From Parcubacteria group bacterium Licking1014_17 (GTDB lineage: Bacteria > Patescibacteriota > Minisyncoccia > 2-02-FULL-40-12 > IGHO2-01-FULL-4-A): a DNA stretch of 64,000 nt. The translations under genes were made by a program, and so were the position numbers. The stretch is taken from contig VMGJ01000001.1 in NCBI GenBank assembly GCA_007376485.1, positions 41,788 through 105,787 of the forward strand, in the 5' to 3' direction. Under the pieces are notes generated by a model. The model worked only from the letters and a program-made list of their open reading frames with translations, did no database searches and was not told where the DNA came from. Position 1 is the first letter of the stretch, and each line of letters starts with the position of its first letter. Below are positions 1 through 64,000 of this stretch, one piece after another.

Positions 1-945
1 AATCCGGAACCGAGTTTTGTCCTTGGATGGACGCACGAGGAAGTCGTCACCGAGATTGCTGCGAGGTTCATCAATTCTTATCGGGACCTGCCGCTTGCCG
101 TTTATCAGATACAGACCAAATTTAGGAACGAAGCCCGGGCAAAATCCGGGATTCTCCGCGGCCGCGAGTTTTTGATGAAGGACCTTTATAGTTTTCATGC
201 TGATGAAAGAGACTTGCTTGAATATTATGAAAAAGCAAAGCAGGCGTATTTTAAAATTTTTGAACGATGCGGTTTGAGAACTTACTATACTCTCGCCGGC
301 GGGGGAGATTTTACGGCGGGCAACACTCACGAATTCCAAGTTTTGGCTCCGGTGGGCGAGGATGTGACTTATTATTGCGAAAAATGCGGTTACGCCGAGA
401 ACAAGGAAATTTCAAAACTGAAAGCGGGCGATAAATGCCCGGGATGCGGCGGGAAAATCGGAGAAGCGAATTCAATTGAAGTCGGGAATATCTTTCCTTT
501 GGGCACGAAATATTCGGAAGCGCTCGGACTTGCCTACGCGGATGAAAAAGGGAACCGCCAGCCGGTAGTAATGGGCTCTTACGGCATCGGTTTGGGACGG
601 ATGATGGGCGCGATTGTGGAAATCCATAATGACGACAAAGGAATTATCTGGCCCGAAGCGGTCGCGCCGTTCAAAGTTCATTTAATCGCGCTCGAAGGCG
701 CCGAATCGGAAGCCGATAAGTTTTATGATAAACTTATAAAAGCCGGGATAGATGTTTTTTACGACGACAGAGCTTACGCCACCGCCGGCGAAAAATTCAA
801 CGACGCCGATTTAATCGGCATCCCGTGCAGGTTGGTAATCAGCAAGAAGACGCTTGAAAACGATGGCGTAGAAATTAAAAAACGTTTTGATAAAATCGGC
901 GAAATTGCCAAAATGGACGCTACTATTGACATATTGAGTAAATAA
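1..945 (+). CDS. proS: prolyl-tRNA synthetase (class II), 5' end outside window
   Basis: Frame 1 open from nt 1; motif 2 'RGREFLMKDLYSFH', motif 3 'GSYGIGLGRMMGAIVE', C-terminal anticodon-binding domain; only ~120 aa between motifs 2 and 3 (no INS editing domain) with C4 cluster 'CEKCG..CPGCGG'. Confidence 0.85.
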   Translation, partial: NPEPSFVLGWTHEEVVTEIAARFINSYRDLPLAVYQIQTKFRNEARAKSGILRGREFLMKDLYSFHADERDLLEYYEKAKQAYFKIFERCGLRTYYTLAGGGDFTAGNTHEFQVLAPVGEDVTYYCEKCGYAENKEISKLKAGDKCPGCGGKIGEANSIEVGNIFPLGTKYSEALGLAYADEKGNRQPVVMGSYGIGLGRMMGAIVEIHNDDKGIIWPEAVAPFKVHLIALEGAESEADKFYDKLIKAGIDVFYDDRAYATAGEKFNDADLIGIPCRLVISKKTLENDGVEIKKRFDKIGEIAKMDATIDILSK

Positions 946-958
946 TTTATTATACAAT

Positions 959-1035
959 TAAGCCCATTCATTAGCCGCAAAATCAGTAAGAGTTCTTTTC
1001 ACATATCAATTTGCGGCTAATGAATGGGCTTTTTA
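959..1035 (+). terminator. long inverted repeat / putative intrinsic terminator after proS
   Basis: Arms 'TAAGCCCATTCATTAGCCGCAAA' (959-981) and 'TTTGCGGCTAATGAATGGGCTT' (1010-1030), ~22-bp stem, 28-nt loop, followed by TTTTT. Confidence 0.5.
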
Positions 1036-1126
1036 GTTATCTATTCCGCGCTAAAATTTTTATAAAAAAGCAGCAAGGGGCAAATCTTTTGCTTGTTTGA
1101 AAGCTTTTTGGTAGGGTATATGGATT

Positions 1127-2176
1127 ATGCTGAACAAGCTTTTCAGTTTCTGGTCAAAAGACATCGGCATTGATCTTGGCACGACCAATACTCTTGTTTA
1201 CGTGCGCGGCGAAGGAATTGTCATCAATGAACCGTCCATTGTCGCCATCAATCAAAAAACGGGCCAAATTCTTGATATCGGGCAAGGAGCCCGAAGAATG
1301 GTCGGAAGAACGCCGGGTTTTATTACTGTTACCAAACCGCTGGTTGCCGGGGTCGTTTCGGATTTTGAGGTGACGGAACAGATGCTTAAATATTTTATTG
1401 ATAAAGTCCACCAGAAATCTTTTTCTCTGGTGCCGCGCCCGAAAGTGGTTATCGGCATACCGGCGGAAATTACGGAAGTGGAAAGAAAAGCAGTTGAAGA
1501 CGCCACTTATAATGCCGGCGCCAGAGAAGTTTTTCTTATTGAAGAACCGATGGCGGCGGCGATTGGCGCCAGAATGCCGGTGCACGACGCCGTAGCGAAT
1601 TTTGTTGTTGATATAGGCGGCGGCACGACTGATGTCGCCTTGATATCAATGGGCGGTGTTGTCGCGTCGCGCTCCCTGCGTATCGCCGGCGACAAATTCA
1701 CTTCAGATATAACCCAATACTTGAGAGAAGAACATAATATGCTGGTCGGCGAAGCCACCGCCGAGCAAGTTAAAATTACCGTCGGCTCTGCTTACCCCCT
1801 TGTCGAAGAGCTAACCACGCGAATCAGGGGCAGAGACCTTATATCCGGTCTCCCCAAAGAATTAACGGTGACTTCTGAAGAAATAAGAAAAGTGCTGCAG
1901 CATTCAGTCAGAAGCATAGTCACTGCAATCAAAAGCACAATTGAAGAAACACCGCCTGAATTGCTCGCTGATCTCGTCAGCCGCAGTATCCTTATGACCG
2001 GAGGTAGCAGTCTTTTGAGAGGTTTTGACAGCTTAATAAGCCATGAAACAAAACTGCCGGTAGTGATAATGGAAGATCCCCTTACTTCCGTTGTCCGCGG
2101 TTGCGGCATAGTGCTTGAAAATCTTGATAAATACAAACAATTATTGGTTTTAACCCCCAAAGAAGCGTATTCGTAG
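1127..2176 (+). CDS. mreB: rod shape-determining actin homolog MreB
   Basis: 'DLGTTNTLVYVRG..IVINEPSIVAI', 'DIGGGTTDVALIS', full-length ~349 aa typical MreB; followed by mreC/mreD. Confidence 0.92.
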   Translation: MLNKLFSFWSKDIGIDLGTTNTLVYVRGEGIVINEPSIVAINQKTGQILDIGQGARRMVGRTPGFITVTKPLVAGVVSDFEVTEQMLKYFIDKVHQKSFSLVPRPKVVIGIPAEITEVERKAVEDATYNAGAREVFLIEEPMAAAIGARMPVHDAVANFVVDIGGGTTDVALISMGGVVASRSLRIAGDKFTSDITQYLREEHNMLVGEATAEQVKITVGSAYPLVEELTTRIRGRDLISGLPKELTVTSEEIRKVLQHSVRSIVTAIKSTIEETPPELLADLVSRSILMTGGSSLLRGFDSLISHETKLPVVIMEDPLTSVVRGCGIVLENLDKYKQLLVLTPKEAYS

Positions 2177-2179
2177 TTA

Positions 2180-2971
2180 TTGATGAAAAAAATAAACAGT
2201 CGGATTAAAGCGGGACTTTTTCTTTTGGCGATAATTTTTGCCGTTTTGAGCGTTGCTTTCCGGGGTTTTCCCAGAAACATTGTTTTTTCGCTGACCGAGA
2301 GAATCGCCGTACCCGTGAACCGTTTTTTCTTGGGACTCTCGGTTTATACTAAGGCTCTGATAAATGTAAAACAGCTGGCTGGCGAAAATGCCAAACTGTC
2401 CGAAGAAAACAGATTGCTTTTGGGAAAAGTGAGCGAATCCGACCGGCTTAAAAGAGAAAATGACCTTTTGCGCAGCCAGCTTAATTTAACAGGAAGCGAA
2501 GACAGAAAACTTCTTTTGGCGGAAGTCGTGAGTTATGATAAAAGCCCGATTTCATCGGCTATTATTTTGAACAAAGGAAGTAATGATGGGGTAAAAAAAT
2601 CCATGACTGTCGTCGTGGAAAGCGGCGTCTTGGCGGGCGTGGTGCGGGAGGTCTATGACGATTCCTGCCTCGTTTTCCTCGTTGATGATTCGCGGGTCCG
2701 GATAAGCGTGCGGGGGCTGGCATCCCAAGTTGTCGGCTACGCGCGGGGCGATTTCCAAAAAGGTTTGAGGCTCGAACTTATCGGGAAAAATGAGCAGATA
2801 TCGGTCGGGGAAACACTAGTGACCAGCGGTTTAGATGCTTTGCCCAGTTCGCTGACGGTCGGTAAGATAACTTCGGCGGAAAGCAGTAATGGCGACCTGT
2901 TCCAAAATATATCAGCCGAGCCGTTATATTCAAAAAAAATCGGAGCCGAGATGTTTATTATTTTGAAATGA
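2180..2971 (+). CDS. mreC: rod shape-determining protein MreC
   Basis: N-terminal TM, coiled-coil 'KLSEENRLLLGKVSESDRLKRENDLLRSQL', C-terminal beta domain; position between mreB and mreD. Confidence 0.75.
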   Translation: MMKKINSRIKAGLFLLAIIFAVLSVAFRGFPRNIVFSLTERIAVPVNRFFLGLSVYTKALINVKQLAGENAKLSEENRLLLGKVSESDRLKRENDLLRSQLNLTGSEDRKLLLAEVVSYDKSPISSAIILNKGSNDGVKKSMTVVVESGVLAGVVREVYDDSCLVFLVDDSRVRISVRGLASQVVGYARGDFQKGLRLELIGKNEQISVGETLVTSGLDALPSSLTVGKITSAESSNGDLFQNISAEPLYSKKIGAEMFIILK

Positions 2972-3441
2972 AAATTTCAACTTTTTTAATTTTATCGGCA
3001 TTATTCTGGCTTATTGAAAAGCTGGTTTATGTTTTGCTCGGAATTCCTTATTTTATTTTCTACCAGTGGATTATTTTTTCCTTGATAGCGTTGCCGGCAA
3101 CCCGCGGTTTTGTTTCGGCGGCGCTAACCGCGGCGTTAATAGCCGACATTTTTTCCGGATTCACTTTCGGGCTGGGTTTTATTTCCATTCTGGCTGTTTT
3201 CGGTTTAATCTTGATTATTAAGAAACTGATAAACATAGACAGAAAACCCTTATACTTCTTTTTATCGTCTTTATTATTTACGGCTGTCTTTTACCTGCTT
3301 CTCGGTTACCTTGCGGGAGCGAATTCAGTTTTCGGCCGTCTGCCCATGATTATTTACTGCTGGATTGTAAGTTCGGTTGTTATAATTTTATTTACCAAAT
3401 TGGCAAAAATAAAATTTCCATGGCCAGGATTTACAAGATAA
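2968..3441 (+). CDS. mreD: MreD-like polytopic membrane protein
   Basis: 157-aa all-hydrophobic protein, start overlaps mreC stop (ATGA), conserved mreBCD-pbp2 order. Confidence 0.55.
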   Translation: MKISTFLILSALFWLIEKLVYVLLGIPYFIFYQWIIFSLIALPATRGFVSAALTAALIADIFSGFTFGLGFISILAVFGLILIIKKLINIDRKPLYFFLSSLLFTAVFYLLLGYLAGANSVFGRLPMIIYCWIVSSVVIILFTKLAKIKFPWPGFTR

Positions 3442-5306
3442 AAAGAACCAAAGAAAGCGACGTGATGCCAGAAGAAACTCTTCTGGATTCCCGGAGCGAG
3501 CACACGATGATGGAAGCCCCCATAAGCCGGCTGGCTTTTAGATTTGTGTACTTCGTTATCGGCGCGGTGCTGGTTTTCTTTGTTGTTAAGGCGTTTCAGT
3601 TTCAGGTGGTCAGCGGTTCCAAATATGAACGCCAGGCAATCCGGAGCAACGAGGTGCTGTATTTTTTGCCGTCGCTAAGAGGAATAATTTACGACAGAAA
3701 CGGAAATCCGCTTGTTGAGAACATACCCCAGTTTGACGTCATGATACTGCAAAGCGATTTACCCCACGACCAACAGCAAATGGAATTGGAAATAGTATCG
3801 CTTTCAAAAATACTCGGGCTGTCCGAAGCGGACATCAGAAAAACTTTTGACGGCAATAGCGCCAACGCCATCTTCAAGATTAAAAGCGGCGTTGCCAAGG
3901 AAACGGCGATTTCTCTGGAATCCGAAAGTCTTCCCGGAGTGAGGGTGGTGGCTAACCCGCAGCGGAATTATTTTTACGGCTCCGCGTTTGCTCATATACT
4001 TGGCTATACGACTTTAGTCGGCCCCGAAGATATGGCGAGTGATTTTTATTATAAAACAATTGACCAGAAGGGGAGCACGGGTCTCGAGGCGTATTATGAA
4101 ACGGCTCTAAGAGGCGAGCACGGAATCGTAGATTTTAAAGATGAAACTTCAGAAGTTCAGCCGGCGCGGCTCGGAAACAGTCTGGGGCTCACCGCGGACA
4201 AAGATGTTCAGCTTCATTTATTCGATTCCGTAAGCAGAATTTTTAAAGCGTCCGGCGTTTCGCGCGGAGCGGCGGTTGTCCAGAACGTGAAAACAGGCGC
4301 GGTGTTGGGTCTCGTGAGCGTGCCGTCATTTGACCCAAACGCCTTTGAGCGCAGTTATGACGATAAATACAGAAATATTGTTAATTCGCTTTTGAATGAC
4401 ACGTCCCACCCGCTTTTCAACAGGGCGATCGCGGGATTGTACAGTCCGGGTTCAACAATCAAACCATTACTGGCGCTTGCCGGGCTGAAGGAGGGCGTGA
4501 TAACACCGCAGACGCTTGTCAACGCCCAGGGCAGTATTAGCGTCAGAAGCGAGGTTGACCCGAATGTGATTTACTCTTTCCGCGACTGGAAAGTCCACGG
4601 GCTGACCGACATCCGGAAAGCCATTTCCGATTCGGTGGACGTCTATTTTTATATTTTGGGCGGCGGCTATGAAAATATCAGAGGCTTGGGCGTGGACAAG
4701 ATATCCGAATATTACCGCATGTTTTTAGCCGACAGGGCATTGGGCATCGATCTTCTCGGTGAAGCGTCCGGTCTTGTGCCGGACAAGGAATGGAAGATGA
4801 AAACCAAAGGCGAAGCGTGGTATGTCGGCGATACCTATAATATTTCCATCGGGCAGGGCGACCTTAGCATTACGCCCCTCTGGCTCAATAGCTATATTTC
4901 CGCGATCGCCAACGGCGGCTACATTTACCGTCCGTATCTGGTTTCAAAAGAATTCAACGAGAAAGGCGAGCTGATAAGCGAAACGAAACCCGAAATAATC
5001 CAGAGAATAGATATCAGTTCCGCCATAATGAATGTCGTCCGCGAGGGCATGCACCGGACGACGACTACCGGCACCGCCCGCTCATTGAGTGATTTGCCGG
5101 TGCAATTAGCCGCCAAAACCGGCACCGCCCAGACGACGGGCTCAAATATGAATTCGCTTTTTACGGTTTACGGTCCTTACGGCAATCCCGATATAGTGAT
5201 GACCGTTCTGGTTGAAAATATTAAAGAGAGCCAGTCAATCGCGGTAAGAGTTGCGCATGATTTCTTGTCGTGGTATTTTGCAAAACCGGATAGGGATGTG
5301 AAGTAA
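3420..5306 (+). CDS. mrdA: penicillin-binding protein 2 (peptidoglycan D,D-transpeptidase)
   Basis: N-terminal TM + dimerisation domain; transpeptidase motifs 'STIKP' (SxxK), 'SDS' (SxN), 'KTGTA' (KTG); true start may be a downstream Met (3465 or 3507). Confidence 0.85.
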   Translation: MARIYKIKRTKESDVMPEETLLDSRSEHTMMEAPISRLAFRFVYFVIGAVLVFFVVKAFQFQVVSGSKYERQAIRSNEVLYFLPSLRGIIYDRNGNPLVENIPQFDVMILQSDLPHDQQQMELEIVSLSKILGLSEADIRKTFDGNSANAIFKIKSGVAKETAISLESESLPGVRVVANPQRNYFYGSAFAHILGYTTLVGPEDMASDFYYKTIDQKGSTGLEAYYETALRGEHGIVDFKDETSEVQPARLGNSLGLTADKDVQLHLFDSVSRIFKASGVSRGAAVVQNVKTGAVLGLVSVPSFDPNAFERSYDDKYRNIVNSLLNDTSHPLFNRAIAGLYSPGSTIKPLLALAGLKEGVITPQTLVNAQGSISVRSEVDPNVIYSFRDWKVHGLTDIRKAISDSVDVYFYILGGGYENIRGLGVDKISEYYRMFLADRALGIDLLGEASGLVPDKEWKMKTKGEAWYVGDTYNISIGQGDLSITPLWLNSYISAIANGGYIYRPYLVSKEFNEKGELISETKPEIIQRIDISSAIMNVVREGMHRTTTTGTARSLSDLPVQLAAKTGTAQTTGSNMNSLFTVYGPYGNPDIVMTVLVENIKESQSIAVRVAHDFLSWYFAKPDRDVK

Positions 5307-5342
5307 CCAATACACTTTTCGGGACTGAATTAGTCAGGTAAT

Positions 5343-5467
5343 ATGTCTTTTCGCAGATATTCGGGCTTTCCAGCGAAGCCCTCACTTATAGCTCGCCAGT
5401 TTTCCCACACCGGCGCGCCGGTGGGGGACCAAGCAAAACTGGCTCGCTGTACTGCTCAAAGACATAT
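5343..5467 (+). repeat. structured intergenic element family A, copy A1
   Basis: ~125 nt; terminal stem 'ATGTCTTTT'/'AAAGACAT', hairpin 'GGGCTT-TCCAGCG-AAGCCC', stem 'GCCAGTTTT'/'AAAACTGGC', variable apical hairpin 'ACCGGCGCGCCGGT'; 4 further copies in window. Confidence 0.8.
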
Positions 5468-5569
5468 TCCCTGACAATAATTTTAGTGCTCTTGTTTTCC
5501 TTACAGAGTTTAATTGTCCACATATTTCACATAAAAATTTAAATCTGTGGTATAATCCGCATTTAGAAT

Positions 5570-6031
5570 ATGGCTAATCAATATTTTACCCGCGAGGGTC
5601 TGGAGAAGTTGAAAGAGGAATTAAGAGAATGCGTGGAAAAAATACGCCCGGAGATTGCCGCTAAAATTTACGAAAGCAAGGAGCTTGGCGACATTTCGGA
5701 AAATGCCGAATTTGCCGAGGCGAAAAATGCGCAGGCGATGAACGAAGGCAAAATCGAAGAGCTGACGGAAATAATCAAAAATGCGGTAATCATAGAACAT
5801 GAAATCGGGCATCAAGATGTTATTGCCGTCGGCTCAACCGTGAAAGCGAAATCTTCGGAAGGCGTGAAAGTTTTTACGATTGTCGGCATAGCCGAAACCA
5901 ACCCAGCGGCGGGCTTGATTTCCAACCAATCGCCACTCGGCACGGCTTTTTTGGGCCACAAGAAGGGTGATAAAGTTGAAGTCAACACTCCCGGCGGCAA
6001 AACCGAATATAAGATTCTGGAGGTAAGCTAA
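5570..6031 (+). CDS. greA: transcription elongation factor GreA
   Basis: 153 aa, N-terminal coiled-coil 'FTREGLEKLKEELRE..', C-terminal FKBP-like domain; strong similarity pattern to GreA. Confidence 0.9.
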   Translation: MANQYFTREGLEKLKEELRECVEKIRPEIAAKIYESKELGDISENAEFAEAKNAQAMNEGKIEELTEIIKNAVIIEHEIGHQDVIAVGSTVKAKSSEGVKVFTIVGIAETNPAAGLISNQSPLGTAFLGHKKGDKVEVNTPGGKTEYKILEVS

Positions 6032-6095
6032 TTTCTCCGTATAAAATCTATGATCTCATGGTGGGGTTTATTTTTTGCCGATAGCCCATCTGGTA

Positions 6096-6124
6096 TTGAC
6101 AGCCTTGATGTTTTATGCTATCAT
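6096..6124 (+). promoter_or_regulatory. sigma70-like promoter for small ORF
   Basis: -35 'TTGACA' (6096-6101), 17-nt spacer, -10 'TATCAT' (6119-6124); SD 'AGGAGGTG' 5 nt before ATG at 6190. Confidence 0.45.
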
Positions 6125-6189
6125 TATAGCAAGTAATGTTCCTTGTAATTGTGATTCTAACACCAGCGTAGCTGGCAGGAGGTGTCAAA

Positions 6190-6414
6190 ATGGAAGGTCT
6201 TAGGAGATGGGTAAAAAGATGGATACCCAAAGTTGTCGCCGGAGCGGTGGCAATCGTGGGCTTGCCCCTGTGGGTATACTTTCCAATGTGCGAGTCACTG
6301 AGTTACGGTCTGTCGACAGCAGTTGATGCCCCGGTGGTGGCGGAGTACATCGTTTTCATGATGATATTCCCCGCCAGGGGCGTCCGGATCTTCGCAAACG
6401 CGCTTAGCCGTTAA
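6190..6414 (+). CDS. small hypothetical membrane protein (74 aa)
   Basis: Own promoter, strong SD, hydrophobic segment 'VVAGAVAIVGLPLWVYFP', followed by intrinsic terminator at 6443-6483. Confidence 0.45.
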   Translation: MEGLRRWVKRWIPKVVAGAVAIVGLPLWVYFPMCESLSYGLSTAVDAPVVAEYIVFMMIFPARGVRIFANALSR

Positions 6415-6442
6415 AGACGAACTTACCGAGCACAACACCCCA

Positions 6443-6483
6443 AGAGACCGCGGATTCCATATCTGGCGGTCTCTTTTATTTTA
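6443..6483 (+). terminator. intrinsic terminator
   Basis: 'AGAGACCGC'(6443-6451) / 'GCGGTCTCT'(6466-6474) 9-bp GC-rich stem followed by 'TTTATTTTA'. Confidence 0.65.
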
Positions 6484-6522
6484 CCTTGGTTTTTATTCTA
6501 GATTTGTTATTATTTACTTATT

Positions 6523-7992
6523 ATGCCCATTGATGAAATTCGCAGGAATAAGGAGGAAAAAGTCGCAAAATTGAAAAAATTGGGGATTGACCCGTTTCCG
6601 GCGGTTTCGGGCAGGGATACTGAAATTCGCGACGCGCTGGAAAATTTTGACTCGCTGGCGCAGGACAAAAAGGAAATTACCATTGCCGGCAGAATTATGG
6701 CAAAACGCGAGCACGGCGGTTCGCTGTTTGCCGATATTAATGACGGAAGCGGGAAACTGCAGATTTTGCTCAAAGAAGATGTTTTGGGCGCCGAAAAATA
6801 TTCCTTATTTAATGATTATTTTGATATCGGCGATTTCGCCGATTTTACGGGTATTCTTTTTGAGACCAAGCGCGGCGAGAAAACGCTGGAAGCCAAAGAT
6901 TTTAAACTTTTAACTAAAACCCTATTGCCTCTGCCGGAAAAATGGCACGGGCTGAAAGATATTGAGGAGCGGCTAAGAAAAAGATATCTGGATGTTATTT
7001 TTAATCCCGAAGTCAGGGAGATGGTGGAAAAAAGGGCAAAATTCTGGAGCGCGTTCAGAAAATTTATGACGGACAAGGGATTTCTGGAAGTGGAAACGCC
7101 GGTTTTGGAAAATACCGCCGGCGGCGCTGACGCCCGGCCGTTTATAACCCATCACAATGCGTTGGGTATAGATGTTTATCTAAGAATTTCCGGCGGCGAG
7201 CTCTGGCAAAAACGGCTGATGGTCGCCGGTTTTGAAAAAACTTTTGAAATCGGCAGGATTTTCAGAAACGAAGGAATAGACGATGAACATCTACAGGATT
7301 ACACCCAGATGGAGTTTTACTGGGCTTACGCCGACTACAAAAAAGGAATGAAGCTGGTTGAAGAAATGTATAAATACGTGGCGCGGGAAACTTTCGGCAC
7401 ACTGGAATTTGATATCAGGGGACATAAAGTTGATCTTGATAAAAAGTGGGAAATTTATGATTATACAGGAACTATTAAAGAGATGACCGGAGTTAACGTC
7501 TTAAATGTTGATTCAAAACAAGTGGAGGAAAAATTGCGGGAGTTGAAAGTTGAGTATAAAAATGAGGGCTTTAATCTGGAAAGGGCTATCGATTGCTTGT
7601 GGAAATACTGCCGAAAGAATATCGCCGGTCCCGGATTTTTAATAAACGCCCCGGTTGTTATTTCGCCTCTGGCTAAAAGGTTGTCCGATAATCCAAAGCT
7701 GACCCAGAAATTTCAGATAATTATCGCCGGCAGTGAAATGGGCAACGGTTACAGCGAGTTAAACGACCCGCTTGACCAGGCGGAAAGATTCAAAGAACAA
7801 CAGAAACTCCGCGAAGCCGGCGACGAGGAAGCCCAGATGTACGACAAGGAATTCGTGGAGGCGCTTGAATACGGAATGCCGCCCACCTGCGGTTTCGGCG
7901 TCAGCGAAAGATTATTCAGTTTTCTGATGAACAAACCGGCGCGCGAGTGCCAAATTTTTCCGCTGATGAGGCCGCGCGACAAGGAAAAATAA
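6523..7992 (+). CDS. lysS: lysyl-tRNA synthetase, class II
   Basis: N-terminal OB anticodon-binding domain 'GRIMAKREHGGSLFADINDGSGKLQIL', class II motifs ('FRNEGID', 'GNGYSELNDP', 'GMPPTCGFGVSERL'). Confidence 0.92.
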   Translation: MPIDEIRRNKEEKVAKLKKLGIDPFPAVSGRDTEIRDALENFDSLAQDKKEITIAGRIMAKREHGGSLFADINDGSGKLQILLKEDVLGAEKYSLFNDYFDIGDFADFTGILFETKRGEKTLEAKDFKLLTKTLLPLPEKWHGLKDIEERLRKRYLDVIFNPEVREMVEKRAKFWSAFRKFMTDKGFLEVETPVLENTAGGADARPFITHHNALGIDVYLRISGGELWQKRLMVAGFEKTFEIGRIFRNEGIDDEHLQDYTQMEFYWAYADYKKGMKLVEEMYKYVARETFGTLEFDIRGHKVDLDKKWEIYDYTGTIKEMTGVNVLNVDSKQVEEKLRELKVEYKNEGFNLERAIDCLWKYCRKNIAGPGFLINAPVVISPLAKRLSDNPKLTQKFQIIIAGSEMGNGYSELNDPLDQAERFKEQQKLREAGDEEAQMYDKEFVEALEYGMPPTCGFGVSERLFSFLMNKPARECQIFPLMRPRDKEK

Positions 7993-7993
7993 A

Positions 7994-9307
7994 ATGTTGG
8001 ACATTGAATTCATAAAACAAAATAAAGAAAAAGTAGCGGAAGCCATCAAGAATAAAGGGGCTAAGGTTGATTTAGAGGAACTTCTCAAATTTGACGGCGA
8101 GAGGAGAAAATTGGTCGGCCGGATAAATGAATTGCAGAAAAAGAAAAACGAACTGGCCGAAGAAAATAAAAAACAGAAACCGACTCCTGAACTTATAGAC
8201 GAGGGCAGAAAAATCAAAGAGCAGATCGCCGAACTGGAATCGCATTTCACGCCGGTTGAGGAGGCATTCCTGCGACTATTGAGCCGGATGCCTAATATCC
8301 CGACCGACGACACGCCCATTGGCAAAGATGAAAGCGGGAATGTTATTTTGAGGAAAGTTGGCGAATTGCCGGAGTTTGGTTTCAAACCCAAGGAGCATTG
8401 GGAGCTTGGCGTGGAGCTTGATTTAATTGATACCGAAAAAGCGGGCGAGATTTCCGGCTCAAGGTTTGCTTATCTGAAAAGGGAATTAGTGCTCATGGAA
8501 TTCGCGCTAATTCAATATGCCATGCAATCACTGACAGATGAGAAAACAATCAAAAAGATAATTTCAAAATATGATTTGGATGTGCCGGCGACGCCATTCG
8601 TTCCCATAGTTCCGCCGGTGATGATAAAACCAGAAGTGATGCAAAAAATGGCGCGCTTGGAGCCAAGAGAAGAACGCTATCACATTCAAAGTGACGATTT
8701 GTATTTAATCGGCAGTGCCGAGCATACTCTCGGGCCACTGCATATGAATGAAATTTTAGAGGAAAAATTTCTGCCTATCAGATATCTTGGTTTCTCGACC
8801 GCTTTTCGCCGCGAAGCCGGTTCTTATGGAAAAGATGTAAAGGGGATTTTGCGGGTCCACCAATTTGACAAGCTGGAAATGGAATCATTTGCCTTGCCGG
8901 AACAGGGGATTGCCGAGCAGAATTTCTTCGTGGCGGTGCAGGAATATCTGATGAGCTTGTTGGAACTGCCATACCAAGTAGTCGCGATTTGCACCGGCGA
9001 TATGGGCGGTCCGGACGCGCGCCAGATTGACATTGAAACTTGGATGCCCGGACAAAACAAGTATCGGGAAACCCACACGGCAGATTATATGACGGATTAC
9101 CAATCCCGCCGGCTGAACACCAAAGTCAAACGTACCAACGGCAAATCAGAATTTATCCATATGAACGACGCCACCGCCGTCGCCATTGGCAGAACGATTA
9201 TCGCCATAATGGAAAATTATCAGACAAAAGAAGGAACAATAAAAATCCCGAAAGTTTTGCGGCCGTTTATGGGAGGAATTAAGAAAATCGCGAGTCGGCA
9301 TTCATAG
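7994..9307 (+). CDS. serS: seryl-tRNA synthetase
   Basis: N-terminal coiled-coil arm, class II core 'RVHQFDKLEM', 'FRREAGSYGKD', 437 aa; starts 2 nt after lysS stop. Confidence 0.92.
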   Translation: MLDIEFIKQNKEKVAEAIKNKGAKVDLEELLKFDGERRKLVGRINELQKKKNELAEENKKQKPTPELIDEGRKIKEQIAELESHFTPVEEAFLRLLSRMPNIPTDDTPIGKDESGNVILRKVGELPEFGFKPKEHWELGVELDLIDTEKAGEISGSRFAYLKRELVLMEFALIQYAMQSLTDEKTIKKIISKYDLDVPATPFVPIVPPVMIKPEVMQKMARLEPREERYHIQSDDLYLIGSAEHTLGPLHMNEILEEKFLPIRYLGFSTAFRREAGSYGKDVKGILRVHQFDKLEMESFALPEQGIAEQNFFVAVQEYLMSLLELPYQVVAICTGDMGGPDARQIDIETWMPGQNKYRETHTADYMTDYQSRRLNTKVKRTNGKSEFIHMNDATAVAIGRTIIAIMENYQTKEGTIKIPKVLRPFMGGIKKIASRHS

Positions 9308-9330
9308 TTTTTGTTATTGCTCGAGCCAGC

Positions 9331-9462
9331 ATGTTTTTCGGGACTGGATTTTCACCAGCGATGAAAATCCATCTGGTGAAGTCGCTGTCATTTGTCAAGA
9401 TATTCATTTCATTCAATCATTGACAAAACCATGCTGCCAGCGACTTCAACAGCCCTCAAAAC
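9331..9462 (+). repeat. structured intergenic element family B, copy B1
   Basis: Hairpin 'GGATTTTCA-CCAGCGA-TGAAAATCC'; stem 'GAAGTCGCTG'/'CAGCGACTTC'; stem 'TTTGTCAAGA'/'TTGACAAA'; conserved 'AACCATGC'; 5 more copies. Confidence 0.8.
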
Positions 9463-9495
9463 ACGCCGGCTCTCGCTGAATACCGCGAACTACTT

Positions 9496-9632
9496 GCGCC
9501 GCATTATTGCTTTAGGGCACTATTTGAAACGCTGATTGCATGGTCCTGAGCTCGTCGAAGGAATCAGTGGTTCAACAGAATGAGCCCGCTCGCTGGGCGG
9601 GCGAATGGTGACATAAAGCAATAATGCGGCGC
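9496..9632 (+). ncRNA. candidate structured ncRNA (possibly SRP/4.5S-like); identity unconfirmed
   Basis: Perfect 19-bp closing stem 'GCGCCGCATTATTGCTTTA'(9496-9514)/'TAAAGCAATAATGCGGCGC'(9614-9632); internal hairpins 'CTGATT..AATCAG' and 'GCCCGC-TCGCTGG-GCGGGC'; internal 'GGTCC...GAAGGAATCAG' resembles SRP domain IV 'GGUCC..GGAAGGAAGCAG'. Confidence 0.3.
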
Positions 9633-9649
9633 TACAACAGAATTTTGTA

Positions 9650-10456
9650 ATGAGGACCTATACTAAAAAATTTCAGGACAGATTACGCCTTGAGAAGCGG
9701 CGGAGATCCGTTGTTAAGCCGATTATTTATACGCTTGTTGTTTTAGCCGTTCTCGCCGCCGGCATTTTTGTCCTTTTCTTTTCCGATTTATTTTACGTGA
9801 AAGAAATAAATATTTCCGGAGCCGAAAAAATCCAGGGGCTCAATGTCGCCCAGTTCGTCAATAGTTGGCTGGACTCGGGGTTTATCGGGATTAAGCGCCG
9901 GAGCAACTCAATCATTTTCGGGCAGGACATGCTCGCGCGCTCTCTGATGAACCAGTCGGCGAGAATTTCTTCCGTAGTCATAAAAAGAGAGTCGCCGCAC
10001 AAGCTTGACATAACCGTTACCGAGCGTTCGCCGGCGGGCATTTGGTGTTACGAAACGAGCGGCAGCTGCTACTATTTTGACACTAACGGCTACGCTTACA
10101 GCAAAATCGGGGCCACATCAGGACACGTGTTTCTTAAGGTCAACGATGAGGTCAAGCAGGATACTGAAATCGGACGTCCCGTTTCGGACAATTCTTTATT
10201 CCAACTGGTAAAAAAGGTCAGTGATTCTTTAGCGCAGGCGAAATTTGCCATTACGGAGTTTGTTATTCCTAAAGATAATTTAAACGAACTGGATTTCAGA
10301 ACTAATCTTGGTTTTCTGGTGAAAATAGACACGACAGAGGATATAGACAGGCAAATTTCAGCCCTTAATCTTTTATTAAGCGAAAAACCTTATCTTCTCA
10401 AGCATCTTCTTGAATACATAGACCTCCGAATCCCGAGCAGGATTTATTACAAATAA
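9650..10456 (+). CDS. ftsQ: cell division protein FtsQ/DivIB-like
   Basis: Basic cytoplasmic N-term, single TM, POTRA-like 'VKEINISG', beta domain, C-terminal 'YIDLRIPSRIYY' typical of FtsQ. Confidence 0.7.
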   Translation: MRTYTKKFQDRLRLEKRRRSVVKPIIYTLVVLAVLAAGIFVLFFSDLFYVKEINISGAEKIQGLNVAQFVNSWLDSGFIGIKRRSNSIIFGQDMLARSLMNQSARISSVVIKRESPHKLDITVTERSPAGIWCYETSGSCYYFDTNGYAYSKIGATSGHVFLKVNDEVKQDTEIGRPVSDNSLFQLVKKVSDSLAQAKFAITEFVIPKDNLNELDFRTNLGFLVKIDTTEDIDRQISALNLLLSEKPYLLKHLLEYIDLRIPSRIYYK

Positions 10457-10476
10457 TCCCTGGTTTGCCGGAGAAT

Positions 10477-10600
10477 ATGTCTTTTCGCAGATGCTCGGGC
10501 TTTCCAGCGAAGTCCTCGCTTATAGTTCGCCAGTTTTCTCCTGCCGGCACACCGGCGGTAGACCAAGCAAAACTGACTCGCTGTACTGCTCAAAGACATA
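10477..10600 (+). repeat. structured intergenic element family A, copy A2
   Basis: Same architecture as A1; apical hairpin replaced by 'CTGCCGG-CACA-CCGGCGG' (compensatory). Confidence 0.8.
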
Positions 10601-10641
10601 CTCCCTGGCAAAAAATTGTGGTGTTAATTATAAGTTTCCTT

Positions 10642-12447
10642 TTACTTTTCTATCCTGTACACAAAAATTGAGCCGCCGATATTTGCAACGGGTTTGTAGA
10701 TATCAAGCCATCTGTAATTCGGTTTGGAGGGATTTTTGTCGGTGCCGTAAGAACCGCGCAAAGATGTTGCCGAAACCGCCAGCCAGCCGTCCGACTGATT
10801 GTTTTTTATAAAATCGGCGACATCTTTATATTTCTTGGAATAGGTCCAGATATATCTGTCGCCGAGATAATAATGCGGGTCAGCCCAGCCGAAATAATCA
10901 AATTCAATTTTTTTGATATCCTGCCCTTTCACCCAGTCGCTGAATCTTATCAAATCCTGTCCCCAATCCAAGTTTGAATCAACCACATAATTGCTTGCCC
11001 CGTTAGAAACGGAGTTTTTTTCGGGGCTGGCGTTCGCCGTGCCGCTGATGAACTGGTTAAAATAACTTAAATAATTCGGGTAAGCGCGGAAATTTTCCAG
11101 CGCGTAAAAACCGATAATCACAAAAATGGCGGTAACGGTTATTTTACCCAAAGCGGCGCTCCTATTTTTTGCCGCGTTTATTATATTAACCATGGCTCCG
11201 GAAACCAGAATTATCGCCGCGCCGTAAATCGGCAAAAGATGGCGGATGCCGATATTCAGCCCGCCGATTACGCTTATGAAAATATAAACAGCCAGCCATA
11301 AACCGAGAGCCAATTCGTCAAAGTGATTTACGGCCCATGTTTTTTTATCTTTAGCCCAATCGCTTTTTATTGCCCGCGAAATAAACCAGACGATAGCAAC
11401 TACAACCAGAAACAGCCAGGCGATTGGTTCTTTTATCAAATAAACGAACGGGAAATAACCGCGCAGCGCCGTGCTGTAGACTTTGCCCAAGAAAAATATT
11501 GTGCCTCCTCCCCGCGCCGCCCGGTCCTCTGCCATCAAAACTCCGGCGCCATAATAAGCCAGCGCTCTCACGACCGGCACGCCCGAAAGCGTCTCTATTA
11601 TTTTTACAGGGACTTTGTTGGGATAAATCGCCAGAAATGTTTTTGTGTCCTGAATCTGCTTTTGAATAGGATAATTGAAAGTGTTTAAAAAATAAACCGG
11701 GGATACTATCAAAAATATTGCAATCAGAGTGATTTTTATGGTTCCGGAAATCGGGCGGCTTCCAGCGGTTTTTAGAAACACCGCGTAACCAACTATCGCC
11801 AGTATGAAAAAGTAGGGAACGAGAAGCACCGTGGAAAATTTTGTGAGCAGGGCAAAACCCAATCCGATACCTGCCCACCAGAGATTTTTTCCGGTCTGGT
11901 TTTTCAGGTATTTAATAAATAAATAAGAACTAACCAAAACGCCCGTCAACGCCGGCACGTCGGTAGTAACAAAATGGGCGTGCGAGAGAATCGTGGTTGA
12001 AAGGGAATACAAAACAACTGCGATAAACGAACCGAGCCGGCCGTATATTTTTTGAGTCCATACAAAAACAGCCGTGCCGCCAAGAATGAAAAATAACAGC
12101 ATTGGCAAACGGGCGACGAACCGGATTTTGTCGGCGTCATTGCCCGTAGTGTTGAATATGAGACTTCTGCCGAAATTCCACTCCCCATCCACGCCTTTCT
12201 GCCAGTCGGCAGAATCAAACGCGCCCTGCTTCAGCGGCAAAGCCAGCAAGGCGATTCCCGCCAGATCTTTCACCAAAGGCGGGTGTTCAGGATTCATTCT
12301 CATATCGGCTTTTTTGACGTAGGAATAGCCGGCGCCGATATGGGGAACCTCGTCAATAATAAGCGATTCGTGCCACGAGCTTGCATAACTTAAAACAGCG
12401 CCAAGAAGAATAACAGCCGCCGCCAGAAGAATTGCCGAACGTTTCAT
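10642..12447 (-). CDS. GT-C fold glycosyltransferase (ArnT/PMT family 39-like), polytopic membrane
   Basis: 601 aa, >10 TM helices in N-terminal part, first-loop 'IIDEVPH' acidic motif, C-terminal soluble domain; start overlaps stop of upstream paralog (TAATG). Confidence 0.6.
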   Translation of the reverse strand: MKRSAILLAAAVILLGAVLSYASSWHESLIIDEVPHIGAGYSYVKKADMRMNPEHPPLVKDLAGIALLALPLKQGAFDSADWQKGVDGEWNFGRSLIFNTTGNDADKIRFVARLPMLLFFILGGTAVFVWTQKIYGRLGSFIAVVLYSLSTTILSHAHFVTTDVPALTGVLVSSYLFIKYLKNQTGKNLWWAGIGLGFALLTKFSTVLLVPYFFILAIVGYAVFLKTAGSRPISGTIKITLIAIFLIVSPVYFLNTFNYPIQKQIQDTKTFLAIYPNKVPVKIIETLSGVPVVRALAYYGAGVLMAEDRAARGGGTIFFLGKVYSTALRGYFPFVYLIKEPIAWLFLVVVAIVWFISRAIKSDWAKDKKTWAVNHFDELALGLWLAVYIFISVIGGLNIGIRHLLPIYGAAIILVSGAMVNIINAAKNRSAALGKITVTAIFVIIGFYALENFRAYPNYLSYFNQFISGTANASPEKNSVSNGASNYVVDSNLDWGQDLIRFSDWVKGQDIKKIEFDYFGWADPHYYLGDRYIWTYSKKYKDVADFIKNNQSDGWLAVSATSLRGSYGTDKNPSKPNYRWLDIYKPVANIGGSIFVYRIEK

Positions 12448-14015
12448 TATTCAAGAGGTATCACAACCGCGTTCTTTGGTAAACTGTAGCCCGAATCTAT
12501 AAGTTTGGGAGTAACATAATAAATATTGCGCTGTTTTTGCTTTTCCAGCGTGAATGTATCAGTCAGAAACATTACCGTTTGAGCGGGCATCGGGATTCCG
12601 TTAACTTGGACCCCTCCAGCTTTGACTAAAACGTAAACCGGTTTTGAAAGCGATTGCAGATAAACCTTATCGGCAAGCTTCACGTAATTTTCATTGAAAG
12701 CCGCGGCGGTGTTCGGGTCTTTAGCCCATTTGTTGAAATATTTGTCGTATTCAACGACGGAGAAAGAGAAGAGCAGAATGCAAATCGCGATTGTGGCAAT
12801 GAAAGTATCTTCAGCCACAAAGCCCGGAATTTCTTTTTCGTGCTTCGGGTCCTGCTCGTGATAACGTTTCTCTATCAGCGTGAATATCCACCAAAGCGTT
12901 TCAGCAGCAAAAATACAGACGACCGGCGTGACGAGGATGGTTCTCAAGGCGTGGGGGATTCCTTCGTTGGAAAATATTCCCGGCAGGAGTCCGATTACCA
13001 GCCAGGATAAAAGCATCGCGTGCGCCGCCGAATGGTGGCCGTGGGCTTCTTTGGATTTTACCGTTTTAACAATGCTTCTGATGACGCCGATTAAGAAAAG
13101 TATCCCAACCGGCCAGATAAGCATCGCCGAGCCGGATAGATTATGGCGCCAGTTCAAGTCGCCTTTCGTGAAAAACATCGCGATTGTTTTTCCGGCATTG
13201 GCTATTATTTGCCACAGGGGATTATCGGCGCTAAAAACCGATACCTGTCCGGCGCGGTAGAATAACATGCCGGGATTATTCATAAAGTACCAAACCAAAG
13301 GCGCCGCGGCTAAAATGCCGAGTATAATGGTCAGTCCCAATCCGCGGAGAATGTAATTGCTGGCGTGCTTGCCTGCTCCGACGGCGACATGTTTTCTGAC
13401 GGTAGCCCAATACACCACTAAAGTTATTATAGCTATCAACGGAGCGACCCTGAAAGGCAGGTATGTCTGCAGCCCAAGTCCAAACAACAAACCGCTCGCC
13501 CCGAAGTCCCATAAACTTGCCCTCGCAAGCCCGAGCCAGAAGAAATACAAAGCCCAGACCAGAAACAGAGGGGCCAGAATGCCGGCAAAGGCGATGCGGG
13601 AAAATAAAACATGCCAGAAAGAAATCGCCAGCAAAAAACTTGCGAATGCCGCCGTCTGCCAATTGAATAATTGTTTGACCAGCAGATACAAACCAAGCAC
13701 CGTCAGCGTGCCGGCAAGCGCCGGTATCAATCTTAATACCCACGGCTTATTGCCAAACGCGTTTGTCGCTATCGAGAGCAGGTTAATATACAACCCCTCC
13801 CGTCCGTTATTGTCTTTGTAAAATACTTTGTAATTTCCGGTTTCGTATGCCTGAATGGCTTCGTTGCCGTTTATGGCTTCGTCCGGATAAAGTCCGGGCG
13901 GAGTAGCGGCTAAATTATTGAAGCGGAAAAACGCGGCGGTGAAAAGTATAAAAACCGCCACAATCAATTCTTTTTTCTTATGGTTCATAATCTGATAATA
14001 GTAGTAATGGGACAT
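12447..14015 (-). CDS. GT-C fold glycosyltransferase (ArnT/PMT family 39-like), polytopic membrane
   Basis: 522 aa, multi-TM, 'GLYPDEAINGNEA' resembling the ArnT/PMT DE loop motif; paralogous to downstream gene. Confidence 0.6.
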   Translation of the reverse strand: MSHYYYYQIMNHKKKELIVAVFILFTAAFFRFNNLAATPPGLYPDEAINGNEAIQAYETGNYKVFYKDNNGREGLYINLLSIATNAFGNKPWVLRLIPALAGTLTVLGLYLLVKQLFNWQTAAFASFLLAISFWHVLFSRIAFAGILAPLFLVWALYFFWLGLARASLWDFGASGLLFGLGLQTYLPFRVAPLIAIITLVVYWATVRKHVAVGAGKHASNYILRGLGLTIILGILAAAPLVWYFMNNPGMLFYRAGQVSVFSADNPLWQIIANAGKTIAMFFTKGDLNWRHNLSGSAMLIWPVGILFLIGVIRSIVKTVKSKEAHGHHSAAHAMLLSWLVIGLLPGIFSNEGIPHALRTILVTPVVCIFAAETLWWIFTLIEKRYHEQDPKHEKEIPGFVAEDTFIATIAICILLFSFSVVEYDKYFNKWAKDPNTAAAFNENYVKLADKVYLQSLSKPVYVLVKAGGVQVNGIPMPAQTVMFLTDTFTLEKQKQRNIYYVTPKLIDSGYSLPKNAVVIPLE

Positions 14016-14079
14016 ATACGGTCATCTTAGCACATTAATGTTCTATATTCTTGTTTTAATATCCACAAATCAGGGGATA

Positions 14080-14108
14080 TTGACACACATTGCCGCTCGT
14101 GTAAAATA
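14080..14108 (+). promoter_or_regulatory. sigma70-like promoter of groESL
   Basis: -35 'TTGACA'(14080-14085), 17-nt spacer, -10 'TAAAAT'(14103-14108). Confidence 0.55.
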
Positions 14109-14114
14109 TCCTCA

Positions 14115-14141
14115 TTGGCACTCTCATACTTTGTGTGCTAG
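14115..14141 (+). promoter_or_regulatory. CIRCE-like inverted repeat (HrcA operator-like)
   Basis: 'TTGGCACTC-N9-GTGTGCTAG' vs CIRCE consensus 'TTAGCACTC-N9-GAGTGCTAA' (15/18), immediately downstream of -10, upstream of groES. Confidence 0.45.
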
Positions 14142-14217
14142 CATGTTTTTGCACCCAGTTAAAAATCCGGCATCTTTGGGGTTGCGGGTTTTTTGACTTT
14201 GTGCTTTATTATTAACT

Positions 14218-14505
14218 ATGAAAATAAAACCATTATCCGACAGGGTTCTTATTGAACCCATAAAAGAAGAGAAGAAAAAAGGCGGGATAATTCTGCCCGA
14301 AACGGTGGAGAAAGAACGCCCGCAGGAAGGGAAAGTTATTGCCGTCGGACCGGGCAAGAAAGACGATAGCGGCAAACTAATGCCGATGAATGTCAAGAAG
14401 GGCGATAAAGTCCTCTTCACCAAATACGGACCAAATGAAATAAAGGTCGAGGACAAGGAATACTTGATTGCCCGCGAAGAGGATATTTTGGCGATTATTG
14501 AATAA
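14218..14505 (+). CDS. groES: co-chaperonin GroES
   Basis: 95 aa, '[26 protein letters not shown]' canonical Cpn10. Confidence 0.93.
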
Positions 14506-14543
14506 TTTGGTATTAGTTAAAAATTCGTTGCAAAAACCACAGT

Positions 14544-16336
<1,793 letters not shown>

Positions 16337-16344
16337 TTAATTAT

Positions 16345-16495
16345 TATGCCTTTTCGGGACTAAATTTTCGCCAGCGACGAAAATTTATCTGATGAGATTG
16401 CCTCTGTTTGTCAAGATATTTACCCCGACTATAAGTCGGGGCTCAATCATTGACAAAACCGTGCCAGAGGCAATCTCAACAGCCCTCAAAAGCAC
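16345..16495 (+). repeat. structured intergenic element family B, copy B3
   Basis: Hairpin 'TAAATTTTCG-CCAGCGA-CGAAAATTTA'; stem 'GAGATTGCCTCTG'/'CAGAGGCAATCTC' (fully compensatory vs B1). Confidence 0.8.
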
Positions 16496-16600
16496 AATAA
16501 TCTTTTACATTTGACTTTTGGTTGGTTTTGTGATAGCATTATGAAAGCATCTTAAAACCTTTTATTCTTACATTCTTGTCTGACCCGAAAGGAGACGGTC

Positions 16601-16897
16601 ATGAAAAAGTTTCTTCTGATTGTATCAAATTTTCTTTTCCCTCCTGAACATCTGTGTGTTGATCTTCAGAAGGCCGGCATCGGCATCATTCGGTGGCCGG
16701 GAGAGACCGACCAAACCGGTGCCAGATTCAACGGCATCAACTGGGTAGAGGTAGCAAAAGCCCGCGAAGCGGGAAGCCGGACTGTCCAGGAAAAAATGGA
16801 CATCACCGTTTTGTCCCGCGAGGCGGTGAAACGGGGAAAAGAAAATATAAAACTGGCGGTAGTAGCTGTTGCCGCCAATAAAGGAAATAAGAAGTAA
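16601..16897 (+). CDS. hypothetical protein (98 aa)
   Basis: Promoter-like 'TTGACT..TAGCAT' and SD 'AGGAGA' upstream; followed by two hairpin terminators; no recognisable motif. Confidence 0.4.
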   Translation: MKKFLLIVSNFLFPPEHLCVDLQKAGIGIIRWPGETDQTGARFNGINWVEVAKAREAGSRTVQEKMDITVLSREAVKRGKENIKLAVVAVAANKGNKK

Positions 16898-16920
16898 ACA
16901 AAAAAGAGGAGAATGAAAGG

Positions 16921-16947
16921 GAAAGCCCAGTTTTACTGGGCTTTTAA
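16921..16947 (+). terminator. intrinsic terminator
   Basis: 'AAGCCCAGT-TTTA-CTGGGCTT' + 'TT'. Confidence 0.55.
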
Positions 16948-16960
16948 ATTTAAATAAAGA

Positions 16961-17001
16961 AAGCCCCTAACCTCTTGCGGAGATTGGGGGCTTTTTAAAA
17001 A
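16961..17001. terminator. bidirectional hairpin terminator between convergent genes
   Basis: 'AAAGCCCCTAACCTC-TTGCG-GAGATTGGGGGCTTTTT' flanked by A-run and T-run. Confidence 0.55.
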
Positions 17002-17019
17002 GAGCCGTGTTACCGTCAT

Positions 17020-17925
17020 TCACTTAATTTCCTCAAGGCTCGCAGGCCGTAAATTATTAATTGCCTGCTGGACTGCCTCAAAGACAACTTCAGAGAGGAG
17101 GGTGTTCTGGATGCCCTCTACTTTTTCCGTTCCCCATGGCATCCTGACTCTCTGGCAGGATTGGGCAACACCCGTTGCAAAACCACTGGAACCGAGAACC
17201 ACATTACCATTGGGGTCTTCAAACCACATATTGATAAAGAATGACACTAAATATTGACCTTTCTTCTTTTGGGCCCCACGCACGACATTAAAGATGTCGT
17301 TCCTTATTTTTTTGTTTTTGTAACGTGTTCCGACTATACTGTCGGCGAGAGCAGTGATTTCATTATTTCCACTGGCACTCTTCCCCTCATAACGACTTCC
17401 TGAAATTCCGATGCAACTTTTGAGGATAAACGCCGGGGACTGCTCGGAATTCGTGAGCCGGTATCCGCTACTGTTCCGGAAAGCTCTGCTTAACTCCCCT
17501 AGAACATAGAGCTGGAGAGGCATGACACCGCGACTATTGGACTGATTTCCTCTCCAATAGTTCATATTGTTAAAACCATAATTGTCGGAACCGCAACCCA
17601 TCTGGTTGAGCCAATGTCCGATGAATCCCGTATCTAAACCGAAATTACCCTGCGGAAATATGAATATGTCCCAGTCGCCGCGATATTTATCCACTAATTC
17701 CGGCAGGTAATTCCTCTCCGGCATTTCAACCCGGATTAATGATATCCCGGGTGCCCCAACTTTTTTCCAGGATTCTTTTTCCAGATCAATCTGGTTCAGT
17801 TTTTCAATGTTGTAATTAGGCGGAGTTGGTAGCTGTTTTGATTCTTTTTTTTTGCCCGCCGCCGCGGGCGGCAATAATAGCAAAGACAAGACAAGAAATA
17901 TCAATATCGTTTTCAGATATTTCAA
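17020..17925 (-). CDS. hypothetical secreted protein (signal peptide)
   Basis: 301 aa, N-terminal 'MKYLKTILIFLVLSLLLLPPAAAG' signal peptide; start overlaps upstream stop; no recognised domain. Confidence 0.6.
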   Translation of the reverse strand: MKYLKTILIFLVLSLLLLPPAAAGKKKESKQLPTPPNYNIEKLNQIDLEKESWKKVGAPGISLIRVEMPERNYLPELVDKYRGDWDIFIFPQGNFGLDTGFIGHWLNQMGCGSDNYGFNNMNYWRGNQSNSRGVMPLQLYVLGELSRAFRNSSGYRLTNSEQSPAFILKSCIGISGSRYEGKSASGNNEITALADSIVGTRYKNKKIRNDIFNVVRGAQKKKGQYLVSFFINMWFEDPNGNVVLGSSGFATGVAQSCQRVRMPWGTEKVEGIQNTLLSEVVFEAVQQAINNLRPASLEEIK

Positions 17926-19364
17926 TTTTGTTCTCCTCTAGCCATTTCGGCCGGTTGTTTACTGATAATGACAAAAAGCACGTCTTTGGTAAAACTCATT
18001 GTTGATCTGTCGGGCAGGTTAAGGTGAAATTCTAAAACAGCTACCAAATTTTCTGGAATACTGAATTCCGCTTCTCTTCCCAATGTAAAGGATTTTTCCG
18101 CCTGTACCCCGTTGACGTCGTAACGCAGCGTGCCTATCAGGGCTAAAAACCTCTCATCCGGCATTGGAAAAAGATTCATATCTCTTCTTCCGACATCTCT
18201 TGGTGTCCAATTCATCCCCTCGGGACCAACACAGATGTTTTTTGTTTCCAGCTCGTAAGAACAAACCTGCCCGATTGCCTTGACTGTGTATTCTCCCGGT
18301 TCCAGATTGACAATCCGCCACGAATATCTGAGACTCGGATCAAGATCAAGTTTAATCACTGCTGGCGTAATGGCACCGGAAACCACGGCGCGTCCAGTTT
18401 CTTCGGTTTGCTTTTCCGGAATGGGCGGCGGTATCGCATCAACCTTGGCTGACTCTATTTTTAATTTAACCCTTGTTCTTTCTTCCGCTTTCCTGTCTGC
18501 TTCTTTTCTGTCAATCTCGGCTTGCTTGCAGATTAGGTCTATCTCTACCTGCGTGTCGACAGGCTCGAGCCGTTTTCCAGTGGCCGGATGGAAGCCATCC
18601 TCTTCAAAAAGCCCGATTCTCCCGCTGGCATCTTTCCCGTAATACCAAACGTAAGTGACTGTGGGGTTGCCTTTATCGTCAGTGTCGGTTTTTGTCCAAG
18701 AAAATTTACCACAATCGCCAATTGATTCAAGCGAATATTCTTTAGGAACAAACAGCCTTTCTCTTTTGATTTCTTTAGCCTCTTGCATGTCGTGTCGCTG
18801 AACATTTTCTAATCTCGCGCCCAGTCTCTCTTGGTATCCGAACCTTACGATAAGAATGGTAATAACCAATCCAATACGAACTAAGTGAAATTGCCAGCCG
18901 ATTTTTTCAATCGGCAGCCACATTATCAGGGAGACAAGGATGCAACCGCCCAACATTAAAGTGGTAATGGCATGTCCCGCGAAATGCTCGGTTGAGAACC
19001 CGCTGGTGATTATCGCGAGAAGACAGAAAGAGGTTATCATCCACGCGACTATCCGCAACGCCGTCCCGAGAGCCGGAATTTCTTTTGTCAGGATGATGAG
19101 GACGGTAATCAGAGGAACAAAGGCAAAAAGCAGAACAGAAATCGCTCCTGTGGACAACGCGAGGAAAATCGCGTGAACCGACGAATTGCCCGTGAATGAA
19201 CCGATTGTCAGCCACCCAGCCATAAGCAGGATAAAGACTGCCATCGCGACGCCGAGAAATGCCAGCCATATTCGGATGCCCCTGAAAACGTGATCTCCTA
19301 ACCAGCAAAGTGCTTCCCAGGAAGTTCCTAATAGTTCACCGATAAAATCAACTATTTGATTCAT
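17922..19364 (-). CDS. hypothetical polytopic membrane protein with C-terminal soluble domain
   Basis: 480 aa, ~6-7 predicted TM helices in first 200 aa, charged coiled segment 'AEIDRKEADRKAEERTRVKLK', beta-rich C-terminus; start overlaps upstream stop. Confidence 0.6.
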   Translation of the reverse strand: MNQIVDFIGELLGTSWEALCWLGDHVFRGIRIWLAFLGVAMAVFILLMAGWLTIGSFTGNSSVHAIFLALSTGAISVLLFAFVPLITVLIILTKEIPALGTALRIVAWMITSFCLLAIITSGFSTEHFAGHAITTLMLGGCILVSLIMWLPIEKIGWQFHLVRIGLVITILIVRFGYQERLGARLENVQRHDMQEAKEIKRERLFVPKEYSLESIGDCGKFSWTKTDTDDKGNPTVTYVWYYGKDASGRIGLFEEDGFHPATGKRLEPVDTQVEIDLICKQAEIDRKEADRKAEERTRVKLKIESAKVDAIPPPIPEKQTEETGRAVVSGAITPAVIKLDLDPSLRYSWRIVNLEPGEYTVKAIGQVCSYELETKNICVGPEGMNWTPRDVGRRDMNLFPMPDERFLALIGTLRYDVNGVQAEKSFTLGREAEFSIPENLVAVLEFHLNLPDRSTMSFTKDVLFVIISKQPAEMARGEQN

Positions 19365-20029
19365 TTCTTGCCTCTGTGCCAGCGAGCCTGATCAGCCTTC
19401 CTTTTTTCTTGAATGGCTTTTTTCGTCTCGCGGAGTTTAGCGGTTAAAGATTCAAGAGAATCCGATTTGTCCTTAATTTCTTTCTCTTTTGAGTAAAGGC
19501 AGAGAAGGATTTCCTGACTTTTTTTGTCCGCCTTTAGAAATTTTTTGATTTCTTCTGGCGATAATTCGGAAAGTTTTTGAAATACATGATTTCGTTCTTT
19601 CTCGCTTCTTCCCTCGAGTAATATGGCCAGGTGACCAGTAAATGCGATAAAATCTTCTTCCTCCAACTTAACAGCTGTTTTTAGAAGATTTTTTACCGGC
19701 TCACCCTGCTCAAGGGCAACAATATCACCAATACTTTCCTTTATACCATTGACAAACCCGGTTCTTTTTAATGCCTCAGCGGGAACATCATCCACAATTT
19801 CTTTGAAGAATTTTCCAAGCGCCGAATTTTCCGGGATATTTTTACTGACGATGGCGCCAGTCAATACCAAGGCAGCGCCAATAATTCCCTTCTGGATTTT
19901 AGGCAAATCCCGGAGTCCCTTCAGAGGACCCTCAAAAAGCTTGTCATACTGCCCCTCAAGCAGGGCCTTACCCAAAGTTGAGCTGCCCATAGAAAACACA
20001 TCACTCAATCCCGGAAATTTGATACCCAT
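19361..20029 (-). CDS. hypothetical protein, first gene of 3-gene operon
   Basis: 222 aa, one hydrophobic segment 'GIIGAALVLTGAIV', lysine/glutamate-rich C-terminus; no recognised motif. Confidence 0.55.
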   Translation of the reverse strand: MGIKFPGLSDVFSMGSSTLGKALLEGQYDKLFEGPLKGLRDLPKIQKGIIGAALVLTGAIVSKNIPENSALGKFFKEIVDDVPAEALKRTGFVNGIKESIGDIVALEQGEPVKNLLKTAVKLEEEDFIAFTGHLAILLEGRSEKERNHVFQKLSELSPEEIKKFLKADKKSQEILLCLYSKEKEIKDKSDSLESLTAKLRETKKAIQEKRKADQARWHRGKK

Positions 20030-20253
20030 TATGACCTCCGATTTTGAATAGGTTAAACACGTTTTAGATTAGCATCTATTTATCGCTGTTGTTTAAATTG
20101 TCAAAGAACAATTCCGTTATACGATATTATGGGGTTTTAGTAAATAACATGAACTAGGTAAAGCCCTCGCCATTCTTCGGCAGCGGGTTATTTTTGTCTT
20201 GTTTATAACTGATTATTGTATTGTTTGCCGGCCGTGTTACGATACAGATAACA

Positions 20254-22860
20254 ATGAAAAATGCCAATTTGGCAAGAATCACTGCGGGGAAGCAGTTTTT
20301 CGGGTTAGGGAAAAAACTCGGGCTGTTTTTGTTTGTAATTTTTTCCGTTTGGATTTTATTTTTTGTTGTCGGGAAAAATGTAGCCGCGGATATTGCTTAT
20401 AGCTGCACCACCAAAGCTTCTGGCAATTGGGACGACCCCAATATCTGGAGCGGTTGTAATCCGACTTCTGGTTATCCGCAAACGAACGACACGGTTACGA
20501 TTGACGGCAATAACCAGGTGACATTAAATGTTCCCTCAGCTACCATCGCCGGACTTTCTTTCAGGGATACGGGATCCTTGGTTCATAAAAACGGAAACTC
20601 GCTGGCAATTAGCGGCTCGGTCGCGCTAAGCCAGCCCATAAGCGGAAATGACGTGTTTAATCAATGGCAGATAAATGATGGTTCGGCGATTGCCGTCGGG
20701 CAGATTTCTTTGGGCGGAATCGGTGCCGGCAAACTTGGCAGTAAGATTATCATTACTTCCGGAACCTTGACTGCCAAGAGCGGCATCGCTTTCCTGTGTA
20801 ACGGGCTAAATTACGAAAATTGCGTTCTTGATATGTCCGGCGGCGCGGGACGCGTTAACGTGAAAGGTCCCTTAGGTGGAATTGAAAATGCGACATTAGT
20901 GGCTGGATCAGAAAGCACAATCAGTTTCATTGATGATTCAGCAGACATGGACATTTATATGTCATGGGGCAGCGGCAGTTTTAATAATATTGAGATTAAC
21001 AGCTCCGATAAAAACGTTTATTTGGGCGAGGACATAACGCCTTTGAATGTCTTAGGAAATTTAACGGTATCAAGCGGGGTGTTTAAGCAAAACGGATATA
21101 ATGTCGAGGGCAATAATGGCAAAACACTTGAGGTAAAGAACGCCGGAACCTACGTTATAGAAGGCAATGCAACATTTCCCCCGGGTTTTGGCGCTTATTC
21201 TTTCGATGAAACCAGCACCGTGGTGTACGCGCAGAATGTAAATACGGCCATTTCGGCTCAAAACTACGGCAATGTTACGATAGAACCGGATCAGCCGGCT
21301 GATAGCGGAAGCATTGTTTTCACAATTGACCAGGGCAAGATTGTTATGGCCGGTGGCTTAGCGATAGAAACAGGAATCGCAGCCAAACCGATCACGGTTG
21401 ATGCGAATAAGAACGAAGTTCTTCTGGATATCGGAATCGGAGGCGTAATGATAGCGCAAAATGCCGAATTAATAGCCAATGGCAAAAATTTTCTCGAAAA
21501 CGACGGACCGTGGATAAACGAAGGAACATTCACTCACAACAACAACGCGGTTTATTTCGGCGGCGACAAATCAGATGCATATAAATTCATTCCGGGCAAA
21601 AGTTCGTTTTACAATCTTTTTATTGTCGGCAAGAGCATTTGGGACCTGAATAGCAACGATTTAAATGTGGAGAATTTGTTGAAGGTGGACAATGGCATAC
21701 TTTCCGGCACCGGAAACGTTGAAGTTAATGGCAATGTTGATTGCGCTTTTTCCTGCGCCGGTTCAATAAACATGACCGGCGGCAATTTTACGGTTAGGGC
21801 GCCGAAGGATGTTAATTTCGGCACCATTGGCGGTTCCGCTGACTGGCTGTTTAATAATCTCACTTTTAATAATTCTGATTCATCCGAACATACAGTAACC
21901 GCAAGCGCCGGCGGAACAGGAGAAATCAAAATCAGCGGCGTATTGACCGTTGGCGACGCCGATGATATAGCTAAAACTGTTTTTGACGCGAGTAACCGGA
22001 CTTGGGAATTAAGCGGAGGAAAAACGCCGTTTGATATTGTTGCCGGTTCTTTCAAGTCAAACACCTCAACATTCAAATACACCGCGGCAGAAGATGCCAC
22101 CATAACGGCTGAAAGCTATTATAATCTTCAGATTATGCCGGGAGAAGAAAGCACTCATACGATTGCCGAGGGCGCGCTGGCGGTGAGCAGCAATCTTGAT
22201 ATTGGAGACAAGGGAGCCGGCACGGTGACGGCGGACGCGAATAATCCGACCATAGACATTGACGGCAATTTTTCAATCGCCGAAGATTCCACTTTTATCG
22301 CGCCCGGAAAAACGGTTCTTTCAATCGCCAAGAATTTTTCAAACAAAGGAATATTCACCAACAGCGGTGGGATGGTGAGTTTTGACGGTGACAAAGACAG
22401 CGTAATCAGCGGTGACAAAACGGCTTTTTATAGCTTATCAATTACGACGCCGGGCAAGAAAATGAAATTCAGCGCCGGCCAAACATTTAATATAGGAGGG
22501 GATTTCACCGTTACCGGTTCGGTAAGCGGCAGTATTTATATTTCATCCGATATAGAAGGCTCAAAATGGTTTATTAACAAACAAGGCAAAGATAACATAA
22601 CTTTTGCCGATATTAAAGATTCCGGATGCGACGAGAAAAGCGGGGATATCGCATGCGGAGAAACATCCATAAACAGCAGTAATAATGATTTCTGCTGGAA
22701 GTTCGGTTCCGGTTTAAGAATAACATCCTACCCAAACAACGCATCCAAATCGGTTATTCCGATGGCCAGCCCAGCCGGCAAAGCTTCCTATGCCGGTACC
22801 AGTACTTACACCAACCAACCCTTGCCGTCGTTAAGACCGTTACCGCCAATCCGCAGATAA
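20254..22860 (+). CDS. large S/T/G/N-rich cell-surface protein, paralog of the giant protein's N-terminal module
   Basis: ORF open from 20221; likely start ATG 20254 (MKNANLAR..) then TM 'LFLFVIFSVWILFFVV'; 'YSCTTKASGNWDDPNIWSGC' module and C-terminal 'W[FV]INKQG..DSGCD' module both shared with 22939..31227. Confidence 0.75.
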   Translation: MKNANLARITAGKQFFGLGKKLGLFLFVIFSVWILFFVVGKNVAADIAYSCTTKASGNWDDPNIWSGCNPTSGYPQTNDTVTIDGNNQVTLNVPSATIAGLSFRDTGSLVHKNGNSLAISGSVALSQPISGNDVFNQWQINDGSAIAVGQISLGGIGAGKLGSKIIITSGTLTAKSGIAFLCNGLNYENCVLDMSGGAGRVNVKGPLGGIENATLVAGSESTISFIDDSADMDIYMSWGSGSFNNIEINSSDKNVYLGEDITPLNVLGNLTVSSGVFKQNGYNVEGNNGKTLEVKNAGTYVIEGNATFPPGFGAYSFDETSTVVYAQNVNTAISAQNYGNVTIEPDQPADSGSIVFTIDQGKIVMAGGLAIETGIAAKPITVDANKNEVLLDIGIGGVMIAQNAELIANGKNFLENDGPWINEGTFTHNNNAVYFGGDKSDAYKFIPGKSSFYNLFIVGKSIWDLNSNDLNVENLLKVDNGILSGTGNVEVNGNVDCAFSCAGSINMTGGNFTVRAPKDVNFGTIGGSADWLFNNLTFNNSDSSEHTVTASAGGTGEIKISGVLTVGDADDIAKTVFDASNRTWELSGGKTPFDIVAGSFKSNTSTFKYTAAEDATITAESYYNLQIMPGEESTHTIAEGALAVSSNLDIGDKGAGTVTADANNPTIDIDGNFSIAEDSTFIAPGKTVLSIAKNFSNKGIFTNSGGMVSFDGDKDSVISGDKTAFYSLSITTPGKKMKFSAGQTFNIGGDFTVTGSVSGSIYISSDIEGSKWFINKQGKDNITFADIKDSGCDEKSGDIACGETSINSSNNDFCWKFGSGLRITSYPNNASKSVIPMASPAGKASYAGTSTYTNQPLPSLRPLPPIRR

Positions 22861-22938
22861 CAATTAAATAGATTTCCCCACTTCTCAACAATCCGCGGTT
22901 TAACTTCCCCGCGGTTTTGTTAAAATATACAGGTAACA

Positions 22939-25900
22939 ATGAAAAGGATTGATTTAAAGAAGATCATCCATACTGGTCAGTTTTTTGCCGTGAAAAAGAT
23001 TTTCGCAACAAAAAGAACTCTCAAGCTGATTTTTGCCGCTGCCATAACAGCTACCGTCATATTTATTGTCATTTTCTCCTTTGTTAATGCCGGTCTTTTC
23101 AACTTCTATCCTCAAACCTGCCTTGGCGACTGGGAATACGCCGAAAACGCTTCCGGCAAACCCGACCTTCCTCCCGACGCCACTACCGAGAAATTTGATA
23201 AGAACAATTCCGCCTTCTTTTCCGGCGGTTACCGCAAGATATTCTGTGGCAACTTCAGAAGCAATGATGAATCCGGAGATAAAATCTTCCAGAAAGCAAA
23301 ATTGAGGTTGTCGTGGACACTCGTGCCGGACATCAACTCTGCGGTGCCTGTCATCGACCAATCCGAGTTTCAAAAAAATATACTGGATTATAGCGGGGAC
23401 GAAAAGATTATCGTGGTTCCCGATGAAGAAAAATCCGCTCCCGAAAAACAAGAGAATACGGTTTTACCTTCACCCGATGTAAGTTCATCAGCCGAAGAAA
23501 AAACACTGGAGCCGGTTCCGTCAGAATCACCCAGCCCTCAATCCGAATCGATTCCACCGACCGAGTCACCGCAATCTCCGGCGGAAGAGAATACCGCCCA
23601 AGAAAACGCTGATGTCGGCGAGCCGAGCAGTTTTAATGGAACATCTTTATTTAAAATGGGGCTTCTTGGCGTTTTCAGGACAGCGCTTACAGAGAATATC
23701 GGATCACTTCTGGGGTTAATAATGGAAATTAACAACAACAGCAGTTCCAGCTTGGAGGAAACGCTAACTCCTACAGAGCCCTCGGTTTTCATGCCCGAAA
23801 TAAGTATGGAGACGACTTCTGAAAAAGTTGAAACAAGTTCTACGCCCGCGAGCATTGCCGCCGGCGACGGCACGGCCTCAAAATCGGAATCCCCTCTGGA
23901 AAAAGAAATAATACCGCCAAAATCTTTGGATGATTTTCTTGAAATACTTTACAGCGTTGACGGCAAAAACTGGGAATCCATCGGCAATGTAAATCTTGAC
24001 AGTTTCAATAACGCCGAATTTGAGGTGCCTATTATTTCATGGAACGAACTGGCGAATCTCCAAATCAGAATCGGCGGGACGGGGCTGACGGACAGCGTGA
24101 GCGGAGTGTATTTGGACGGGATGTGGCTGGAAGTCAGTTATAGCGACAGTCAAGACGAGGTTGTTAGCGAGGATATAATGAGGGGATTGCCGAAAGTTCA
24201 GGTCAAAGACTCGGACGTTTTCAAATCAAAGAAAAAAGATTTTCGCTTTAACGAAGACGTGAAGTTTGAAATTAATCTTGGAAAAACGGCTTCCGGGAGC
24301 GTTGATGAAAACACGAAACCGCCAGCAACGCCTGAACCGTCGTCGCTTCTCAAAAATTCTTATAAAAATATTTTGGGCGCCGAGAGCGCCTTAGCCGCCG
24401 GCAGGATTGTTGAAGCCAGAGTATACAGCCCGACCGGCAAGCTGACAAATATAAAACCGTATATCAAGCAAGATACGGGGACTGAAACCGCGCAAATCTT
24501 TTTTTCGCCGCCCGGGCGAGCATACAAATCGGGCAAATACAAACTGGTCGTTGAGATTCTTCAGGATGACCGGGTAGTTGTGGCGGAACACGATTTTACC
24601 TGGGGTGTCCTTGCTTTGAACGCCAATAAGTCCATCTATATACCGGGCGAGTCGGCTTATCTTCAGTTCGCTTCGTTGAGCAATATAGGGCACACTTTGT
24701 GCGACAGCAATCTTGAGCTCATTATCACTCCGCCAAAAGGGCCAGAGTGGGTATTAAGCGTAGAGGACGGCGATATAAAAAGGAGCGACACCTGCGGACC
24801 CAATAATTATACCGACAAACCGGATTACTACGCGTATTACACGCCCGAATACACGGGCGCTTACGGACTCACACTGAAAAATTTGGATAACGGGAATGAA
24901 ATAACCGACTCCATTCAAGCCGACGGTTTGGTTGATATGGATGTGGAACGCGTCGGTGCGACGCGCATTAATCCGTTTTTGGGACAGAACTATTTTACGA
25001 CCATTAATATCAAAGCAGGTCAGCCTTTTGAGGGAGAAATTGTGGATACGCTCCCAAAGGGATTTGTGGTTATGGGCAGTTCCGATTACATTGTCCGCAA
25101 AACACCGACGGGCGACGTAGAAGTAGTATGGAGAAAAATTTTATTGCGTGGGGACACGGCTATCCTGACCTATGAATATGACCCGGCTGATATCTCGCCG
25201 GAGCTGTTTCTTCTGGGTCCGTTAAAATTTATCGCGAAGTCGGATCCGCTATCGTCTTTTTTTCAGGAAGCGCGCCAGTGGCAACTGGCGTCGGATTATT
25301 CCTGCGTCGCAAAAGCGACCGGCGCCTGGAGTGCCAGCGGCACTTGGACAACATGTAATTCAACCACACCCCAACCGACGGATACGGTTACAATCGCCAC
25401 AACATATGTTGTGACATTGGATACTTCGGCTACCATCGCCGGTCTTAGCCTTGCAAACACAGCTCAACTGAATCATCCCGGCACAAATGCCCTAACTGTG
25501 AATGGTTCAGTTGCCCTTACACCGCCGCCGACAGTCAATTTTAATCAATGGAACATTGCGGGAGGTACCGCGACCGTAACCGGCGCGATAACGTGGGGTG
25601 CCGGTGGCAGTTCAAAGGTATCTAAGATTTTAATTACAACCGGAACATTAAATGCCAGTGGCGGATTATCATTCGGCTGCCTTAATTACCCGGCAAGCTG
25701 CCTTATTGATATGTCGGGGGGCGCGGGCACTTTAAATTTAAGCGGCGCCATAACAAGCGTAACCAAAGGGCAACTAACGGCCGGGACCACCAGCACTTTC
25801 GTATACGCTGACCAGAGTGCCGACCAAACAATACAAATGGCTTGGGGCGGCGGCAGTTACAATAATCTTGGAATTAATAACGGCGCTAAGGTGGCAACCG

Positions 25901-28900
25901 TAGCCGAAAATATAACGACATCAAACGTGAGCGGTAGTATAACAGTTACCAGTGGCACTTTCAACGCCAGTAATGTTACGATTGCGGGCAACAGCGGCAA
26001 AACATTTGAGGTTGATAACGGAGCCACCTTCACGATGAGCGGCAATACAACTTTTCCGACCGGCTTTTCCACGTTTACTTTTCAGAGCACGAGCACCACA
26101 AAATACGGACAGAGTGTGGATTCGGATATTTCGGCGCAGAGCTATGGTTATCTGATAGTCAGTCCTGTTGCCGACCCCTCCAGCCACAGCGCTGATTTTT
26201 ATCTTGCTTCGGGAACCATTTCCACCGCCAGTGCTTTTATTGTCGCTTTGGGTTCCGCTGCCACTTCAGTTTTTGTTAATGCCGACACGAACGACCCGAC
26301 TCTTGATATAAACAGTTATTTGTCCATAGGCGCGAGCACGACTTTTCAGGCTTCAAATTCCGGAACTTTCACCATCAACGGCAGTTTGTTTAACGCCGGC
26401 ACGTTTACCCACAATAGCGGCACCGTCACTTTTGACAGCACCGCGAGCGGCAGGGGGATAAATATGAACGGCAGTTCACTATATAACTTGACGATTAACG
26501 GTTCCGGCGGCGAATGGTCGTCGCTCACAAATATGCTGACAGTAGCCAATGATTTAATCTTGACCGCCGGAACTTTAAACAATGCTTCCGGCAGTGCGGA
26601 CATTGAAGTCAACGGAAACGTTTCCTGTAACGGCACCTGCGGCACAGTCAGTTTGACAGCCGGAAAGTTTACCCAGAAAGTTGCCGCCGACAAAAATTTC
26701 GGAACGTCAGTGGCTGTTGCCACTGCCTGGACTTTCAATGCCTTGCATTTCACCAACAGCAGCGGCACCGACAGGATAATCACAACCAGTACCACCGGCA
26801 CCGGAACCATCACCGTAACAGCTTCCATGTCCATCGGCGTTTTCAGCGCCACCAACAAAGCCACGCTTGACGCCGACCACAGAACCTGGATTTTAAGCGG
26901 AAGTAATGAAGCCGATGCACACATTCCTCTTTCCATTGACGCCACCAAAGGAGCTCTAACCGCTCACGCATCGATTTTCCGCTACACCGGCAGTTCCACT
27001 ACCACAATCGAGGCGGCAACCTACTACAATCTTGAAGTAAAACCCGGTGGTGCCGTGACCCATACTTTCAAAGCGGGGACGACGACGGCTTACACTTTAA
27101 CCGCGGGAGACGGATCCAATAGCGGAACAATAACCACCAATACCAATAGCACGACCCTTGATATTGGTTTTGGAGGAGTTTCTATAGCTGCCTATGGCAC
27201 TCTCGTCGCCCATGCCAGCAATGCTTTTACTGTTGAAGGTTCATGGACAAACGCCGGCACTTTTACTCATAGTAGCGGCACGGTAACTTTTGACGGAACG
27301 ACGGTAGCTTCAATTCCAGTAACAACCGGCGGCAGTTCTTTCAATAATTTAATGATAGCGGGAGCGGGTAACTTCGCATTGCAGGATTCAACGACAATCG
27401 CCGGCGATTTGAAAGTAAACAGCGGCACCTTTTCTGGTGGCGTTGTCACGACTGTTAACGGCGACGTAACTTGTGTTACCACCTGCGGCACGATAAACTA
27501 TGCCAGCGGTATTTTTATACAAAACGTTGCCGGAAACAAAGCCTTCGGCACTACCGCCGGTACTGCTACGTGGACATTTAATGTTCTTCACTTTGCCGCC
27601 AGTGACGGTACTGACAGGGTGATTACCGCCAGTTCGGGTGGCACCGGAACCATCACCGTCACTGCCTCCATGTCCATCGGCGTATTCAGCGCCACTAACA
27701 AAGCTACGCTTGATGCCGGCAACAGAACATGGATTTTAAGCGGAAGCGACTCAAACGGTGATTCTCCCCTATCTATAGACGCCACTAAGGGCGCCTTAAC
27801 CGCTAACACGTCAACTTTCCGTTATACCGGCAGTTCAGCCACTACGATTGAGGCGGCTACTTATTACAATCTTGAAGTAAAACCCGGCGGCGCCGTGACC
27901 CATACTTTCAAGGCGGGGACAACAGGAGCAAATCATTTACTTACTATTGGCGACGGAGCTAATAGCGGAGTCGTAACAGCAAATACCAACAGTACTATTT
28001 TGGATGTAGGCGACGGCACAAGCGGCAGCGGCGTTTCAATCGCCGCCAGCGCCACGCTGACGGCCAACGCCAGCAACGGTTTCACGGTTTACGGCTCATG
28101 GACAAACGCCGGCACGTTTACCCACAGCAACGGCACGGTTACCTTTGACGGGGATGATGACTTAATTAGCTTTACCCTTACTCCGGCAAGCAGTCCATTC
28201 TACAATCTGACCGTAAATAATACGGGAGGCGCAATATGGACATTACAAAGCGGTCAGACTCTTATTGTAGCTAACGATTTATATATTAACGGCGGGACAC
28301 TGAACGACGATAGCGCTACTGCCATGGTTTTTAACGGAAACGTAACCTGTTCGGTGACCTGCGGTATTATCAACACCTCTGCCAATGTTATCCAAAACGT
28401 TGCCGCCAATAAAGTCTTCGGCACTACTGCCGGCACCGCCGCCTGGACTTTCAAAGCCCTTCATTTTGCCAACAGCAATGGAACCGACAGATTAATCACT
28501 ACCAGTTCGGGTGGCTCCGGAACCATCACCGTCACTGCCTCCATGTCCATTGGCGTTTTTAGCGCCACCAATAAAGCTACGCTTGATGCCGGCAATAGAA
28601 CTTGGATTTTAAGCGGGAGCGACTCAAACAGTGATCCCCCCTTAACTATTGACGCCTCCAAAGGGGTTTTGACTGCCAATACATCTACATTCAGATTTAC
28701 CGGTAGTTCCGCCACCACAATCGAACAAGCGACTTATTACAACCTTGAAGTAAAACCCGGCGGCGCCGTGACTCATACTTTCAAAGCGGGAACAACAGCG
28801 GCTTACGGGCTAACCGCTGGAGATGGAGTCAATAGCGGAGTCATAACGGCCAACACCAACAGCACAATCCTTGATATAGGTTTTGGGGGAGTTTCCATAG

Positions 28901-31227
28901 CCGCCAACAACACCCTTATTGCCCATGCCAGCAATGCTTTTACCTGCGAAGGTTCCTGGACAAACGCCGGCACATTCACCCATAGCAACGGCACGGTAAC
29001 TTTTGACGGAACTGGTTCCCACACAATTAATAACGGGGATAAAACCATTAATTCTTTTTACGGTCTAATAATTAATAAGGCGGGTGGAGTTTGGGATGTT
29101 ACGAGCAATGATATTGTAGTTCAATACTCACTTACAATAACAGCGGGAACTCTTGATTTAAACGGGCAGGGGTTATCTGCTAGTCTGACTTTGGTCAATG
29201 ATGACACTCTGCGTCTTCAAGGCGGTGAAACGATAACTGGATTAACTATGGACACAAATTCGGGGACAGTTGAATATGATGGCACTACCGGATACACCGG
29301 GCTTAAGGCAGGAAATGAATATTTTAATCTGAAATTTAGCGGTTCCGGAGGTTCTTGGACGTTAAATCATGACTTAGTCGTAAATGCCACTTTTGCTATT
29401 ACAAACGGAACAGTGGATGCGTCCGGTTCAAATTATGATATCAGCGTCGGCAAAAGCTGGAATAATGCCGGAACGTTCACCGCCCAGCAGGGTGCGGTCA
29501 CTTTTGACGGCAATTTTAATGTGGCGACATGGGGTATCACAACTGGCAGTAGTCCTTTTTATGATTTGGTAATAATCGGACCCGACCCCTATATGATCAG
29601 TAGCGACATTACTGTCCAAAACGATTTGGACGTGAACGGAAGCACCTTAAACGGCTTTGGTTCAAATGTCATGACCGTCAATGGAAATGTTACCTGCGTC
29701 ACTACTTGTGGCACTATTTCTGGATTAAATCTTTTCCAGACTGTCAGCGCAAACAAAGTCATTGGGCCCGTTACCGGCACGAACGACTGGTCGTTTGGTT
29801 TTCTTCATCTGTCCACTTCCGGAGGTTCGGACAGAACCATTACCGTGAACAGCGGAGGTAGCGGGGCATTTGCCGTGGCTTCCTCCATGTCCATCGGTGT
29901 TTACAGCGCTTCCGCGAAGACCATTCTTGACGCGGACAATAAGACATTTATATTGAACGGCAGCGACGAAGCCGATGGAGATGTTCCGTTCACCGTCGGC
30001 GCCAACGGCACTTTTACGCAAAATACTTCCACTTTCAGATTCGCCGGCACTTCGGCGACCACCGTTGCTGCGGGAACTTATTATAATTTGGAAATAAAAC
30101 CGGGCGGAACAGGCACTCACACCATAGCAAGCGGCGCTTTGAAAACGAATAATAATTTTGTAATTGGCGACGGGACGCATACCGGCTCGGTAAACGCTAC
30201 GACAAACGACCCCAATATCAACGTGGACGGAAGCTTTTCAATCGCGGCGAGTTCCGAGTTTGTTGCTTCTGACGCCGGAACATTTTCAATAGCCAAAAAC
30301 TTTTCGAATTCCGGCGCATTTACCCATAGCAATGGCACGGTAACTTTTGACTCACTTAACAACAGCACCGTCAGCGGCTCTAATACAATCTTTTATGGTT
30401 TATCGATGGCGACTGACAACAAAAAAATGAGGTTCACTGCCGGGCAGACGTTTGAAACTGACGGATTGATGACGCTTGGCGGTTCCGATGCCGACAATCA
30501 GGTTCAAATCGTTTCTACCGCCTCTGATTCGCAATGGTTTATAAATCACCAAGGGACCGAAAGCGTGAACTATACGTACGTCCATGATTCGGGTTGCGAC
30601 GCTTCCTCAACGGACATAACAGTTACTACGGGTACCGACGGCGGCAACAACGGGCTATGCTGGGTGTTCGATTATAATATAACGGTTGCGCTCTGTTCGG
30701 ATCCCGACATTGATTTTGGAACTTTGGCGCCGGGCAGCGGCAGGGTTACCAGAACCTCGTGTATTTCGATTAACACCAACAATCCCAGCGGTTATTCGAT
30801 CAGCGCCGGAAGGGACCGGGCAAGTCCGGCAACCACGCTTGCCTCCGAGGGGGATACAAGCATTAATATTTCCGATACGCTGAACGGCATTGATGTTTTT
30901 GACGGATTATCCAGTTGCACCGCCAGCCCCAATATAACTTCGCCGTGGGTTGAAGGTGCGTCAACAGGCCTCGGCTATGTTCTTTATAGAGCCGATGTCG
31001 GTAAAAGCACAACATGCTGGGGCACGGGGACAAACGAAACCGATTCCGCGAACCGATATGCTGCCTTGCCGGCTTCAAATGGACCGGCGGATGTATTTTT
31101 GAATGTGCCCGTAAATTCTCCGAATCCTTCCTATTCTTCGGTCGGCTGGAGTTTGGATATCCCCACAAATCAAATTCCCACTTCTTACGGCGGTATGGTG
31201 ATTTATTCAATTACCGCTAATCCTTAA
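22939..31227 (+). CDS. giant (2762 aa) repetitive cell-surface protein
   Basis: N-terminal TM, S/P/E-rich linker, ~285-aa tandem repeats ('TFTHSNGTVTFDG..TGTITVTASMSIGVFSATNKATLDAGNRTWILSGS..'), C-terminal ~230-aa domain shared with 33669..34433. Confidence 0.85.
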   Translation: MKRIDLKKIIHTGQFFAVKKIFATKRTLKLIFAAAITATVIFIVIFSFVNAGLFNFYPQTCLGDWEYAENASGKPDLPPDATTEKFDKNNSAFFSGGYRKIFCGNFRSNDESGDKIFQKAKLRLSWTLVPDINSAVPVIDQSEFQKNILDYSGDEKIIVVPDEEKSAPEKQENTVLPSPDVSSSAEEKTLEPVPSESPSPQSESIPPTESPQSPAEENTAQENADVGEPSSFNGTSLFKMGLLGVFRTALTENIGSLLGLIMEINNNSSSSLEETLTPTEPSVFMPEISMETTSEKVETSSTPASIAAGDGTASKSESPLEKEIIPPKSLDDFLEILYSVDGKNWESIGNVNLDSFNNAEFEVPIISWNELANLQIRIGGTGLTDSVSGVYLDGMWLEVSYSDSQDEVVSEDIMRGLPKVQVKDSDVFKSKKKDFRFNEDVKFEINLGKTASGSVDENTKPPATPEPSSLLKNSYKNILGAESALAAGRIVEARVYSPTGKLTNIKPYIKQDTGTETAQIFFSPPGRAYKSGKYKLVVEILQDDRVVVAEHDFTWGVLALNANKSIYIPGESAYLQFASLSNIGHTLCDSNLELIITPPKGPEWVLSVEDGDIKRSDTCGPNNYTDKPDYYAYYTPEYTGAYGLTLKNLDNGNEITDSIQADGLVDMDVERVGATRINPFLGQNYFTTINIKAGQPFEGEIVDTLPKGFVVMGSSDYIVRKTPTGDVEVVWRKILLRGDTAILTYEYDPADISPELFLLGPLKFIAKSDPLSSFFQEARQWQLASDYSCVAKATGAWSASGTWTTCNSTTPQPTDTVTIATTYVVTLDTSATIAGLSLANTAQLNHPGTNALTVNGSVALTPPPTVNFNQWNIAGGTATVTGAITWGAGGSSKVSKILITTGTLNASGGLSFGCLNYPASCLIDMSGGAGTLNLSGAITSVTKGQLTAGTTSTFVYADQSADQTIQMAWGGGSYNNLGINNGAKVATVAENITTSNVSGSITVTSGTFNASNVTIAGNSGKTFEVDNGATFTMSGNTTFPTGFSTFTFQSTSTTKYGQSVDSDISAQSYGYLIVSPVADPSSHSADFYLASGTISTASAFIVALGSAATSVFVNADTNDPTLDINSYLSIGASTTFQASNSGTFTINGSLFNAGTFTHNSGTVTFDSTASGRGINMNGSSLYNLTINGSGGEWSSLTNMLTVANDLILTAGTLNNASGSADIEVNGNVSCNGTCGTVSLTAGKFTQKVAADKNFGTSVAVATAWTFNALHFTNSSGTDRIITTSTTGTGTITVTASMSIGVFSATNKATLDADHRTWILSGSNEADAHIPLSIDATKGALTAHASIFRYTGSSTTTIEAATYYNLEVKPGGAVTHTFKAGTTTAYTLTAGDGSNSGTITTNTNSTTLDIGFGGVSIAAYGTLVAHASNAFTVEGSWTNAGTFTHSSGTVTFDGTTVASIPVTTGGSSFNNLMIAGAGNFALQDSTTIAGDLKVNSGTFSGGVVTTVNGDVTCVTTCGTINYASGIFIQNVAGNKAFGTTAGTATWTFNVLHFAASDGTDRVITASSGGTGTITVTASMSIGVFSATNKATLDAGNRTWILSGSDSNGDSPLSIDATKGALTANTSTFRYTGSSATTIEAATYYNLEVKPGGAVTHTFKAGTTGANHLLTIGDGANSGVVTANTNSTILDVGDGTSGSGVSIAASATLTANASNGFTVYGSWTNAGTFTHSNGTVTFDGDDDLISFTLTPASSPFYNLTVNNTGGAIWTLQSGQTLIVANDLYINGGTLNDDSATAMVFNGNVTCSVTCGIINTSANVIQNVAANKVFGTTAGTAAWTFKALHFANSNGTDRLITTSSGGSGTITVTASMSIGVFSATNKATLDAGNRTWILSGSDSNSDPPLTIDASKGVLTANTSTFRFTGSSATTIEQATYYNLEVKPGGAVTHTFKAGTTAAYGLTAGDGVNSGVITANTNSTILDIGFGGVSIAANNTLIAHASNAFTCEGSWTNAGTFTHSNGTVTFDGTGSHTINNGDKTINSFYGLIINKAGGVWDVTSNDIVVQYSLTITAGTLDLNGQGLSASLTLVNDDTLRLQGGETITGLTMDTNSGTVEYDGTTGYTGLKAGNEYFNLKFSGSGGSWTLNHDLVVNATFAITNGTVDASGSNYDISVGKSWNNAGTFTAQQGAVTFDGNFNVATWGITTGSSPFYDLVIIGPDPYMISSDITVQNDLDVNGSTLNGFGSNVMTVNGNVTCVTTCGTISGLNLFQTVSANKVIGPVTGTNDWSFGFLHLSTSGGSDRTITVNSGGSGAFAVASSMSIGVYSASAKTILDADNKTFILNGSDEADGDVPFTVGANGTFTQNTSTFRFAGTSATTVAAGTYYNLEIKPGGTGTHTIASGALKTNNNFVIGDGTHTGSVNATTNDPNINVDGSFSIAASSEFVASDAGTFSIAKNFSNSGAFTHSNGTVTFDSLNNSTVSGSNTIFYGLSMATDNKKMRFTAGQTFETDGLMTLGGSDADNQVQIVSTASDSQWFINHQGTESVNYTYVHDSGCDASSTDITVTTGTDGGNNGLCWVFDYNITVALCSDPDIDFGTLAPGSGRVTRTSCISINTNNPSGYSISAGRDRASPATTLASEGDTSINISDTLNGIDVFDGLSSCTASPNITSPWVEGASTGLGYVLYRADVGKSTTCWGTGTNETDSANRYAALPASNGPADVFLNVPVNSPNPSYSSVGWSLDIPTNQIPTSYGGMVIYSITANP
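26395..29010 (+). repeat. tandem ~856-nt (285-aa) intragenic repeats, 3 near-identical units plus degenerate units to ~30.4 kb
   Basis: Unit starts marked by 'GGCAC.TT.AC.CA.A..A.CGGCAC.GT.AC.TTTGAC' at ~26398, 27258, 28110, 28966; long identical stretches e.g. 'GTCACTGCCTCCATGTCCATCGGCGT' recurring. Confidence 0.8.
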
Positions 31228-31230
31228 CTT

Positions 31231-33588
31231 ATGTTTATCAGGGATGATTTTATAAATAGTTTTGATTATATTCTCTACAGGATAATCAGGTTCGGCATTC
31301 TGTTCGTGCCGTTTATTTCTCTGGTTGTAATTAGGAATATTTATTCGCCGTTTGAATTCAGTAAAGGGATTGTTTTCCGGGTAATCACCGAAATAATTTT
31401 TTTCATTTATGTTTATCTGGCGTTTAAATATCCGAATCTCCGCCCGTCTTTTTTTAAAAAAAGGCCGGATAAATATGTGCTGGCCGGTTTGGTCGCCTTA
31501 GTGGTTCTCGTAGTATGGCATTTTATTTCCGGATTATTCAGTTCAAGCTGGACTCTTAGTTTTTGGGGCTATATAGAGAGGATGGGCGGCATTTTCGCGT
31601 TGCTTCACTATATCGCTTTTTTTGGAGTTGCCGCTTCAATACTGCGCACGAGGAAAGAGTGGGAAAATCTTATCTGGGCTTCGGTGGCGGCGGCGCTGAT
31701 TTCATCAGTTTACGGCATTCTGCAAAAATATTCCGTAAGCGCGGTTGTCGGCGCGGACCAGAGGTTCAGAATTTTCGGGACCGTCGGCAACCCGGCTATA
31801 TTCGCCGGCTATCTGCTTTTTAATTTCTATTTTGTTTTATACCTGTCTTCGCGTCAGGAATCGAAAATACGCAGATTCCTTCTGTATTTCGCCGCATTCA
31901 TATTCGCATCCGCGATAATTTTGTCAGCCTCCCGGGGAGCGGCGGCGGCTCTAATTGTAAGTTTTGTTTTTTTGATTTTTTATATTCTGTATAAAAAAAG
32001 CGCCAGTCCATACGGAAAAAAGAAGAGCTTGATTATCGCGGCGCTCGCGGTAGTCATTATTGCCACAATTTTTTCCGGGATTGTATTAACTCGTTCCGGG
32101 TCCGGGCTCGGATATTTTTCCAGACTGACCGATTTCAGTGTGAAGAGCGGCTCCATAAATTCGCGGTTGCTTGTCTGGGGCATGGCGCTAAAAGGGATAG
32201 CCGAAAAACCGGTTTTGGGCTGGGGTCCCGAAAATTTTATAGCCGTTTATTACAAGAAATACGACCCTAAAATGTATGAGTCGCCGGCTCAAGATTATTC
32301 TTCTGACAGGGCTCATAATATTATTTTGGATTGGCTGGCTGCCGTCGGTGTTGTGGGCTTGCTGTCTTATCTGCTGATTTGGTACTGCGCGATAAGGAAA
32401 ATTGGCGCCCGGGATTACAATGATATGCCGTATTTTTCTCGAGGAGCGCTTTATGCCGCCGCCGTCGCGTATTTTGTTTTTAATTGCACTTTTTTTGACA
32501 CGACTAACACTTATCTGATGGTTATTTTTTTTATGGGCTTGGCTTTTCTTTGGGACGATTATGTGGCAGACGGAGTGGCGACAAAAGTGCCGGAAGGTAA
32601 TACCCCGGTCAACACCGTAGTCGGCGTATTGGCTCTGGTTTCCTGTTCTATTTTAATTATCTGGGCGAATATCCTGCCGTTTCTGTCAAACTATTATACA
32701 AATATGAATAAGAGGGCAAACAGCAGGGGGGATTTCGGGGAAGCGTTTAAGTATCTTGAACTCGCGAGAAACACCGCCACATGGACGGAAACCGACGCCG
32801 TGAGGAATTTAACTTCAGAACTGATAACCGCCCTGAACACGCAAGCGGATTATTTTAAAAACGAAGATAACAGAAAATCTTTCGGGGTTATCGCGCAGGA
32901 TCTTCGCGACGAGATGGAAAAACGTCCGGAGGACGCCGCTTCGTACACTTTTTTATTTAAAATGGAACAAATACTCGCGGCAAATTTTGGAAAGCAGATT
33001 AAACCCGTTGAAGATACCATCTGGACAGCAACCGCCATATTTCCCAAATTGATTCCGCTTTATTATGAACTTTATTACAGCGCCTTGATACGAAATGATT
33101 TTGAAGGAGCCACGAATGTAGCGAACAAAATATTGGAAATCAGACAGGACTTGCCCTTTGGAAAGTTTTGGCTCGCGTATGTCATAACTCGGAAGGATTT
33201 AAACGATAAAAATAGGACAAAACTGCGGAGTTCTTTAAATACCTTGGGCGACAGCTTTGACAGTTCGTTGTTTAACGCAGGCGATAATTACGGCAGTATA
33301 AAACCGTTGCTTGACGAGTTGAGTTATAAATTAAGGAAGACGGGTTATTATCTGGAGATGAGAGATTTGCATTTAATGATAGCAAAATATAAGCCTTCAA
33401 GTTATGTTTATGCGAGCTACGCGAGTTATATGATGCGTGACTTAAAATCAGCCATGAAATACGCCGACGAAGCGCTCGCTCTTGACAATAGCCTAATGAG
33501 CAGTAAGGACTATGAAACATTAGCCGACATTTATGGGGCATTGGGTGATAGAAAAAAACAAGGAGAAGCATACATAAAGATTCAATAA
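31231..33588 (+). CDS. Wzy_C (O-antigen ligase / O-oligosaccharyltransferase-like) polytopic membrane protein with C-terminal TPR repeats
   Basis: 785 aa; ~12 TM helices; 'SASRGAAAALIVSFVFLIF' matches Wzy_C/RfaL/PglL-type ligase core; C-terminal ~300 aa of TPR-like helical repeats ('DYETLADIYGALGDRKKQGEAY'). Confidence 0.65.
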   Translation: MFIRDDFINSFDYILYRIIRFGILFVPFISLVVIRNIYSPFEFSKGIVFRVITEIIFFIYVYLAFKYPNLRPSFFKKRPDKYVLAGLVALVVLVVWHFISGLFSSSWTLSFWGYIERMGGIFALLHYIAFFGVAASILRTRKEWENLIWASVAAALISSVYGILQKYSVSAVVGADQRFRIFGTVGNPAIFAGYLLFNFYFVLYLSSRQESKIRRFLLYFAAFIFASAIILSASRGAAAALIVSFVFLIFYILYKKSASPYGKKKSLIIAALAVVIIATIFSGIVLTRSGSGLGYFSRLTDFSVKSGSINSRLLVWGMALKGIAEKPVLGWGPENFIAVYYKKYDPKMYESPAQDYSSDRAHNIILDWLAAVGVVGLLSYLLIWYCAIRKIGARDYNDMPYFSRGALYAAAVAYFVFNCTFFDTTNTYLMVIFFMGLAFLWDDYVADGVATKVPEGNTPVNTVVGVLALVSCSILIIWANILPFLSNYYTNMNKRANSRGDFGEAFKYLELARNTATWTETDAVRNLTSELITALNTQADYFKNEDNRKSFGVIAQDLRDEMEKRPEDAASYTFLFKMEQILAANFGKQIKPVEDTIWTATAIFPKLIPLYYELYYSALIRNDFEGATNVANKILEIRQDLPFGKFWLAYVITRKDLNDKNRTKLRSSLNTLGDSFDSSLFNAGDNYGSIKPLLDELSYKLRKTGYYLEMRDLHLMIAKYKPSSYVYASYASYMMRDLKSAMKYADEALALDNSLMSSKDYETLADIYGALGDRKKQGEAYIKIQ

Positions 33589-33668
33589 TCTACCTGTGGA
33601 TAATGCTATTTGCGCTTGTTTGCAGGGGGTTTATAATTAAATGAGTTTATTAATTACCTACACATACC

Positions 33669-34433
33669 ATGAGTAAAAAGCCGTCGTTTTTCTCGGCGAG
33701 TGCCGAATTGAAGGTTGTGGTATTCGTTGCCGTGTTTGTCTTCTTTTCTTGGATTTTTATTGATAACAGAATCTATTTTAATTTTTTTAAATCGTTGGAC
33801 GCCAACGCGGCCACAAGCGGAACGGCCAGCCAAAATATGAGTATTGATGTGGGTGTGGGGCTTACTTTCGTGAAATACAGCAGTGTTGCATGGCGCAATG
33901 ATTCGGAGACTCCCACGAGTACTATAACTTCCGGCACTCCTCTGCATTCTACGCAAGCCTTGCAGGTTACGACTAACGACAATTACACAATATCGGTCGG
34001 TCGAAAAAGGCAAAGCCCCAATACGACACTCGCTTCGGCCAGCGATGTGACTATTCATATAGAAGATGCGAGTACAGGTATTGATGTTTTTAACGGGCTG
34101 GCAAATTGCACTACTGCTACAAGCACGACAGCCTACTGGCCTGTCACGGGAGCTGTATCAGTCGGTATTGGCTTCAGCAACTGGAAAACCCAGATTGCCG
34201 GCGATAAAAGCTCTTGCTGGGGAACGGGGACTGTAGATAATGAATCTACCCCCTCCACAAATAGATATGCCGCGCTTCAAGCGTCAGCCAGCGCCAGTAC
34301 GTTTTTGTCAACTACTAATCATCCCTTGGGGGTTTCGTATTTTTCCGTCGTGTACCGACTAGACGTAACGGCTAGCCAAAGAGCCACCAACTATTCAGGC
34401 ACGGTTAATTATACGGCGACTACCCAACCCTGA
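33669..34433 (+). CDS. small surface protein sharing the giant protein C-terminal domain
   Basis: 254 aa; N-terminal hydrophobic anchor; aligned motifs with end of giant protein: 'IDVF(N/D)GL', 'SCWGTGT', 'NRYAAL', C-terminal 'Y(S/G)G(T/M)V.Y..TA'. Confidence 0.7.
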   Translation: MSKKPSFFSASAELKVVVFVAVFVFFSWIFIDNRIYFNFFKSLDANAATSGTASQNMSIDVGVGLTFVKYSSVAWRNDSETPTSTITSGTPLHSTQALQVTTNDNYTISVGRKRQSPNTTLASASDVTIHIEDASTGIDVFNGLANCTTATSTTAYWPVTGAVSVGIGFSNWKTQIAGDKSSCWGTGTVDNESTPSTNRYAALQASASASTFLSTTNHPLGVSYFSVVYRLDVTASQRATNYSGTVNYTATTQP

Positions 34434-34475
34434 TCGATTTTGCGCCGCAACGGCAACTAATTTAAATGATTAATT

Positions 34476-35405
34476 ATGATGAAAAGATTTAACAAGAAAA
34501 TAATAATAACACTGGTGATTATTTTGGGTGTTTTTATGTTATCTCTTGGTTTTGTTTGGGCGATAGGCGTGGGGATATCCATTTCTCCATTGAAATATAA
34601 ATATAGTGTCGACCCAGGCACGGTTATAGATGATGTGATTAATGTCGGCAATCCGAATGCAGGTGATCTTAGAGTGAAGGTTGAGTTTCAGGATTTTATG
34701 GTTACCGAGGGTAATAATATCAAATGGATTCCAAACGACATCGAGAACCCCCATAAAATGGTTGACTGGATTGATATTGATACGGAGCCGTTTACGGTGG
34801 CCCCGGGGAAACAGGTAGCCGTGCCCTTTAAAATAAATGTCCCGAAAAACGCCACTCCGGGAGGAAAATACGCGGCAATATTTTTCAGCGAGGCGGATAA
34901 AGGTGGCGGAAATTTATTAGGCGCGATCGCACGTGTCGGGTCACTGATTATTATGAATGTTAATGGTGACGTCAAGCAAACCGGGCAGCTGGTTGATTTC
35001 ACCGGGCCCACCATAGCGTGGAGCGGACCGGTCAATTTTGTTCTTAGTATGATGAACGTGGGCACCACGCATTTTGAGGTAAAGCCGGTGGTCACGATAA
35101 ATAATTTTTTCTGGCAAAGCGCAAAGATATTGCCGGAGTCAAAATTTATTTATCCCAATGTCAAGAGAGATATTCCGATTAAATGGGAGAAAAGCAATCC
35201 GTTCGGATTGTACAGCGCCAAAGTTTCCGTAACCGATGGGGAGGGGACTGTTTTTGAGAAAACAAAATGGTTTGTCGCAATTCCGGCTACATATGCCATA
35301 ATAATACTGGCCGTTGTTTTGGTGTTATGGTTTGGAATCAGGTTCTTTAAGCATACGTTCAAAATTTCCAAGATTATTACCAGAAAAAGCAGATCGGCAG
35401 CCTGA
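34476..35405 (+). CDS. surface protein with signal peptide and C-terminal TM anchor (paralog 1)
   Basis: 309 aa; N-terminal TM/signal, 'PGGKYAAIFFSEA', C-terminal 'AIIILAVVLVLWFGIRFFKH' + basic tail. Confidence 0.65.
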   Translation: MMKRFNKKIIITLVIILGVFMLSLGFVWAIGVGISISPLKYKYSVDPGTVIDDVINVGNPNAGDLRVKVEFQDFMVTEGNNIKWIPNDIENPHKMVDWIDIDTEPFTVAPGKQVAVPFKINVPKNATPGGKYAAIFFSEADKGGGNLLGAIARVGSLIIMNVNGDVKQTGQLVDFTGPTIAWSGPVNFVLSMMNVGTTHFEVKPVVTINNFFWQSAKILPESKFIYPNVKRDIPIKWEKSNPFGLYSAKVSVTDGEGTVFEKTKWFVAIPATYAIIILAVVLVLWFGIRFFKHTFKISKIITRKSRSAA

Positions 35406-35424
35406 TATTAATTATTATTTAATA

Positions 35425-36303
35425 ATGCTTAGAAACTTTCTAGTTATTGTTGGCGTAGCTTTGGTTACGTTGTTTTTTCCCTTTTTTGTCCATGCTTACC
35501 AGGGAGGAATTCTTTTGGATCCCGTAAAAATCGAACTTGACGTTTTTGCGGGACAGGCGGCATCTAGAGAGATAACAATTACGAATCAAAATCCGTTTGC
35601 GGTGACGATCAGTCCGGAAGTGATGAATTTTAAAGTTAGTGAGAACAGCGAAATTCACTGGTATATCGGCGCGATTTCAGACCCATTGCGGAGTTCGGCC
35701 TGGCTGGAGGTAGACGAAAAATCCTTTGTCCTTAAATCCGGCGAAGCAAAAAGAGTCGGAGTCAGCGTGGCAATACCCGCCGATACCCAACCGGGCGGTA
35801 GATATGCGACCGTTTTTTTCAACAGCAAGCCCGTTGATGCTCAAAATAAAAACGCGGACGTAAGAGCCGGCACTATGGTTATCATCAATGTACCCGGCGC
35901 CATCAGTAAAGCCGGGAATATTGTCGGTTTTAATTCGCCTTTATTCGTCATCGGCGGGCCGCTTGATTTCATCGTAAAATTCGCGAACACCGGCAAGACG
36001 CATTACAACACCAAAGCGACCCTGAAAATATCCAATTTATTCTGGAATGTCGCCAATATTTCAAGCGACCAAAAATTTTTATATCCGGACGTCATACGCG
36101 AGATTCCGATCAAATGGAACACGGCTTCCCTTTTTGGCATCTACACCGCGCAGCTGTCCGTTACCGACGGCCAGGGCGTCGTACATACGGCAGAGAAACA
36201 TTTTGTAGGCGTTTCCATCAAATATTTGGCGCTGCTCATTGCCTTAGGATTTATTGCCTGGTTTGGGAGAAAAAAACTTCTGGCCAGAAAAAGTAGCGCG
36301 TAA
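35425..36303 (+). CDS. surface protein with signal peptide and C-terminal TM anchor (paralog 2)
   Basis: ORF open from 35314 but upstream gene ends 35405; ATG 35425; 'PGGRYATVFFNSK', C-terminal 'YLALLIALGFIAWFGRKKLLARK'; co-linear similarity with 34476 gene. Confidence 0.65.
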   Translation: MLRNFLVIVGVALVTLFFPFFVHAYQGGILLDPVKIELDVFAGQAASREITITNQNPFAVTISPEVMNFKVSENSEIHWYIGAISDPLRSSAWLEVDEKSFVLKSGEAKRVGVSVAIPADTQPGGRYATVFFNSKPVDAQNKNADVRAGTMVIINVPGAISKAGNIVGFNSPLFVIGGPLDFIVKFANTGKTHYNTKATLKISNLFWNVANISSDQKFLYPDVIREIPIKWNTASLFGIYTAQLSVTDGQGVVHTAEKHFVGVSIKYLALLIALGFIAWFGRKKLLARKSSA

Positions 36304-36319
36304 TTTATTTCTCTAACTA

Positions 36320-36964
36320 ATGGTTGATAAGTTTTCACACAAGATATTTTTTGTGTTCCTGTTTGCAGCCCTGGTTTTTATTTGTATAACAAAAGTATAC
36401 GCGGCAGATCCAGTAGACCAAAACGTTACTATAACCGTAGGGCAAACCGGTATTGTATATTTGAATTTTACTTTTAGCCCCCAAGGCAGATGGACCGGCG
36501 GAGGAAATAATGACGCGTCAAATGTTGTCGTTGAGGTAAGACCCGTAGACGGCAATAAGGACAGTATAATTTTTAGCGAGGAAGTGACTACCGACAACAG
36601 CGGCCAATATTCATCCTTGCTTCTGGATAATGTAAGTCCGGGAACATATGACGTGAGCGCCAAGGGTTGGGCAACTCTAAGAAAAAAGGAGGTAACCGTA
36701 ATATTGGCGGAGGGCAATAACACCATTGATTTTACCGACACGGGCGCCGATAAAGCCCTCTCCGGAGATTTGGATTCAACGACCCGGGTCGGAAGCGCCG
36801 AAAGCGGTGATAACGAAATCAGCGCCGCCGATTATTCAACTTTGATCGGAAATTACAATACGGTGCAGGACAGGTATGATTTGGATAAATATACGGACCA
36901 GTTAATCGCCGGCCCGGATTATTCAATTCTTGTATCGAATTATAGCCAAGAAGGCGACCAGTGA
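36320..36964 (+). CDS. secreted protein: carboxypeptidase-regulatory-like domain + dockerin-like tandem Ca-binding repeats
   Basis: Signal peptide 'FFVFLFAALVFICITKVYA'; 'LDNVSPGTYDVSAKGW' (CarbopepD_reg-like); C-terminal duplicated 'GDLDSTTRVGS..ISAADYSTLIGNY' / 'DRYDLDKYTDQLIAGPDYSILVSNY' dockerin-like. Confidence 0.55.
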   Translation: MVDKFSHKIFFVFLFAALVFICITKVYAADPVDQNVTITVGQTGIVYLNFTFSPQGRWTGGGNNDASNVVVEVRPVDGNKDSIIFSEEVTTDNSGQYSSLLLDNVSPGTYDVSAKGWATLRKKEVTVILAEGNNTIDFTDTGADKALSGDLDSTTRVGSAESGDNEISAADYSTLIGNYNTVQDRYDLDKYTDQLIAGPDYSILVSNYSQEGDQ

Positions 36965-36977
36965 TGTTTTATAAAAA

Positions 36978-37658
36978 ATGAATACGCGCTTTTCAGTCAA
37001 AATTATTTTTTTTACCGCCGTTCTGGCATTAGTTATTATTTTATTGGCATTCAACAACAAGGAGAGCCGAAATAACGGTAATAATTTGATAACCGTCTAT
37101 GGAAATGTGTTAAATGCCCGGGATAATCTTCCCCTTGGCAGTGTTACTGTCCAATCGGGCGAGTCCAGAAGCGTAACTGATTATCAGGGCAAATTTGTCT
37201 TACTGAATGTCCCCCGAGACGGTGAAATAAGGATTGAAAGCGGAAACTTATATGAAGAAGTTATTATTCCTATTAATGGGCGATCGAACATTACCGTTTA
37301 TCTGGATGGAGATTTGCTTGGAATTTTTCGGGATATTGAGCGATATGAAAACAACAGGCAATATTCAAAAATCTATGACCTATTTACGCCTGATTTAAAA
37401 AAACATTACACGCTGGATGCTTACTTGAAAAAAAAGAATAGCTGGCGCGATAACATTACGGAGGGAAAAAATTATGACGGGTTCAAAATGGAATTTCTGC
37501 GCCATACCGTCAAAGGCGGCAATTCTTCATCTATTATAACGGTTACTACTAAATATTCCTGGCTTAAGGGCGAGGAAACTAAATATATTCACGCAATTGA
37601 TGTAAAATTAATATGGGACGGCAACATCTGGGAGTTGGGCAATGATTTGATCTGGTAA
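36978..37658 (+). CDS. membrane-anchored protein with carboxypeptidase-regulatory-like domain
   Basis: 'VYGNVLNARDNLPLGSVTVQSGESRSVTDYQGKFVLLNVPRDGEIRIE' matches CarbopepD_reg-like beta-sandwich pattern. Confidence 0.55.
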   Translation: MNTRFSVKIIFFTAVLALVIILLAFNNKESRNNGNNLITVYGNVLNARDNLPLGSVTVQSGESRSVTDYQGKFVLLNVPRDGEIRIESGNLYEEVIIPINGRSNITVYLDGDLLGIFRDIERYENNRQYSKIYDLFTPDLKKHYTLDAYLKKKNSWRDNITEGKNYDGFKMEFLRHTVKGGNSSSIITVTTKYSWLKGEETKYIHAIDVKLIWDGNIWELGNDLIW

Positions 37659-39815
37659 ATGAATTTTAAAGGCAAAAATATTTTTTACTACGCAAGCCGG
37701 TTGTTTTTCGGGTTCTTTGCGCTCGCCGGCATTTTTTATTTTTTATCGTGTGATGCCAGGGCGGCTGTCACAATGGACATGACCGCCTCCGCCGGCGTCA
37801 AATATGTCGGTACCACGTTTAATGTCAGTGTGAGGGTAAAGTTGGATAGTCAGAATATTGATACCGTTTCGTTGAGAAATCTGAACTTTGACCACGATAT
37901 TTTGGAAATAACCGGAACGTCCATCCAGAGCTTGTTTTCATCCCAAGCAACATTAAGAAATGTTACCGACAACACCGCGGGGACAAAAAGGCTCGATATC
38001 GGCAAATTGCCGCTAACCGATGATTACACCAATTCATCGGCAGCTACATTTGCAATTTTAACCTTTAAGGTGAAGAACGTTGGTACCGGAACGACAACCT
38101 TAACAATAGATTATGACGGTAGCCCGGGAAAATCCGGAGTTTTTTTGGCAGGAACAAATTATTTGGCGTCGGTGCTGCCGCTTGATGTTTCGCTTGGTTT
38201 GGACGACACGGGACCGGCTTTCAGCAATTGTACGCCCGTGGCTAACGTCGTGAACCAGCAGGTTACCGCCAACATAGTTTGCGACGTAACCGACACGGAG
38301 ACTGGAGTTTATCTGGGAGGTACGACTCTGACTGTCAACGGCATCACTTATTCCAATAGCGGAGCTAACCAGTACACAAGCGCCGAGATTGCCAACGGTT
38401 ACCAGTTGACCGTGAATCCCGAAGATAATCTGCCCTACAACACGTCCATAACGGTCAGCGGATCCGCGCAGGATAGCGCCTATGATGACGGTCCGGTACT
38501 GGCGCGAAATACCGGCACACTGGCGGAATACGCGTTTACCACCGAGGATGACGATGACGCGCCGACTATTTATAATAAAAGCCCCGACTCCGGCGCCACA
38601 AGTATTTCAGTGTCAACTAATGTCAGTTTTGGCATAAAAGACATTGCTGTTCCGGGAGACTATAATGGTCTTGGCGTTGATATTGATAGTATTCAAGTGA
38701 TTATATCCGCCGATAACTGGGGAACTGTAACCTACACTCACGGCGGCGAAAAACAATTCAGCCATTCCGGCAATCAATACGATTATACCATCACGATCAA
38801 CCCTTCGCCGGATTTTCCCCAAAATACCACCGTTACCGTAAGTATTGCCGCTGACGACCTGCACAGTTCACCTAATTCAGTATCCACCTCTTATTCGTTT
38901 ACCACGGCGGATACCTCTCTGCCGACATGTTCCAATTTTATACCGGCGGAGAATAAAGCGGATATCGAGCCAACCGACACTATCTCTTTTGATTGTTCCG
39001 ATTCCGGGGCAGGAATTAATATAGATACCATAAGCGTGATCGTTAATAAATCCACCTATACAAAATCAAAGAGCGGTTTTTCGTATACTGGCGACTCATC
39101 AAAATACAATATAGTCATAACTCCGCCGGGCGGATTTGCTTATGATTACGCTTTTGAGGTGATAATCAACGGCAGAGATATGAAAAGCAACTCAATAACG
39201 GAGACTAGCTACGGGTTGGCTACAAGAATACAAGGGGGAGGCGGCGGAGGCGGCGGAGGAGGAGGGGGAGGGGGAGGAGGAAATCAATGCCCGACCTGCC
39301 AAGTATGCCCGGCGCAACCATCGCCGGAATTTTCCAATGGGCCTTTGCCGACAGAAAATCCTTACTCAACTCCAAAACCCGGGAAAACACCCAATCCGGC
39401 CATTTGTCCTTCAATAGCACCCGAAGTTCCTTATCAAATACCGTTTGCCCCGACAATTGAAGATATGCAATCTGTCGCGTTGCAAAAAGTCAACGGGACC
39501 GATGTTCAAGGCATCACCATTTATCAAATATCCGGACCGATGATTACATTGGAAGGAACCGCGAAACCGCAGGGTTTGGTTGGCCTCCAAATGGAACCGG
39601 GACCGATTGTGGTCCAAACAATCGCCGACAACAAAGGTGAATGGAAAGTAACCATATCCAATGTTCTGGGTCCCGCCGAAAATCTGCTATACGCGATCTC
39701 CCGCAACCCAATTAACGGCGCCACGGAAAAAAAATTCCTGATTATCCTTCATAACACCTATAAAGGCATAGATGCTTATCTCCGGGCGCAAAAGATGAGA
39801 ACGCAACTTTGGTAG
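37659..39815 (+). CDS. cell-surface protein: cohesin-like N-terminal domain, three Ig-like repeats, poly-Gly + Pro-rich linker, C-terminal domain
   Basis: Signal/TM; 'TTFNVSVRVKLDSQNIDTVSLRNLNFDHDILEITG..ATFAILTFKVKNVGTGTTTLTIDYD' cohesin-like; repeated 'D(T/D)..P..S(N/P)..P' Ig-like units; 16xGly; 'NQCPTCQVCPAQPSPE..'. Confidence 0.6.
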   Translation: MNFKGKNIFYYASRLFFGFFALAGIFYFLSCDARAAVTMDMTASAGVKYVGTTFNVSVRVKLDSQNIDTVSLRNLNFDHDILEITGTSIQSLFSSQATLRNVTDNTAGTKRLDIGKLPLTDDYTNSSAATFAILTFKVKNVGTGTTTLTIDYDGSPGKSGVFLAGTNYLASVLPLDVSLGLDDTGPAFSNCTPVANVVNQQVTANIVCDVTDTETGVYLGGTTLTVNGITYSNSGANQYTSAEIANGYQLTVNPEDNLPYNTSITVSGSAQDSAYDDGPVLARNTGTLAEYAFTTEDDDDAPTIYNKSPDSGATSISVSTNVSFGIKDIAVPGDYNGLGVDIDSIQVIISADNWGTVTYTHGGEKQFSHSGNQYDYTITINPSPDFPQNTTVTVSIAADDLHSSPNSVSTSYSFTTADTSLPTCSNFIPAENKADIEPTDTISFDCSDSGAGINIDTISVIVNKSTYTKSKSGFSYTGDSSKYNIVITPPGGFAYDYAFEVIINGRDMKSNSITETSYGLATRIQGGGGGGGGGGGGGGGGNQCPTCQVCPAQPSPEFSNGPLPTENPYSTPKPGKTPNPAICPSIAPEVPYQIPFAPTIEDMQSVALQKVNGTDVQGITIYQISGPMITLEGTAKPQGLVGLQMEPGPIVVQTIADNKGEWKVTISNVLGPAENLLYAISRNPINGATEKKFLIILHNTYKGIDAYLRAQKMRTQLW
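39232..39282 (+). repeat. GGN codon homopolymer (16 consecutive Gly)
   Basis: 'GGGGGAGGCGGCGGAGGCGGCGGAGGAGGAGGGGGAGGGGGAGGAGGA'. Confidence 0.85.
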
Positions 39816-39956
39816 CTGTTGATTCTGGCGCTGTTGATTATTTTCATGCTTGTCCTTAGGGCGCTACACAAATCTCTTCATCCGGAAGAATACGATAAAA
39901 ACAAGAGGGAATTGAAATGATGTATTAATTTGATAGTTGATGTATGATAGGTTTCT

Positions 39957-41120
39957 ATGGTTTTTTCTATTCTGAAAAAAGATAAAAAAACGAAAGCCCG
40001 GCTGGGGATTTTGCGCACCGCCCACGGTAATATTATGACCCCGGCTTTTATACCGGTGGGAACGCGCGCAGCTGTGAGGTCGCTGGCTTCCGATGAAATA
40101 AAATCTTCCGGCGCGCAGGCGATTCTGGCTAATACCTACCACCTCTGGCTTCAGCCCGGTGATAATTTAATAAAAAAAGCCGGCGGTTTGCACAAATTTA
40201 TGGACTGGGATGGACCGATTTTTACCGACAGCGGGGGATTCCAGATATTTTCGCTCGGCGAGCGCAAATGGTCTGCGGCCCCCCACCAGCACGCAGGTGG
40301 GGGATTCTTGAAAAATAGCGGCAATAATTCGCCGTTCAACGTAAAAATAAGCGACGATGGGGTTTCATTTCAATCAGGAAAAGACGGAAGCGTCCACAAA
40401 CTCACACCCGAAAAATCCGTCCGGATTCAAGCCAATCTCGGGAGCGATATTTCACTGGTTCTGGATTATTTTTGCGGTTATCCGTTTAAGCGTGAATCAG
40501 CCGAGAAATCAGTTGAGCTGACGACTAAGTGGGCGGAAAGAGCCGGAAAAGAATTTTTAAGAATTAAAAAATCGGCGGTCAACAAGGGGCAGCTGCAGTT
40601 TGGGATTATTCAGGGAGCGGGTTATAAAAAATTGCGCGAAAAATCAGCCAAAGAAATTTCGGCCTTGGATTTTGACGGCTATGCCATCGGCGGGGTGGCA
40701 GTGGGCGAACCGGAGAAATATATGTATCAAGCCGTTGAATTTTCGGTGCCTTTTTTGGAAGAAAACAAACCCCGCCATCTTCTCGGCGTCGGCACGCCCG
40801 AAAATATCATTGAAGCCGTCAAACGCGGCTGTGACACTTTTGACTGTGTGATTCCCACCCGCGAAGCAAGGCACGGGAAGGCGTACATTTTTACCGGCGA
40901 AGGATTAAAATATAAAACCATGGACATCAAGAAAAAAATGTTTGCCGGTGATTTTAAATCTCTCGACCCGAACTGCGACTGTTTCGCCTGCGCCCGCCAC
41001 ACCCGCGCCTATATCCACCATTTGTATCAAATCAAAGAAATCCTCGGCTTGCGTTTAATGACAGAGCATAATTTGATGTTTTATAATCGGCTTATGGAAA
41101 AAATACGGGCATCCGTTTGA
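39957..41120 (+). CDS. tgt: tRNA-guanine transglycosylase (queuine tRNA-ribosyltransferase)
   Basis: 'FTDSGGFQIFSL', 'LGSDI', 'GVGTPENI..GCDTFDCVIPTR', zinc site 'CDCFACARHTRAYIHHL'; ~25-aa insertion after 'FSLGE'. Confidence 0.85.
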   Translation: MVFSILKKDKKTKARLGILRTAHGNIMTPAFIPVGTRAAVRSLASDEIKSSGAQAILANTYHLWLQPGDNLIKKAGGLHKFMDWDGPIFTDSGGFQIFSLGERKWSAAPHQHAGGGFLKNSGNNSPFNVKISDDGVSFQSGKDGSVHKLTPEKSVRIQANLGSDISLVLDYFCGYPFKRESAEKSVELTTKWAERAGKEFLRIKKSAVNKGQLQFGIIQGAGYKKLREKSAKEISALDFDGYAIGGVAVGEPEKYMYQAVEFSVPFLEENKPRHLLGVGTPENIIEAVKRGCDTFDCVIPTREARHGKAYIFTGEGLKYKTMDIKKKMFAGDFKSLDPNCDCFACARHTRAYIHHLYQIKEILGLRLMTEHNLMFYNRLMEKIRASV

Positions 41121-41157
41121 TTAAATATTTTATCTCTGGCATCATTTACTTATATTT

Positions 41158-41880
41158 ATGCCGAATCCATCTTTATTCCCTTCAATAAAAATGGTCTGCG
41201 ATATTGAAACCGTTGGCGAGGATTTTGATTCTCTGGATAAAACCACGCAAGATGTTCTGACGGACTGGATAAGAAAAGAATCGGGGACCGAGGAAGAATA
41301 CAGAGTGGCGCTTGAAGAACTGAAAAACCGGCTGGGATTTTCGCCTCTTACGGCACAGGCGGTGGCGGTCGGGCTTCTGGACGTTGACGGCGACAAAGGC
41401 GCCGTTTATTATCAGAATCCGGCGGATAAAAATCAGGAATCCGAAGAAGGCGGAATAAAATACAAAGCAATGTCCGAACCGGAAATGCTTTCAAAATTCT
41501 GGGAGTTGGCGGGCAAGTGCAGGGAAGTGATTACTTTCAATGGGCGGTCTTTTGACGTCCCGTTTTTGATTATCCGCTCCGCCGTCCATAAAATCCGCCC
41601 AAGTGTGAATCTTATGCCGCCGCGTTTTGCCTCCGACTCGCGCCATATAGATTTGCTTGACCAGCTCACTTATTACGGCTCCGTCAGGAAAAAAGGTAAT
41701 CTGCATTTATGGTCAAGAGTTTTCGGCATAACAAGCCCGAAAGAACAGGGGGTTAAAGGCGAAGACGTCGGGCGGCTTTTCAAAGAAGGCAAATATCTGG
41801 AGATTGCTAAATACAACGCGGGCGACCTATTCGCCACCCGCGAGCTATATGAAATTTGGGACGATTACGTGAGGTTTTAG
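41158..41880 (+). CDS. RNase H-like 3'-5' exonuclease (PolB-exonuclease-like, DEDD)
   Basis: 'MVCDIETVGEDF' Exo I motif, 'ITFNGRSFDVPFL', 'YNAGDLFATRELYE' Exo III-like; alternative start ATG 41191. Confidence 0.6.
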   Translation: MPNPSLFPSIKMVCDIETVGEDFDSLDKTTQDVLTDWIRKESGTEEEYRVALEELKNRLGFSPLTAQAVAVGLLDVDGDKGAVYYQNPADKNQESEEGGIKYKAMSEPEMLSKFWELAGKCREVITFNGRSFDVPFLIIRSAVHKIRPSVNLMPPRFASDSRHIDLLDQLTYYGSVRKKGNLHLWSRVFGITSPKEQGVKGEDVGRLFKEGKYLEIAKYNAGDLFATRELYEIWDDYVRF

Positions 41881-42174
41881 AGTAACGGTGTTCTTTTATT
41901 CGGAGGTGTAAATTGAGGGACAAATACGTGAAGGCATTATGCGGTTTTTTGGGGGAAGAGGCAATCGAAGTTCTCGAGGAAAATCCCGAAAAAATAAGTG
42001 AAGCCGTGGGATTACTAAAAGTGATTGAGTCAAAATTTGGGGTGCCTCGCCATGATCAAACCCCATTACCGGGATTGGGAATTTCTCCCCCGCTGATTCA
42101 AGGTAGTTTAGATATCTGTCGCACATAGTTTACCTCTGTTTCGAGCATTAGGCGGGCTGTTCCACTAAGTCCGC

Positions 42175-42226
42175 CTTTTATATTCAATCGCCCGACTTCC
42201 CGTATTCCGGTCCGAGAAAATCATTT
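42175..42226 (+). repeat. ~52-nt direct repeat copy 1 (preceded by hairpin + TTTTAT)
   Basis: 'CTTTTATATTCAATCGCCCGACTTCCCGTATTCCGGTCCGAGAAAATCATTT' ~85% identical to 43019-43071. Confidence 0.6.
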
Positions 42227-42243
42227 GTAGCTTAACAGGGGAT

Positions 42244-42271
42244 TGACTTTTTACTCTCACCTTGCTATCAT
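42244..42271 (+). promoter_or_regulatory. sigma70-like promoter with no downstream ORF
   Basis: -35 'TTGACT'(42244-42249), 16-nt spacer, -10 'TATCAT'(42266-42271). Confidence 0.4.
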
Positions 42272-42452
42272 ATATGGCATAAGCGCACTTTGAATATAAG
42301 TTTCTTTTAGGGCTCAATAAAGCCAGTATTTTTGAATCTATTTATGAGATTTTAGCTAACTTTCAGGCAAGAGAAAATTCATTGTATAAAAAGGCCGAGT
42401 AGAAATTTAGTTAGATATTGGTTTTATTAAGTTCTAAATGACGTTCAAAGCA

Positions 42453-42474
42453 AAACCCGCCTAAGGCGGGTTTT
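42453..42474. terminator. bidirectional hairpin terminator (3' of RRM gene on - strand)
   Basis: 'AAAACCCGCC-TAA-GGCGGGTTTT' perfect 10-bp stem with A/T runs on both sides. Confidence 0.65.
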
Positions 42475-42495
42475 GCTTTGCGGATTCCGGCGCTG

Positions 42496-42825
42496 CTAAT
42501 TTCCGCCGTAACCCCCGCCGCCGAAACCGTGGCTTCCGCGGAATCCTCCTCCGCCGCCTTGTCTGGGCGGGCGGGCTTCCGGCGGGCGGGCTTCGTTGAC
42601 CGTAATGGTGCGGCCGTCAAATTCCTTGCCGTTCATGCCTTCTATGGCTTTTTGGGCTTCTTCCTCCGTGGACATTTCCACAAAGCCGAATCCCTTTGAA
42701 CGGCCGGACATTCTGTCGATAATGACTGCCGCCGACTCAACCGTGCCAAACTGGGCGAATGCCTCTTTCAGCTTTTCCTCGGTTGTATCGTAAGACAATC
42801 CTCCGACGTATAATTTCTTTGCCAT
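42496..42825 (-). CDS. RRM-type glycine-rich RNA-binding protein
   Basis: 'KLYVGGLSYDTTEEKLKEAF' RNP2, 'KGFGFVEM' RNP1, C-terminal 'GGGGGFRGSHGFGGGGYGG'; start set at MAKK (ORF extends to 42858). Confidence 0.8.
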   Translation of the reverse strand: MAKKLYVGGLSYDTTEEKLKEAFAQFGTVESAAVIIDRMSGRSKGFGFVEMSTEEEAQKAIEGMNGKEFDGRTITVNEARPPEARPPRQGGGGGFRGSHGFGGGGYGGN

Positions 42826-43018
42826 TTTTTCTGTACACACAACTAAACTAATTTGCAAGTCCGACCCTCGCTACTTTTTCCCTTTCGGACTCGCACATGT
42901 TTATTTGTGTAAGGAAGTAAAAAAATAGAAGCGCTTGCATCTAATATTAATAATAAGACATTCCGGGGGAGAAAGCAATAGAAGAGCAGCTGCCGGACGG
43001 GATGGTTAACTGCTATCC

Positions 43019-43071
43019 CTTTTATATTTAGTCGCCCGACTTCCTGTATCCCGGTTCGGGAAAATCTTTTT
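43019..43071 (+). repeat. ~52-nt direct repeat copy 2
   Basis: 'CTTTTATATTTAGTCGCCCGACTTCCTGTATCCCGGTTCGGGAAAATCTTTTT'. Confidence 0.6.
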
Positions 43072-43082
43072 CCTCACACAGC

Positions 43083-43116
43083 GACATTCTCACATTCTTG
43101 AGAATGTGAGAATGAC
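43083..43116. promoter_or_regulatory. 34-bp palindrome (candidate operator) upstream of ArsR-like gene
   Basis: 'GACATTCTCACATTC-TTGA-GAATGTGAGAATGAC' (one mismatch). Confidence 0.55.
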
Positions 43117-43127
43117 ATATTTTATAG

Positions 43128-43469
43128 GTGTGTTATGATGTATTTATGGGTGTGGGACTTTTTCATAAAAGAAATAGAAATAAAAATAAGTCTGCCAAAA
43201 CCGCCAAGCAGATGGAACGACATTTCAAGGGGATAGCCAATCACCGACGAATTGAAGTTCTACTTCTCATTGATAAGCATGGGGGAATAAGCGTGGAAGA
43301 AATAGCGGAAAGCGTTGCCTGCAATTTCAAAACAATTTCTGAACATGTGCGCCGGCTCGCGCAAGCGGGGCTTGTTGAGAAAAAATACAAGGGCCGTTTA
43401 GTCACTCACACCCTGTCTCCCTACGGTAAAATTTTTACTGAATTTATATTGACATTCTCACATTCTTGA
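43128..43469 (+). CDS. ArsR/SmtB-family winged-helix transcriptional regulator
   Basis: 'HFKGIANHRRIEVLLLI..ISVEEIAESVACNFKTISEHVRRLAQAGLVEKKYKGRLVTHTL' ArsR-type HTH; real start may be a downstream Met. Confidence 0.65.
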   Translation: MCYDVFMGVGLFHKRNRNKNKSAKTAKQMERHFKGIANHRRIEVLLLIDKHGGISVEEIAESVACNFKTISEHVRRLAQAGLVEKKYKGRLVTHTLSPYGKIFTEFILTFSHS

Positions 43470-43484
43470 GAATGTGAGAATGTC
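43451..43484. promoter_or_regulatory. 34-bp perfect palindrome overlapping ArsR-like stop codon, upstream of helicase gene
   Basis: 'GACATTCTCACATTC-TTGA-GAATGTGAGAATGTC' perfect 15-bp arms. Confidence 0.55.
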
Positions 43485-43522
43485 ATATTTTTTGGGAAGT
43501 GTGCTAGTGTTATTATGAATAT

Positions 43523-46504
43523 ATGGATAATTTTGAGCGCGAATATAAAAAGCTCAATCCGGAGCAGAAAAAAGCCGTAGACGAGGTTGAAGGGCCGGTA
43601 ATGGTTATTGCCGGGCCAGGGACGGGGAAAACAAAGGTTTTAACTTTACGGATTGCCAATATTCTGAAAAAGACCCAGGCGGAGCCGAGGGTAATTCTAG
43701 CGCTTACTTTTACCGAAAACGGGGCGGTGACAATGCGCCGGCGGCTGGCGGAAATCATCGGCGGAGCGGCTTATGAGGTTAACTTTTCCACCTATCACGG
43801 TTTTTGCAACGGCATAATTCAGCGTTATCCCGATAAATTTCCTGCCATAATCGGCTCGACGAACATAACCGAAGTGGAACAGATTGAATTGCTGGAAAAA
43901 ATTTTAAATGGCGCTCCCCAGTCGGAATTGAAACCGTTCGGCGACCCCTTGCACCACATCAAATCAATCAAAGGAGTCATCCGCGACCTGAAACGGGAGG
44001 GCGTCTCGCCCGAAGAATTTGAAAAAGCCGTCAAAGAGGAAGAAAAAGAGTTCCGCGCCCGCGAGGATTTGTATCATGAGAAAGGAAAATACAAGGGGAT
44101 GATGAAGGGCGAGCACCAGAAAACCGAAAGCAGAATCAAGCGCAATAAATTATTAATTCCTATTTACAAGGAACACGAAAAGGCTTTACGGGAGGGCAAG
44201 CGCTATGATTATGAGGATATGATAGTCAGCGTGCTTGATGTTTTAAGAGAGGACAAGGAATTCCTTCTGCTCCTGCAGGAGCAATATCAGTATTTTCTAG
44301 TTGACGAACATCAGGACACAAACAACGCCCAAAACAAAATTCTTGAACTTCTGGCGGGTTATTTTGACAGGCCGAATCTTTTCGTGGTTGGCGACGAAAA
44401 GCAGGCGATTTACAGATTTCAGGGCGCTTCCATCGAAAATTTTTTGTATTTCAGGAATTTATATAAAGACGTTAAGTTAATAAATCTGAACAGCAATTAC
44501 CGCTCGACCCAGACAATTTTAGACGCCGCCATCGGTTTAATGGCGGGAAGAGATAATATTTCAGGACTAAAAGCCGAAACCGGCAATAAGGAAAAGCCGG
44601 TGATGATTTACGGTTTCAGTCTGCCGGCGGTTGAGTATTATTTTATTGCGCGCGACATCAAGCAGAAAATCAAGGAAGGCGCCGATCCGGGAGAAATCGC
44701 GGTTTTTTGCCGGACCAACCGCGAAACCTCACCTATAAGCAGGACTTTTGAAAAATTAGGCGTGCCATTCATTAACGAATCGGAATACAGCGTTCTTGAT
44801 GATGTTGACGGCAAAGCGTTTATTTCCATCCTGCGGGCGGTTAATAATTTCGGCGAAAGCGAATATTTGATTTCATTGCTCCATCTGGACATTTTTGGCA
44901 TTAAACCGCTTGATGCCTATAAAATAATCGCCTATGCCGGCGGAAAAAATTTGTATGAGATTATAAAGTCCGAGGAAAAATTAAAATCAGCCGGCGTTGA
45001 GGATGAGGAAGTGCCGATGGAACTTTATAAGAAATTGGAAAATTGGAACATAAAGGCGAACAACGAAAATTTAATAAACGTCTGCGAATTGATTTTGAGC
45101 GAGTCCGGACTTTTGAGGCGGGCGCTGAAAAAGCCCAACGCCGTTGATGCTGTCGGCCGTCTGGGGCGCATTTGCGACGAAGCTGAATCGCTGATAATAA
45201 GCCGGAAAAACTGCGTTTTCGGTGATTTTGTCTCTTATCTGGATACTTTAGACAAACACGAACTGACCTTCAAGTGTCGCGACAGCGAATTCGTGCCGGA
45301 AGGCAGAGTCCGGCTGATGACCGCCCATGGAGCGAAGGGGCTGGAGTTTGATTATGTTTACATAACCGGCGCCAATGATAAGCGCTGGGGCAACAGATGG
45401 CGGGCAGAATCATTCAAGCTTCCACCGCGTCTTCTGACGCTGTCCAACAAGCCGGCGGAGCAGAAAGACGAAGACGACGACGAAAGAAATCTGTTTTTCG
45501 TGGCTCTGACGCGGGCGCGCAAAGAAGCGGTTATTGTCTATTATCTTGGCACTCAAGACGGGAGAGAAGCGATGGAATCAAAATTCGTCGCTGAACTGAA
45601 AAAAGAGCTTGTGAAAAGAGGGGACACCGAAACCATAGAAAAAGAATTTATCGGGAAATCCGGCGAATTGCTGGCCCCAGCTCCTGATAAAAAACCGGAT
45701 TTGGAAGATAAAAAATTCCTGGCGGGACTTTTTGCCGAACGCGGTTTTTCGGTGACTCATTTGAATAATTATTTAAAATGCCCATGGAGATATTTTTACG
45801 TCAATCTTCTGCGCATTCCCCAAAAACGCGATGATGCCCTGATTTTCGGCAGTGTGATCCACAGGGCGCTTCAGATATTTTTCAATAAGGCGGCCGCGCT
45901 CAAAAAAGTGCCTCCCCTAACCTTACTTCTTAAAGCTCTTGAAGGCAGTTTTATTAATATGCCTTTCAACGAAAAAGAAGCGAAGGGTTGGCTCAAGCGG
46001 GGGCAGGAAGCTATTTCCGGCTGGTATAAAGCCAACAGCGGTAAATGGCGAACTGACATTTTATCCGAACTTTACATAAGCGAGGTGTGGCTGTCTCCAG
46101 AAATCCGGCTGACGGGTAAATTGGATAAGGTTGAATTGCTTGGCGGAGGATGGGTTAATGTCGTTGACTATAAAACCGGAAGGCCGAAATCGCGCGGCGA
46201 AATAGAAGGCAGAACTTATAAATCCGACGGCGGCTACAAACGCCAGCTGGTTTTTTACAAATTACTGCTGGATAAATATCAGAATGGCAAATATAAAATG
46301 AAGACGGGAGAGATTGATTTTGTGGAGCCGAACGATAGTGGAAAATACAAAAAAGAGGCGTTTGAAATTACCGGCGGCGAAACCGAAGAACTGGAAAGAT
46401 TAGTCAAAGAAAAAGCCGGAGAAATAATTAACGGAGAATTCTGGGACAAAACCTGCAGCGACCCAAAGTGCGAGTGGTGTGAACTTCATAGGAAAATCTC
46501 ATGA
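43523..46504 (+). CDS. UvrD/PcrA/AddA-family ATP-dependent helicase fused to C-terminal PD-(D/E)xK (RecB-like) nuclease
   Basis: 'LNPEQKKAVD', Walker A 'GPGTGKTKV', 'LVDEHQDTN', 'VVGDEKQAIYRFQGA', C-terminal 'VVDYKTGRPK..YKRQLVFYKLLL' nuclease core and Cys cluster 'CSDPKCEWC'. Confidence 0.8.
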   Translation: MDNFEREYKKLNPEQKKAVDEVEGPVMVIAGPGTGKTKVLTLRIANILKKTQAEPRVILALTFTENGAVTMRRRLAEIIGGAAYEVNFSTYHGFCNGIIQRYPDKFPAIIGSTNITEVEQIELLEKILNGAPQSELKPFGDPLHHIKSIKGVIRDLKREGVSPEEFEKAVKEEEKEFRAREDLYHEKGKYKGMMKGEHQKTESRIKRNKLLIPIYKEHEKALREGKRYDYEDMIVSVLDVLREDKEFLLLLQEQYQYFLVDEHQDTNNAQNKILELLAGYFDRPNLFVVGDEKQAIYRFQGASIENFLYFRNLYKDVKLINLNSNYRSTQTILDAAIGLMAGRDNISGLKAETGNKEKPVMIYGFSLPAVEYYFIARDIKQKIKEGADPGEIAVFCRTNRETSPISRTFEKLGVPFINESEYSVLDDVDGKAFISILRAVNNFGESEYLISLLHLDIFGIKPLDAYKIIAYAGGKNLYEIIKSEEKLKSAGVEDEEVPMELYKKLENWNIKANNENLINVCELILSESGLLRRALKKPNAVDAVGRLGRICDEAESLIISRKNCVFGDFVSYLDTLDKHELTFKCRDSEFVPEGRVRLMTAHGAKGLEFDYVYITGANDKRWGNRWRAESFKLPPRLLTLSNKPAEQKDEDDDERNLFFVALTRARKEAVIVYYLGTQDGREAMESKFVAELKKELVKRGDTETIEKEFIGKSGELLAPAPDKKPDLEDKKFLAGLFAERGFSVTHLNNYLKCPWRYFYVNLLRIPQKRDDALIFGSVIHRALQIFFNKAAALKKVPPLTLLLKALEGSFINMPFNEKEAKGWLKRGQEAISGWYKANSGKWRTDILSELYISEVWLSPEIRLTGKLDKVELLGGGWVNVVDYKTGRPKSRGEIEGRTYKSDGGYKRQLVFYKLLLDKYQNGKYKMKTGEIDFVEPNDSGKYKKEAFEITGGETEELERLVKEKAGEIINGEFWDKTCSDPKCEWCELHRKIS

Positions 46505-46519
46505 TGTAATTATAAATAT

Positions 46520-47146
46520 ATGGAGGAACAATTTGAGCAAAAAAAGAGCGATGCCAGTGAAGACGTTAATAGTCTTTTCGAAAAGGAAACCGTTGAACAA
46601 CTGGAAAAAACAAAAGAGGCGATATTAAATGATCCCAATTATCAAAAATACAAGAAGGGGAAAATTGATATTCCTACACTTAAGAGCCTATCCAAAGATT
46701 ATGAAGATCTGATTAGTGATAATTCCAATTTAGATAAAGAAAAGATTATTCGCTTTAGAAGCACGCTTGGAAGTTTGATAAACGATATAATCAAAAACGC
46801 CGAATCATACGCGGATATACTTATTTCCATAGAAGAATTCAAAAATACCGCTACTTATTTTCATTTGGATGATTGGGGAAAGGCGGAATGGCTGGGAAAC
46901 AAGGAAAAGACAAGAAAGAACACCCACAATTCTTTATTATCCAGTCTTGCTGGGCTTACAAGATTCTGTAGGATTGTTTTGCCAAAGGAGCTAAATATCC
47001 ATTTTTCTGACAATAAATTTTTTACCAGAAGCGAATTAGAAAATAGGGATTATATAGGCAGTTGGGCATTCTATTTAGTAAGGGGCCATATTCTGGAACA
47101 AAAACTCGAAGAGATTGAAAAAGAATTAAATAAAAGAAAGGGATAG
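46520..47146 (+). CDS. hypothetical protein
   Basis: 208 aa, hydrophilic, no recognised motif. Confidence 0.5.
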   Translation: MEEQFEQKKSDASEDVNSLFEKETVEQLEKTKEAILNDPNYQKYKKGKIDIPTLKSLSKDYEDLISDNSNLDKEKIIRFRSTLGSLINDIIKNAESYADILISIEEFKNTATYFHLDDWGKAEWLGNKEKTRKNTHNSLLSSLAGLTRFCRIVLPKELNIHFSDNKFFTRSELENRDYIGSWAFYLVRGHILEQKLEEIEKELNKRKG

Positions 47147-47169
47147 ACAGCCACACGGGTCGCCTATCC

Positions 47170-47433
47170 CTAATTCGCAAGTTGCCTCTTCCCCAATTCG
47201 GTTACTACAGAAAAGGCCCATATCAGAAGAAGGAGAGAATTGTTGTCTTCTGGTCTGATATCCTTGGGGAGACCTTTAATTTTTTCCCCCAACAGGGCAA
47301 GATGAAGATTTAACTCATCGCCCCCTGTCCTGGAGTCTCTATCGATTTTGAGGCAGAGACCAATTACTTCCGACACGAGCGTGTCGGTTTTGCTACCTCT
47401 TTCTCCTCTGTGGGACTCGAGATTTATGGGCAT
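47170..47433 (-). CDS. hypothetical protein (87 aa)
   Basis: ATG at 47433 preceded by SD 'GGAGGTGA' (ORF track extends to TTG at 47454). Confidence 0.4.
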   Translation of the reverse strand: MPINLESHRGERGSKTDTLVSEVIGLCLKIDRDSRTGGDELNLHLALLGEKIKGLPKDIRPEDNNSLLLLIWAFSVVTELGKRQLAN

Positions 47434-47564
47434 TCTGATCACCTCCTTAAACAAGGAACTTTTGAACTGAGTGAGTCTATCATATATATCTTAATAAGTC
47501 AAACTTTTTGACGTTCATTATCTATTGACACGACAACGTTTTTGTAGTATTTATGGGTTAGTAT

Positions 47565-48926
47565 ATGATTAATCTTTGCAATCCGAAACTGGTGTTGTCG
47601 CCCATACAAGAAAGCCCGAAAACGGCCGGTTCCGGCGTTTTTGACGGATTCCGCAGCAATTTGAGGCGGTCAGCCGCCGATAAAGTATTCATGGGCGTTG
47701 CCGGAGGTTTTGGAGAATATTTCGGGGTAAATTCTTTCATCTTCAGATTATTTTTTATACTTTTAGCTTTTACGGTTAACCCGGTTATCCCTCTGGTTAT
47801 TTATCTGGCTTTTACCGCTTTTGTGCCTCTTAAGCGCGGCAATTTTAATTTTAGTTTAGCGGAAGCCGGCAAGGGTTTTCTGGTTGAAAGAAATATTTTC
47901 GGGATGGCGCTCGCGTTAGCGGGGGCGTTTATCCTTTGGAGCGATATCCTTCATTTTAATTGGGCTGACCGTAATTTAATTATCGGAGCCCTGATTTGTG
48001 TTTTGGGTTTTTATATATTGTTTAATAAAAATAACATTGTTTCTTACAAGGAAAGACTGGCACTCGGGCTTGTCATAATTGGTCTTGGAATTTTTTGGTA
48101 TGTCCGCAGCCATAATCTTTTACCGATGCGTTTGGAAATATCATGGTATCAAATATGGCCTTTGATTTTATCGGCGGTGGGCATTTCTCTAATAAGAGGC
48201 AGGAACTTGCCGACTGTGTTTTTCAGCGGAACGGCGTTGTTCGCGGCCGCTTTGGCGACTGTTTTTATAGCTCTCGGGAGTATGGTTATTACGCCGGATG
48301 CAAATATAAGCGGCGCCGAGACGAAGACGATTCAAAGGGAAATAAGCGCCAGTTCGGCAATCGCGGATATTCACACTTCAGCCGGGAAATTGTATTTGGC
48401 TGGCGGGACTATCGATGCCGCAAGAATGGATTTTGACTCCGGCCAGATCGAAATTAATTCAAACTCGCGGCTTGAGAACGGCGTCCAGAAACTTTTGATT
48501 GACGGCAGGAGAAATAATACTTACGGGCAGGGTGCGGCATTTTTGAGCGTCCAGTTGAATTCAAAAATACCCGCGAAAATTGATTTAAAAACCGGCGGCG
48601 CCCAGATTAACTTGGACTTCAGCAATCTTAACGCCGAAGAAATTAATCTGACTACCGGAGTTTCGGCGGTGACGGTGATGTTCGGAGAAAAAGCCGCCGT
48701 GACGAACATGAAAGTAAAATCCGGCGACAGTTCGATAATATTGATAATTCCAAAAATCGCGGGTGTGAGAATTCACTTCGGGGACACTGTTTTGTCGCCC
48801 GAAGCCGGTAATCTGATACAGGTTGACGATAAAACATTTGAAACCGAGAATTTTAAAACGACATACAAAAAAATATTGCTCGATTTTGATACCGGCGCTT
48901 CTTCGGTGAGTATTGTCAAGAGATAA
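47565..48926 (+). CDS. PspC-domain membrane protein with C-terminal beta-rich domain
   Basis: 'DKVFMGVAGGFGEYFGVNSFIFRLFFILLAF' PspC domain, further TM helices, C-terminal repetitive beta region; promoter-like 'TTGACA..TATTTA' upstream. Confidence 0.7.
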   Translation: MINLCNPKLVLSPIQESPKTAGSGVFDGFRSNLRRSAADKVFMGVAGGFGEYFGVNSFIFRLFFILLAFTVNPVIPLVIYLAFTAFVPLKRGNFNFSLAEAGKGFLVERNIFGMALALAGAFILWSDILHFNWADRNLIIGALICVLGFYILFNKNNIVSYKERLALGLVIIGLGIFWYVRSHNLLPMRLEISWYQIWPLILSAVGISLIRGRNLPTVFFSGTALFAAALATVFIALGSMVITPDANISGAETKTIQREISASSAIADIHTSAGKLYLAGGTIDAARMDFDSGQIEINSNSRLENGVQKLLIDGRRNNTYGQGAAFLSVQLNSKIPAKIDLKTGGAQINLDFSNLNAEEINLTTGVSAVTVMFGEKAAVTNMKVKSGDSSIILIIPKIAGVRIHFGDTVLSPEAGNLIQVDDKTFETENFKTTYKKILLDFDTGASSVSIVKR

Positions 48927-49111
48927 CCCGCAATGATAAGGTGTTGTCGTCAATTCTTTACATGTTGATAACTCCGGTATAGAATGCAGCCATATGAATC
49001 CCGTACGAAGCGGCCCTTACGGGACTGTAAATGATGGACATTATTAGCTAAAAATTATTAATCAGTAGACACAGCTTAAACCTGTGCGTTGCTGTTGCTA
49101 CTTCATACGGG

Positions 49112-49666
49112 ATGAACAACTCAAAAAACAATGATATGGATAGTAACGAGGGCAATAAAATGCCTGGTGGGAGTAACTTAAGAATCTATATAATAGGCGT
49201 GGCAGTGTTTATTATCGGATTGTCAATAGGTTTTGGCGTCGGGCGGAGCGGGCGCGGTGTCGGAACGAGCGGAGAGCCGCTCAAGCAATCGGCGGCTCCA
49301 ACAGCCATCTCGCTGGCTAACGGGGATAATTACATGCTGATAAAAGATCAAGCCGCCGGTTCCAAAGTTACCGTTACCGATTTGAAAGTCCAAGACAATA
49401 CATGGGTGGCAATTTACGAGGATTATAACGGAAAGCCGAGATATATCTATGGTGCCAGATTGTTCGCGGCGGGGGAACAGCACGGTATTGATGTCAAATT
49501 GATAAAACCGACCGTGCCCAGTGCCACTTATTACGCGATGTTCCATGTGGATAATGGCGACAGAGCTTTTGATTGGCAACAGGACAAAGTCATAACCGAT
49601 GATGCCGGCAAAAACTTAATATTTACGTTTCATACAACTAGTGCGCCGGCGAGCGGATCGATTTAG
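49112..49666 (+). CDS. hypothetical membrane-anchored protein
   Basis: 184 aa, TM 'IYIIGVAVFIIGLSIGFGVG', no recognised motif. Confidence 0.5.
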   Translation: MNNSKNNDMDSNEGNKMPGGSNLRIYIIGVAVFIIGLSIGFGVGRSGRGVGTSGEPLKQSAAPTAISLANGDNYMLIKDQAAGSKVTVTDLKVQDNTWVAIYEDYNGKPRYIYGARLFAAGEQHGIDVKLIKPTVPSATYYAMFHVDNGDRAFDWQQDKVITDDAGKNLIFTFHTTSAPASGSI

Positions 49667-49706
49667 TAGGATACGAGTGCTTTTAAGAAAATCATGTTAA
49701 GGGTAC

Positions 49707-49864
49707 GCCGATATGCCTTTTCGGGACTGAATTTCCCCCCGCGAGGAAAATTCATCTGGTGAAGCCACTGTTATTTGTCAAGACACAAACCCCGCCACTG
49801 GTGGGGTTTGATCGTTGACAAAGCCGTGCTAACAGTGGCTTCAACAGCCCGAAAAGGCATATCG
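49707..49864 (+). repeat. structured intergenic element family B, copy B4
   Basis: 18-bp outer stem 'CCGATATGCCTTTTCGGG'/'CCCGAAAAGGCATATCGG'; hairpin 'TGAATTTCCCC-CCGCGA-GGAAAATTCA'; stem 'GAAGCCACTGTTA'/'TAACAGTGGCTTC'. Confidence 0.8.
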
Positions 49865-50010
49865 GCTAATGCAAGCAATACAGATTGACCCATTCGGCAA
49901 GGTTCAGGGTCAATCCTGAGCGAAGCCGAAGGATTGACTTCCGGCGGTTTTTGCTTTAGTATAGACTTTCTACTTTTGAGTAATTTTTTTGTTTTAATAA
50001 CACCATTTAA

Positions 50011-51585
50011 ATGCTTGCTTTTATTGGAAAATTCATCAAAAAGCCGAGAAATATATTTTTTACAGCCATTTTAATTATTGGGCTTATTTTGATATTCTCA
50101 TCGCTTTCTAAGAGCTCGGGGAACACTATTGGCGGGATTGCCGTCGCCAGGGGCACGGTGGAGCAGATTGTCAATGTTACGGGTAAAATTAAATCAGCTG
50201 ACAAGATTAATCTGGCATTCGACAGATCGGGCAAAGTTACTTTCATAGGCGCTAAAGTCGGAGACAGGGTTGGCGCCGGCAGGATAATAATGAAACTAGA
50301 TACCAGCGAACTCGACGCGCAGGCAATGAACGCGAGTGCCGGCATTCAGGCGGCACAGGCAAGGCTGGACCAGGTCTCAAAAAGCGCACGAGGTGAAGAA
50401 GTTAATTTAGCCCAAGCGAATCTTAACAATTCCCTGCAATTACAGGTGGAAGCCAAAAAGAACGTCATAGACGCGATGCGTTCCGCGCTCGATACCGCTA
50501 TTAATTCTCTGGTTGCTTTTACCGACATTCAAAAAGAGTATTTTGCAAATTCATTTTCGGACAGTGTGGTTCTTATGGATATGAAGGAAAAAGTCATTTA
50601 TGCTATTTACGGCGAACACAATTTAGGCAGGACGGATGCCTGGTACTTCCTGGCTTTAAAGGGCGGTTTGGAGGGGCGTTTGAACGGTTTGGGAGCGGAT
50701 GCCGGCGACAGCACGATTAGCCAGTATGTGTCGGAATCTAAATCGGCCTTACTGTTGGTTCAGGACCTGCTTGAGTCCGCGCTAACGTATATGTCTAATC
50801 TCAACAGCGTAACCGATGCGGATAAAACAGCCGTTAATTCGGCAAAAACAGGGCTTCTTGCCCAAACTTCAGCGCTGAACGCCCAGCAGCAGAGTATAAT
50901 ATCCGCGAATAATGCCGTGAGCCAGGCGCGGGCGCAGTTATCTATAAAAGAAGTTCCCGGTTCTCTATATGATATTCAACTGGCCCAATCCCAACTTGAC
51001 CAGGCAAAAGCCAATCTTGCTTTAATCCAGGCGCAAATCGCCAAGTATTATATCAGAGCGCCGATCTCGGGCATTATAACCGATGTTGAGGGCAATGTCG
51101 GAGAAATCGCCGCGCCCAATAAAACGGCAATTTCAATTCTTGGAAATACGCCTTTCTATATTGAAGCGTTCGTGCCCGAAACCGATATCGTTCGTATTGG
51201 GGTGGGCGATAGTGCCAACGTAATATTGGATGCCTTCGGACCGGACACATTACTCTTCGCCAAAGTCACATCAATCAATCCGGCAGAAACCGTAATTGAA
51301 GGAGTAACCACTTTCAAAACGCGGCTTCAATTTGTTGATAAAAATCAGGAAATATTGCCGGGGTTAACGGCTGAAATAGATATTATCGCCGACAAAAAAG
51401 ACAATGTGCTGTATGCGCCGACGCGTTCAATCACGATTCGCGGCTCCAAGAGATATATTAAATTAATCAGAGGCGAAGACGGCAAGACCCAAGAGACGGA
51501 AGTAACTGTAGGATTGAAGGGCACGGATGGCAGGACTGAAATTGTTTCGGGGTTAAACGAGGGGCAAATTATCGCGCCAAGGTAA
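50011..51585 (+). CDS. HlyD/MacA-family periplasmic adaptor (membrane fusion protein) with extended coiled coil
   Basis: N-terminal TM, barrel-sandwich 'VTGKIKSADKINLAFDRSGKV', long Q/A-rich coiled coil, C-terminal beta-barrel; upstream of MacB-like ABC genes. Confidence 0.7.
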   Translation: MLAFIGKFIKKPRNIFFTAILIIGLILIFSSLSKSSGNTIGGIAVARGTVEQIVNVTGKIKSADKINLAFDRSGKVTFIGAKVGDRVGAGRIIMKLDTSELDAQAMNASAGIQAAQARLDQVSKSARGEEVNLAQANLNNSLQLQVEAKKNVIDAMRSALDTAINSLVAFTDIQKEYFANSFSDSVVLMDMKEKVIYAIYGEHNLGRTDAWYFLALKGGLEGRLNGLGADAGDSTISQYVSESKSALLLVQDLLESALTYMSNLNSVTDADKTAVNSAKTGLLAQTSALNAQQQSIISANNAVSQARAQLSIKEVPGSLYDIQLAQSQLDQAKANLALIQAQIAKYYIRAPISGIITDVEGNVGEIAAPNKTAISILGNTPFYIEAFVPETDIVRIGVGDSANVILDAFGPDTLLFAKVTSINPAETVIEGVTTFKTRLQFVDKNQEILPGLTAEIDIIADKKDNVLYAPTRSITIRGSKRYIKLIRGEDGKTQETEVTVGLKGTDGRTEIVSGLNEGQIIAPR

Positions 51586-51623
51586 ATTGTCTGTTTTTTC
51601 GGGGTTTATAAAAATGCGAATAA

Positions 51624-51766
51624 TTAGCGGTTTTTATCATCATTTACCCTGCCAGCGTCAGGATTCATTCCGTCAGAGCTGTGGATTTGGCTTGAAGTTT
51701 AGGAAGATATTATACTTCAAGCCAACCGTGCAATCCACAGCTCTGAACGGTGCTAAAAACCGCTAG
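51624..51766 (+). repeat. structured intergenic element family B, diverged copy B6
   Basis: Outer stem 'TAGCGGTTTTTA'/'TAAAAACCGCTA'; 'CCAGCG' loop; stem 'CAGAGCTGTGGATT'/'AATCCACAGCTCTG'; inner 'GGCTTGAAGT'/'ACTTCAAGCC'; 'AACCGTGC' conserved. Confidence 0.7.
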
Positions 51767-51781
51767 TTATTTGTTTTTTTT

Positions 51782-52501
51782 ATGTCCTTAATAGAAGTAA
51801 AAAATCTGACAAAAATATACCGCGAGGGCGATGTTGAAACCCGCGCGGTTGACGAAATAAACCTTAAAATTGAGAAAGGCGAGTTTGTCGCAATTATAGG
51901 CCCGTCGGGCTCCGGCAAATCAACCCTACTTCAGATATTAGGAGGGTTGGACAGACCGACAAGCGGAGAATATTTATTTGATGATAAGGACATAAGCCGG
52001 CTTCCAGACAATGAAGTAGCCCACATTAGAAACCGCCAGATGGGTTTCGTTTTTCAGGCGTTTAATTTATTGCCCCGCCTGACCGTCATTGAAAACGTAA
52101 AATTACCTTTAATTTACCGGGGAGTTGATGAACCGGAAAGAACCGTGATAGCCCGCAAGATGATAGAACTTGTAGGTCTTCAGGACAGAGAGAACTACAA
52201 ATCAGTTAAGCTTTCGGGCGGCCAGAAACAGCGCGTGGCAATTGCCCGGGCGCTCGTCAATTCGCCGAAAGTTATTTTTGCCGATGAGCCAACCGGAAGT
52301 TTGGACTCAAAATCCGGCGAGGTTGTATTAAAATATCTGGAGGAATTAAATGGGGAGGGCAATACAATTGTAATGGTGACGCACGAAAGTTACGTAGCCA
52401 AAACGGCTAAGCGCATTATTATGTTGAGAGACGGTAAAATTGAAAGCGACGAACCGGTAAGTGAAAGGCATTCGGCGTTTAAGGACGGTTTAATAAAATA
52501 A
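51782..52501 (+). CDS. ABC transporter ATP-binding protein (MacB/LolD type)
   Basis: Walker A 'GPSGSGKST', signature '[15 protein letters not shown]', Walker B '[11 protein letters not shown]'. Confidence 0.9.
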
Positions 52502-52503
52502 TT

Positions 52504-53745
52504 ATGTTCATCAGGGATATATTCACAATGTCGGTCAAAGGGGTGTCTATCCAGAAATCGCGTTCAGCGCTGACAATTTTAGGCATCGTAATCGGTATCG
52601 CGTCGGTAATTTTAATAATGTCCCTCGGCAGTAGCGCTCAAAGTCTGATTGTCAGCCAGGTTGAAAGCCTGGGTCCCGCTAATATTTTTATATTGCCCGG
52701 CAGAGAGCCGACCAGTGTTCAGGATTTTGCCGGTTCGTTGCTTAGCGATTCACTGCGGGAGCGCGACGTCGCCGAATTAAAGAAAAAAGAGAATGTGCCT
52801 CATATGGTTCGTATTGTGCCATTTGTTTTCGGTCCGGCGGTGATGTCTTACGAGTCAGAGGTAAGAAGCGAAACGGTTATCGGCGGGACCTCGGAATTGG
52901 CGAGCACCTTTAATTTAACGGTCGGCACGGGCGATTTTTACACCGATGACGACGTTCTTCAAAAAAACCAGGTAGTGGTGCTTGGTTCCAAAATCGCCAC
53001 TGATTTATTCGGAACGCAGGATATAATCGGCCATCGGGTGCACATAAAAGACAGGTCTTTCAGGGTGATTGGCGTGATGGATTCAAAGGGGCAAGGTTCG
53101 TTTGCCGATTTTGACCAATCGGTTCTGATGCCCTATTCAACCGCCCAGCAGTATCTTTTGGGCATCAGGTATTTTCACAGGATAATTATCGAAATAGATT
53201 CGGCTAATTACATAAATGACAGCATAGCGGATATACAGGATACGCTTCGGACAACCCATAATATCAAGGATCCTTCCAAGGATGATTTTAACGTAAAAAC
53301 ACAGGCGGATTTGGTAAAAACAGTGGGGAGCATAACAACCGTGCTCACAACGCTGTTGTCAGCCGTGGCGGCGATTTCACTGCTTGTTGGTGGCATCGGC
53401 ATTATGAACATAATGCTGGTTTCCGTTACCGAGCGCACGCGAGAAATCGGCTTGAGAAAAGCGCTAGGTGCGACAAACAGGGATGTTCTGCTTCAATTTC
53501 TGCTTGAAGCCGTGATTCTGACTTTAGCCGGAGGCGTTATTGGAATAATTATCGGCGCGGGTGGGTCTTTATTGGCGTCTATCGCTTTTAAAAGTCTTGT
53601 ATCTTCGAGCTGGAATTTTTCCCTCCCGTTTTCCGCGATTTTACTTGGCTGCGGCGTGTCGGTGATTATTGGAATTATTTTCGGCATTTATCCGGCGCGC
53701 TCGGCCGCCAAGAAAAGCCCGATGGAGGCGTTGAGGTACGAATAA
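52504..53745 (+). CDS. ABC transporter permease, FtsX/MacB-like
   Basis: 413 aa, N-terminal TM + large periplasmic MacB_PCD-like domain + 3 C-terminal TM (FtsX fold). Confidence 0.8.
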   Translation: MFIRDIFTMSVKGVSIQKSRSALTILGIVIGIASVILIMSLGSSAQSLIVSQVESLGPANIFILPGREPTSVQDFAGSLLSDSLRERDVAELKKKENVPHMVRIVPFVFGPAVMSYESEVRSETVIGGTSELASTFNLTVGTGDFYTDDDVLQKNQVVVLGSKIATDLFGTQDIIGHRVHIKDRSFRVIGVMDSKGQGSFADFDQSVLMPYSTAQQYLLGIRYFHRIIIEIDSANYINDSIADIQDTLRTTHNIKDPSKDDFNVKTQADLVKTVGSITTVLTTLLSAVAAISLLVGGIGIMNIMLVSVTERTREIGLRKALGATNRDVLLQFLLEAVILTLAGGVIGIIIGAGGSLLASIAFKSLVSSSWNFSLPFSAILLGCGVSVIIGIIFGIYPARSAAKKSPMEALRYE

Positions 53746-53750
53746 ACTCT

Positions 53751-53887
53751 CGCTAATCGCTTTGACGGACGTAAATTTTCCCGGCGAGAAAATTTACTCT
53801 CGTGATGTTGCTGTTGTTTGTCAAGACATAAAGCCGTTGACAAAACCATGCCAACAGCAACATCAAGAGCCGACAAAGCGATTAGCT
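53751..53887 (+). repeat. structured intergenic element family B, copy B5
   Basis: Outer stem 'GCTAATCGCTTTGACGG'/'CCGACAAAGCGATTAGC'; hairpin 'GTAAATTTTCCC-GGCGA-GAAAATTTAC'; stem 'GATGTTGCTGTTG'/'CAACAGCAACATC'. Confidence 0.8.
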
Positions 53888-53950
53888 CGTTTCACATCAT
53901 TCACCCATCATTAGCGAATAGATGTATTGTTGATATGTTTTTATTTTTAA

Positions 53951-54250
53951 GTGGTAGAATATTTTTATATGGTTACGGGAATAATTGTTTTTTTAATAGA
54001 TTTAGTTGTGGGTATAATTGAGGTTCTGCTGGCTTTGCGGTTTTTACTCCGGCTTTTTGGGGCGAGCGGGGTGGCGGCATTTGTGGCGTGGATTTACAGG
54101 GTAAGCCAGGTCTTCAGGGAGCCGTTCGCAGGCATTTTGCCCGATATCCACTTAACCCAAAGATTGGTTTTGGAGTTATCGTCTCTTGTGGCAATTATCA
54201 TTTACGGAATCATCGGCTATTTGGTGATAAGGTTTCTGCACAAAATGTAG
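53951..54250 (+). CDS. YggT-family small membrane protein
   Basis: 99 aa, two TM helices, 'LRFLLRLFG..FREPFAGILPD' pattern typical of YggT/Ycf19. Confidence 0.55.
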   Translation: MVEYFYMVTGIIVFLIDLVVGIIEVLLALRFLLRLFGASGVAAFVAWIYRVSQVFREPFAGILPDIHLTQRLVLELSSLVAIIIYGIIGYLVIRFLHKM

Positions 54251-54286
54251 CTTTCATTTATTTCGCGAGGAGTGTAGAATGAGGCG

Positions 54287-55231
54287 GTGAAATACACTGT
54301 CTTGTTTTTATTTGTACTTCTTTTTGCCGCGGGTATAACGCTGGGTTTTCTGGGGCGGAATGTCGTTTTCGTAAAAAATTCCGCTGGCGGTAATTTCCCG
54401 ATAGCAATAAAAACTCCGGAACCGGAGAAAACTCTCCTGATTTTGGGCGATATTATGCTTGGGCGGCACGTTGAAGTGCTCATGGACAAAAACGGCGAAG
54501 ATTACCCTTTTGAAAAAATTTCCGGCTTGCTCAAAGGCGCCGATTTGGTTTTTGCCAATCTTGAAGGGCCGATTGTAAACGACCATCAGCGGACGCCGGA
54601 ACTTTCCACCTTCTTTTCTTTCAAGAGCTCAATTGCTACTTTGCTGAAGAAATACAATATCGGCGTTGTCTCGCTCGCCAATAACCATTTGCTTGACCAG
54701 GGGAAAATAGGGCTTCAGGATGCGAAAGATTTACTCGCTTTAGCCAGCGTCGCGTATACCGGCGATCCGACGACTATTGATGCAGATAATATTTTTTATA
54801 CAAAACTGGGGAATGCGAACCTCGCTTTAATCGGATTCAATGCCACCTGGCCGAGTTTCGATAAAGTTAAGGCGTTCAATCTTATTAAATCTGTTAAAAC
54901 CGCGAGTCCGGACAAATTTGTTATTGTTTATCTCCATTGGGGCGAAGAATATCAGGTTAAATCTAATGCGGCCCAGAAAGCCCTATCTCATGAGATGATT
55001 GATGCCGGCGCGGACTTAATTGTCGGCAGCCATCCTCACGTCGTTCAGGACGAAGAAACCTATAAAGACAAGCGCGTATTTTATTCCCTCGGCAATTTTA
55101 TTTTTGACCAGTATTTTTCAAAAGAAGTCCAAACCGGACGGGCGATAAGGGTAAAATTCAGCGGGGGTAGTGTTAGTTATGAAACCATTCCCTATGTCAG
55201 CAAATTGAGCCAACCCCAACCTGTGTTATAA
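54287..55231 (+). CDS. CapA/PgsA-family (PGA_cap) metallophosphatase-fold protein
   Basis: 'LLILGDIMLGRHV', 'FANLEGPI', 'LHWGEEY', 'ADLIVGSHPHVVQ', 'FYSLGNFIFDQ'. Confidence 0.75.
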   Translation: MKYTVLFLFVLLFAAGITLGFLGRNVVFVKNSAGGNFPIAIKTPEPEKTLLILGDIMLGRHVEVLMDKNGEDYPFEKISGLLKGADLVFANLEGPIVNDHQRTPELSTFFSFKSSIATLLKKYNIGVVSLANNHLLDQGKIGLQDAKDLLALASVAYTGDPTTIDADNIFYTKLGNANLALIGFNATWPSFDKVKAFNLIKSVKTASPDKFVIVYLHWGEEYQVKSNAAQKALSHEMIDAGADLIVGSHPHVVQDEETYKDKRVFYSLGNFIFDQYFSKEVQTGRAIRVKFSGGSVSYETIPYVSKLSQPQPVL

Positions 55232-55239
55232 TTTTCCTA

Positions 55240-56874
55240 ATGGCTTCTGGTTTTTTGGATATAGCTTTGATAGTTATTTTAGCGGCGGTTTTTGGTTTCA
55301 CGCTCAAAGCTTTAAAACAGCCGACAATACTCGCTTATATCTTAGCCGGAGTAGCCATCGGCTATTTTAATTTGGTTGGAAACGCCGAGCCGTTGAAAGT
55401 ATTTTCCGAGCTCGGTGTCGTGTTGCTTTTGTTTTTAGTCGGGCTGGAAATCAATTTCAGCGCCCTGAATCTGGTAAGCAAGCCGTCAATCATAATCGGG
55501 CTTCTGCAGATGGCTTTTACTTTTGCCCTTGCTTTGCTTTTAGCCGGAGTTTTGCATATAAGCCATTCCTCCGCGCTTTATCTCGCGGCGGCGATTACTT
55601 TTTCCAGCACGATTATTGTCGTTAAATTGCTATCCGAAAAAAAGGACATTGGCAGTCTTCACGGAAAAATCAGTGTCGGAGTTTTATTGGTTCAAGACTT
55701 GATTGCGATTTTGGTCTTAATGCTCGTCGAAAACGCCTATGTCAATCAAGCGGGGAAAAATGCGGTTCTGATGATAGCGGGGGGAATTTTAGTTTTAATT
55801 GCTCTGCTGATTATCGGCAGAAAACTTGTTTCAAAAGTATTTTCAAAGATTTCTCGTTCCAATGAACTGCTGTTTATATCGAGTATCGCGTGGATGTTTG
55901 TTGCCGCGTTAATAACCAAAGGGATAGGCCTTTCCATGGAAATTGGCGGACTTATCGCAGGCGTGGCAATTGCCAATTCCATTGAAAGCCTGCAAATCGC
56001 CGGCAAAATCAGGCCGCTTAGGGATTTTTTTGTGATGATTTTCTTCGTTATGCTCGGCGCGTCCATGTCCCTGCCCATGCTTGGCGCGCTGTGGCCCAAA
56101 ATCATTATTCTGCTGTTGTTTGTGCTGATAATTAAGCCGGTAATTATTATGGCGATTATGGGTATCCTCGGCTATCGGAAAAGGACCAGCTTCATGGTCG
56201 GCGTGTCGTTGGCGCAGATATCGGAATTCAGCCTTATACTGGCGGCTCTGGGCTTGCGATTGGGGCACATAGACCAGCAGACCGCCGCGCTAATCACCGC
56301 GGTTGGCATCTTGTCAATCATATTTTCTTCATATTATATTGTGTTCGGCGAAAAAATATACAAGAAGCTTTCCTGGATTCTTTCAATTTTTGAAAAAATC
56401 GATGCCAGCAGGGAAAATTATAAGACGGGTCCCGCGTCAGCGCCCATTGTTATCGTGGGGTTTCAGAGAACCGGGAAAAGCATCGCCGGAGGGCTTGATA
56501 AAAAAGACCTGCTTATTGTTGATTTTGACCCGGACGCCAAAAAATATCTGGACGAAAACGGCTATAAATACATTTTCGGCGATATTTCCGATTCGGAAAT
56601 ATGCAGAGAGGTTGATTTTAAAAAGACTAAACTAGTTGTAAGCACCGTCCCCGATTTAAACCACAATTTATCTTTAATTTCACACGTCAAAAAAGAGGGC
56701 GGCGGCTGCAAAATTATCGCGAGAGCCGAAAACGAAAAGGACGCCGGTATTTTATACCGCCACGGCGCGGATTACGTCCTAGTGCCGAACATCACCGCCG
56801 GGCATGTTCTTGGCAGTTTTATCACTCTGGATTCAAGCCTTGATTTTATCGGCAAACTTCGCGCGAAAATTTAA
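55240..56874 (+). CDS. monovalent cation:proton antiporter (CPA2/Kef-type) with C-terminal RCK/TrkA-N domain
   Basis: ~12 TM helices, Na+/H+ exchanger-like core; 'IVIVGFQRTGKSIAGGL' Rossmann-type TrkA-N. Confidence 0.8.
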   Translation: MASGFLDIALIVILAAVFGFTLKALKQPTILAYILAGVAIGYFNLVGNAEPLKVFSELGVVLLLFLVGLEINFSALNLVSKPSIIIGLLQMAFTFALALLLAGVLHISHSSALYLAAAITFSSTIIVVKLLSEKKDIGSLHGKISVGVLLVQDLIAILVLMLVENAYVNQAGKNAVLMIAGGILVLIALLIIGRKLVSKVFSKISRSNELLFISSIAWMFVAALITKGIGLSMEIGGLIAGVAIANSIESLQIAGKIRPLRDFFVMIFFVMLGASMSLPMLGALWPKIIILLLFVLIIKPVIIMAIMGILGYRKRTSFMVGVSLAQISEFSLILAALGLRLGHIDQQTAALITAVGILSIIFSSYYIVFGEKIYKKLSWILSIFEKIDASRENYKTGPASAPIVIVGFQRTGKSIAGGLDKKDLLIVDFDPDAKKYLDENGYKYIFGDISDSEICREVDFKKTKLVVSTVPDLNHNLSLISHVKKEGGGCKIIARAENEKDAGILYRHGADYVLVPNITAGHVLGSFITLDSSLDFIGKLRAKI

Positions 56875-57440
56875 TATTTTCTTATAACCGCTCTGACGAC
56901 AGCGGCGATGTTGAGTTCATGTCTTGGAACTATGGGCTTGTATTTTTTGTTCCCGGGGACAAGCAGAACCTTGCCGTCTTTTTTCTTGAAAAATTTCATT
57001 GTCCATTCGTGGTCTACTTCGGCAACAACAATATCGCCGTTGTGAGGCAGTTTCCCGCGCTCCACCAAAACCATATCTCCCGGCAATATCCCGGCTTCAA
57101 CCATCGAGTCGCCTTTAACTTTTAAAATAAAACTGGACTCGTAATTTCTGATTAAGTATTCGTCTATGTTGATTGTTTCCGCTTTTTCCTGCTCCGCCGA
57201 AAGGGGAATGCCGGCTTCTACCGTGCCGAGAATTCTTACCATTCCTGAAAGTTTATTGGGTATCAGCCTGCCGGCGCTGTCCTTCTCAACTAGGTCGGCT
57301 TCTATCATTTTATTGACCAGCCGGTAGATGGCATTTTTGGATTTAAAACCGGTCAGCTTCATAATTTCGCTGTAACTCGGCATTCTCCGGAACTTCCTTA
57401 AAAAATTTAAAATTTTGGCCGAATATTCTTCTATGCCCAT
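56871..57440 (-). CDS. lexA: LexA repressor (S24 peptidase)
   Basis: N-terminal wHTH, cleavage site 'VEAGIP', 'GDSM' catalytic Ser, 'TMKFF' catalytic Lys. Confidence 0.85.
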   Translation of the reverse strand: MGIEEYSAKILNFLRKFRRMPSYSEIMKLTGFKSKNAIYRLVNKMIEADLVEKDSAGRLIPNKLSGMVRILGTVEAGIPLSAEQEKAETINIDEYLIRNYESSFILKVKGDSMVEAGILPGDMVLVERGKLPHNGDIVVAEVDHEWTMKFFKKKDGKVLLVPGNKKYKPIVPRHELNIAAVVRAVIRKY

Positions 57441-57454
57441 ATGATAATAATAGT

Positions 57455-57470
57455 AAACGAACGTTCACTT
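57455..57470. promoter_or_regulatory. candidate LexA box
   Basis: 'AAACGAAC|GTTCACTT' imperfect 16-bp palindrome with perfect core 'GAACGTTC', 18 nt upstream of lexA start. Confidence 0.3.
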
Positions 57471-57509
57471 GGCAAATGAAGTTGTGGATAAGTAGTTACT
57501 GGCGGCAAA

Positions 57510-57633
57510 CTGCTTTTTCGCAGATGCTCGGGCTTTCCAGCGAAGCCCTCGCTTATACCTCGCCAGTTTTCCCCCACCAGCACGCTGGTGAGGGACCAAG
57601 CAAAACTGGCTCAGTGTACTGCTCAAAGACATA
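57510..57633 (+). repeat. structured intergenic element family A, copy A3
   Basis: Apical hairpin 'CACCAGC-ACG-CTGGTG'; 5' terminal arm diverged. Confidence 0.75.
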
Positions 57634-57751
57634 TTCCCCAGTCAAAACAGCGGCAATCTCAATAGCCCTCAAAGCATATTGGCTCACTGCACCGCTCAAA
57701 AGCGGTTTGCCGCCAGCTCGGGTTGTAATTTTACCTTTTCCTTTATAAAAT

Positions 57752-58393
57752 ATGGATATGGAAAAAATGAGTACTGAGAATAGTGAACAGATAGGAAAGA
57801 AAGAAGATATTAGCCTTATAAGAGTGGAAGATCTTTTAGATATGCTTGAGGCCAAGCTTCCGACTCATTCACTGGCGGCGTTTAGAGATTTTCGTAAAAA
57901 ACTTGAATCTGGCGGTCAGCGTGTACTTGAAAATCCACCGCCTCAGGCCCCTCAGCCATCGGAAAGCATTTCGGAAAGTGTTGAGGAGTTATCTCCCTTA
58001 GTAAAACGGACAACAGATATGTTTAACAGACTAAAGAATGATCCAGATGTGTTGTATGCCGAACGTGAAAACTTTTGGGAAAAATTAAATGCGATTAAGA
58101 CAAAAGTTGACGCCAAAGAAGCTAGAGAAGGTTTTGGAACGGCAACGGGAGGAAAATTCATTGCGGACGGGAATGGAGAATTTTATGTGGTTAAACTGGA
58201 TGGAAAATTTTTCGTATTCCCATCCTTCAATTATGACCCAAATTGGCCAACGGTCAGAGCGGCATTTGAACTTCCTCCGTTGCAGGGACATTTTCCTAGA
58301 GGCATTGAACTGGTAATGCCGGCACCATGCAAGCAAGAGGGAAGCAGGCGGGAATGGACCTTTACCGAAAAAGGCAAGATGCGGCCGCTTTAA
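57752..58393 (+). CDS. hypothetical protein
   Basis: 213 aa, hydrophilic, no recognised motif. Confidence 0.5.
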   Translation: MDMEKMSTENSEQIGKKEDISLIRVEDLLDMLEAKLPTHSLAAFRDFRKKLESGGQRVLENPPPQAPQPSESISESVEELSPLVKRTTDMFNRLKNDPDVLYAERENFWEKLNAIKTKVDAKEAREGFGTATGGKFIADGNGEFYVVKLDGKFFVFPSFNYDPNWPTVRAAFELPPLQGHFPRGIELVMPAPCKQEGSRREWTFTEKGKMRPL

Positions 58394-58407
58394 GCAGTCG
58401 CCATTTT

Positions 58408-59805
58408 TTACTTTGAAACCAATGTTTCGTGGGTTTCGGCTATTTCGGCGGCTATTATTTCCTTGCCGACGCTGAAATATTTTCGCGACAGGCGCCGAAG
58501 AAGAAATGTAAGAACAGAAACTTTGAGTAAACTGCCGAAGAAGTAACCCAATGCCAGACCGGCAACGCCCATATTGAGTTTGACGGCGAAGAAATATCCG
58601 GCGCCGACCGCCAAAGCCAGTCCGCACAACCCGACTATAACCGGCGTGATGCTGTTTTTAAGCGAGTAAAACCCGCGGGCAATCAGATGATTCAAACTTT
58701 CGGTCGGAATCGATAATGAAAAGAACCCGAGGGTGTATGCCGTTGTTTTTACCGCCGATTCAGTAAAAGCGCCGCCGCCTAAAATGTAGGCAATAAGCGG
58801 CTGGCGGATTAAATACAATAAAATTGCCGCCGCGACGGAAGTTAGGAGTATTATTTTCAGAGTGAATTTTATTTCTTTGGAAAAAGCCTGCCTGTCTTTT
58901 TCGGCGGTCATTTTCGCCAGAACCGGAAACGCGGTGAGGGCGAAGGTAATGCCGATGATATTTATGGGCATGCTCTGGAATTTATTGGCAAAATTTAAAA
59001 TTGCGATTGAGCCCGCGCTCAAAGTTGACGCAATAATGGTAAATCCGAGAAATATCATTTGCTCAACCGGGTGTCCGATCATTTTCGGCGCCATTAACCT
59101 AAGAAATCTTTTATACTGGTCGTTTAATTTAAACTGGAATTTGAATTTATAATCCGATTTCCAGAGTCCTATCATCCGGGCGACTAGATGGAGAACCGCG
59201 CCGCCAATCGCGCCGACCGCGGTGGCGTAAATGCCGATTTTATGCGAAAGAAGCAGCGTCCCTGCAATTATGCCAACATTGTAAAGAACCGCCGATGTCC
59301 CGTACCAGAAAAATCTTTCTTCGCTGACAAGCATGCTCCCAAGAGTATTGCTGATGGCAAAAATTATGGGTGACAAAAGAAGAATCCGCAATAAATTGAC
59401 AAAAGTGCTTCTTGACGCCGCGTCAAATCCGGGAACAATCAAGTGGCTTAAAAACGGAGCAAGAAGGAAAACTATCAAGCCGACTATTATAACGACAACA
59501 AGCGAACTATTAAGAACTGCATTGGTAAATTGTTTGTGGTCCTCGCCGCGGTTCTTTAATTCCGCGAAAATAGGGATGAAAGCCGCCGTCAGGGCGCCGG
59601 CGACAAAAATGTTCAATATCAAATCAGGCGCCGTAAAGGCGGCGTTATACGCATCCAACGCGCGGGCGGCTCCGAATTGCTGGGCAAGAATCCTGTCCCG
59701 CAAAATACCGAAAAGATAGCTCACGAGAGTGGTAATGGCCAAAACCGCCGAACCTCTGAAAAAGTTCTTTCTGGAAAATATTGAAGAAAATAAATTACTC
59801 ACCAT
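58408..59805 (-). CDS. murJ: lipid II flippase MurJ/MviN
   Basis: 465 aa, 14 TM; N-terminal 'LFGILRDRILAQQFGAARALDAYNAAFTAPDLILNIFVAGALTAAFIPIF' matches MurJ signature. Confidence 0.8.
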   Translation of the reverse strand: MVSNLFSSIFSRKNFFRGSAVLAITTLVSYLFGILRDRILAQQFGAARALDAYNAAFTAPDLILNIFVAGALTAAFIPIFAELKNRGEDHKQFTNAVLNSSLVVVIIVGLIVFLLAPFLSHLIVPGFDAASRSTFVNLLRILLLSPIIFAISNTLGSMLVSEERFFWYGTSAVLYNVGIIAGTLLLSHKIGIYATAVGAIGGAVLHLVARMIGLWKSDYKFKFQFKLNDQYKRFLRLMAPKMIGHPVEQMIFLGFTIIASTLSAGSIAILNFANKFQSMPINIIGITFALTAFPVLAKMTAEKDRQAFSKEIKFTLKIILLTSVAAAILLYLIRQPLIAYILGGGAFTESAVKTTAYTLGFFSLSIPTESLNHLIARGFYSLKNSITPVIVGLCGLALAVGAGYFFAVKLNMGVAGLALGYFFGSLLKVSVLTFLLRRLSRKYFSVGKEIIAAEIAETHETLVSK

Positions 59806-59892
59806 CAGATATTAGCACGGCTTTTGATTCAAAAAAAGTTGTCCACAATTGAAGCGCACGGAAACGTAAGTTATATTTATTGTTAAAACATT

Positions 59893-60306
59893 ATGGACGT
59901 CATGGATAAACAAGTAGTGATTTTATTTATTATTGTTTTTATCGTAATTACTTTTTCGGTTTTTGGGGCGAGTAATTTTATTGAGAATCTACATTTCGGC
60001 GGAGACAGCGCCAATGCCTCGGATAACACAGGCATGAAAATTATTTTGACCAACGACGGGATTTTTCCTGACGTCGTAACGATAAAATCCGGCGGACGTG
60101 CCGTTTTCCAAAATTCCGACACGCAGCCACATTCAATCGGGCTTGAAAAAAATGGCGATGCCAGTATTTGCGCCGGTCTGGCGAACGTTATTATTCAAAG
60201 CGGCAGATATTATTCAAATACTTTTCACGATAAAGGTATTTGCCGTTTTTTTGACCGTTCCGGCTCTGCAACGGCCGGTTTCAGGGGAGAAATTATTGTG
60301 AAATAA
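59893..60306 (+). CDS. hypothetical membrane-anchored protein
   Basis: 137 aa, N-terminal TM, small beta-rich domain with Cys/His residues; fold not assignable. Confidence 0.5.
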   Translation: MDVMDKQVVILFIIVFIVITFSVFGASNFIENLHFGGDSANASDNTGMKIILTNDGIFPDVVTIKSGGRAVFQNSDTQPHSIGLEKNGDASICAGLANVIIQSGRYYSNTFHDKGICRFFDRSGSATAGFRGEIIVK

Positions 60307-60340
60307 AAATCTGCGATCAAATACCATAAACTGGTTGGGA

Positions 60341-60465
60341 ATATATCTTTTCGCAGATGCTCGGGCTTTCCAGCGAAGCCCTCGCTTATACCTCGCCAGT
60401 TTTCCCGCACTATATCAGTGCGGGGCCAAGCAAAACTGGCTCGCTGTACTGCTCAGAGATATATT
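60341..60465 (+). repeat. structured intergenic element family A, copy A4
   Basis: Terminal stem 'ATATATCTTTT'/'AGAGATATAT' (G>A and C>T compensatory vs A1); apical hairpin 'CCGCACT-ATAT-CAGTGCGG'. Confidence 0.8.
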
Positions 60466-60545
60466 TCCAGCCAGCCATCATGCATCGACTCATAGTCGGA
60501 TTATTATGTTGGTTTACTATTATTAGCATATGCTATAATAAAAAG

Positions 60546-61847
60546 ATGATGAAAGCCGGCATTATTTGCTTAGTTTTGTTCGTGTTCGCGGTGTTTTGGG
60601 CGCCATCGGCTTTTGGCGTCACCAATGTTCAGCAGGAGATCGACATCAGAAACAAACAAATCGAAGAGATCCAGAAACAAATTGACCAGTATCAAAAAGA
60701 AATTGATGCCAACAGCAGTATGGCGCGCACTCTGTCGAGCGAGATTGGCAAACTAAACGCGCAAATCGGTAAAATTCAGCTTGAAATAAAAAGCCTTGGC
60801 ATTGCCATAGAGCAGACCGGGATGGAAATTCAGAATACATCCGGGCAAATTCAGGAACTGGAATCGCAATTGAATTTGCATAAGGCGGCAATGGGGTGCT
60901 ACCTGGCTTCTTTAAATGAACTGGATAGCCGCAGCCTGACCGAAATTCTGTTCAAACATCAGCGGCTCTCGGAATATTTCAATCAGATAAAAGAGCTGGA
61001 GGACACCCAAAACAATTTACAGTTGGCTATCGTCGAAATAAAAGGGATCAGGAGCGATTTAGAGGATAAAAAGCTGACTTTAGAAAATAAAGAGAACGAA
61101 CTTCAGGATTTAAAACGGTTCCAGGTATCCGCTAAATCCAGTTTGGAACAAAACAAAACAGTTAAAAATAAAATTTTAGTTGACACGAAGGGGAAGGAAG
61201 TGAAATTTCAGGAGCTTGTTACAAAAGCCCAGAAAGATATTGAGGCGATTAAAGGGCAAATCGGGTATTTGCTCCAGCAGGGCATTACCGTTGAGGATGC
61301 CATCAAATACGGGGAACTGGCGGCAATGCGCTTGGGAATCAGACCGGCGTTCTTAATTGCCTTGTTGGATGTAGAATCGGGCTTGGGTAAAAATGTCGGC
61401 ACGGGTAACTGGATGGACGATATGTATAATTGCTATTTGAAATTAGGAAAAGAATCCAGAGCTGCCCAGGAAAAGGATGCCTTTTTTGCGATTGTAAACA
61501 AGCTGGGTATCGATCCGAATAGCGTAAAAGTTTCCCGGGAACCGAATTACGGTTGCGGCGGCGCTATGGGACCGGCGCAGTTTATTCCGACGACATGGCT
61601 GGCGTATGAAGCTCAAGTTGCCAATCTTACCGGGCATACTTTGCCGAACCCATGGAATATAGAAGACGCATTTACAGCGGCGGCGATAAAACTGGCTAAA
61701 GGTGGCGCCGCCGACAAAACCAGAACGGGCGAGATAAGAGCCGCGAAAGCGTACATAAGCGGCAGTTCGACATGCAGTTCGAAAATCTGCAATTATTATT
61801 CGAATATAATTTTGAATAAGGCGGCCATCATCGAGAGCAATCTCTAA
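60546..61847 (+). CDS. coiled-coil + SLT-like lytic transglycosylase domain protein (PcsB/CwlO-like architecture)
   Basis: ORF open from 60357 (inside repeat A4); ATG 60546 'MMKAGIICLVLFVF' signal; long Q/E/I-rich coiled coil; C-terminal 'LLDVESGLG..CGGAMGPAQFIPTTW'. Confidence 0.65.
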   Translation: MMKAGIICLVLFVFAVFWAPSAFGVTNVQQEIDIRNKQIEEIQKQIDQYQKEIDANSSMARTLSSEIGKLNAQIGKIQLEIKSLGIAIEQTGMEIQNTSGQIQELESQLNLHKAAMGCYLASLNELDSRSLTEILFKHQRLSEYFNQIKELEDTQNNLQLAIVEIKGIRSDLEDKKLTLENKENELQDLKRFQVSAKSSLEQNKTVKNKILVDTKGKEVKFQELVTKAQKDIEAIKGQIGYLLQQGITVEDAIKYGELAAMRLGIRPAFLIALLDVESGLGKNVGTGNWMDDMYNCYLKLGKESRAAQEKDAFFAIVNKLGIDPNSVKVSREPNYGCGGAMGPAQFIPTTWLAYEAQVANLTGHTLPNPWNIEDAFTAAAIKLAKGGAADKTRTGEIRAAKAYISGSSTCSSKICNYYSNIILNKAAIIESNL

Positions 61848-63109
61848 TGTTTACCAGAAAAAACATAATAATAGCGGTTGTCGTTATTTCAATTGCGTTG
61901 GGAGTTCTGATCAGAAACGCGGCAAAAAGCAGATCGTGGGCGATTAACGAAATAAATGTCAAAAACAGCAACGCCTCCGCGCAAAATACGAGTGTTTTCG
62001 GAAAACCGAAAATAAATCTTCCCGCGAAAATCGCGGAGGGCGTTGAACTGTTGAAAAAATCGGCGCCGATTGAAGTCGAGAAGGGTTTAAAAAAGGGCAA
62101 GTCCGTTGACAGGCGGCAGATTGCGCTGGCGATTCTCGATACGAACACGGGAGCGGTGTTTGAAAAGCGCTATTGGCTCAACAAGAACGAGCTTGAAATG
62201 TACGGCGACTCGGGGATGGTAAAACTGGAGCCGATTGACCCGAAAAATGATTTAATTATCGAGGTCAAATACTGGAACGGCTATAACTCTTTTCTGGATG
62301 TGTCTAATAAAGACGGCATGATTGTCGTCGCCAATAAATACACGCTTTCCAAAACCAGCCTCGGTTCGTTGATAGACGATAAAACTAATGACCGGCAGGA
62401 TATTGTTTACGTGCCTTATTCGGAATCTTTGCAAACCAAAGAAATGATTAAGGCCGGTAAAAGATACCTGACAAACACGGTTGAGCGGGCAATGGACGAT
62501 TTGGAGCAAAGAAAGGTGGTTTCAAAAGCTGAACCGGATAAATTAGTGACGAAGGTGTTTGACAAGAATTTTATAAAAAGCATCGCGCTGGTTGAGCATA
62601 TCGACCCAAGTGAATTTTATCTTGCGGATGACGGCGGCAAGGAGCTTGTTGAGCGCGTTTTGACGATAATCGGCGCCAACAAAAATCTGGCGTATAAATA
62701 CTCCGGTTCGCCGGCTGGGGCTTACGGCATGGCGCAGTTTATTGAACCAACTTATGATGCCATAGCCAACGCTTATCCCGAAGCCGGTTTGATAAAAGAT
62801 TTCAGGCAGGGCATGGCTGACCACGTGAACGCCATTAAAGCGATGTATCTTTATTTTGACATTCATAAAAAAGAAATTGACGTTCAGATAGCCGAGAAAG
62901 GACTTACGGATAAAAAGGGGATTGAAGAAGAAATGCTTGCCGCCACTTACAACGGCGGTCCCGGCAATGTCCTTGAATCGGTCAGGCAATTTGGCTTTTC
63001 GTGGATTTCAAAGCAAAGCGAACTGTCGCCGTCAAAATCCATAATGAAAGACGAAACCCTGACCTACGTCAAAAAATTCCGAGCGGTGAGAAGTTTATCG
63101 GTGTTTTAG
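61847..63109 (+). CDS. SLT-like lytic transglycosylase domain protein
   Basis: N-terminal TM; 'YSGSPAGAYGMAQFIEPTYDAIAN' SLT-like; start overlaps upstream stop. Confidence 0.55.
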   Translation: MFTRKNIIIAVVVISIALGVLIRNAAKSRSWAINEINVKNSNASAQNTSVFGKPKINLPAKIAEGVELLKKSAPIEVEKGLKKGKSVDRRQIALAILDTNTGAVFEKRYWLNKNELEMYGDSGMVKLEPIDPKNDLIIEVKYWNGYNSFLDVSNKDGMIVVANKYTLSKTSLGSLIDDKTNDRQDIVYVPYSESLQTKEMIKAGKRYLTNTVERAMDDLEQRKVVSKAEPDKLVTKVFDKNFIKSIALVEHIDPSEFYLADDGGKELVERVLTIIGANKNLAYKYSGSPAGAYGMAQFIEPTYDAIANAYPEAGLIKDFRQGMADHVNAIKAMYLYFDIHKKEIDVQIAEKGLTDKKGIEEEMLAATYNGGPGNVLESVRQFGFSWISKQSELSPSKSIMKDETLTYVKKFRAVRSLSVF

Positions 63110-63160
63110 CTATATACTAGCTGTTCGCCATTACTTTTTTGCACCACTTGCTTTAACTGA

Positions 63161-63288
63161 AATAAACACAGTTTTTCGCAGATGCTCGGACTTTCCAGCG
63201 AAGTCCTCGCTTATAGCTCACCAGTTTTCCGCTAATGAGCGGACCAAGCAAAACTGGCTCGCTGTACTGCTCAAAACTATGTTTATTT
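63161..63288 (+). repeat. structured intergenic element family A, copy A5
   Basis: Terminal stem replaced by 'AAATAAACACAGTTTT'/'AAAACTATGTTTATTT' (different sequence, same pairing); apical hairpin 'CCGCT-AATG-AGCGG'. Confidence 0.8.
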
Positions 63289-63333
63289 CGGGGGATAATA
63301 GCTATGCAGAAGCTATTGAACCATAACAAGCTA

Positions 63334-63362
63334 TTGACATAAGTATTCATTCGTAATATCAT
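63334..63362 (+). promoter_or_regulatory. sigma70-like promoter
   Basis: -35 'TTGACA'(63334-63339), 17-nt spacer, -10 'TATCAT'(63357-63362). Confidence 0.45.
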
Positions 63363-63456
63363 ACCCATGGTACGTTCTTTTTTAATCTTATCTAACGTCG
63401 CCGTGATGGTGGCAAGTAGCAATCTGCTTTGAGGCGTGATACCTCTGGAGGAAATC

Positions 63457-63858
63457 ATGGATACAGAGAAAAGAAGTAAACGTGAAATTCATGCGCTTGA
63501 GTATGCCGTAGTGGAGCTCATGGTGAAACTGACGGAACTTACGAGAGGGGTAGTTGAGGGATGGTGTGTTGAGGGGGGATTGAATTTGGAAATTGTTGAT
63601 AGGATTGATGAATCACAGGATATCATGGTTTTCATTCATCCCGTGAACTGGCCCGATGAGTCATCTTATATTTCCTGTGTTTTTATCCCCTTCGGAAAAT
63701 CGTCGTGGCGTCCCTACAAGGGGATGATTAGTACCCCACATTTGGCCAATTTCAAGAAGTTGTCTTTTCGTTATAGCGGGGGGAATATATATGCGCTTGA
63801 CAAGAATACCCGCGAAGAGATTATGCTCCGTGAAGCCATATTAAGACGATACAGATGA
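63457..63858 (+). CDS. hypothetical protein
   Basis: ATG 63457 with SD 'GGAGG' (ORF track starts at GTG 63436); 133 aa; hairpin terminator follows. Confidence 0.5.
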   Translation: MDTEKRSKREIHALEYAVVELMVKLTELTRGVVEGWCVEGGLNLEIVDRIDESQDIMVFIHPVNWPDESSYISCVFIPFGKSSWRPYKGMISTPHLANFKKLSFRYSGGNIYALDKNTREEIMLREAILRRYR

Positions 63859-63880
63859 TTTTTGATTTTGTGAAAAATTT

Positions 63881-63920
63881 AAAGTCCTGCGCGTTCACCA
63901 GCCGCAGGACTTTTTTATTT
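63881..63920 (+). terminator. intrinsic terminator
   Basis: 'AAAGTCCTGCG-cgttcaccagc-CGCAGGACTTT' + 'TTTTATTT'. Confidence 0.65.
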
Positions 63921-64000
63921 ATCTGTTTTTTTGTATAAAGATAGAATGCGGAAAATATCAAAAGAAAATAGTCCCCTTGTCTATGTGGCTATGAGTGGCG

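Follow-up and report, generated by a model that had tools for sequence, protein, structure and literature searches.

The window analysed here is a 64,000-nt stretch of a contig from Parcubacteria group bacterium Licking1014_17, in which two genes for very large proteins, ORF1 and ORF2, lie on the same (+) strand with a spacing of 78 nt. The coordinates of these two adjacent and intact ORFs, originally predicted to encode 868 and 2762 aa, were confirmed, and so was the predicted richness in S, T, G and N (ORF2 is T/S/G/N/A-rich overall, with T 13.3%, S 10.9%, and G 10.5%). The ATG at 20254 is supported as the start codon of ORF1 by a 5' leader common to both genes, TACAG[AG]TAACAATGAAAA. Both genes are located within a ~19.5-kb array of surface-protein genes. 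An Rfam scan of the window gave no match, and a promoter and terminator scan gave no signal above that of shuffled sequence. The features of the two genes and of the genes directly downstream are as follows.

20254 to 22860, + strand: ORF1 (CEN90_56), 868 aa, with an ATG start; an alternative TTG at 20221 would give 879 aa
ORF1 aa ~18-45: hydrophobic segment
ORF1 aa ~36/46-426: beta-helix head
ORF1 aa 426-701: ~276-aa unit
ORF1 aa 701-820: C-module, followed by a short Pro-rich tail
22939 to 31227, + strand: ORF2, 2762 aa, a full-length giant of the family (P0008 in the family set)
23014 to 23112, + strand: ORF2 N-terminal hydrophobic segment, aa ~26-58, signal peptide or signal anchor
23326 to 23928, + strand: ORF2 Ser/Pro/Glu-rich low-complexity linker, aa ~130-330, read from the translation
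23926 to 25257, + strand: ORF2 beta-sandwich region (MG/Ig-like domains), aa 330-773
25258 to 26406, + strand: ORF2 beta-helix head, aa 774-1156, counterpart of the ORF1 head (aa 36-426)
26404 to 28977, + strand: ORF2 tandem ~286-aa (858-nt) units 1-3, aa 1156-1442, 1442-1727, and 1727-2013
28975 to 29478, + strand: ORF2 divergent 167-aa segment, aa 2013-2180, in which a partial unit is recognisable
29476 to 30321, + strand: ORF2 fourth, older unit, aa 2180-2461, 41-48% identical to units 1-3
30319 to 30678, + strand: ORF2 C-module, aa 2461-2580, counterpart of ORF1 aa 701-820
30676 to 31224, + strand: ORF2 tail-A domain, aa ~2580-2762, ~180 aa, ending ...SYGGMVIYSITANP
31231 to 33588, + strand: 785-aa polytopic membrane protein with a Wzy_C (O-antigen ligase/polymerase-type) domain
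33669 to 34433, + strand: 254-aa small tail-A protein, a signal peptide or anchor followed by a tail-A domain only
34476 to 35405, + strand: WxLIP homologue 1, 309 aa, adjoining the small tail-A gene
35425 to 36303, + strand: WxLIP homologue 2, 292 aa from the ATG at 35425, a paralogue of homologue 1 with the same architecture

ORF1 and ORF2 are paralogues, as the original prediction held, with a similarity far beyond chance (BLASTP, 39% identity over 744 aa, E 5e-114, with a second HSP of 40% over 438 aa, E 4e-79). Their N- and C-terminal modules are shared as predicted, but the similarity is not limited to these modules and covers the whole of ORF1, which aligns in its entirety to aa 774-1500 of ORF2 and then again to aa 2145-2577. 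The N-terminal module, which had been placed at the start of ORF2, actually begins at aa ~774, after a 770-aa region that is absent from ORF1, and the stretch between the two modules of ORF2 measures ~1,630 aa rather than the claimed ~2000 aa (~600 aa in ORF1). In ORF2 this stretch contains four full ~286-aa units and one odd 167-aa segment; units 1-3 show pairwise protein identities of 66-72%, and each opens with AGTFTHSxGTVTFD. Tandem Repeats Finder returned no match for these repeats because their period exceeds 500 nt. The head of ORF2 starts with the motif Y-x-C...G-x-W...DTVTI, the equivalent start in ORF1 giving a weak sub-threshold G8 match, and the C-module of ORF2 carries the signature ...AGQTF...QWFINHQGTE...DSGCD...NNGxCW. 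An extra C-terminal domain of 180 aa in ORF2, tail-A, had been overlooked. ORF1 contains neither tail-A nor the MG-like N-terminal region.

Each protein contains one hydrophobic segment, located at the N-terminus with a Kyte-Doolittle mean above 1.8 and preceded in both paralogues by a GxQFF motif, in agreement with the predicted membrane-spanning start. Both ORF1 and ORF2 carry an export or anchor segment at the N-terminus and are beta-solenoids of the right-handed beta-helix type. The beta-helix fold that had been suspected is borne out by structural similarity to solved right-handed parallel (pectate-lyase-like) beta-helices, and the best structural matches are non-enzymatic adhesins. Pfam and NCBIfam searches with ORF1 and ORF2 returned nothing beyond sub-threshold matches to G8 and DUF6423, the G8 (PF10162) match being a partial one at ORF1 aa 72-116 with 17.8 bits against a cut-off of 22.9. 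PDB profile searches with the whole family, the N-terminal region of ORF2, and the tail yielded no useful match. In favour of a surface location, also part of the original prediction, are the hydrophobic segment at the N-terminus and the neighbouring genes, all of which encode secreted or membrane-anchored products. Judging from fold and context, ORF1 and ORF2 may serve in host attachment.

Whereas a word-indexed homologue search found a handful of relatives, an exhaustive profile search placed ORF1 and ORF2 in a very large family, present mainly in Patescibacteria/CPR, that counts 5,854 representatives at E≤1e-3 (971 of them at E≤1e-30), mostly of 2,000-7,700 aa. We found no Pfam model for this family, no paper on its modules (head, 286-aa unit, C-module, tail-A, and tail-B), and no paper linking it to WxLIP homologues. 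Using the C-module as query, we collected 79 related genomic loci, almost all from Patescibacteria classes. The relatives differ strongly in copy number, domain content, and tails; the ~286-aa unit occurs 1-5 times, and the C-module in many giants is also found internally and in more than one copy. Residues ~490-765 of ORF2 correspond to a module that is kept near the N-terminus of many family giants and gives a partial match to MG2 (alpha-2-macroglobulin-type), below the Pfam cut-off in most members. Short matches of WxLIP_HBD to this N-terminal module of the giants extend over only ~36 of the 138 positions in the profile and amount to a generic G-x-Y hairpin; they were not counted as homology. 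A metagenome scan for close orthologues of ORF2 found one locus, in which a relative of its N-terminal region is 35% identical.

WxL clusters are defined by a WxL protein of small size, a large one whose WxL domain is C-terminal, and a DUF916-DUF3324-TM protein (PMC9772566, PMC10599100), and have been reported to occur almost exclusively in two Firmicute orders (PMC10599100). We compared the locus with the systems of Lactobacillales and Bacillales (the Csc clusters of L. plantarum, the Elr locus of E. faecalis, and loci A-C of E. faecium), applying the membership definition of Hassan et al. This definition includes at least one WxLIP with a signal peptide, DUF916/PGBD, DUF3324/HBD, and a C-terminal TM, and two such genes are present. 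By sequence comparison, the two genes that follow the small tail-A gene encode full-length WxLIP homologues, in which both extracellular domains are present along with a C-terminal TM helix. In homologue 1, a signal peptide, a DUF916/PGBD-like domain, a second beta-sandwich domain, a C-terminal TM helix, and a basic tail follow each other in this order. Pfam WxLIP_PGBD is matched by 7 of 9 WxLIP-like family members (best E 3.3e-6), the WxLIP-like protein of the window scoring 22.3 bits, below the gathering score of 27.3. The best PDB sequence match of the WxLIP-like proteins is EfmWxLIP1 (9i25/9i1y), and hhalign against six genuine WxLIPs gave a probability of 98.9% and an E of 2.2e-17 over 245 columns spanning both domains.

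The definition also includes two PF13731 WxL-domain proteins of 160-190 aa with two Trp-x-Leu motifs. The tail-A domains of ORF2 and of the 254-aa protein are 45% identical (E 3e-34). Tail-A proteins did not match PF13731 at E≤10, whereas genuine WxL controls gave 4e-10 to 5e-68; hhalign of tail-A against WxL aligned just 23-24 columns with a probability of 2-9%. A PDB sequence search with tail-A also gave no match. Tail-A and the WxL domain are nevertheless similar in size (median 177 vs 172 aa) and both strictly C-terminal, and a terminal motif, Y-x3-[LIV]-x-[W/Y]-x-[LIVA], is common to the two; in 32 of 46 tail-A sequences it is found 4 residues from the end. The Trp of the WxL motif is replaced at both tail-A positions, mostly by Tyr and also by Phe. 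At the level of sequence, then, tail-A is not a detectable WxL domain and shares only the C-terminal motif with it; by analogy, we propose it as a docking domain at the position that the WxL domain holds in large WxL proteins.

As for cluster architecture, a small protein consisting of the terminal domain only and a large protein with the same domain at its C-terminus are adjacent here as in WxL clusters: ORF2 and the 254-aa protein are one gene apart, and this arrangement recurs in at least 16 related loci. Across the relatives, the association of tail-A proteins with WxLIP homologues is nearly obligatory, a WxLIP-like gene being present in 16 of 16 loci with tail-A and in 6 of 63 without it (79 loci; Fisher p 3.5e-12). 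A recurrent cassette of a giant, a WxLIP-like protein, a ~400-aa tail-A protein, and another WxLIP-like protein is kept in this order in 9 loci. In the related locus L005, a tail-A protein, Wzy, a 254-aa tail-A protein, and a WxLIP-like protein are syntenic, and the Wzy_C homologue at the same position is 32% identical over 795 aa with faint TPR matches. The helical C-terminal half of the 785-aa Wzy_C protein itself gave no TPR match. A 771-aa TPR membrane protein beside P0003 in locus L002 was also considered as a homologue of this Wzy_C protein, and its similarity was not significant.

The gene cluster resembles the WxL surface-display system, and ORF2 appears to be its cargo. We estimate at roughly 55% the probability that ORF2 is the large subunit of a WxL-type surface-display cluster in a CPR bacterium and ORF1 its stripped-down paralogue. 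In such a system, ORF2 would be exported by Sec, and its tail-A, together with the small tail-A protein, would dock on the membrane-anchored WxLIP homologues as in the Firmicute WxL model, and probably on peptidoglycan as well. The beta-helix shaft of ORF2 would project away from the cell to a length set by the number of ~286-aa units, and would carry at its distal tip the MG/Ig-like N-terminal module, which could bind a partner cell or polymer. ORF1, having neither tail-A nor the tip module, would be either tethered by its own N-terminal helix or released. More speculatively, the adjacent Wzy_C-type protein may add glycans to the Ser/Thr-rich surface. The same tail type terminates many family giants and many others have different tails or none, so tail-A docking would be one of several modes.

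Alternatively, the long hydrophobic segment of ORF2 could stay in the membrane as an uncleaved anchor, and the proposed topology would then be inverted, with the linker and the MG-like domains near the cell and tail-A at the distal tip. There, tail-A might form polymers with the small tail-A protein, or be capped by it, in a donor-strand arrangement like that of pilins. This topology would fit the position of the long segment after a charged N-region of 17-25 aa, typical of signal anchors, in both paralogues, and that of the low-complexity linker of ORF2 directly after the helix, as in wall-spanning stalks. Pilin-like structures (donor-strand pilins, TasA, and CanA) are also the best, albeit non-significant, Foldseek matches of tail-A, but these fold matches are unreliable since they come from an AlphaFold2 model of pLDDT 41, built on a five-sequence alignment, and all have E>0.1. 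The tight linkage of tail-A genes to membrane-anchored WxLIP homologues, on the other hand, is more easily explained with tail-A at the cell surface, and in the known WxL system it is the equivalent C-terminal domain that lies closest to the wall (PMC9772566). We regard the inverted topology as unlikely.

It is also conceivable, if improbable, that ORF1 and ORF2 are mainly enzymes or carbohydrate-binding proteins, that is, beta-helix lyases, hydrolases, or depolymerases attacking a host envelope or polymer, as the weak G8 match at the start of the helix and the idea that CPR bacteria damage host envelopes (PMC11665869) might suggest. However, Pfam and NCBIfam searches with ORF1, ORF2, and four relatives gave no match to any lyase or hydrolase family, the closest structures are the non-enzymatic adhesins mentioned above, and near-identical 286-aa units amplified in tandem are characteristic of spacers or shafts rather than of catalytic domains. 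A structural role in an S-layer-like or sheath-like coat, with no specific binding of a partner, seems quite improbable to us. The abundance of the family across Patescibacteria and the location of the genes in the surface-protein array would be compatible with it, but the S-layer protein RsaA, found among weak Foldseek matches, is not a significant one (E 0.46), and the strong variation in copy number, domains, and tails together with the fast divergence seen in the metagenome scan is more usual for adhesins, or for proteins on which diversifying selection acts. Finally, although the sequence comes from a MAG and ORF2 holds ~858-nt tandem repeats, it is hardly credible that the ORFs are pseudogenes or artefacts of collapsed or chimeric repeats, since the reading frames run unbroken over 2.6 and 8.3 kb of assembled sequence with 0 internal stops and no frameshift (the signs of decay named in the original prediction), the window contains 0 ambiguous bases, repeat collapse is made unlikely by a longest exact DNA repeat of 34 nt within 20221-31227 and by a DNA identity of only 61-83% between the unit copies of ORF2, and the same architecture is canonical in hundreds of independent relatives.

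Attachment to host cells is the presumed way of life of CPR/Patescibacteria, yet how they hold on is poorly known. In the only Saccharibacterium that has been studied genetically, surface adhesins are reported to be essential (PMC11665869). The locus described here offers a testable model with a docking module (tail-A and the WxLIP homologues), a shaft whose length would be set by unit number, and a tip module that is conserved. With it, WxLIP homologues are now known outside the groups where WxL clusters have mainly been described, and the modules defined here for a family of thousands without a known Pfam model would improve the annotation of CPR genomes. As a tentative and still somewhat doubtful extension, Patescibacteria may widely use a deeply diverged relative of the Firmicute WxL system, with a YxL-type terminal domain docking on WxLIP homologues, for mounting on their surface giant beta-helix fibres that would bear a conserved MG-like tip. 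If so, the cassette would represent an apparatus, not recognised before, by which epibiotic ultra-small bacteria generally attach, and would provide an evolutionary link between the surface-display machineries of CPR and Firmicutes.

Among known systems, we compared ORF1 and ORF2 with the beta-solenoid adhesins SRRP-BR of L. reuteri (5nxk), PfbA of S. pneumoniae, and the tapirins of Caldicellulosiruptor, and with the autotransporter and two-partner-secretion (TPS) passengers Hap, Pet, HMW1, and EtpA. Unlike the solved beta-solenoid adhesins, to which they show no sequence similarity (no PDB sequence match), ORF1 and ORF2 have no beta-barrel translocator, TPS domain, SRR region, or LPXTG anchor, and the repeat of ORF2 is a ~286-aa super-repeat extending over several helix turns. 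The envelope of the source organism is understood to be of the monoderm type, and no autotransporter or two-partner-secretion match was found in ORF1 or ORF2 with Pfam or NCBIfam. The C-termini of both proteins lack an LPXTG motif, and no sortase or SecA2/Y2 gene was found among the scanned ORFs of the window. In being secreted repeat-rich proteins of ultra-small or predatory bacteria with small genomes, ORF1 and ORF2 resemble the giant surface proteins (2-8 kaa) of CPR/Patescibacteria and Omnitrophota known from metagenomes.

The locus differs from WxL clusters in that its host is a Patescibacterium and not a Firmicute, that tail-A fails both the Pfam WxL model and profile-profile comparison, that the Licking1014_17 cluster contains an inserted Wzy_C membrane protein gene, that neither an LPXTG protein nor a sortase was noticed in it, and that ORF2 has as its passenger a beta-solenoid of 2,500 aa with no sequence relationship to those of Firmicutes. 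Comparison of CPR beta-helix modules with the passengers of genuine Firmicute large WxL proteins detected no similarity. Like WxL clusters, however, the locus combines a small protein consisting of the terminal domain only, a large protein with a long passenger, and one or two membrane-anchored two-domain proteins; its tail-A resembles the WxL domain in size, position, and C-terminal motif; and its WxLIP component is, as judged by hhalign (98.9%), a true homologue. Furthermore, a genuine WxL cluster in one of the loci examined (L091) also includes a gene annotated as encoding a pectate-lyase-like adhesive (beta-helix) protein.

The two neighbouring ORFs of the original prediction, encoding 868 and 2762 aa, are present with a 78-nt gap:

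20254-22860, + strand: ORF1, 868 aa (879 aa if read from the upstream TTG at 20221)
22939-31227, + strand: ORF2, 2762 aa

ORF1 matches CEN90_56 (100% identity) from a 188-kb contig of Licking1014_17, a metagenome-assembled CPR genome, and ordinary chromosomal genes lie nearby (aminoacyl-tRNA synthetases, GroEL, PBP2, TGT, and a UvrD/AddA-like helicase). The ATG at 20254 is supported as the ORF1 start because the same leader, TACAG[AG]TAACAATGAAAA, precedes both genes. Both products are rich in T, S, G, N, and A, and each begins, as predicted, with one hydrophobic segment. BLASTP aligned them with 39% identity over 744 aa (E 5e-114) and, in a second alignment, 40% over 438 aa (E 4e-79), which makes their paralogy certain. 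The earlier observation is thus real, although its details needed correction: the similarity ascribed to two shared terminal modules exists, but the whole of ORF1, not two ends only, aligns to ORF2. An assembly artefact is a weak explanation of the pair: no base in the window is ambiguous, exact repeats within 20221-31227 reach 34 nt at most, and copies of the ~858-nt repeat share only 61-83% DNA identity. The ORF1-ORF2 spacer carries CCGCGG-N10-CCGCGG followed by TTTTGTT (22896-22923), which could be a weak hairpin or attenuator fixing the ORF1:ORF2 expression ratio. Both paralogues have G-(K)-Q-F-F within the charged stretch that precedes their hydrophobic segment (20287 and 22975); this motif, absent at that position from every other window ORF of at least 100 aa, may mark a specialised signal peptide.

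The domains are arranged as follows:

ORF1: hydrophobic segment; beta-helix head, aa 46-426; one repeat unit, aa 426-701; C-module, aa 701-820; short Pro-rich tail
ORF2, aa 26-58: hydrophobic segment
ORF2, aa ~130-330: Ser/Pro/Glu-rich linker
ORF2, aa 330-773: beta-sandwich region
ORF2, aa 774-1156: beta-helix head
ORF2, aa 1156-1442, 1442-1727, and 1727-2013: units 1-3
ORF2, between units 3 and 4: odd segment of 167 aa
ORF2, aa 2180-2461: unit 4
ORF2, aa 2461-2580: C-module
ORF2, after the C-module: C-terminal tail-A, ~180 aa

Pairwise identity among ORF2 units 1-3 is 66-72%, whereas unit 4 is 41-48% and the ORF1 unit 37-41% identical to them. Judged by these values, units 1-3 seem to stem from a more recent tandem amplification, and the duplication behind ORF1 and ORF2 seems old.

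The AlphaFold2 model of ORF1, made from a six-sequence alignment (mean pLDDT 70, about 88 over aa 50-350), is an unbroken series of 3-5-residue strands, i.e. a solenoid. Its structural matches include the IgA1 protease and Pet passengers, a Caldicellulosiruptor adhesin, tapirins, Vag8, Candida Awp adhesins, HMW1, EtpA, pertactin, and PfbA. Model and matches back the predicted beta-helix, and the surface-protein reading is likewise supported; host attachment is what we infer for the two proteins. An enzymatic role is a rival to it, with polysaccharide lyases/hydrolases, along with phage tailspikes, ranking only slightly lower among the matches, and the modelled ORF1 fold alone does not separate adhesin from enzyme.

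Word-indexed searches returned almost no relatives. An exhaustive profile search returned 5,854 cluster representatives at E<=1e-3 (971 at E<=1e-30), most of them 2,000-7,700 aa long with several matched stretches; the few with a source name are from CPR bacteria, and the four relatives scanned had no Pfam match above threshold. Scanning one genome per species for the C-module motif QW.INHQG gave 79 loci, nearly all in Patescibacteria classes (Levy-, Veblen-, Colwell-, Doudna-, Giovannoni-, Kaiser-, Berkel- and Dojkabacteria, Minisyncoccia, Paceibacterota, and others), with a few in Omnitrophota, Planctomycetes, Chitinophagaceae, and other groups. Family proteins contain one to five near-full units, and their C-module is frequently internal and present in more than one copy. 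A module corresponding to ORF2 residues ~490-765 is kept near the N-terminus of dozens of giants; in 9 of 11 members it matches MG2 (macroglobulin-type) partially. Tail-A, ending in ...Y.T.I.YI.TP.F, follows the C-module in many giants. This family architecture indicates that ORF2 is the full canonical form and ORF1 a minimal version. In many other giants (P0015, P0022, P0031, P0034, and others) tail-A is replaced by a "type B" tail, in which a Gly-rich linker leads into two GGSGY..P.V repeats and the protein closes with GGGGGG[SA]P; this suggests an alternative anchoring or sorting mode.

The surrounding genes of interest are:

10642-14015, - strand: two tandem PMT_2-family membrane glycosyltransferases (protein O-mannosyltransferase/ArnT-like)
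17020-20029, - strand: three genes (301, 480, and 222 aa), upstream of and divergent from ORF1, without Pfam match; the 480-aa protein has a polytopic N-terminus and no NCBIfam match
31231-33588: Wzy_C gene
33669-34433: 254-aa tail-A protein
34476-35405: WxLIP homologue 1, directly downstream of the 254-aa gene
35425-36303: WxLIP homologue 2, paralogue of homologue 1
36320-39815, + strand: three secreted/anchored proteins, gaps 0-16 nt: 214 aa (CarboxypepD_reg-like), 226 aa, and 718 aa (Big_5-like, with a 16-Gly run and a Pro-rich segment)

The stretch 20254-39815 looks like a single ~19.5-kb co-directional surface-protein gene array. The 254-aa protein is 45% identical to the ORF2 tail (E 3e-34), and its mature form is essentially the tail-A domain. 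In each WxLIP homologue, a signal peptide is followed by two beta-sandwich domains, and a TM helix with a basic tail makes up the C-terminal end. Pfam WxLIP_PGBD (DUF916) matched seven of nine family members (best E 3.3e-6), and EfmWxLIP1 was the best PDB sequence match of the family profile. Genuine WxLIPs for comparison came from six WxL clusters on plasmids of Enterococcus, Lactiplantibacillus, and Lactococcus; hhalign aligned the CPR family to them over 245 columns covering both extracellular domains (probability 98.9%, E 2.2e-17), which identifies both products as true WxLIP homologues.

This linkage recurs in related loci. In L005, a 479-aa protein (tail 52% identical to that of ORF2) comes first, then a Wzy_C/TPR protein that shares 32% identity with the window protein over 795 aa, then a tail-A protein of 254 aa, and then a WxLIP homologue at 46% identity. 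In L001, giant P0002, which has tail-A, precedes a WxLIP-like gene, and in L003 and L004 such a gene is flanked by two tail-A proteins. Among the 79 loci, picked by C-module only, 16 have tail-A and 22 a WxLIP-like gene, the latter present in 16/16 tail-A loci vs 6/63 others (Fisher p 3.5e-12); nine are arranged as giant, WxLIP-like, ~400-aa tail-A protein, WxLIP-like. In related CPR contigs, two other genes carry an internal PDDEXK_3 (PF13366) nuclease domain: one is WxLIP-like and the other is LepA, where the domain separates the two GTP_EFTU halves (L001 7749-9227, L002 19397-21694). This looks like a mobile in-frame insertion.

Beyond the fold class, domain architecture, paralogy, WxLIP homology, and gene linkage, which our analyses demonstrate, we propose a mechanism to which we give a probability of roughly 55%. 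Sec would export ORF2; tail-A, together with the small tail-A protein, would dock on the membrane-anchored WxLIP homologues and the wall; the beta-helix would act as a spacer whose length is set by the number of units; and the MG-like module would form the distal binding tip. ORF1 would be a short variant, tethered to the membrane or released. More speculatively, the Wzy_C protein and the two PMT_2 enzymes might attach glycans to the Ser/Thr-rich surface proteins. An inverted topology of ORF2 and an S-layer-like role of the two proteins are rivals to this docking mechanism. Giant CPR surface proteins were already known; what is new is that this family is tied to a conserved docking cassette of WxL type with a wide distribution among Patescibacteria.

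In the proposed model of the known system, a platform bound to peptidoglycan is built from WxL domains and WxLIP, and the passenger projects from it; the reported range of this system hardly extends beyond Lactobacillales and Bacillales (PMC9772566, PMC10599100). In the library searched, no paper ties CPR bacteria to WxL or DUF916. By the tests applied, tail-A does not qualify as a WxL domain: it had no PF13731 match at E<=10, whereas genuine WxL controls scored 4e-10 to 5e-68, and hhalign aligned only 23-24 columns (probability 2-9%, E 0.02-0.0035). These columns are the extreme C-terminal hairpin, where 32 of 46 tail-A sequences have Y-x3-[LIV]-x-[Y/F]-x-[LIVA] four residues before the end and the WxL domain has Y-x3-L-x-W-x-L in the same register. 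Moreover, an internal G-Y-x-[LIV] parallels the G-W-x-L of WxL, and the median domain sizes are 177 and 172 aa. Tail-A may be either a very remote WxL homologue or an analogue. In a genuine Firmicute WxL cluster (L091, Enterococcus raffinosus plasmid pCX012922), a "pectate lyase-like adhesive domain" gene (1471-4119) neighbours three WxL genes, one WxLIP gene, and one sortase gene; beta-helix proteins therefore also accompany classical WxL clusters, although the L091 protein and the CPR giants share no sequence similarity. The window cluster follows the logic of a WxL cluster, with tail-A in the place of WxL, and by this analogy it probably works like one; one of its components, the WxLIP homologue, is by sequence a true homologue of a WxL-system part.

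Follow-up and report, generated by a model that had tools for sequence, protein, structure and literature searches.

The closest described counterparts of the protein reported here are the rods of VacA p55, pertactin, Pet, Vag8, UpaB, HMW1 and EtpA, which it appears to resemble as a long Thr/Ser/Asn/Gly-rich β-solenoid in a very large extracellular protein. The rungs of a β-helix are spaced 4.8 Å apart, and the more rungs a β-helix passenger or rod domain has, the longer its rod. Unlike the VacA p55/pertactin-type rods, the predicted helix of our protein is built of a higher-order module of ~285 residues that was duplicated as a block. It also differs from the passengers of type V secretion: Pfam searches of the protein, its sub-regions and its neighbours found neither a C-terminal β-barrel translocator (autotransporter barrel) nor a two-partner-secretion (TPS) domain. 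To our knowledge, Parcubacteria are not expected to have an outer membrane. A study of giant genes in Omnitrophota reportedly describes very long, internally repeated ORFs of uncultivated bacteria. These are a general analogue by description only, from a different phylum.

The WxL/Csc clusters of Lactobacillales, Enterococcus and Listeria provide a second comparison. They encode a small WxL protein (CscB), a large WxL protein (CscC) and a WxLIP protein (CscA, with the architecture DUF916-DUF3324-TM) (PMC1534035, PMC9772566, PMC10599100). The WxL domain carries two Trp-x-Leu motifs, the first preceded by Asp-x-Arg-Gly (PMC1534035), and a β-helical adhesin domain is also present in some large WxL proteins (PMC9772566). 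Insertion of a WxLIP β-hairpin beside the N-terminal strand has been described (PMC10599100).

We analyzed a 64-kb stretch of DNA (the window) from Parcubacteria group bacterium Licking1014_17, in which one giant ORF contains a tandem array of long units. The giant protein and its neighbours are laid out as follows.

20221-22860, + strand: upstream mini-paralogue, 879 aa, with an anchor, a head, one full unit (aa 435-709 = nt 21523-22347) and a cap
22939-31227, + strand: giant ORF, 2762 aa, intact; on record for Parcubacteria group bacterium Licking1014_17 as 'hypothetical protein CEN90_57' (100% identity)
22939-25296, + strand: N-terminal region of the giant protein, 28-41% identical to other Parcubacteria giant proteins, without a Pfam match
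25297-26397, + strand: head of the β-helix region and a diverged unit, U0 (aa 787-1153; aa 915-1153 = unit HMM positions 56-284)
26398-27255, + strand: unit U1 (aa 1154-1439, 858 nt)
27256-28110, + strand: unit U2 (aa 1440-1724, 855 nt)
28111-28968, + strand: unit U3 (aa 1725-2010, 858 nt)
28969-29469, + strand: two partial units (aa 2011-2104 and 2101-2175, together about aa 2011-2177)
29470-30312, + strand: unit U4 (aa 2178-2458, 843 nt)
30313-30681, + strand: cap segment (aa 2459-2581), opening with the unit's opening motif (at 30311)
30682-31227, + strand: C-terminal domain of the giant protein (aa 2582-2762), related to the small neighbour protein at 33669-34433
31231-33588, + strand: Wzy_C / O-antigen-ligase-like membrane protein, 785 aa, starting 4 nt past the giant ORF's end coordinate 31227
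33669-34433, + strand: small anchored protein o254, 254 aa, sharing the giant protein's C-terminal domain
34476-35405, + strand: WxLIP (DUF916)-like protein o309, 309 aa, with a C-terminal transmembrane helix
35425-36303, + strand: second WxLIP-like paralogue, 32% identical to o309, with a C-terminal transmembrane helix

Anchoring the array on a recurring GTFTH motif, we find three in-frame, head-to-tail units at 26398-28968. This agrees with the initial annotation, which had described three consecutive units of 855 ± 5 nt (285 aa) at 26395-29010; that span is the array plus 3 nt on the 5′ side and 42 nt on the 3′ side. A 65-mer that it had quoted as recurring with few changes is exact at 27658 and recurs with nine mismatches at 26815 and five at 28531. 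More divergent units do follow the array, as it had also noted: the two partial units, which match the first ~72 unit positions only (sub-module A, see below), and then the full fourth unit. Each unit scores 460-490 bits against the unit HMM, far above chance. The units are too long for Tandem Repeats Finder (maximum period 500), which left the array unreported.

The remaining parts of the giant protein frame this array. A hydrophobic anchor lies at about aa 28-50 near the N-terminus. The upstream paralogue is homologous to the U0 region from its aa 47 onward, and it aligns to aa 774-1502 (39% identity) and aa 2145-2577 (40%) of the giant protein. In 27 related loci, as well as in the upstream paralogue, the β-helix region ends in the same conserved cap, with 32-50% identity.

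We modelled U3 by AlphaFold2. With only the four units of the window as input, the pLDDT was 55, and the prediction became confident only after 34 family units were added. The 34-sequence alignment gave a pLDDT of 92.1 and a pTM of 0.91 for an all-β, right-handed parallel β-helix of 27 strands, in which three-stranded rungs are stacked as in pectin-lyase-like folds. The structures that match the unit model best (10-16% sequence identity) belong to toxins and adhesins, where they form passenger or rod domains; Foldseek found no significant match to the model in the PDB. Neither the unit family nor the C-terminal domain family had a relevant match in sequence-profile searches of the PDB.

Searches of Pfam and NCBIfam with the giant protein, its sub-regions and the neighbours returned DUF6423, G8 and WxLIP_PGBD only, all below threshold, and no Pfam family matched the unit at or above its gathering threshold. 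DUF6423 (PF19987), also assigned to the giant protein in the source database, is the sole Pfam model that touches the unit. It covers aa 1555-1667 of the giant protein (sub-module B of U2, 113 of 285 residues, E 7.2e-6) and scores 26.2 bits against a gathering cut-off of 29.7; one of the 34 family units matched it, with an E value of 0.037.

Each ~285-residue unit would contribute about nine or more right-handed parallel β-helix rungs, and the units, placed end to end, would form one continuous rod within the 2762-residue, predicted cell-surface protein. The protein would be exported by Sec and retained through its N-terminal hydrophobic segment or its C-terminal domain. The number of units would set the rod length, with an estimated ~4-6 nm per unit (~9-12 rungs). 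Judging by analogy of fold and by gene context, each unit most likely builds part of the rod of a surface fibre.

The module is widespread in giant proteins, where it forms a discrete building block. An exhaustive HMM search found at least 656 representative family proteins at E ≤ 1e-3 and 154 at E ≤ 1e-30. A word-indexed protein search was nearly blind to the family; it returned five distant matches with the whole protein and three with the unit profile. The family proteins are mostly 2-6.7 kaa long, each with 2-23 matched stretches that are often fragments. We recovered 78 full-length unit copies from other proteins, all with the same boundaries and 251-325 aa long (most 255-290). Among the listed family proteins, the unit-like content has a median of ~3 unit-equivalents and a maximum of 6.7. 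In relatives with the same N-terminal domain, this content runs from no detected unit to 2.7 unit-equivalents; the giant protein has 5.3. Named members belong to 'Patescibacteria group bacterium' or unclassified 'bacterium' metagenome-assembled genomes (MAGs), and all three loci from GTDB genomes come from Patescibacteria MAGs. With clear boundaries, a confident model and no Pfam family, the module could become a domain for annotating giant proteins that are now called 'hypothetical'.

Comparing the three units with one another, we find an old, lineage-specific triplication under purifying selection. The nearest relatives of U1-U3 are one another, at 66-69% amino acid identity in this comparison, and no unit in the other sampled proteins exceeds 50% amino acid identity to them; therefore, the triplication is specific to this lineage. 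In other family proteins, 54 of 68 units find their nearer counterpart in a different protein. U1-U3 share 66-72% amino acid identity, with a dN/dS of 0.14-0.19, while U4 is only 41-47% identical to them and saturated at synonymous sites. Taken together, we favour the reading that the three units are tandem ~285-residue β-helix modules, serving as rod segments of a surface protein, that arose by triplication in this lineage and have since diverged, and that the array is by now structurally stable, and no hot spot for copy-number change, since so little exact identity remains. We assign this joint reading a probability of about 0.7.

The divergence is not even along the unit. In sub-module A (the first 75 residues), U1-U3 share 45-47% amino acid identity, and their four-fold sites are identical at 22-39%, which is the chance level. 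In sub-module B (the last ~210 residues), amino acid identity is 74-82% and four-fold identity 48-59%, so the extra similarity among the three units is confined to this part. Sub-module B may have been homogenized later by gene conversion, or the units may be of mosaic origin. We also considered a diversity-generating retroelement as the source of the variable sub-module A and set it aside: Pfam searches of 39 ORFs of the window revealed no reverse transcriptase.

Alternatively, the units could be working modules, namely binding or polysaccharide-cleaving β-helices (like tailspike depolymerases, pectate or alginate lyases, or adhesins such as tapirins), in which triplication would provide several binding or catalytic sites and the variable first 75 residues would give different specificities. 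The strong differences in sub-module A beside a conserved sub-module B fit this explanation, and so does a Cys-x3-Cys pair that is invariant in all four units. Patescibacteria epibionts are known to need several adhesins (PMC10633639), which we also count in its favour. However, the structural matches named above are not enzymes, and the unit matches none of the lyase or hydrolase families of Pfam. The dN/dS values give no signal of positive selection overall, and the silent sites of sub-module A are saturated. Besides, the occurrence of 2-23 repeats in hundreds of proteins, often as fragments, better suits a structural repeat. We therefore consider working modules an unlikely explanation.

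A recent duplication is much less probable still. The initial annotation had called the units near-identical and had suggested recent intragenic duplication, with copy-number variation and a risk of assembly collapse; on such an account, unequal recombination would vary the copy number between cells or strains, and the array as read might be collapsed or expanded. An intragenic tandem duplication in the gene of a predicted fibre-like surface protein is indeed what we observe, and the head-to-tail arrangement with almost equal unit lengths (858, 855 and 858 nt) suits a young array. The best 90-nt window among U1-U3 reaches 92% nucleotide identity, in U2-U3 only. The same pair shares the longest exact run, of 34 nt, and a run of 12 identical four-fold sites (permutation p = 0.009); therefore, some recombination between copies took place in the past, possibly including partial gene conversion. 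The variable unit content among family members is a further point for the recent-duplication view. Nevertheless, the units are neither near-identical nor recent. Over ~840 aligned nucleotides, the pairwise identity of whole units is only 66.7-70.7%, and synonymous sites are near saturation (pS 0.60-0.68, dS ~1.2-1.7). Four-fold sites are identical at 45-56%, against a chance expectation of 30%, and the silent sites of the first 75 codons of each unit have fallen to chance.

Long, exact, near-identical DNA copies, which would mark a recent, copy-number-variable (contingency-type) repeat, are thus absent from the array. The exact runs of 23-34 nt (23 nt for both U1-U2 and U1-U3) lie below the usual assembly k-mers and read lengths. 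Runs of this size are at or near the usual minimum for RecA-type recombination. Each copy is unique in sequence, and the ORF is uninterrupted, so the risk of collapse is low. The array needs no special assembly caution and does not in itself point to ongoing length variation.

A single contig is the only record of the exact giant protein, metagenomes scanned for exact DNA gave no match, and we found no strain or close orthologue; the closest loci, in GTDB genomes and JGI metagenomes, show at most 47% amino acid identity. In relatives that were recovered from several samples, the giant genes do not differ in length or sequence (L008/L009/L010 and L015/L017), which speaks against a variable array. 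A 222-aa duplication that distinguishes two further relatives (L046 and L047) was considered as copy-number variation and set aside, because it is a 665-nt, 100%-identical duplication at a contig end that we read as an assembly artefact.

Although the source genome is likewise metagenome-assembled, and although that 665-nt duplication looks like just such an error, it is hardly credible that U1-U3 are strain variants of one unit falsely joined in tandem, as the copies differ by ~30% in nucleotides and by 53-55% in amino acids of the first 75 residues, far beyond strain variation, their junctions are in frame and fall where the 78 full-length copies from other proteins also have their boundaries, neither end of the 64-kb window is closer than 22 kb to the array, the contig on record is 188 kb long, and multi-unit arrays are the rule in the module family.

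Returning to the favoured reading of diverged rod modules, we compared the surroundings of the rod with the WxL/Csc clusters. The C-terminal domain of the giant protein recurs as the body of the small neighbour o254 (41% identity between aa 2582-2762 and aa 72-254, E 6e-25; 43% in a second alignment), so that a small protein shares the last domain of a large one, as in WxL/Csc. Relatives of o254 are mostly 220-295 aa long, are assigned to Parcubacteria or Yanofskybacteria where named, and have no Pfam or PDB sequence match. An iterative HMM search with the C-terminal domain over related loci and family proteins matched the giant protein itself only.

The adjacent one or two proteins of ~300 aa may provide a second likeness, through their remote WxLIP_PGBD similarity and their C-terminal transmembrane helix. 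The o309 protein matches the Pfam WxLIP_PGBD model with an E value of 1.4e-4 and 22.3 bits, below the 27.3 cut-off, and 9 of 12 o309-like proteins match it too (best E 3.3e-7). In PDB profile searches, the top match of the o309 family was EfmWxLIP1 (E 0.018). We did not detect the second WxLIP domain (DUF3324/HBD) in the WxLIP-like proteins.

The shared C-terminal domain itself does not look like a WxL domain, either by sequence models or by motifs. No WxL Pfam match was found in this domain or o254 at E ≤ 5, nor at E ≤ 1 among 18 family members. The alignment lacks the first motif (Asp-x-Arg-Gly with Trp-x-Leu) and has GR[DK]R there instead; its single aromatic-x-aliphatic motif, G[WFY]x[LI]D, lies near the C-terminus. 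The locus departs from WxL/Csc in other respects as well. No LPxTG protein was seen at it, the giant protein is 3-5 times longer than CscC and retains an N-terminal hydrophobic anchor, and the host phylum is Patescibacteria, not Bacillota. The top-ranked papers of the searchable literature dealt with either WxL/DUF916 or Patescibacteria alone, and none of them links the two.

A wall-associated platform, of the kind seen in WxL/Csc, may be built by the C-terminal domain together with its small paralogue and the two WxLIP-like proteins; the rod on it would hold the fibre out towards a host cell or substrate. We tentatively propose that the giant protein, the o254-type protein and the WxLIP-like proteins could be a Patescibacteria counterpart of the WxL/Csc complex, in which the wall-binding domain has diverged past recognition and the module is a length-setting element, duplicated block-wise per lineage to tune the reach of the adhesive tip towards the host cell. 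The ultra-small bacteria that bear these giant proteins are probably host-dependent. Together with the small C-terminal-domain paralogue seen here, the frequent WxLIP-like genes downstream of giant genes offer a testable hypothesis for the wall-mounting of long fibres: WxLIP-like genes lie on the same strand within 8 kb downstream of 16 of the 31 non-identical giant genes that carry the module.

Two minor observations concern the neighbouring genes. The Wzy_C-like membrane protein encoded directly after the giant ORF may be linked to the giant protein. For the second WxLIP-like gene, a mechanical ORF call places the start at 35314, and the likely ATG start is at 35425.

In our reading, the three tandem units (U1-U3, about 285 residues each) of the giant gene probably go back to an old triplication, specific to this lineage, of a β-helix rod module; the surface fibre would have become longer as a result. 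The giant ORF (22939-31227, + strand) encodes 2762 aa and matches 'hypothetical protein CEN90_57' from Parcubacteria group bacterium Licking1014_17 at 100% identity. By its database record, the protein is known from one 188-kb contig only. The window is part of a metagenome-assembled genome, and the genes around the ORF are of ordinary chromosomal kinds, encoding aminoacyl-tRNA synthetases, MreB/MreC, PBP2, GroEL, TGT, a UvrD-type helicase, MurJ and an ABC exporter. Performing repeat finding and motif anchoring, we placed U1-U3, in-frame and head-to-tail, in the following architecture.

N-terminal hydrophobic anchor, the first element
aa 1-786, Pro/Ser/Glu-rich linker and conserved N-domain, common to other Parcubacteria giants
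β-helix head, between the N-domain and the unit array
aa 915-1153, weak unit-like stretch ahead of the array
26398-27255 (+), U1, 858 nt; the array lies between head and cap
27256-28110 (+), U2, 855 nt
28111-28968 (+), U3, 858 nt
aa 2011-2104 and 2101-2175, two partial units after U3, each only a unit's first ~72 positions
29470-30312, U4, a full, diverged unit downstream of both partial units
aa 2459-2581, conserved cap, present in 27 related loci
aa 2582-2762 (30682-31227), C-terminal domain

The ~856-nt periodicity that the initial annotation had described is thus borne out at 26398-28968, and the more diverged units that it noted as far as ~30.4 kb correspond to the two partial units followed by U4. 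It had also called the repeats near-identical, but the codon-aligned nucleotide identity among U1-U3 is 66.7-70.7% and the amino acid identity 66-72%. A 65-mer quoted there has its exact match at 27658; the copies at 26815 and 28531 differ from it at 9 and 5 positions. The best 90-nt window reached 92% nucleotide identity, in the U2-U3 pair alone; the longest exact common run was 34 nt in U2-U3 and 23 nt in each of the other two pairs. Since no exact run exceeds 34 nt and every copy is distinct, assembly collapse of the array, previously considered a risk, is unlikely. From what is generally known of minimal recombination substrates, we expect homologous unequal crossing-over to be rare by now. 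Two antisense ORFs within the repeat region (26346-26948 and 29725-30180, both - strand, 200 and 151 aa) are present in a mechanical ORF list only, and we take them as by-products of coding-strand composition.

A search of 1.84 billion representative proteins with a U1-U4 profile gave 656 hits with E<=1e-3, of which 154 had E<=1e-30. These proteins mostly span 2000-6700 aa and have 2-23 matched stretches. Names were available for three of ten top matches looked up: one was a generic 'hypothetical protein', one came from an unclassified 'bacterium' MAG and one from a 'Patescibacteria group bacterium' MAG. GTDB genomes yielded three loci, all from Patescibacteria MAGs. The unit is a discrete module, not a short repeat read in an arbitrary phase, because 78 whole-unit matches in other proteins keep the same start and end (251-325 aa, most 255-290). 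Unit fragments, positions 1-72 above all, also occur on their own. No Pfam model spans the module, DUF6423 alone touching it below threshold, and no sequence match to it was found in the PDB. An AlphaFold2 model of U3, built on a 34-unit family alignment, was all-β with 27 strands (pLDDT 92.1, pTM 0.91). From this model, each unit is predicted to form a segment of the rod with about nine rungs or more. At the usual β-helix rise of 4.8 Å per rung, we estimate 4-6 nm per unit. That the units are instead working modules, with a binding or enzymatic role, we consider unlikely next to a rod segment. A Cys-x3-Cys pair (N-G-N-V-x-C-x3-C-G) is invariant across U1-U4 (e.g. giant aa 1512 and 1516 in U2) and some of the family units carry it too; within a β-helix turn, the two cysteines may be joined in a disulfide or serve as metal ligands.

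We also checked the age of the triplication at silent sites. The proportion of synonymous differences among U1-U3 was 0.60-0.68 (Nei-Gojobori dS about 1.2-1.7), with dN/dS of 0.14-0.19. Identity at four-fold degenerate sites was 45-56%, compared to 30% expected from base composition alone. In sub-module A (the first 75 residues), U1-U3 were no more alike than each was to U4, with 45-47% protein identity and 22-39% identity at four-fold sites, which is chance level. Sub-module B (the remaining ~210 residues) is clearly related, with 74-82% protein identity, 48-59% four-fold identity and about 0.6-0.95 substitutions per silent site (F81-type correction using base-composition chance identity). 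This difference suggests partial-unit gene conversion or a mosaic origin. We read U1-U3 as an old array whose B parts share a more recent common ancestry, most simply by gene conversion. In the U2-U3 pair, 12 consecutive four-fold sites are identical (permutation p=0.009, with no correction for the three pairs compared). A recent duplication with copy-number variation, as initially proposed, is very improbable, since a recent event does not fit this silent-site divergence; what stands of that interpretation is a duplication within the gene of a surface fibre.

The old triplication is lineage-specific, because U1-U3 are mutual best matches (66-69% aa by BLAST; <=50% identity to any unit elsewhere), while of the 68 units in other proteins with several units, 54 lie nearer to a different protein's unit than to a sibling. 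It is the latest block duplication among the family members listed, and old in absolute terms. The family proteins listed carry a median of about 3 unit-equivalents and a maximum of 6.7. Among relatives that carry the giant's N-terminal domain, the content runs from none detected to 2.7, compared to 5.3 in the giant. Metagenome and GTDB genome searches returned no strain or close orthologue of the giant; in relatives sampled more than once, the giant genes were identical between samples. One related locus (L046) has a 665-nt giant-gene stretch doubled at 100% identity (nt 1-665 and 676-1340), exactly at the end of its metagenome contig. We rejected it as true copy-number variation, as such a copy looks like an assembly artefact.

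The neighbourhood of the giant gene holds the following features.

10642-12447 and 12447-14015 (-), two PMT_2-type glycosyltransferases, about 9 kb upstream
20221-22860 (+), mini-paralogue (879 aa) just upstream, with anchor, head, cap and one full unit (21523-22347); aligns with giant aa 774-1502 and 2145-2577 at 39-40% identity
31231-33588 (+), Wzy_C/O-antigen-ligase-like membrane protein, starting 4 nt past the giant's end coordinate
33669-34433, small protein, its body 41-43% identical to the giant's C-terminal domain
34476-35405 and 35425-36303, two paralogous WxLIP (DUF916)-like membrane proteins (~300 aa) with C-terminal transmembrane helices

The small-protein family is without annotation, mostly 220-295 aa, and from Parcubacteria or Yanofskybacteria where named. 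In the WxLIP-like family, 9 of 12 members match Pfam WxLIP_PGBD (DUF916; best E 3.3e-7), and EfmWxLIP1 is the best PDB profile match. In 16 of 31 module-bearing giant loci that are non-identical and have enough downstream sequence, WxLIP-like genes of the same orientation follow within 8 kb of the giant gene (e.g. L054 12235-13185, L032 16406-17335, L035 16504-17478, L008 16624-17628). A large protein, a small protein with the same C-terminal domain and WxLIP proteins define the Gram-positive WxL/Csc layout (PMC1534035, PMC9772566, PMC10599100), and the Parcubacteria locus is arranged in this way, with WxLIP-like proteins. However, the domain common to giant and small protein is not recognised as WxL by Pfam and lacks the Asp-x-Arg-Gly + WxL first motif; the locus may thus work like a WxL cluster, by analogy, and we do not class it as one. 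This WxL-like locus logic in Patescibacteria and the unannotated module family are both worth following. With Wzy_C-like and PMT_2-type genes nearby, the Ser/Thr/Asn-rich fibre may be glycosylated. Further downstream, a 9-nt tandem repeat, AGGCGGAGG, with 5.3 copies at 39233-39280 within ORF 37659-39815 (+), codes for 16 consecutive glycines in a protein of 718 aa that has Big_5 Ig-like domains; being short, unlike the 855-nt units, it could plausibly vary in length.

Follow-up and report, generated by a model that had tools for sequence, protein, structure and literature searches.

A Parcubacteria locus as a probable CPR version of the WxL/WxLIP surface complex, with an unannotated C-terminal domain on a giant and a small protein

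At one locus of the ultra-small Parcubacteria group bacterium Licking1014_17, a giant protein and a small protein have an unannotated C-terminal domain in common. The two genes directly downstream of the small gene encode true relatives of WxLIP (DUF916-DUF3324-TM), the obligatory, membrane-anchored partner in Gram-positive WxL clusters. We consider it rather likely that this locus is the CPR version of the three-component WxL/WxLIP ("Csc") surface complex of Gram-positives. The shared domain would take the place of the WxL domain, once as a small protein of its own and once at the very C-terminal end of the giant, with the giant in the "large WxL" role and the 254-aa protein in the "small WxL" role. 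All components would be exported by Sec. We infer that the two basic, C-terminally membrane-anchored WxLIP-like proteins physically dock to the shared domain, probably by inserting a β-strand that completes its sandwich; the giant would then be held non-covalently on the cell surface and displayed there as an adhesin, its repeat region free to contact a host or substrate. Positions below refer to the window, that is, the whole stretch of 64,000 nucleotides that was analyzed.

The last 235 aa of the giant and the 254-aa open reading frame were aligned by BLASTP with composition-based statistics, and 71 of 163 positions were identical (44%, E=9e-29). This bears out the common C-terminal domain proposed by a sequence-only reading of this DNA, and the landmarks quoted there (SP.TTLAS..D..I.I.D...GIDVF.GL..CT, CWGTGT, NRYAAL.AS, and Y.G.V.Y..T..P) are all present in the alignment, while the proposed length of ~230 aa is corrected to ~163 aa (BLAST) or ~185–205 aa (family profile). 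The giant's copy occupies aa ~2578–2762 (nt ~30670–31224, + strand) according to BLASTP and the family profile, the latter matching aa 2563–2766 of the giant's open reading frame (E=2.4e-48); that of the small protein occupies aa 48–254 (nt ~33810–34430, + strand) according to BLASTP and its AF2 model. The giant's residues upstream of "DYNITVAL" ("...NNGLCWVF") belong to the preceding module, which is also found on an upstream 879-aa paralogue, and its domain copy has no equivalent of the N-terminal extension of the small proteins. Both cysteines of the small protein (C147 and C183) are kept in the giant (C2660 and C2693) and in close relatives. Searching all six-frame open reading frames of the window with the giant C-terminus (phmmer) found only these two copies (small protein, E=4.6e-31). 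With the small protein as the phmmer query the giant was not recovered, probably owing to the HMMER filters acting on a target of such biased composition; BLASTP and the search in the opposite direction do recover it. Both proteins are enriched in T, S, G, and N, as would be expected if their likeness were a chance or low-complexity effect between two T/S/G-rich sequences, but we give this explanation virtually no credence and have rejected it: the BLASTP statistics allow for composition, Q, Y, W, and G positions are invariant across the >100 family representatives, and the small protein has a confident AF2 fold.

A search of 1.84 billion proteins at E<=1e-3 gave 114 representatives of the family (~114 clusters at 50% identity), every one of them from an uncultured or CPR genome. 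The domain lies <=12 aa from the C-terminus in all 115 proteins checked. About 60% of the members are small proteins (190–270 aa) that consist of a signal peptide and the domain and otherwise nothing; the remainder, up to 2854 aa long, carry varied passengers, including the DUF5122 propeller, LamG, BNR, FN3, WD40, and DUF285, and such diversity is typical of a shared module for anchoring or docking. The shared domain has no match among Pfam or NCBIfam models; it is a new, unannotated module of ~190 aa, predicted to fold as a β-sandwich, that lies outside Pfam coverage. Weak Pfam matches to Lipocalin_9 (E=0.04) and DUF6423 were dismissed as noise. A type IV pilin was rejected for lack of a G|F..E class III signal and a sortase substrate for lack of LPxTG, a motif found in none of the nine cluster proteins.

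The locus spans ~20.2–36.3 kb of the window, possibly reaching 39.8 kb, with its genes on the + strand. It opens with the gene for the 879-aa secreted protein (20221..22860), a paralogue of the giant's repeat region with a Pro-rich tail and without the shared C-terminal domain; the two proteins are 39% identical over 744 aa (BLASTP, E=1e-113), and aa 403–828 of the former match aa 2145–2577 of the giant, directly before the shared domain. The giant itself (2762 aa, 22939..31227) is 100% identical to TSC91942.1, a hypothetical protein of the same bacterium, and matches DUF6423 weakly and nothing else in Pfam. Its N-terminal hydrophobic segment (signal or anchor) is followed by T/S/G/N-rich repeats of ~285 aa, marked by YYNLE (four times) and FTH[SN] (five times), and by the shared domain; the repeat region is adhesin-like and probably beta-helical. 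Between the giant and small genes lies the gene of a 785-aa polytopic membrane protein (31231..33588) with a Wzy_C domain (O-antigen ligase/polymerase-like; Pfam PF04932, E=7.3e-21; NCBIfam IctB and glyco_rpt_poly matches below cut-off) and a TPR-like C-terminal half; with no counterpart at the equivalent position in the six other loci described below, the gene is probably accessory. The small protein (254 aa, 33669..34433), identical to P0001 (also annotated as a hypothetical protein of this bacterium), has an N-terminal hydrophobic helix at aa 12–41, which carries a conserved W..(Y/I)DN..YF..F motif, a possible cleavage site at ANA|A, and thereafter only the shared domain.

Two tandem paralogues follow. 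WxLIP-like protein 1 (309 aa, pI 9.6, 34476..35405) consists of a signal peptide, a DUF916/PGBD-like β-sandwich, a second β-sandwich, and a C-terminal TM helix, and WxLIP-like protein 2 (292 aa, pI 9.5) is encoded at 35425..36303 from the ATG at 35425; a longer open reading frame (35314–36303) overlaps the gene of protein 1, and its TTG is probably not the true start. Three further secreted-protein genes (36320..39815), encoding proteins of 214 aa (CarboxypepD_reg-like), 226 aa, and 718 aa (Big_5 Ig-like, with a poly-Gly run), are co-directional with gaps of 0–16 nt and may be in the same operon; the next gene is the housekeeping gene tgt (39957–41120).

The relationship of the two paralogues to WxLIP rests on several comparisons. 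Protein 1 matched Pfam PF06030 with E=1.4e-4 and 22.3 bits, under the gathering score of 27.3, which its orthologue in locus L001 exceeds with 27.8 bits; protein 2 has no PF06030 match, and DUF3324 (PF11797) was never matched by the CPR WxLIP-like proteins. The two paralogues are 33% identical over 298 aa (BLASTP, E=7e-61), and protein 2 gave a profile match of E=3.7e-133. When eight CPR orthologues were compared by hhalign with WxLIPs from Listeria, in whose locus Pfam confirms a WxL gene, and from an Enterococcus faecium locus, the match reached 95.7% (E=1e-8) and extended through both domains for 229 columns, against E values of 0.28–0.7 for reversed controls (0.38 for the Firmicute comparison). 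The CPR set matched actinobacterial DUF916 proteins still more strongly (hhalign, 99.4%, E=4.5e-21), and 12 of 20 tblastn matches of protein 1 against plasmids were annotated DUF916. A C-terminal TM helix together with a pI of 9.5–9.6 is also found in WxLIPs of Listeria and L. plantarum (PMC10599100). Both the domain-bearing and the WxLIP-like proteins have N-terminal hydrophobic export segments, which, with the two conserved cysteines, fits an extracytoplasmic location.

This gene set is conserved. In all seven loci compared (the window plus L001, L003, and L012–L015), one large member, one to three small members, and one or two ~300-aa WxLIP-like proteins are encoded adjacently and in the same direction. 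In other CPR loci a tiny protein of 66–107 aa is encoded 3' of the WxLIP-like gene, and it ends in a hydrophobic segment in both loci inspected (L001 and L003). A WxL cluster has been defined by one or more WxLIPs together with two or more WxL proteins, one small (signal peptide and domain) and one large (adhesin domains and the C-terminal domain, often beta-helical; PMC9772566; PMC10599100), and the layout of the locus agrees with this definition in every item. The placing of one domain on large and small proteins at a single locus, for which the sequence-only reading had claimed a likeness to WxL/Csc by architecture only, is thus upheld, and given the WxLIP-homologous downstream genes, which that reading had overlooked, the analogy is firmer than architecture alone. 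A different explanation is that the domain is a generic β-sandwich acting by itself in binding carbohydrate, S-layer, or wall, its adjacency to DUF916 genes reflecting co-regulation only. The GH123 glycosidase N-terminal sandwich among its fold matches, the Wzy-like glycan polymerase/ligase gene inside the locus, the lack of detectable WxL homology, and published docking that suggests GlcNAc/MurNAc binding by WxL (PMC9772566) are in line with such a role, which we nevertheless regard as quite improbable, since WxLIP-like synteny holds in seven of seven loci whose family members are only 25–40% identical, the same trio is present in Firmicutes and Actinobacteria, and the C-terminal position of the domain is strict.

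Homology of the shared domain to WxL is not demonstrable from sequence. PF13731 (WxL), which matched the Listeria WxL protein with E=1.3e-57 as a positive control, had no match in 66 small members (E<=0.05) or 36 large members (E<=0.001). When 177 domains of the family were aligned with 118 WxL proteins by hhalign, P was 0.07, with 0.17–0.22 for reversed controls, and the last 24 columns alone gave a probability of 20% (P=1.1e-3); in comparisons with WxL proteins and with the partner proteins of Actinobacteria and Deinococcus, run alongside reversed sequences as controls, nothing was significant beyond the C-terminal strand. Trp-x-Leu motifs are absent from the shared domain, with Tyr at the corresponding positions. 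The C-terminal motif ...VP..Q..G.Y.G.vt.t may be generic, because it also occurs in unrelated β-sandwiches such as the GH123 N-domain; the search of the family profile against PDB sequences returned just a 27-residue motif match to a GH123-type enzyme (E=0.23).

The AF2 model of the small protein (pLDDT 81.6) shows the helix at aa 12–41 followed by nine β-strands, and its fold appears to be a pilin-like β-sandwich with marginal scores. The AF2 model of the Listeria WxL protein is also a pilin-like β-sandwich with marginal scores and an overlapping pilin set among its matches, the comparison being an indirect one, through the PDB match lists of the two models. The sequence-only reading had named a match to a well-known unrelated family, for example a pilin, as speaking against its proposal; a likeness exists in fold only and at marginal scores, and WxL itself matches overlapping pilins, so the proposal is not refuted.

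The pilin-like fold is also the basis of the main competing explanation, in which the locus would build a donor-strand-exchange (DSE) fibre and the shared domain would be a pilin-type incomplete Ig-like fold. Small proteins would polymerize head-to-tail through their N-terminal extension, the giant, with a pilin domain without the extension, would form the tip, like FimH or PapG, and the WxLIP-like two-β-sandwich protein would be a membrane-anchored chaperone or base capping the last groove. Mature small proteins open with a conserved strand-like A-T-D-T-V-T-L-S-T-T-V, in which positions 6, 8, and 12 are 85–98% hydrophobic, and AF2 leaves the corresponding aa 48–63 of the window's small protein, with alternating hydrophobics, unplaced (pLDDT 52–61). 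In the window giant and the large members nearest to it, the domain begins after this stretch (profile start 38–47); other large members do carry the stretch. The one to three small paralogues per locus recall major and minor pilins, and a Deinococcus DUF916-like gene annotated Mfa2 has a small-protein gene on one side and the gene of a large CarboxypepD_reg protein on the other. The DUF4402/SCPU pilin models PF14352 and PF05229 gave no significant match, PF14352 matching 8 of 66 members weakly (best E 0.0025) and none of the window proteins. In Firmicutes, AF2 predicted that WxLIP completes WxL by a strand in trans (PMC10599100), which suits both explanations; the fibre partly overlaps the WxL/WxLIP-type complex that we favor, and could be the true mechanism of WxL clusters generally.

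Compared with known DSE fibres, such as chaperone-usher and TasA-type systems (Fim/Pap, Csu, CupE/SCPU, CFA/I, TasA-TapA, archaeal bundling pili, cannulae, and TLP-1 fibrils), the locus is alike in predicted fold class, in a two-domain tip protein sharing the pilin domain with small subunits, in the strand-like N-terminal extension on the small proteins, and in the C-terminal G.Y.G.(v)t.t motif. It differs in having no sequence homology, marginal structural scores, and no outer membrane, and Pfam/NCBIfam scans of the cluster genes and nearest flanking genes revealed no PapD-like chaperone and no outer-membrane usher; polymerization is hypothetical. We hold a fibre at this locus to be unlikely, and likewise the wider idea that DSE pilins in CPR and Gram-positive WxL clusters form usher-independent, membrane-anchored fibres of polymerized small subunits with a giant adhesin tip and a DUF916-type membrane-bound chaperone or base. 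If true, such fibres would represent a novel type of monoderm pilus and a candidate episymbiont-host attachment apparatus.

CPR bacteria live on hosts, and little is known of the machinery by which they attach. To our knowledge, WxL/WxLIP clusters have been described almost solely in Lactobacillales and Bacillales, and are viewed as a gut-commensal or virulence feature; they were reportedly described by Siezen in 2006 and by Brinster in 2007, binding of the domain being said to have been assayed on sacculi or whole cells in the latter work. Our literature searches found no paper connecting WxL or DUF916 to CPR. The locus offers a candidate, testable means of holding giant surface proteins on CPR cells, and the domain profile combined with WxLIP adjacency provides an annotation handle that flags surface-displayed proteins among hundreds of "hypothetical" MAG genes.

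Conservation of the WxLIP component extends to CPR/Patescibacteria, in which it goes together with another C-terminal domain family, one that is unannotated; the component also has close relatives in Actinobacteria and Deinococcus. Among the loci compared (Clavibacter, Cellulosimicrobium, Streptomyces, and Deinococcus plasmids), the CPR WxLIP-like proteins are most closely related to the DUF916 proteins of Actinobacteria and Deinococcus (hhalign 99.4% and 99.1%). The DUF916 genes of Clavibacter and Cellulosimicrobium each come after a gene for an unannotated small protein of ~210 aa; the one in Cellulosimicrobium is in turn followed by a gene for a large LamG/GH43 protein, and there are GH43 genes near the one in Clavibacter. 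These small proteins of Actinobacteria are distantly homologous to WxL (hhalign 91%, E=1e-6), and their match to the CPR domain is confined to the last ~23 residues of the latter (P=0.06–0.09).

The WxL/WxLIP systems of Lactobacillales and Bacillales (PMC9772566; PMC10599100) differ from the present locus in their Firmicute rather than CPR/Parcubacteria host. Here the large protein is 3–5 times longer, there are two WxLIP-like genes with a Wzy-like gene inserted, the small LPxTG protein that is frequent but not obligatory in WxL clusters is lacking, and the shared domain has neither a PF13731 match nor Trp-x-Leu nor significant profile-profile likeness to WxL. Both have the same three-part gene set, including a basic protein of ~300–350 aa with two β-sandwiches and a C-terminal TM helix; the domains end in a similar motif, L.VP....G.Y/H...(I/V)T(W/Y)T...P, which aligned in register, and the third component is truly homologous (hhalign 95.7%).

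The sequence-only reading proposed that the giant protein (2762 aa, 22939-31227) and the small protein (254 aa, 33669-34433) share a C-terminal domain, and BLASTP with the last 235 aa of the giant confirmed this (44% identity over 163 aa, E = 9e-29), with every landmark quoted in that reading lying inside the alignment. Its length of ~230 aa was an overestimate; the domain actually covers ~185-205 aa and starts in the giant at 'DYNITVAL' (aa ~2578), the preceding '...GLCWVF' being part of a module that also ends the 879-aa paralogue of the giant. Both Cys of the small protein are kept in the giant and in relatives, and a third copy of the domain is absent within the window. The small protein and the giant are 100% identical to the 'hypothetical proteins' CEN90_59 and CEN90_57 of Parcubacteria group bacterium Licking1014_17, the CPR MAG from which the window derives.

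The domain is matched by neither a Pfam nor an NCBIfam model. Searched by profile, 1.84 billion representatives yielded 114 proteins at E ≤ 1e-3 (19 at E ≤ 1e-30), and a second search (5.8 billion clusters) recovered 83 further proteins with no precomputed Pfam domains, the few named ones all being 'hypothetical protein' from MAGs of 'bacterium', 'Patescibacteria group', or 'Parcubacteria group'. All 115 proteins that were checked have the end of the domain ≤12 residues from the C-terminus. Approximately 60% of the family (190-270 aa) consists of a signal peptide and the domain only, and the remainder is 300-2854 aa in length. Large members carry unrelated passengers (DUF5122 propellers, LamG, BNR, FN3, WD40, and DUF285), all N-terminal to the same module, an arrangement typical of domains that anchor or dock proteins. 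A giant member on a JGI contig (L013 1-8582, 3703 aa) contains PT-HINT/intein-splicing domains, which suggests autoprocessing or toxin-like cargo on some large members. The leader is unusually long in the closest CPR small proteins (window 33669-33810, aa 1-47; P0002, P0003, P0005, P0009, P0017, P0025, and P0027), running from a hydrophobic helix to a conserved W..(Y/F)DN..Y(F/Y)..F motif and, ~15 residues on, an A.A-type site; it may serve as an anchor that stays uncleaved or as a specialized sorting signal. In more distant members the signal peptide is of the ordinary kind.

The region between groEL (14708-16336) and tgt (39957-41120) contains nine consecutive genes in one orientation, spaced 0-80 nt apart: the 879-aa paralogue (20221-22860), the giant, a Wzy_C/TPR membrane protein (31231-33588), the small protein, two paralogous ~300-aa WxLIP-like proteins (34476-35405 and 35425-36303), and three more secreted proteins (36320-39815). 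Across 744 aa, the 879-aa protein has 39% identity with the giant; it has no shared docking domain, terminates in a Pro-rich tail, and may represent a form of the giant's adhesin-like module that is secreted or anchored in another way. The Wzy_C (O-antigen ligase/polymerase-like) protein with its TPR-like tail starts 3 nt past the stop of the giant, and its gene is missing from all six other loci compared. Together with two nearby PMT_2-type glycosyltransferases (10642-14015, minus strand), it hints at glycosylation of surface proteins or wall. Of the last three genes, one (36320-36964) encodes a 214-aa protein that combines a CarboxypepD_reg-like domain with an acidic, dockerin-like tail rich in D and N, and another (37659-39815) encodes a 718-aa secreted protein with Big_5 Ig-like domains and a stretch of 17 Gly in a row that precedes a Pro-rich segment. 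Directly upstream of the cluster, three consecutive divergent ORFs of 300, 479, and 221 aa (17020-20029, minus strand) gave no Pfam match at E ≤ 1e-3.

The 309-aa protein adjoining the small protein matches Pfam WxLIP_PGBD (DUF916) below the cut-off (E = 1.4e-4), and the orthologue on a second CPR contig exceeds it (27.8 bits vs. a gathering score of 27.3). Searching plasmids with this orthologue by tblastn gave 20 weak matches, of which 12 bear the annotation 'DUF916 (and DUF3324) domain-containing protein'; the sources are Listeria, Enterococcus, Latilactobacillus, Streptomyces, Clavibacter, Cellulosimicrobium, and Arthrobacter. In profile-profile comparison, eight CPR orthologues matched WxLIPs of E. 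faecium and Listeria, the latter from a locus in which Pfam confirms a WxL gene, over 229 columns representing both beta-sandwich domains (95.7%, E = 1e-8); they also matched actinobacterial DUF916 proteins (99.4%, E = 4.5e-21) and Deinococcus proteins (99.1%), with reversed-sequence controls at E = 0.28-0.7. With WxLIPs as described (PMC10599100), the CPR proteins share a signal peptide, a C-terminal TM helix, and a basic pI (9.5-9.6 in the CPR proteins).

Six further CPR loci, found via different family members (L001, L003/L004, L012, L013, L014, and L015), all show the same gene order: a large member, two or three small proteins consisting of the domain only, a single WxLIP-like protein (302-314 aa), and usually a tiny protein. 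The large proteins are 456-1962 aa if complete; four are interrupted at a contig or locus end, with ≤3703 aa recorded. The tiny ORFs (66-107 aa) lie 3' of the WxLIP-like gene (L001 11498-11788, L003 12278-12496, L012 11060-11383, L013 11580-11843, L014 15083-15334, and L015 3704-3904), and both translations inspected (L001 and L003) end in a hydrophobic, TM-like segment. They may correspond to the small LPxTG (CscD) protein found in Firmicute clusters; none was identified in the window.

The shared domain itself is not demonstrably a WxL domain. PF13731 matched 0 of 102 family members scanned and detected a Listeria control at E = 1.3e-57. Against 37 WxL proteins, hhalign aligned only the last 24 columns, in register (family LDVP.tQ.sG.YsG.VtyTAT..P vs. 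WxL L.VPaGsAt.G.h.atItWTL.daP; probability 20%, P = 1.1e-3), and 177 family vs. 118 WxL sequences gave a best P of 0.07 (reversed controls, 0.17-0.22). The C-terminal strand is also the sole region aligning with actinobacterial and Deinococcus partner proteins (P = 0.03-0.09). Because a similar motif occurs in a GH123 beta-sandwich, it is insufficient alone for WxL kinship. Unannotated ~210-aa proteins encoded immediately upstream of actinobacterial DUF916 genes (L009 6101-6727, Clavibacter phaseoli pCCh; L010 6067-6711, Cellulosimicrobium protaetiae pCPRO01) are remote WxL homologues (hhalign vs. Firmicute WxL, 91%, E = 1e-6) that PF13731 does not detect. WxL-type clusters thus reach Actinobacteria, beside GH43 and LamG enzymes, and WxLIP-type partner domains are more diverse than the Pfam model. 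The CPR family is therefore either the most divergent WxLIP partner domain or an independent replacement.

Structure prediction by AF2 (pLDDT 81.6, pTM 0.69) gave the small protein a TM-like helix (12-41), a low-confidence stretch (42-64), and a nine-stranded beta-sandwich. Judging from the models, the CPR and WxL domains would be pilin-like sandwiches of one broad class, at marginal scores, which is compatible with common ancestry and no proof of it. For the Firmicute proteins, AF2 predicts that WxLIP inserts a hairpin strand into WxL, next to the N-terminal strand of WxL, so that the sandwich is completed (PMC10599100). From fold class, synteny, and the homology of one partner, we infer as the probable explanation that the CPR domain would dock by such strand complementation on the membrane-anchored WxLIP-like proteins, holding both the small protein and the adhesin-like giant at the cell surface. 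It is rather unlikely that the domain instead belongs to a donor-strand-exchange fibre, although mature small proteins begin with a conserved, alternating segment (A-T-D-T-V-T-L-S-T-T-V) whose equivalent in the window small protein AF2 left unplaced, this segment is missing from the giant of the window and from large proteins closely related to it, and each locus has several small paralogues; against it, ~40% of large members carry the segment fused to upstream domains, and structural scores are marginal throughout.

TLP-1 fibrils, which PMC11494351 describes as donor-strand-exchange polymers of unknown origin obtained from pond water filtered at 0.22 µm, resemble the CPR domain at the fold level only. 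In the diderm Deinococcus (L008 7444-11292, Deinococcus deserti plasmid 2; L011 5950-11523, Deinococcus sp. NW-56), a DUF916-like protein annotated FimB/Mfa2, without a C-terminal TM helix, is encoded between small secreted and CarboxypepD_reg-rich (839-1013 aa) proteins, an arrangement reminiscent of pilin-chaperone-usher. Full-text literature searches found no paper joining WxL or DUF916 to Patescibacteria/CPR and, one general review apart, none on WxL and donor-strand exchange. We rate the locus as a known three-component surface-display system, new in its phylum and its partner domain family. By definition, a WxL cluster combines one or more WxLIPs with two or more WxL proteins, typically a small and a large one, of which the latter has host-binding, often beta-helical, domains before its C-terminal WxL domain (PMC9772566, PMC10599100), and this published anatomy is exactly the layout of the window locus.

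Follow-up and report, generated by a model that had tools for sequence, protein, structure and literature searches.

The question raised by this locus is which acceptor is served by an enzyme whose deposited name, 'lipid A core-O-antigen ligase-like enzyme [Parcubacteria group bacterium Licking1014_17]' (P0001, 100% identical to the 785-aa product analysed here), invokes lipid A in a member of the Patescibacteria, which are monoderm and not known to make lipid A. The gene lies in a 64-kb stretch of DNA (the window); no tRNA genes were found in it and a scan for promoters and terminators gave signal at background level only. A previous sequence-only reading had proposed a 12-TM protein O-oligosaccharyltransferase (O-OTase) with a TPR-like tail, acting on the adjacent surface proteins. 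The gene and the parts of its product are the following.

31231..33588, + strand: Wzy_C-TPR gene, an ORF with an ATG start, 785 aa, member of the cassette clade described below
31231..32724, + strand: membrane domain, aa 1–498, 13 TM helices, WaaL-like GT-C(B) fold
31888..32373, + strand: Pfam Wzy_C match (PF04932), aa 220–381, including SASRGAAAAL and the large outside loop
31933..31935, + strand: codon of R235, aligned with WaaL R191 (HMM alignment to 7TPG)
32164..32166, + strand: codon of R312, aligned with WaaL R265 (same alignment)
32314..32316, + strand: codon of H362 (within DRAHN), which aligns with WaaL H313 and is the putative catalytic base (same alignment)
32725..33585, + strand: predicted extracytoplasmic, all-alpha TPR-like tail, aa 499–785, 15 helices, assigned by fold and family profile

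The match to PF04932 scores 74.9 bits against a cut-off of 31.7, which places the protein in the Wzy_C/O-antigen ligase superfamily, and the SASRGAAAAL core on which the sequence-only reading relied is indeed present at aa 232–241. The AF2 model of the complete enzyme (pLDDT 90.6, pTM 0.90) contains 13 membrane helices, correcting the original count of 12, and its membrane domain adopts the fold of a WaaL-type GT-C(B) transferase. A PDB search with the single query sequence returned nothing relevant, and TPR matches dominated when the profile of the full-length family was used, a difficulty solved by using an alignment of the membrane domain only.

The two arginines and the histidine aligned with those of WaaL are each invariant in all 91 relatives compared, as are E116, R117, H126, N187, D359, Y414, F422 and D423; all of these invariant residues sit in loops predicted to lie outside the membrane. 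In WaaL-type transferases the outside-loop Arg/Arg pair is assigned to pyrophosphate binding and the His to the role of catalytic base. This assignment is in part drawn from PMC12800693, which gives the equivalent His a role in PglS and WaaL catalysis and describes the catalytic residues as common to ligases and O-OTases. The intact Arg/Arg/His set bears out the proposal of a WaaL- or O-OTase-like enzyme; since both types share these residues, they cannot distinguish an O-OTase from a ligase.

With 13 rather than 12 TM helices, the ∼290-aa tail should be extracytoplasmic, and the positive-inside rule applied over 62 homologs favours an N-in, C-out orientation. Model, charge distribution and homology to WaaL, from which the topology is derived, together support a location of the tail on the outside of the cell. 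An additional TM helix that carries a C-terminal domain outside is the architecture of PglS, PglL and WsfB, and the model predicts it here. The fold of the tail matches CTPR and the TPR of OGT, and the family profile matches consensus TPR with E = 1.5e-163. The query sequence itself has no Pfam TPR match at E < 0.01, so that its repeats are degenerate; the TPR-like tail first described thus stands by fold and family profile, though not by a Pfam match of its own. Comparison of the clades gives 18% identity for the tail and 33% for the membrane domain, which makes the tail the most clade-specific part of the enzyme and fits, as far as sequence comparison goes, a role as an acceptor-specificity module. 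Against the O-OTase reading, TPR domains elsewhere also act as scaffolds in the export of polysaccharides or recognise ligands other than proteins.

The enzyme is encoded within a run of genes on the same strand.

20221..22860, + strand: p879, first gene of the run, which lacks the C-terminal domain (CTD) described below and is paralogous to repeats within the giant protein
22939..31227, + strand: large surface protein, 2762 aa, with an N-terminal TM segment, Thr/Ser/Gly-rich repeats and the CTD at its end
30682..31224, + strand: CTD at the end of the large protein, ∼175 aa, with 42% identity to aa 72–254 of p254
33669..34433, + strand: p254, a small 'domain-only' CTD protein with an N-terminal hydrophobic helix and the CTD at aa ∼72–254
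34476..35405, + strand: p309, WxLIP/DUF916-like, with a signal peptide, an Ig-like domain, a C-terminal TM helix and a basic tail
35425..36303, + strand: p329, a p309 paralog (32% identity), probably starting at ATG 35425 and not at TTG 35314
36320..39815, + strand: three further secreted or anchored proteins of 214, 226 and 718 aa, with weak CarboxypepD_reg and Big_5 matches; these are variable accessory genes that are not kept in other cassettes

The upstream neighbour is, as had been noticed, a giant Ser/Thr-rich protein (2762 aa; 13.3% Thr, 10.9% Ser and 10.5% Gly, with a single N-terminal TM segment), and the enzyme gene does begin just beyond it, the stop codon ending at 31227 and the ATG following at 31231 after a 3-nt spacer. 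The Ser/Thr-rich region is not the conserved partner of the enzyme: the upstream protein is only ∼470–570 aa long in relatives, versus 2762 aa here, and the partner that is kept, both upstream and downstream of the enzyme, is the ∼175-aa CTD. Synteny with a giant protein across the wider family was also considered and discarded (79 of 80 GTDB loci are without one), and the analysis turned to the query's own clade.

The CTD is unannotated and is shared by one large and one domain-only protein of the cassette; in the large protein (P0174) the CTD HMM aligns with residues 2563–2762. The family comprises 289 representative clusters, always at the protein end, and in 149 of 150 cases no more than 10 aa separate the end of the domain from the C-terminus. 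Its structure model is beta-rich, at moderate confidence (pLDDT 67). Ala/Ser-rich invariant segments within the CTD are only suggestive as to a sequon; invariant stretches of the domain include YAALQASxSAS and TTLAS. The possibility that it is a true WxL domain was rejected, as Pfam WxL matches neither p254 nor the CTD of the giant protein, nor any of 34 family members and ten distant members; its likeness to WxL is best described as an architectural analogy. For the most distant CTD protein (P0169, locus L091), the contig stops too soon for a cassette context to be seen. For the anchored protein, WxLIP_PGBD scores 22.3 bits in p309, below the cut-off of 27.3, and 28.8 bits, above it, in the ortholog from locus L081; it is matched by eight of 11 members of the p309 family (best E = 5e-07). 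WxLIP_HBD (DUF3324) was not detected in this family.

Among the 91 relatives compared, the query and 11 other cassette-linked enzymes form an exclusive clade. All 12 clade loci carry the cassette, consisting of the enzyme, a pair of CTD proteins and an anchored protein of the WxLIP/DUF916-like type, and in ten of them the enzyme lies directly between the two CTD genes; the gene order is permuted in one locus (L089) and a transposase takes the place of the upstream CTD gene in another (L083). None of the remaining 79 family members has a CTD protein within 10 kb, and a search begun from a CTD protein recovers the enzyme in three of three loci. The linkage to neighbouring surface-protein genes proposed from the single locus is therefore real, being kept throughout the enzyme's clade. 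Dedicated O-OTases are encoded beside their acceptor genes, as are TfpO with pilA and PglS with comP, and the enzyme here is likewise linked to genes for candidate acceptors, the CTD proteins. Such linkage would also be expected of an enzyme that builds an envelope ligand bound by the CTD proteins.

Wzy_C enzymes with TPR form a large family in Patescibacteria, with at least 569 loci that lie mostly in Und-PP-glycan clusters, and genomes carry several paralogs as well as tandem arrays. The host genome probably contains a second cassette, since a paralog (P0007) and a CTD protein (P0152) appear to share one 55,060-bp contig. The sister clade adjoins a Bac_transf PGT in 38 of 80 loci and also Wzx flippases, sugar-nucleotide enzymes and GT2, whereas no PGT, Wzx, GT or other glycan-donor genes were found in the 64-kb window, nor PGT, Wzx or GT genes within 10 kb of three other cassettes (L088–L090). 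Without donor genes near the cassette, a donor would have to be supplied in trans. Most of the wider family lies in polysaccharide-type gene clusters with PGT and Wzx, the cassette clade outside such clusters.

The reading that we favour, with about an even chance of being correct, is a dedicated protein O-oligosaccharyltransferase for the surface proteins of the cassette, comparable to TfpO, PglS or WsfB. The original proposal of an O-OTase acting on the adjacent surface proteins is partly supported, in this form, by the fold, the catalytic residues, the 13th helix and the clade-wide linkage; it is weakened by the lack of discrimination in those residues, and its partner becomes the CTD. Because the residues do not discriminate, the wider family occupies polysaccharide clusters and the window holds no donor genes, this is put forward as the best hypothesis and not as a demonstrated function. 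The enzyme would be a WaaL-fold transferase dependent on a polyprenyl-diphosphate-glycan, with the 13-TM domain binding, on the outer side of the membrane, an Und-PP-linked glycan that has been flipped, R235 and R312 engaging the pyrophosphate and H362 acting as base. The extracytoplasmic TPR tail might recruit the acceptors, which would be the surface proteins encoded by the flanking genes and sharing the obligately C-terminal, beta-rich CTD. Together with the membrane-anchored WxLIP/DUF916-like protein, the CTD proteins could then assemble at the cell surface into a complex with the organisation of a Firmicute WxL cluster.

The alternative that survives best, although we consider it unlikely, is a ligase for a non-protein acceptor, resembling TacL, that would transfer an Und-PP-linked polymer to a membrane glycolipid or wall polymer and so produce a ligand bound by, or masking, the CTD/WxLIP-like complex. 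The fold and catalytic residues, the same as in WaaL, would serve such a ligase equally, the sister clade resides in polysaccharide-type clusters, and TacL demonstrates that Gram-positive Wzy_C proteins can be glycolipid ligases (PMC5727136). WxL/WxLIP-type complexes are wall-binding (PMC10599100), so that co-encoding of an enzyme that makes their ligand is plausible. However, TacL and WaaL are proteins of ∼400 aa without an extracytoplasmic tail (the 7TPG chain has 413 aa), whereas the present enzyme has a 13th helix and TPR; the cassette holds no genes for glycolipid or polymer synthesis, and the enzyme is usually sandwiched directly between two CTD genes.

A broader and rather improbable interpretation, which we offer as speculation, is that the cassette constitutes a new Patescibacteria-wide system for surface-protein sorting and maturation, in which the CTD would be read by the TPR tail of the WaaL-like enzyme and transfer of a glycan, possibly a wall-related Und-PP precursor, would be needed to assemble or anchor a WxL- or fibre-like adhesin complex. 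Such a system would be the functional analogue of a C-terminal sorting domain coupled to envelope-attachment machinery of its own, as in the CTD of T9SS with A-LPS, or sortase.

There is little to recommend a Wzy-type polymerase joining Und-PP-linked repeat units of a surface polysaccharide. Pfam Wzy_C covers polymerases too and the sister clade adjoins PGT and Wzx genes, but the match to the NCBIfam model glyco_rpt_poly ('oligosaccharide repeat unit polymerase') reaches only 19.2 bits, far below its cut-off of 40, and the closest relative in sequence and fold is the ligase WaaL, with the Arg/Arg/His triad invariant. The cassette clade lies outside polysaccharide clusters and is without wzx, wzz or GT genes, so that neither location nor model identifies a polymerase; no Wzz-like co-polymerase occurs among the conserved neighbours, and the multiple paralogs and tandem arrays better fit acceptor-specific transferases. 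We regard as very improbable a non-catalytic assembly platform, in which the membrane-anchored TPR would chaperone or dock CTD subunits of a donor-strand-type fibre or complex. A classical WaaL ligating O-antigen to lipid A-core, as implied by the NCBI name and compatible with the fold, is so improbable as to be set aside, since the host is expected to be monoderm and without a lipid A pathway, the annotated ORFs of the 64-kb window include neither lpx nor waa genes, the context is a surface-protein cassette, and WaaL has neither the extra TM helix nor the TPR tail.

The Patescibacteria (CPR) are ultra-small bacteria that live mostly as episymbionts, and their surface proteins are thought to mediate host attachment. 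To our knowledge, almost nothing is known about the modification and display of these proteins, and a search of the available literature returned no relevant paper linking O-antigen ligases, O-OTases or WxL to CPR/Patescibacteria. The four-gene cassette, which combines a WaaL-like/TPR enzyme, a new family of CTD surface proteins and a WxLIP-like anchor, is a concrete and testable unit that could be transferred to the established E. coli bioconjugation assays of PglL and PglS. Should the enzyme prove to be an O-OTase, it would be the first sign that adhesin-like complexes in CPR undergo dedicated protein O-glycosylation, show that WxL-like surface-complex architecture is not confined to the Firmicutes, and supply a new pair of OTase and sequon with an unusually long TPR acceptor-binding module. 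Should it not, the misleading name 'lipid A core-O-antigen ligase' would still be corrected in a lineage expected to be without LPS.

Of the known systems, WaaL from Cupriavidus metallidurans (7TPG/7TPJ) is a tailless protein of ∼400 aa and 12 TM helices with lipid A-core as acceptor; it shares ∼14–15% sequence identity with the present enzyme, which adds the 13th helix and the ∼290-aa outside TPR domain and whose host is expected to be without LPS. TacL of Streptococcus pneumoniae is also a Wzy_C protein using an Und-PP-linked polymer in a monoderm, but differs in its length (397 aa), its lack of a TPR or other outside domain, its glycolipid acceptor and the absence of linkage to surface-protein genes. 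The general-type patescibacterial enzymes ('O-antigen ligase family protein / tetratricopeptide repeat protein') have the same length, 13-TM plus TPR plan and invariant residues; they differ in forming a sister clade with 27% identity to the cassette clade, in having canonical TPRs with many Pfam matches, unlike the query's tail, and in residing in PGT/Wzx/sugar-nucleotide clusters without CTD or WxLIP-like neighbours. The cassette as a whole mirrors the WxL clusters of Lactobacillales and Bacillales, which combine a large protein with the domain at its extreme C-terminus, a small domain-only protein and a WxLIP, the last being represented here by a WxLIP/DUF916-like protein with signal peptide and C-terminal TM helix; this resemblance is best treated as analogy. 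The strictly C-terminal, small-plus-large arrangement is matched, but Pfam does not identify two C-terminal WxL domains: its WxL model recognises no CTD, distant members included, and a dual W-x-L motif is not evident, the phylum is different, DUF3324 is missing from the matches, and no Wzy_C-TPR enzyme has been described in WxL clusters. The O-OTases PglL, PglS and TfpO/PilO of Gram-negative bacteria and WsaB/WsfB of Gram-positive S-layers, likened to the enzyme by description and not by sequence comparison, resemble it in their Wzy_C core and in having catalytic His and Arg residues. Their acceptors are pilins or S-layer proteins, whereas those proposed here would be a new domain family; the tail is long, with ∼15 helices, and the cassette, unlike slg clusters, is without glycan synthesis genes. 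PglS has 13 TM helices and an extracytoplasmic C-terminal domain (PMC12800693), and PglL as well as WsfB, an S-layer O-OTase, are reported to carry a C-terminal TPR after Wzy_C (PMC2943079).

The enzyme, a Wzy_C-TPR protein, is encoded directly behind the Ser/Thr-rich giant surface protein (22939-31227, +; 2762 residues). The adjacency described in the sequence-only reading holds, with 3 nt between the stop, which ends at 31227, and the enzyme start.

31231-33588, +, Wzy_C-TPR gene, ORF with an ATG start, 785 residues
35314-36303, +, p329, a mechanical ORF with a TTG start that overlaps p309 (34476-35405, +); ortholog alignment suggests ATG 35425 as the real start

The Wzy_C core claimed around SASRGAAAAL (residues 232-241) is borne out by a Pfam Wzy_C match over residues 220-381 (74.9 bits against a cut-off of 31.7); an NCBIfam search of the enzyme produced only sub-threshold matches, to IctB and a repeat-unit polymerase. 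An indexed protein search showed 100% identity to a deposited Licking1014_17 protein named 'lipid A core-O-antigen ligase-like enzyme', a name that is generic and misleading. Other window genes include MreB/MreC/PBP2, aaRS genes, GroEL, MurJ, SLT, TGT and two PMT_2 GT-C genes, and the gene content apart from the enzyme region is compatible with a small monoderm-type genome.

The AF2 model of the enzyme, based on an alignment of 62 homologs (A1), is confident (pLDDT 90.6, pTM 0.90) and shows 13 membrane helices, correcting an earlier count of 12, with a large loop at residues 291-363 and 15 more helices at residues 502-784. The conserved loop Arg and His residues are present: R235, R312 and H362 align with WaaL R191, R265 and H313 in an HMM alignment and are invariant in 91 of 91 relatives, as are E116, R117, H126, N187, D359, Y414, F422 and D423. 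Judged from these residues, the enzyme is probably catalytically active. In both WaaL and the O-oligosaccharyltransferase (O-OTase) PglS, the equivalent Arg residues are proposed to guide and bind the Und-PP pyrophosphate and the equivalent His to be the catalytic base (PMC12800693); since the same roles are proposed in both, the Arg/Arg/His set cannot tell a ligase from an O-OTase.

Among the 62 homologs the short predicted-inside loops are Lys/Arg-rich, the predicted-outside loops are not, and all invariant polar residues lie in the latter. With WaaL (12-TM, N-in/C-in) as the topology reference, the added 13th helix would place the tail outside the cell. The TPR-like nature ascribed to this tail was recovered in its fold and family profile, although not as a Pfam match: the Pfam TPR models did not match the tail of this sequence, yet it matches TPR superhelices in structure comparison and the family profile matches consensus TPR proteins (E=1.5e-163), so that the tail is a degenerate TPR domain.

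Wzy_C+TPR proteins of ~740-790 residues are abundant in Patescibacteria: an indexed search gave 157 matches, and the GTDB species representatives hold at least 569 loci, 80 of which were compared for their neighbourhoods. In 79 of these 80 the neighbours are classical polyprenyl-PP-glycan genes, as confirmed by Pfam, which places the donor chemistry of the family in Und-PP-glycan pathways; the 'surface-protein' context is therefore not general. The neighbours across the 80 loci include a Bac_transf phosphoglycosyltransferase (38 loci), GDP-mannose dehydratase and other epimerases (48 loci), Wzx-type flippases (Polysacc_synt, Polysacc_synt_3), UDP-sugar dehydrogenase, GT2, DegT and PMT- and TMTC-like GT-C proteins. 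In 36 of the 80 loci (for example L045:14551-16302, and 35 others), a conserved secreted protein of ~583 residues is encoded 2-4 genes downstream of the general-type gene, the sister type of the enzyme studied here; it contains an HExxH-like motif and matches no Pfam family. Paralog arrays also occur, as in L062, where four general-type genes (745, 740, 722 and 736 residues) stand in tandem; the MAG to which this contig belongs bears the label 'uncultured Gammaproteobacteria', probably through a binning or label error.

The window also carries a tandem pair of GT-C genes:

10642-14015, -, two tandem PMT/PMT_2 GT-C glycosyltransferase genes, 601 and 522 residues

In six other genomes a homolog of the first gene is found 3-5 kb upstream of a general-type Wzy_C-TPR gene, and TMTC_DUF1736+TPR GT-C proteins occur in other loci; together these suggest that the bacteria have a second candidate system for protein glycosylation, of PMT/TMTC-like type.

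The gene context of the window is common only to the nearest relatives of the enzyme (31-36% identity). Gene-by-gene comparison showed that the last ~175 residues of the giant protein (~2582-2762; the CTD) are homologous to most of p254 (33669-34433, +; 42% identity), which is encoded directly downstream of the enzyme. In the window, L001 and L081-L087, a CTD-ending protein is followed by the Wzy_C-TPR protein, a small CTD-only protein (227-254 residues, with an N-terminal hydrophobic segment) and a p309-like protein (~295 residues), the sole exception being L083, with a transposase in place of the upstream gene:

L083:678-1376, -, IS200-like Y1_Tnp transposase at the usual site of the large CTD-protein gene before the enzyme gene

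A reverse search started from the CTD family instead of the enzyme led to three further loci, L088-L090, which hold all four families among housekeeping genes, in permuted order in L089. In a neighbour-joining tree the 12 cassette-linked enzymes group exclusively with one another (41% identity inside this clade, 27% to the remaining relatives), and a CTD HMM search of the other 79 Wzy_C-TPR loci gave no match. Clade specificity is greatest in the tail of the enzyme (18% identity between clades versus 33% for the membrane domain). A second cassette is probably present in the same genome, because an enzyme paralog (P0007) and a CTD protein (P0152) are each on a contig of 55,060 bp, presumably one and the same. 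Two cassettes have genes for bAvd/23S_rRNA_IVP, accessory proteins of diversity-generating retroelements (DGRs), either within them or a short way upstream (L085:1353-1721, where the gene separates the enzyme gene from the large CTD gene, and L089:6678-7034), so that cassette adhesins may be DGR targets; no such gene was noticed in the window.

The proposed tie between the enzyme and its neighbouring surface proteins thus extends across the clade and from both search directions, but its partner is different from that envisaged. The upstream CTD protein has only ~466-573 residues in relatives, and the 2762-residue protein is an expanded version of it. The preceding protein, p879 (20221-22860, +), is paralogous to the repeats inside the giant protein (~35-40% identity, four HSPs) and lacks the CTD, leaving 22939-31227 as the only one of the two 'giant' neighbours in the CTD family. 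Because of this shortness in relatives and the lack of a CTD in p879, the conserved partner is the CTD and not the Ser/Thr-rich bulk. A Pfam search gave no model for the CTD family, which comprises 289 representative clusters in an exhaustive HMM search. Among the best 150 of these, the CTD ends within 10 residues of the C-terminus in 149. These 150 divide into 88 small proteins that consist of the domain only, most of them with a hydrophobic segment at the N-terminus, and 62 larger ones (up to 2854 residues), some of which carry lectin-like passenger domains. Proteins of the p309 family combine a signal peptide and an Ig-like domain with a C-terminal TM helix that bears a basic tail. Eight of 11 members match Pfam WxLIP_PGBD (DUF916; best E=5e-07), one ortholog exceeding the gathering score and the window p309 falling below it. 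p309 has a tandem paralog in p329 (32% identity). In other cassettes there are also dockerin- and cohesin-like proteins.

Two further gene groups lie on either side of the cassette:

17020-20029, -, three divergently oriented ORFs directly upstream of the surface-protein gene run (301 residues with a signal peptide; 480 residues with several TM segments; 222 residues)
50011-53745, MacB-type tripartite ABC system (HlyD-like adaptor, ABC ATPase, MacB_PCD/FtsX permease), ~10 kb downstream of the cassette

The three ORFs had no match in a Pfam search. A similar MacB-type system (L091:1706-5021) is directly followed by two small CTD-like genes; the arrangement may be due to chance, or may reflect a link to the export of CTD proteins.

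The best-supported reading, with roughly an even chance of being correct, is that the enzyme is a dedicated protein O-OTase. An Und-PP-glycan would bind at the outer membrane face, R235 and R312 would contact the pyrophosphate and H362 would act as the base; the TPR tail would draw in the neighbouring surface proteins by their CTD, and a hydroxyl side chain would accept the glycan. In favour of this reading are the active site of WaaL type, a 13th helix that, as in O-OTases, is joined to a domain on the outside (here TPR), the clade-specific linkage to CTD genes, confirmed from both search directions, and the absence of LPS expected in Patescibacteria. The original proposal of an O-OTase for the adjacent surface proteins instead of an LPS ligase is partly supported, but the active-site residues do not discriminate, and the lack of any donor-pathway gene in the 64-kb window or near the L088-L090 cassettes is a weakness. 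The same linkage to CTD genes would also arise if the enzyme were a TacL-like ligase building an envelope glycoconjugate bound by a CTD/WxLIP-like complex, which we consider unlikely. A Wzy polymerase is very improbable given the gene context, the WaaL triad and the sub-threshold repeat-unit polymerase match, and a purely scaffolding role is about as improbable given the invariant catalytic set. Host and enzyme architecture make a true LPS ligase barely credible.

Wzy_C+TPR O-OTases are already known from other bacteria. PglS has 13 TM helices and a periplasmic C-terminal domain (PMC12800693), resembling the predicted arrangement of the enzyme, and a TPR motif C-terminal to Wzy_C, as here, is reported for PglL and for WsfB, an O-OTase of Gram-positive S-layers (PMC2943079). 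In contrast, TacL, a Gram-positive Wzy_C glycolipid ligase of 397 residues (PMC5727136), has no TPR-type tail. The cassette shares its layout with the WxL clusters of Lactobacillales and Bacillales, which are defined by a large C-terminal-domain protein, a small domain-only protein and a DUF916 anchored protein (PMC10599100, PMC9772566). The likeness is one of layout only: homology of the CTD to the WxL domain is not supported, the Pfam WxL model never having matched the CTD proteins searched. Within the literature searched, two things appear to be new: the patescibacterial family divides into a cassette clade and a clade of glycan clusters, and a four-family cassette is conserved in which an undescribed C-terminal domain family stands in a WxL-like arrangement. 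The cassette offers a clear experimental route.
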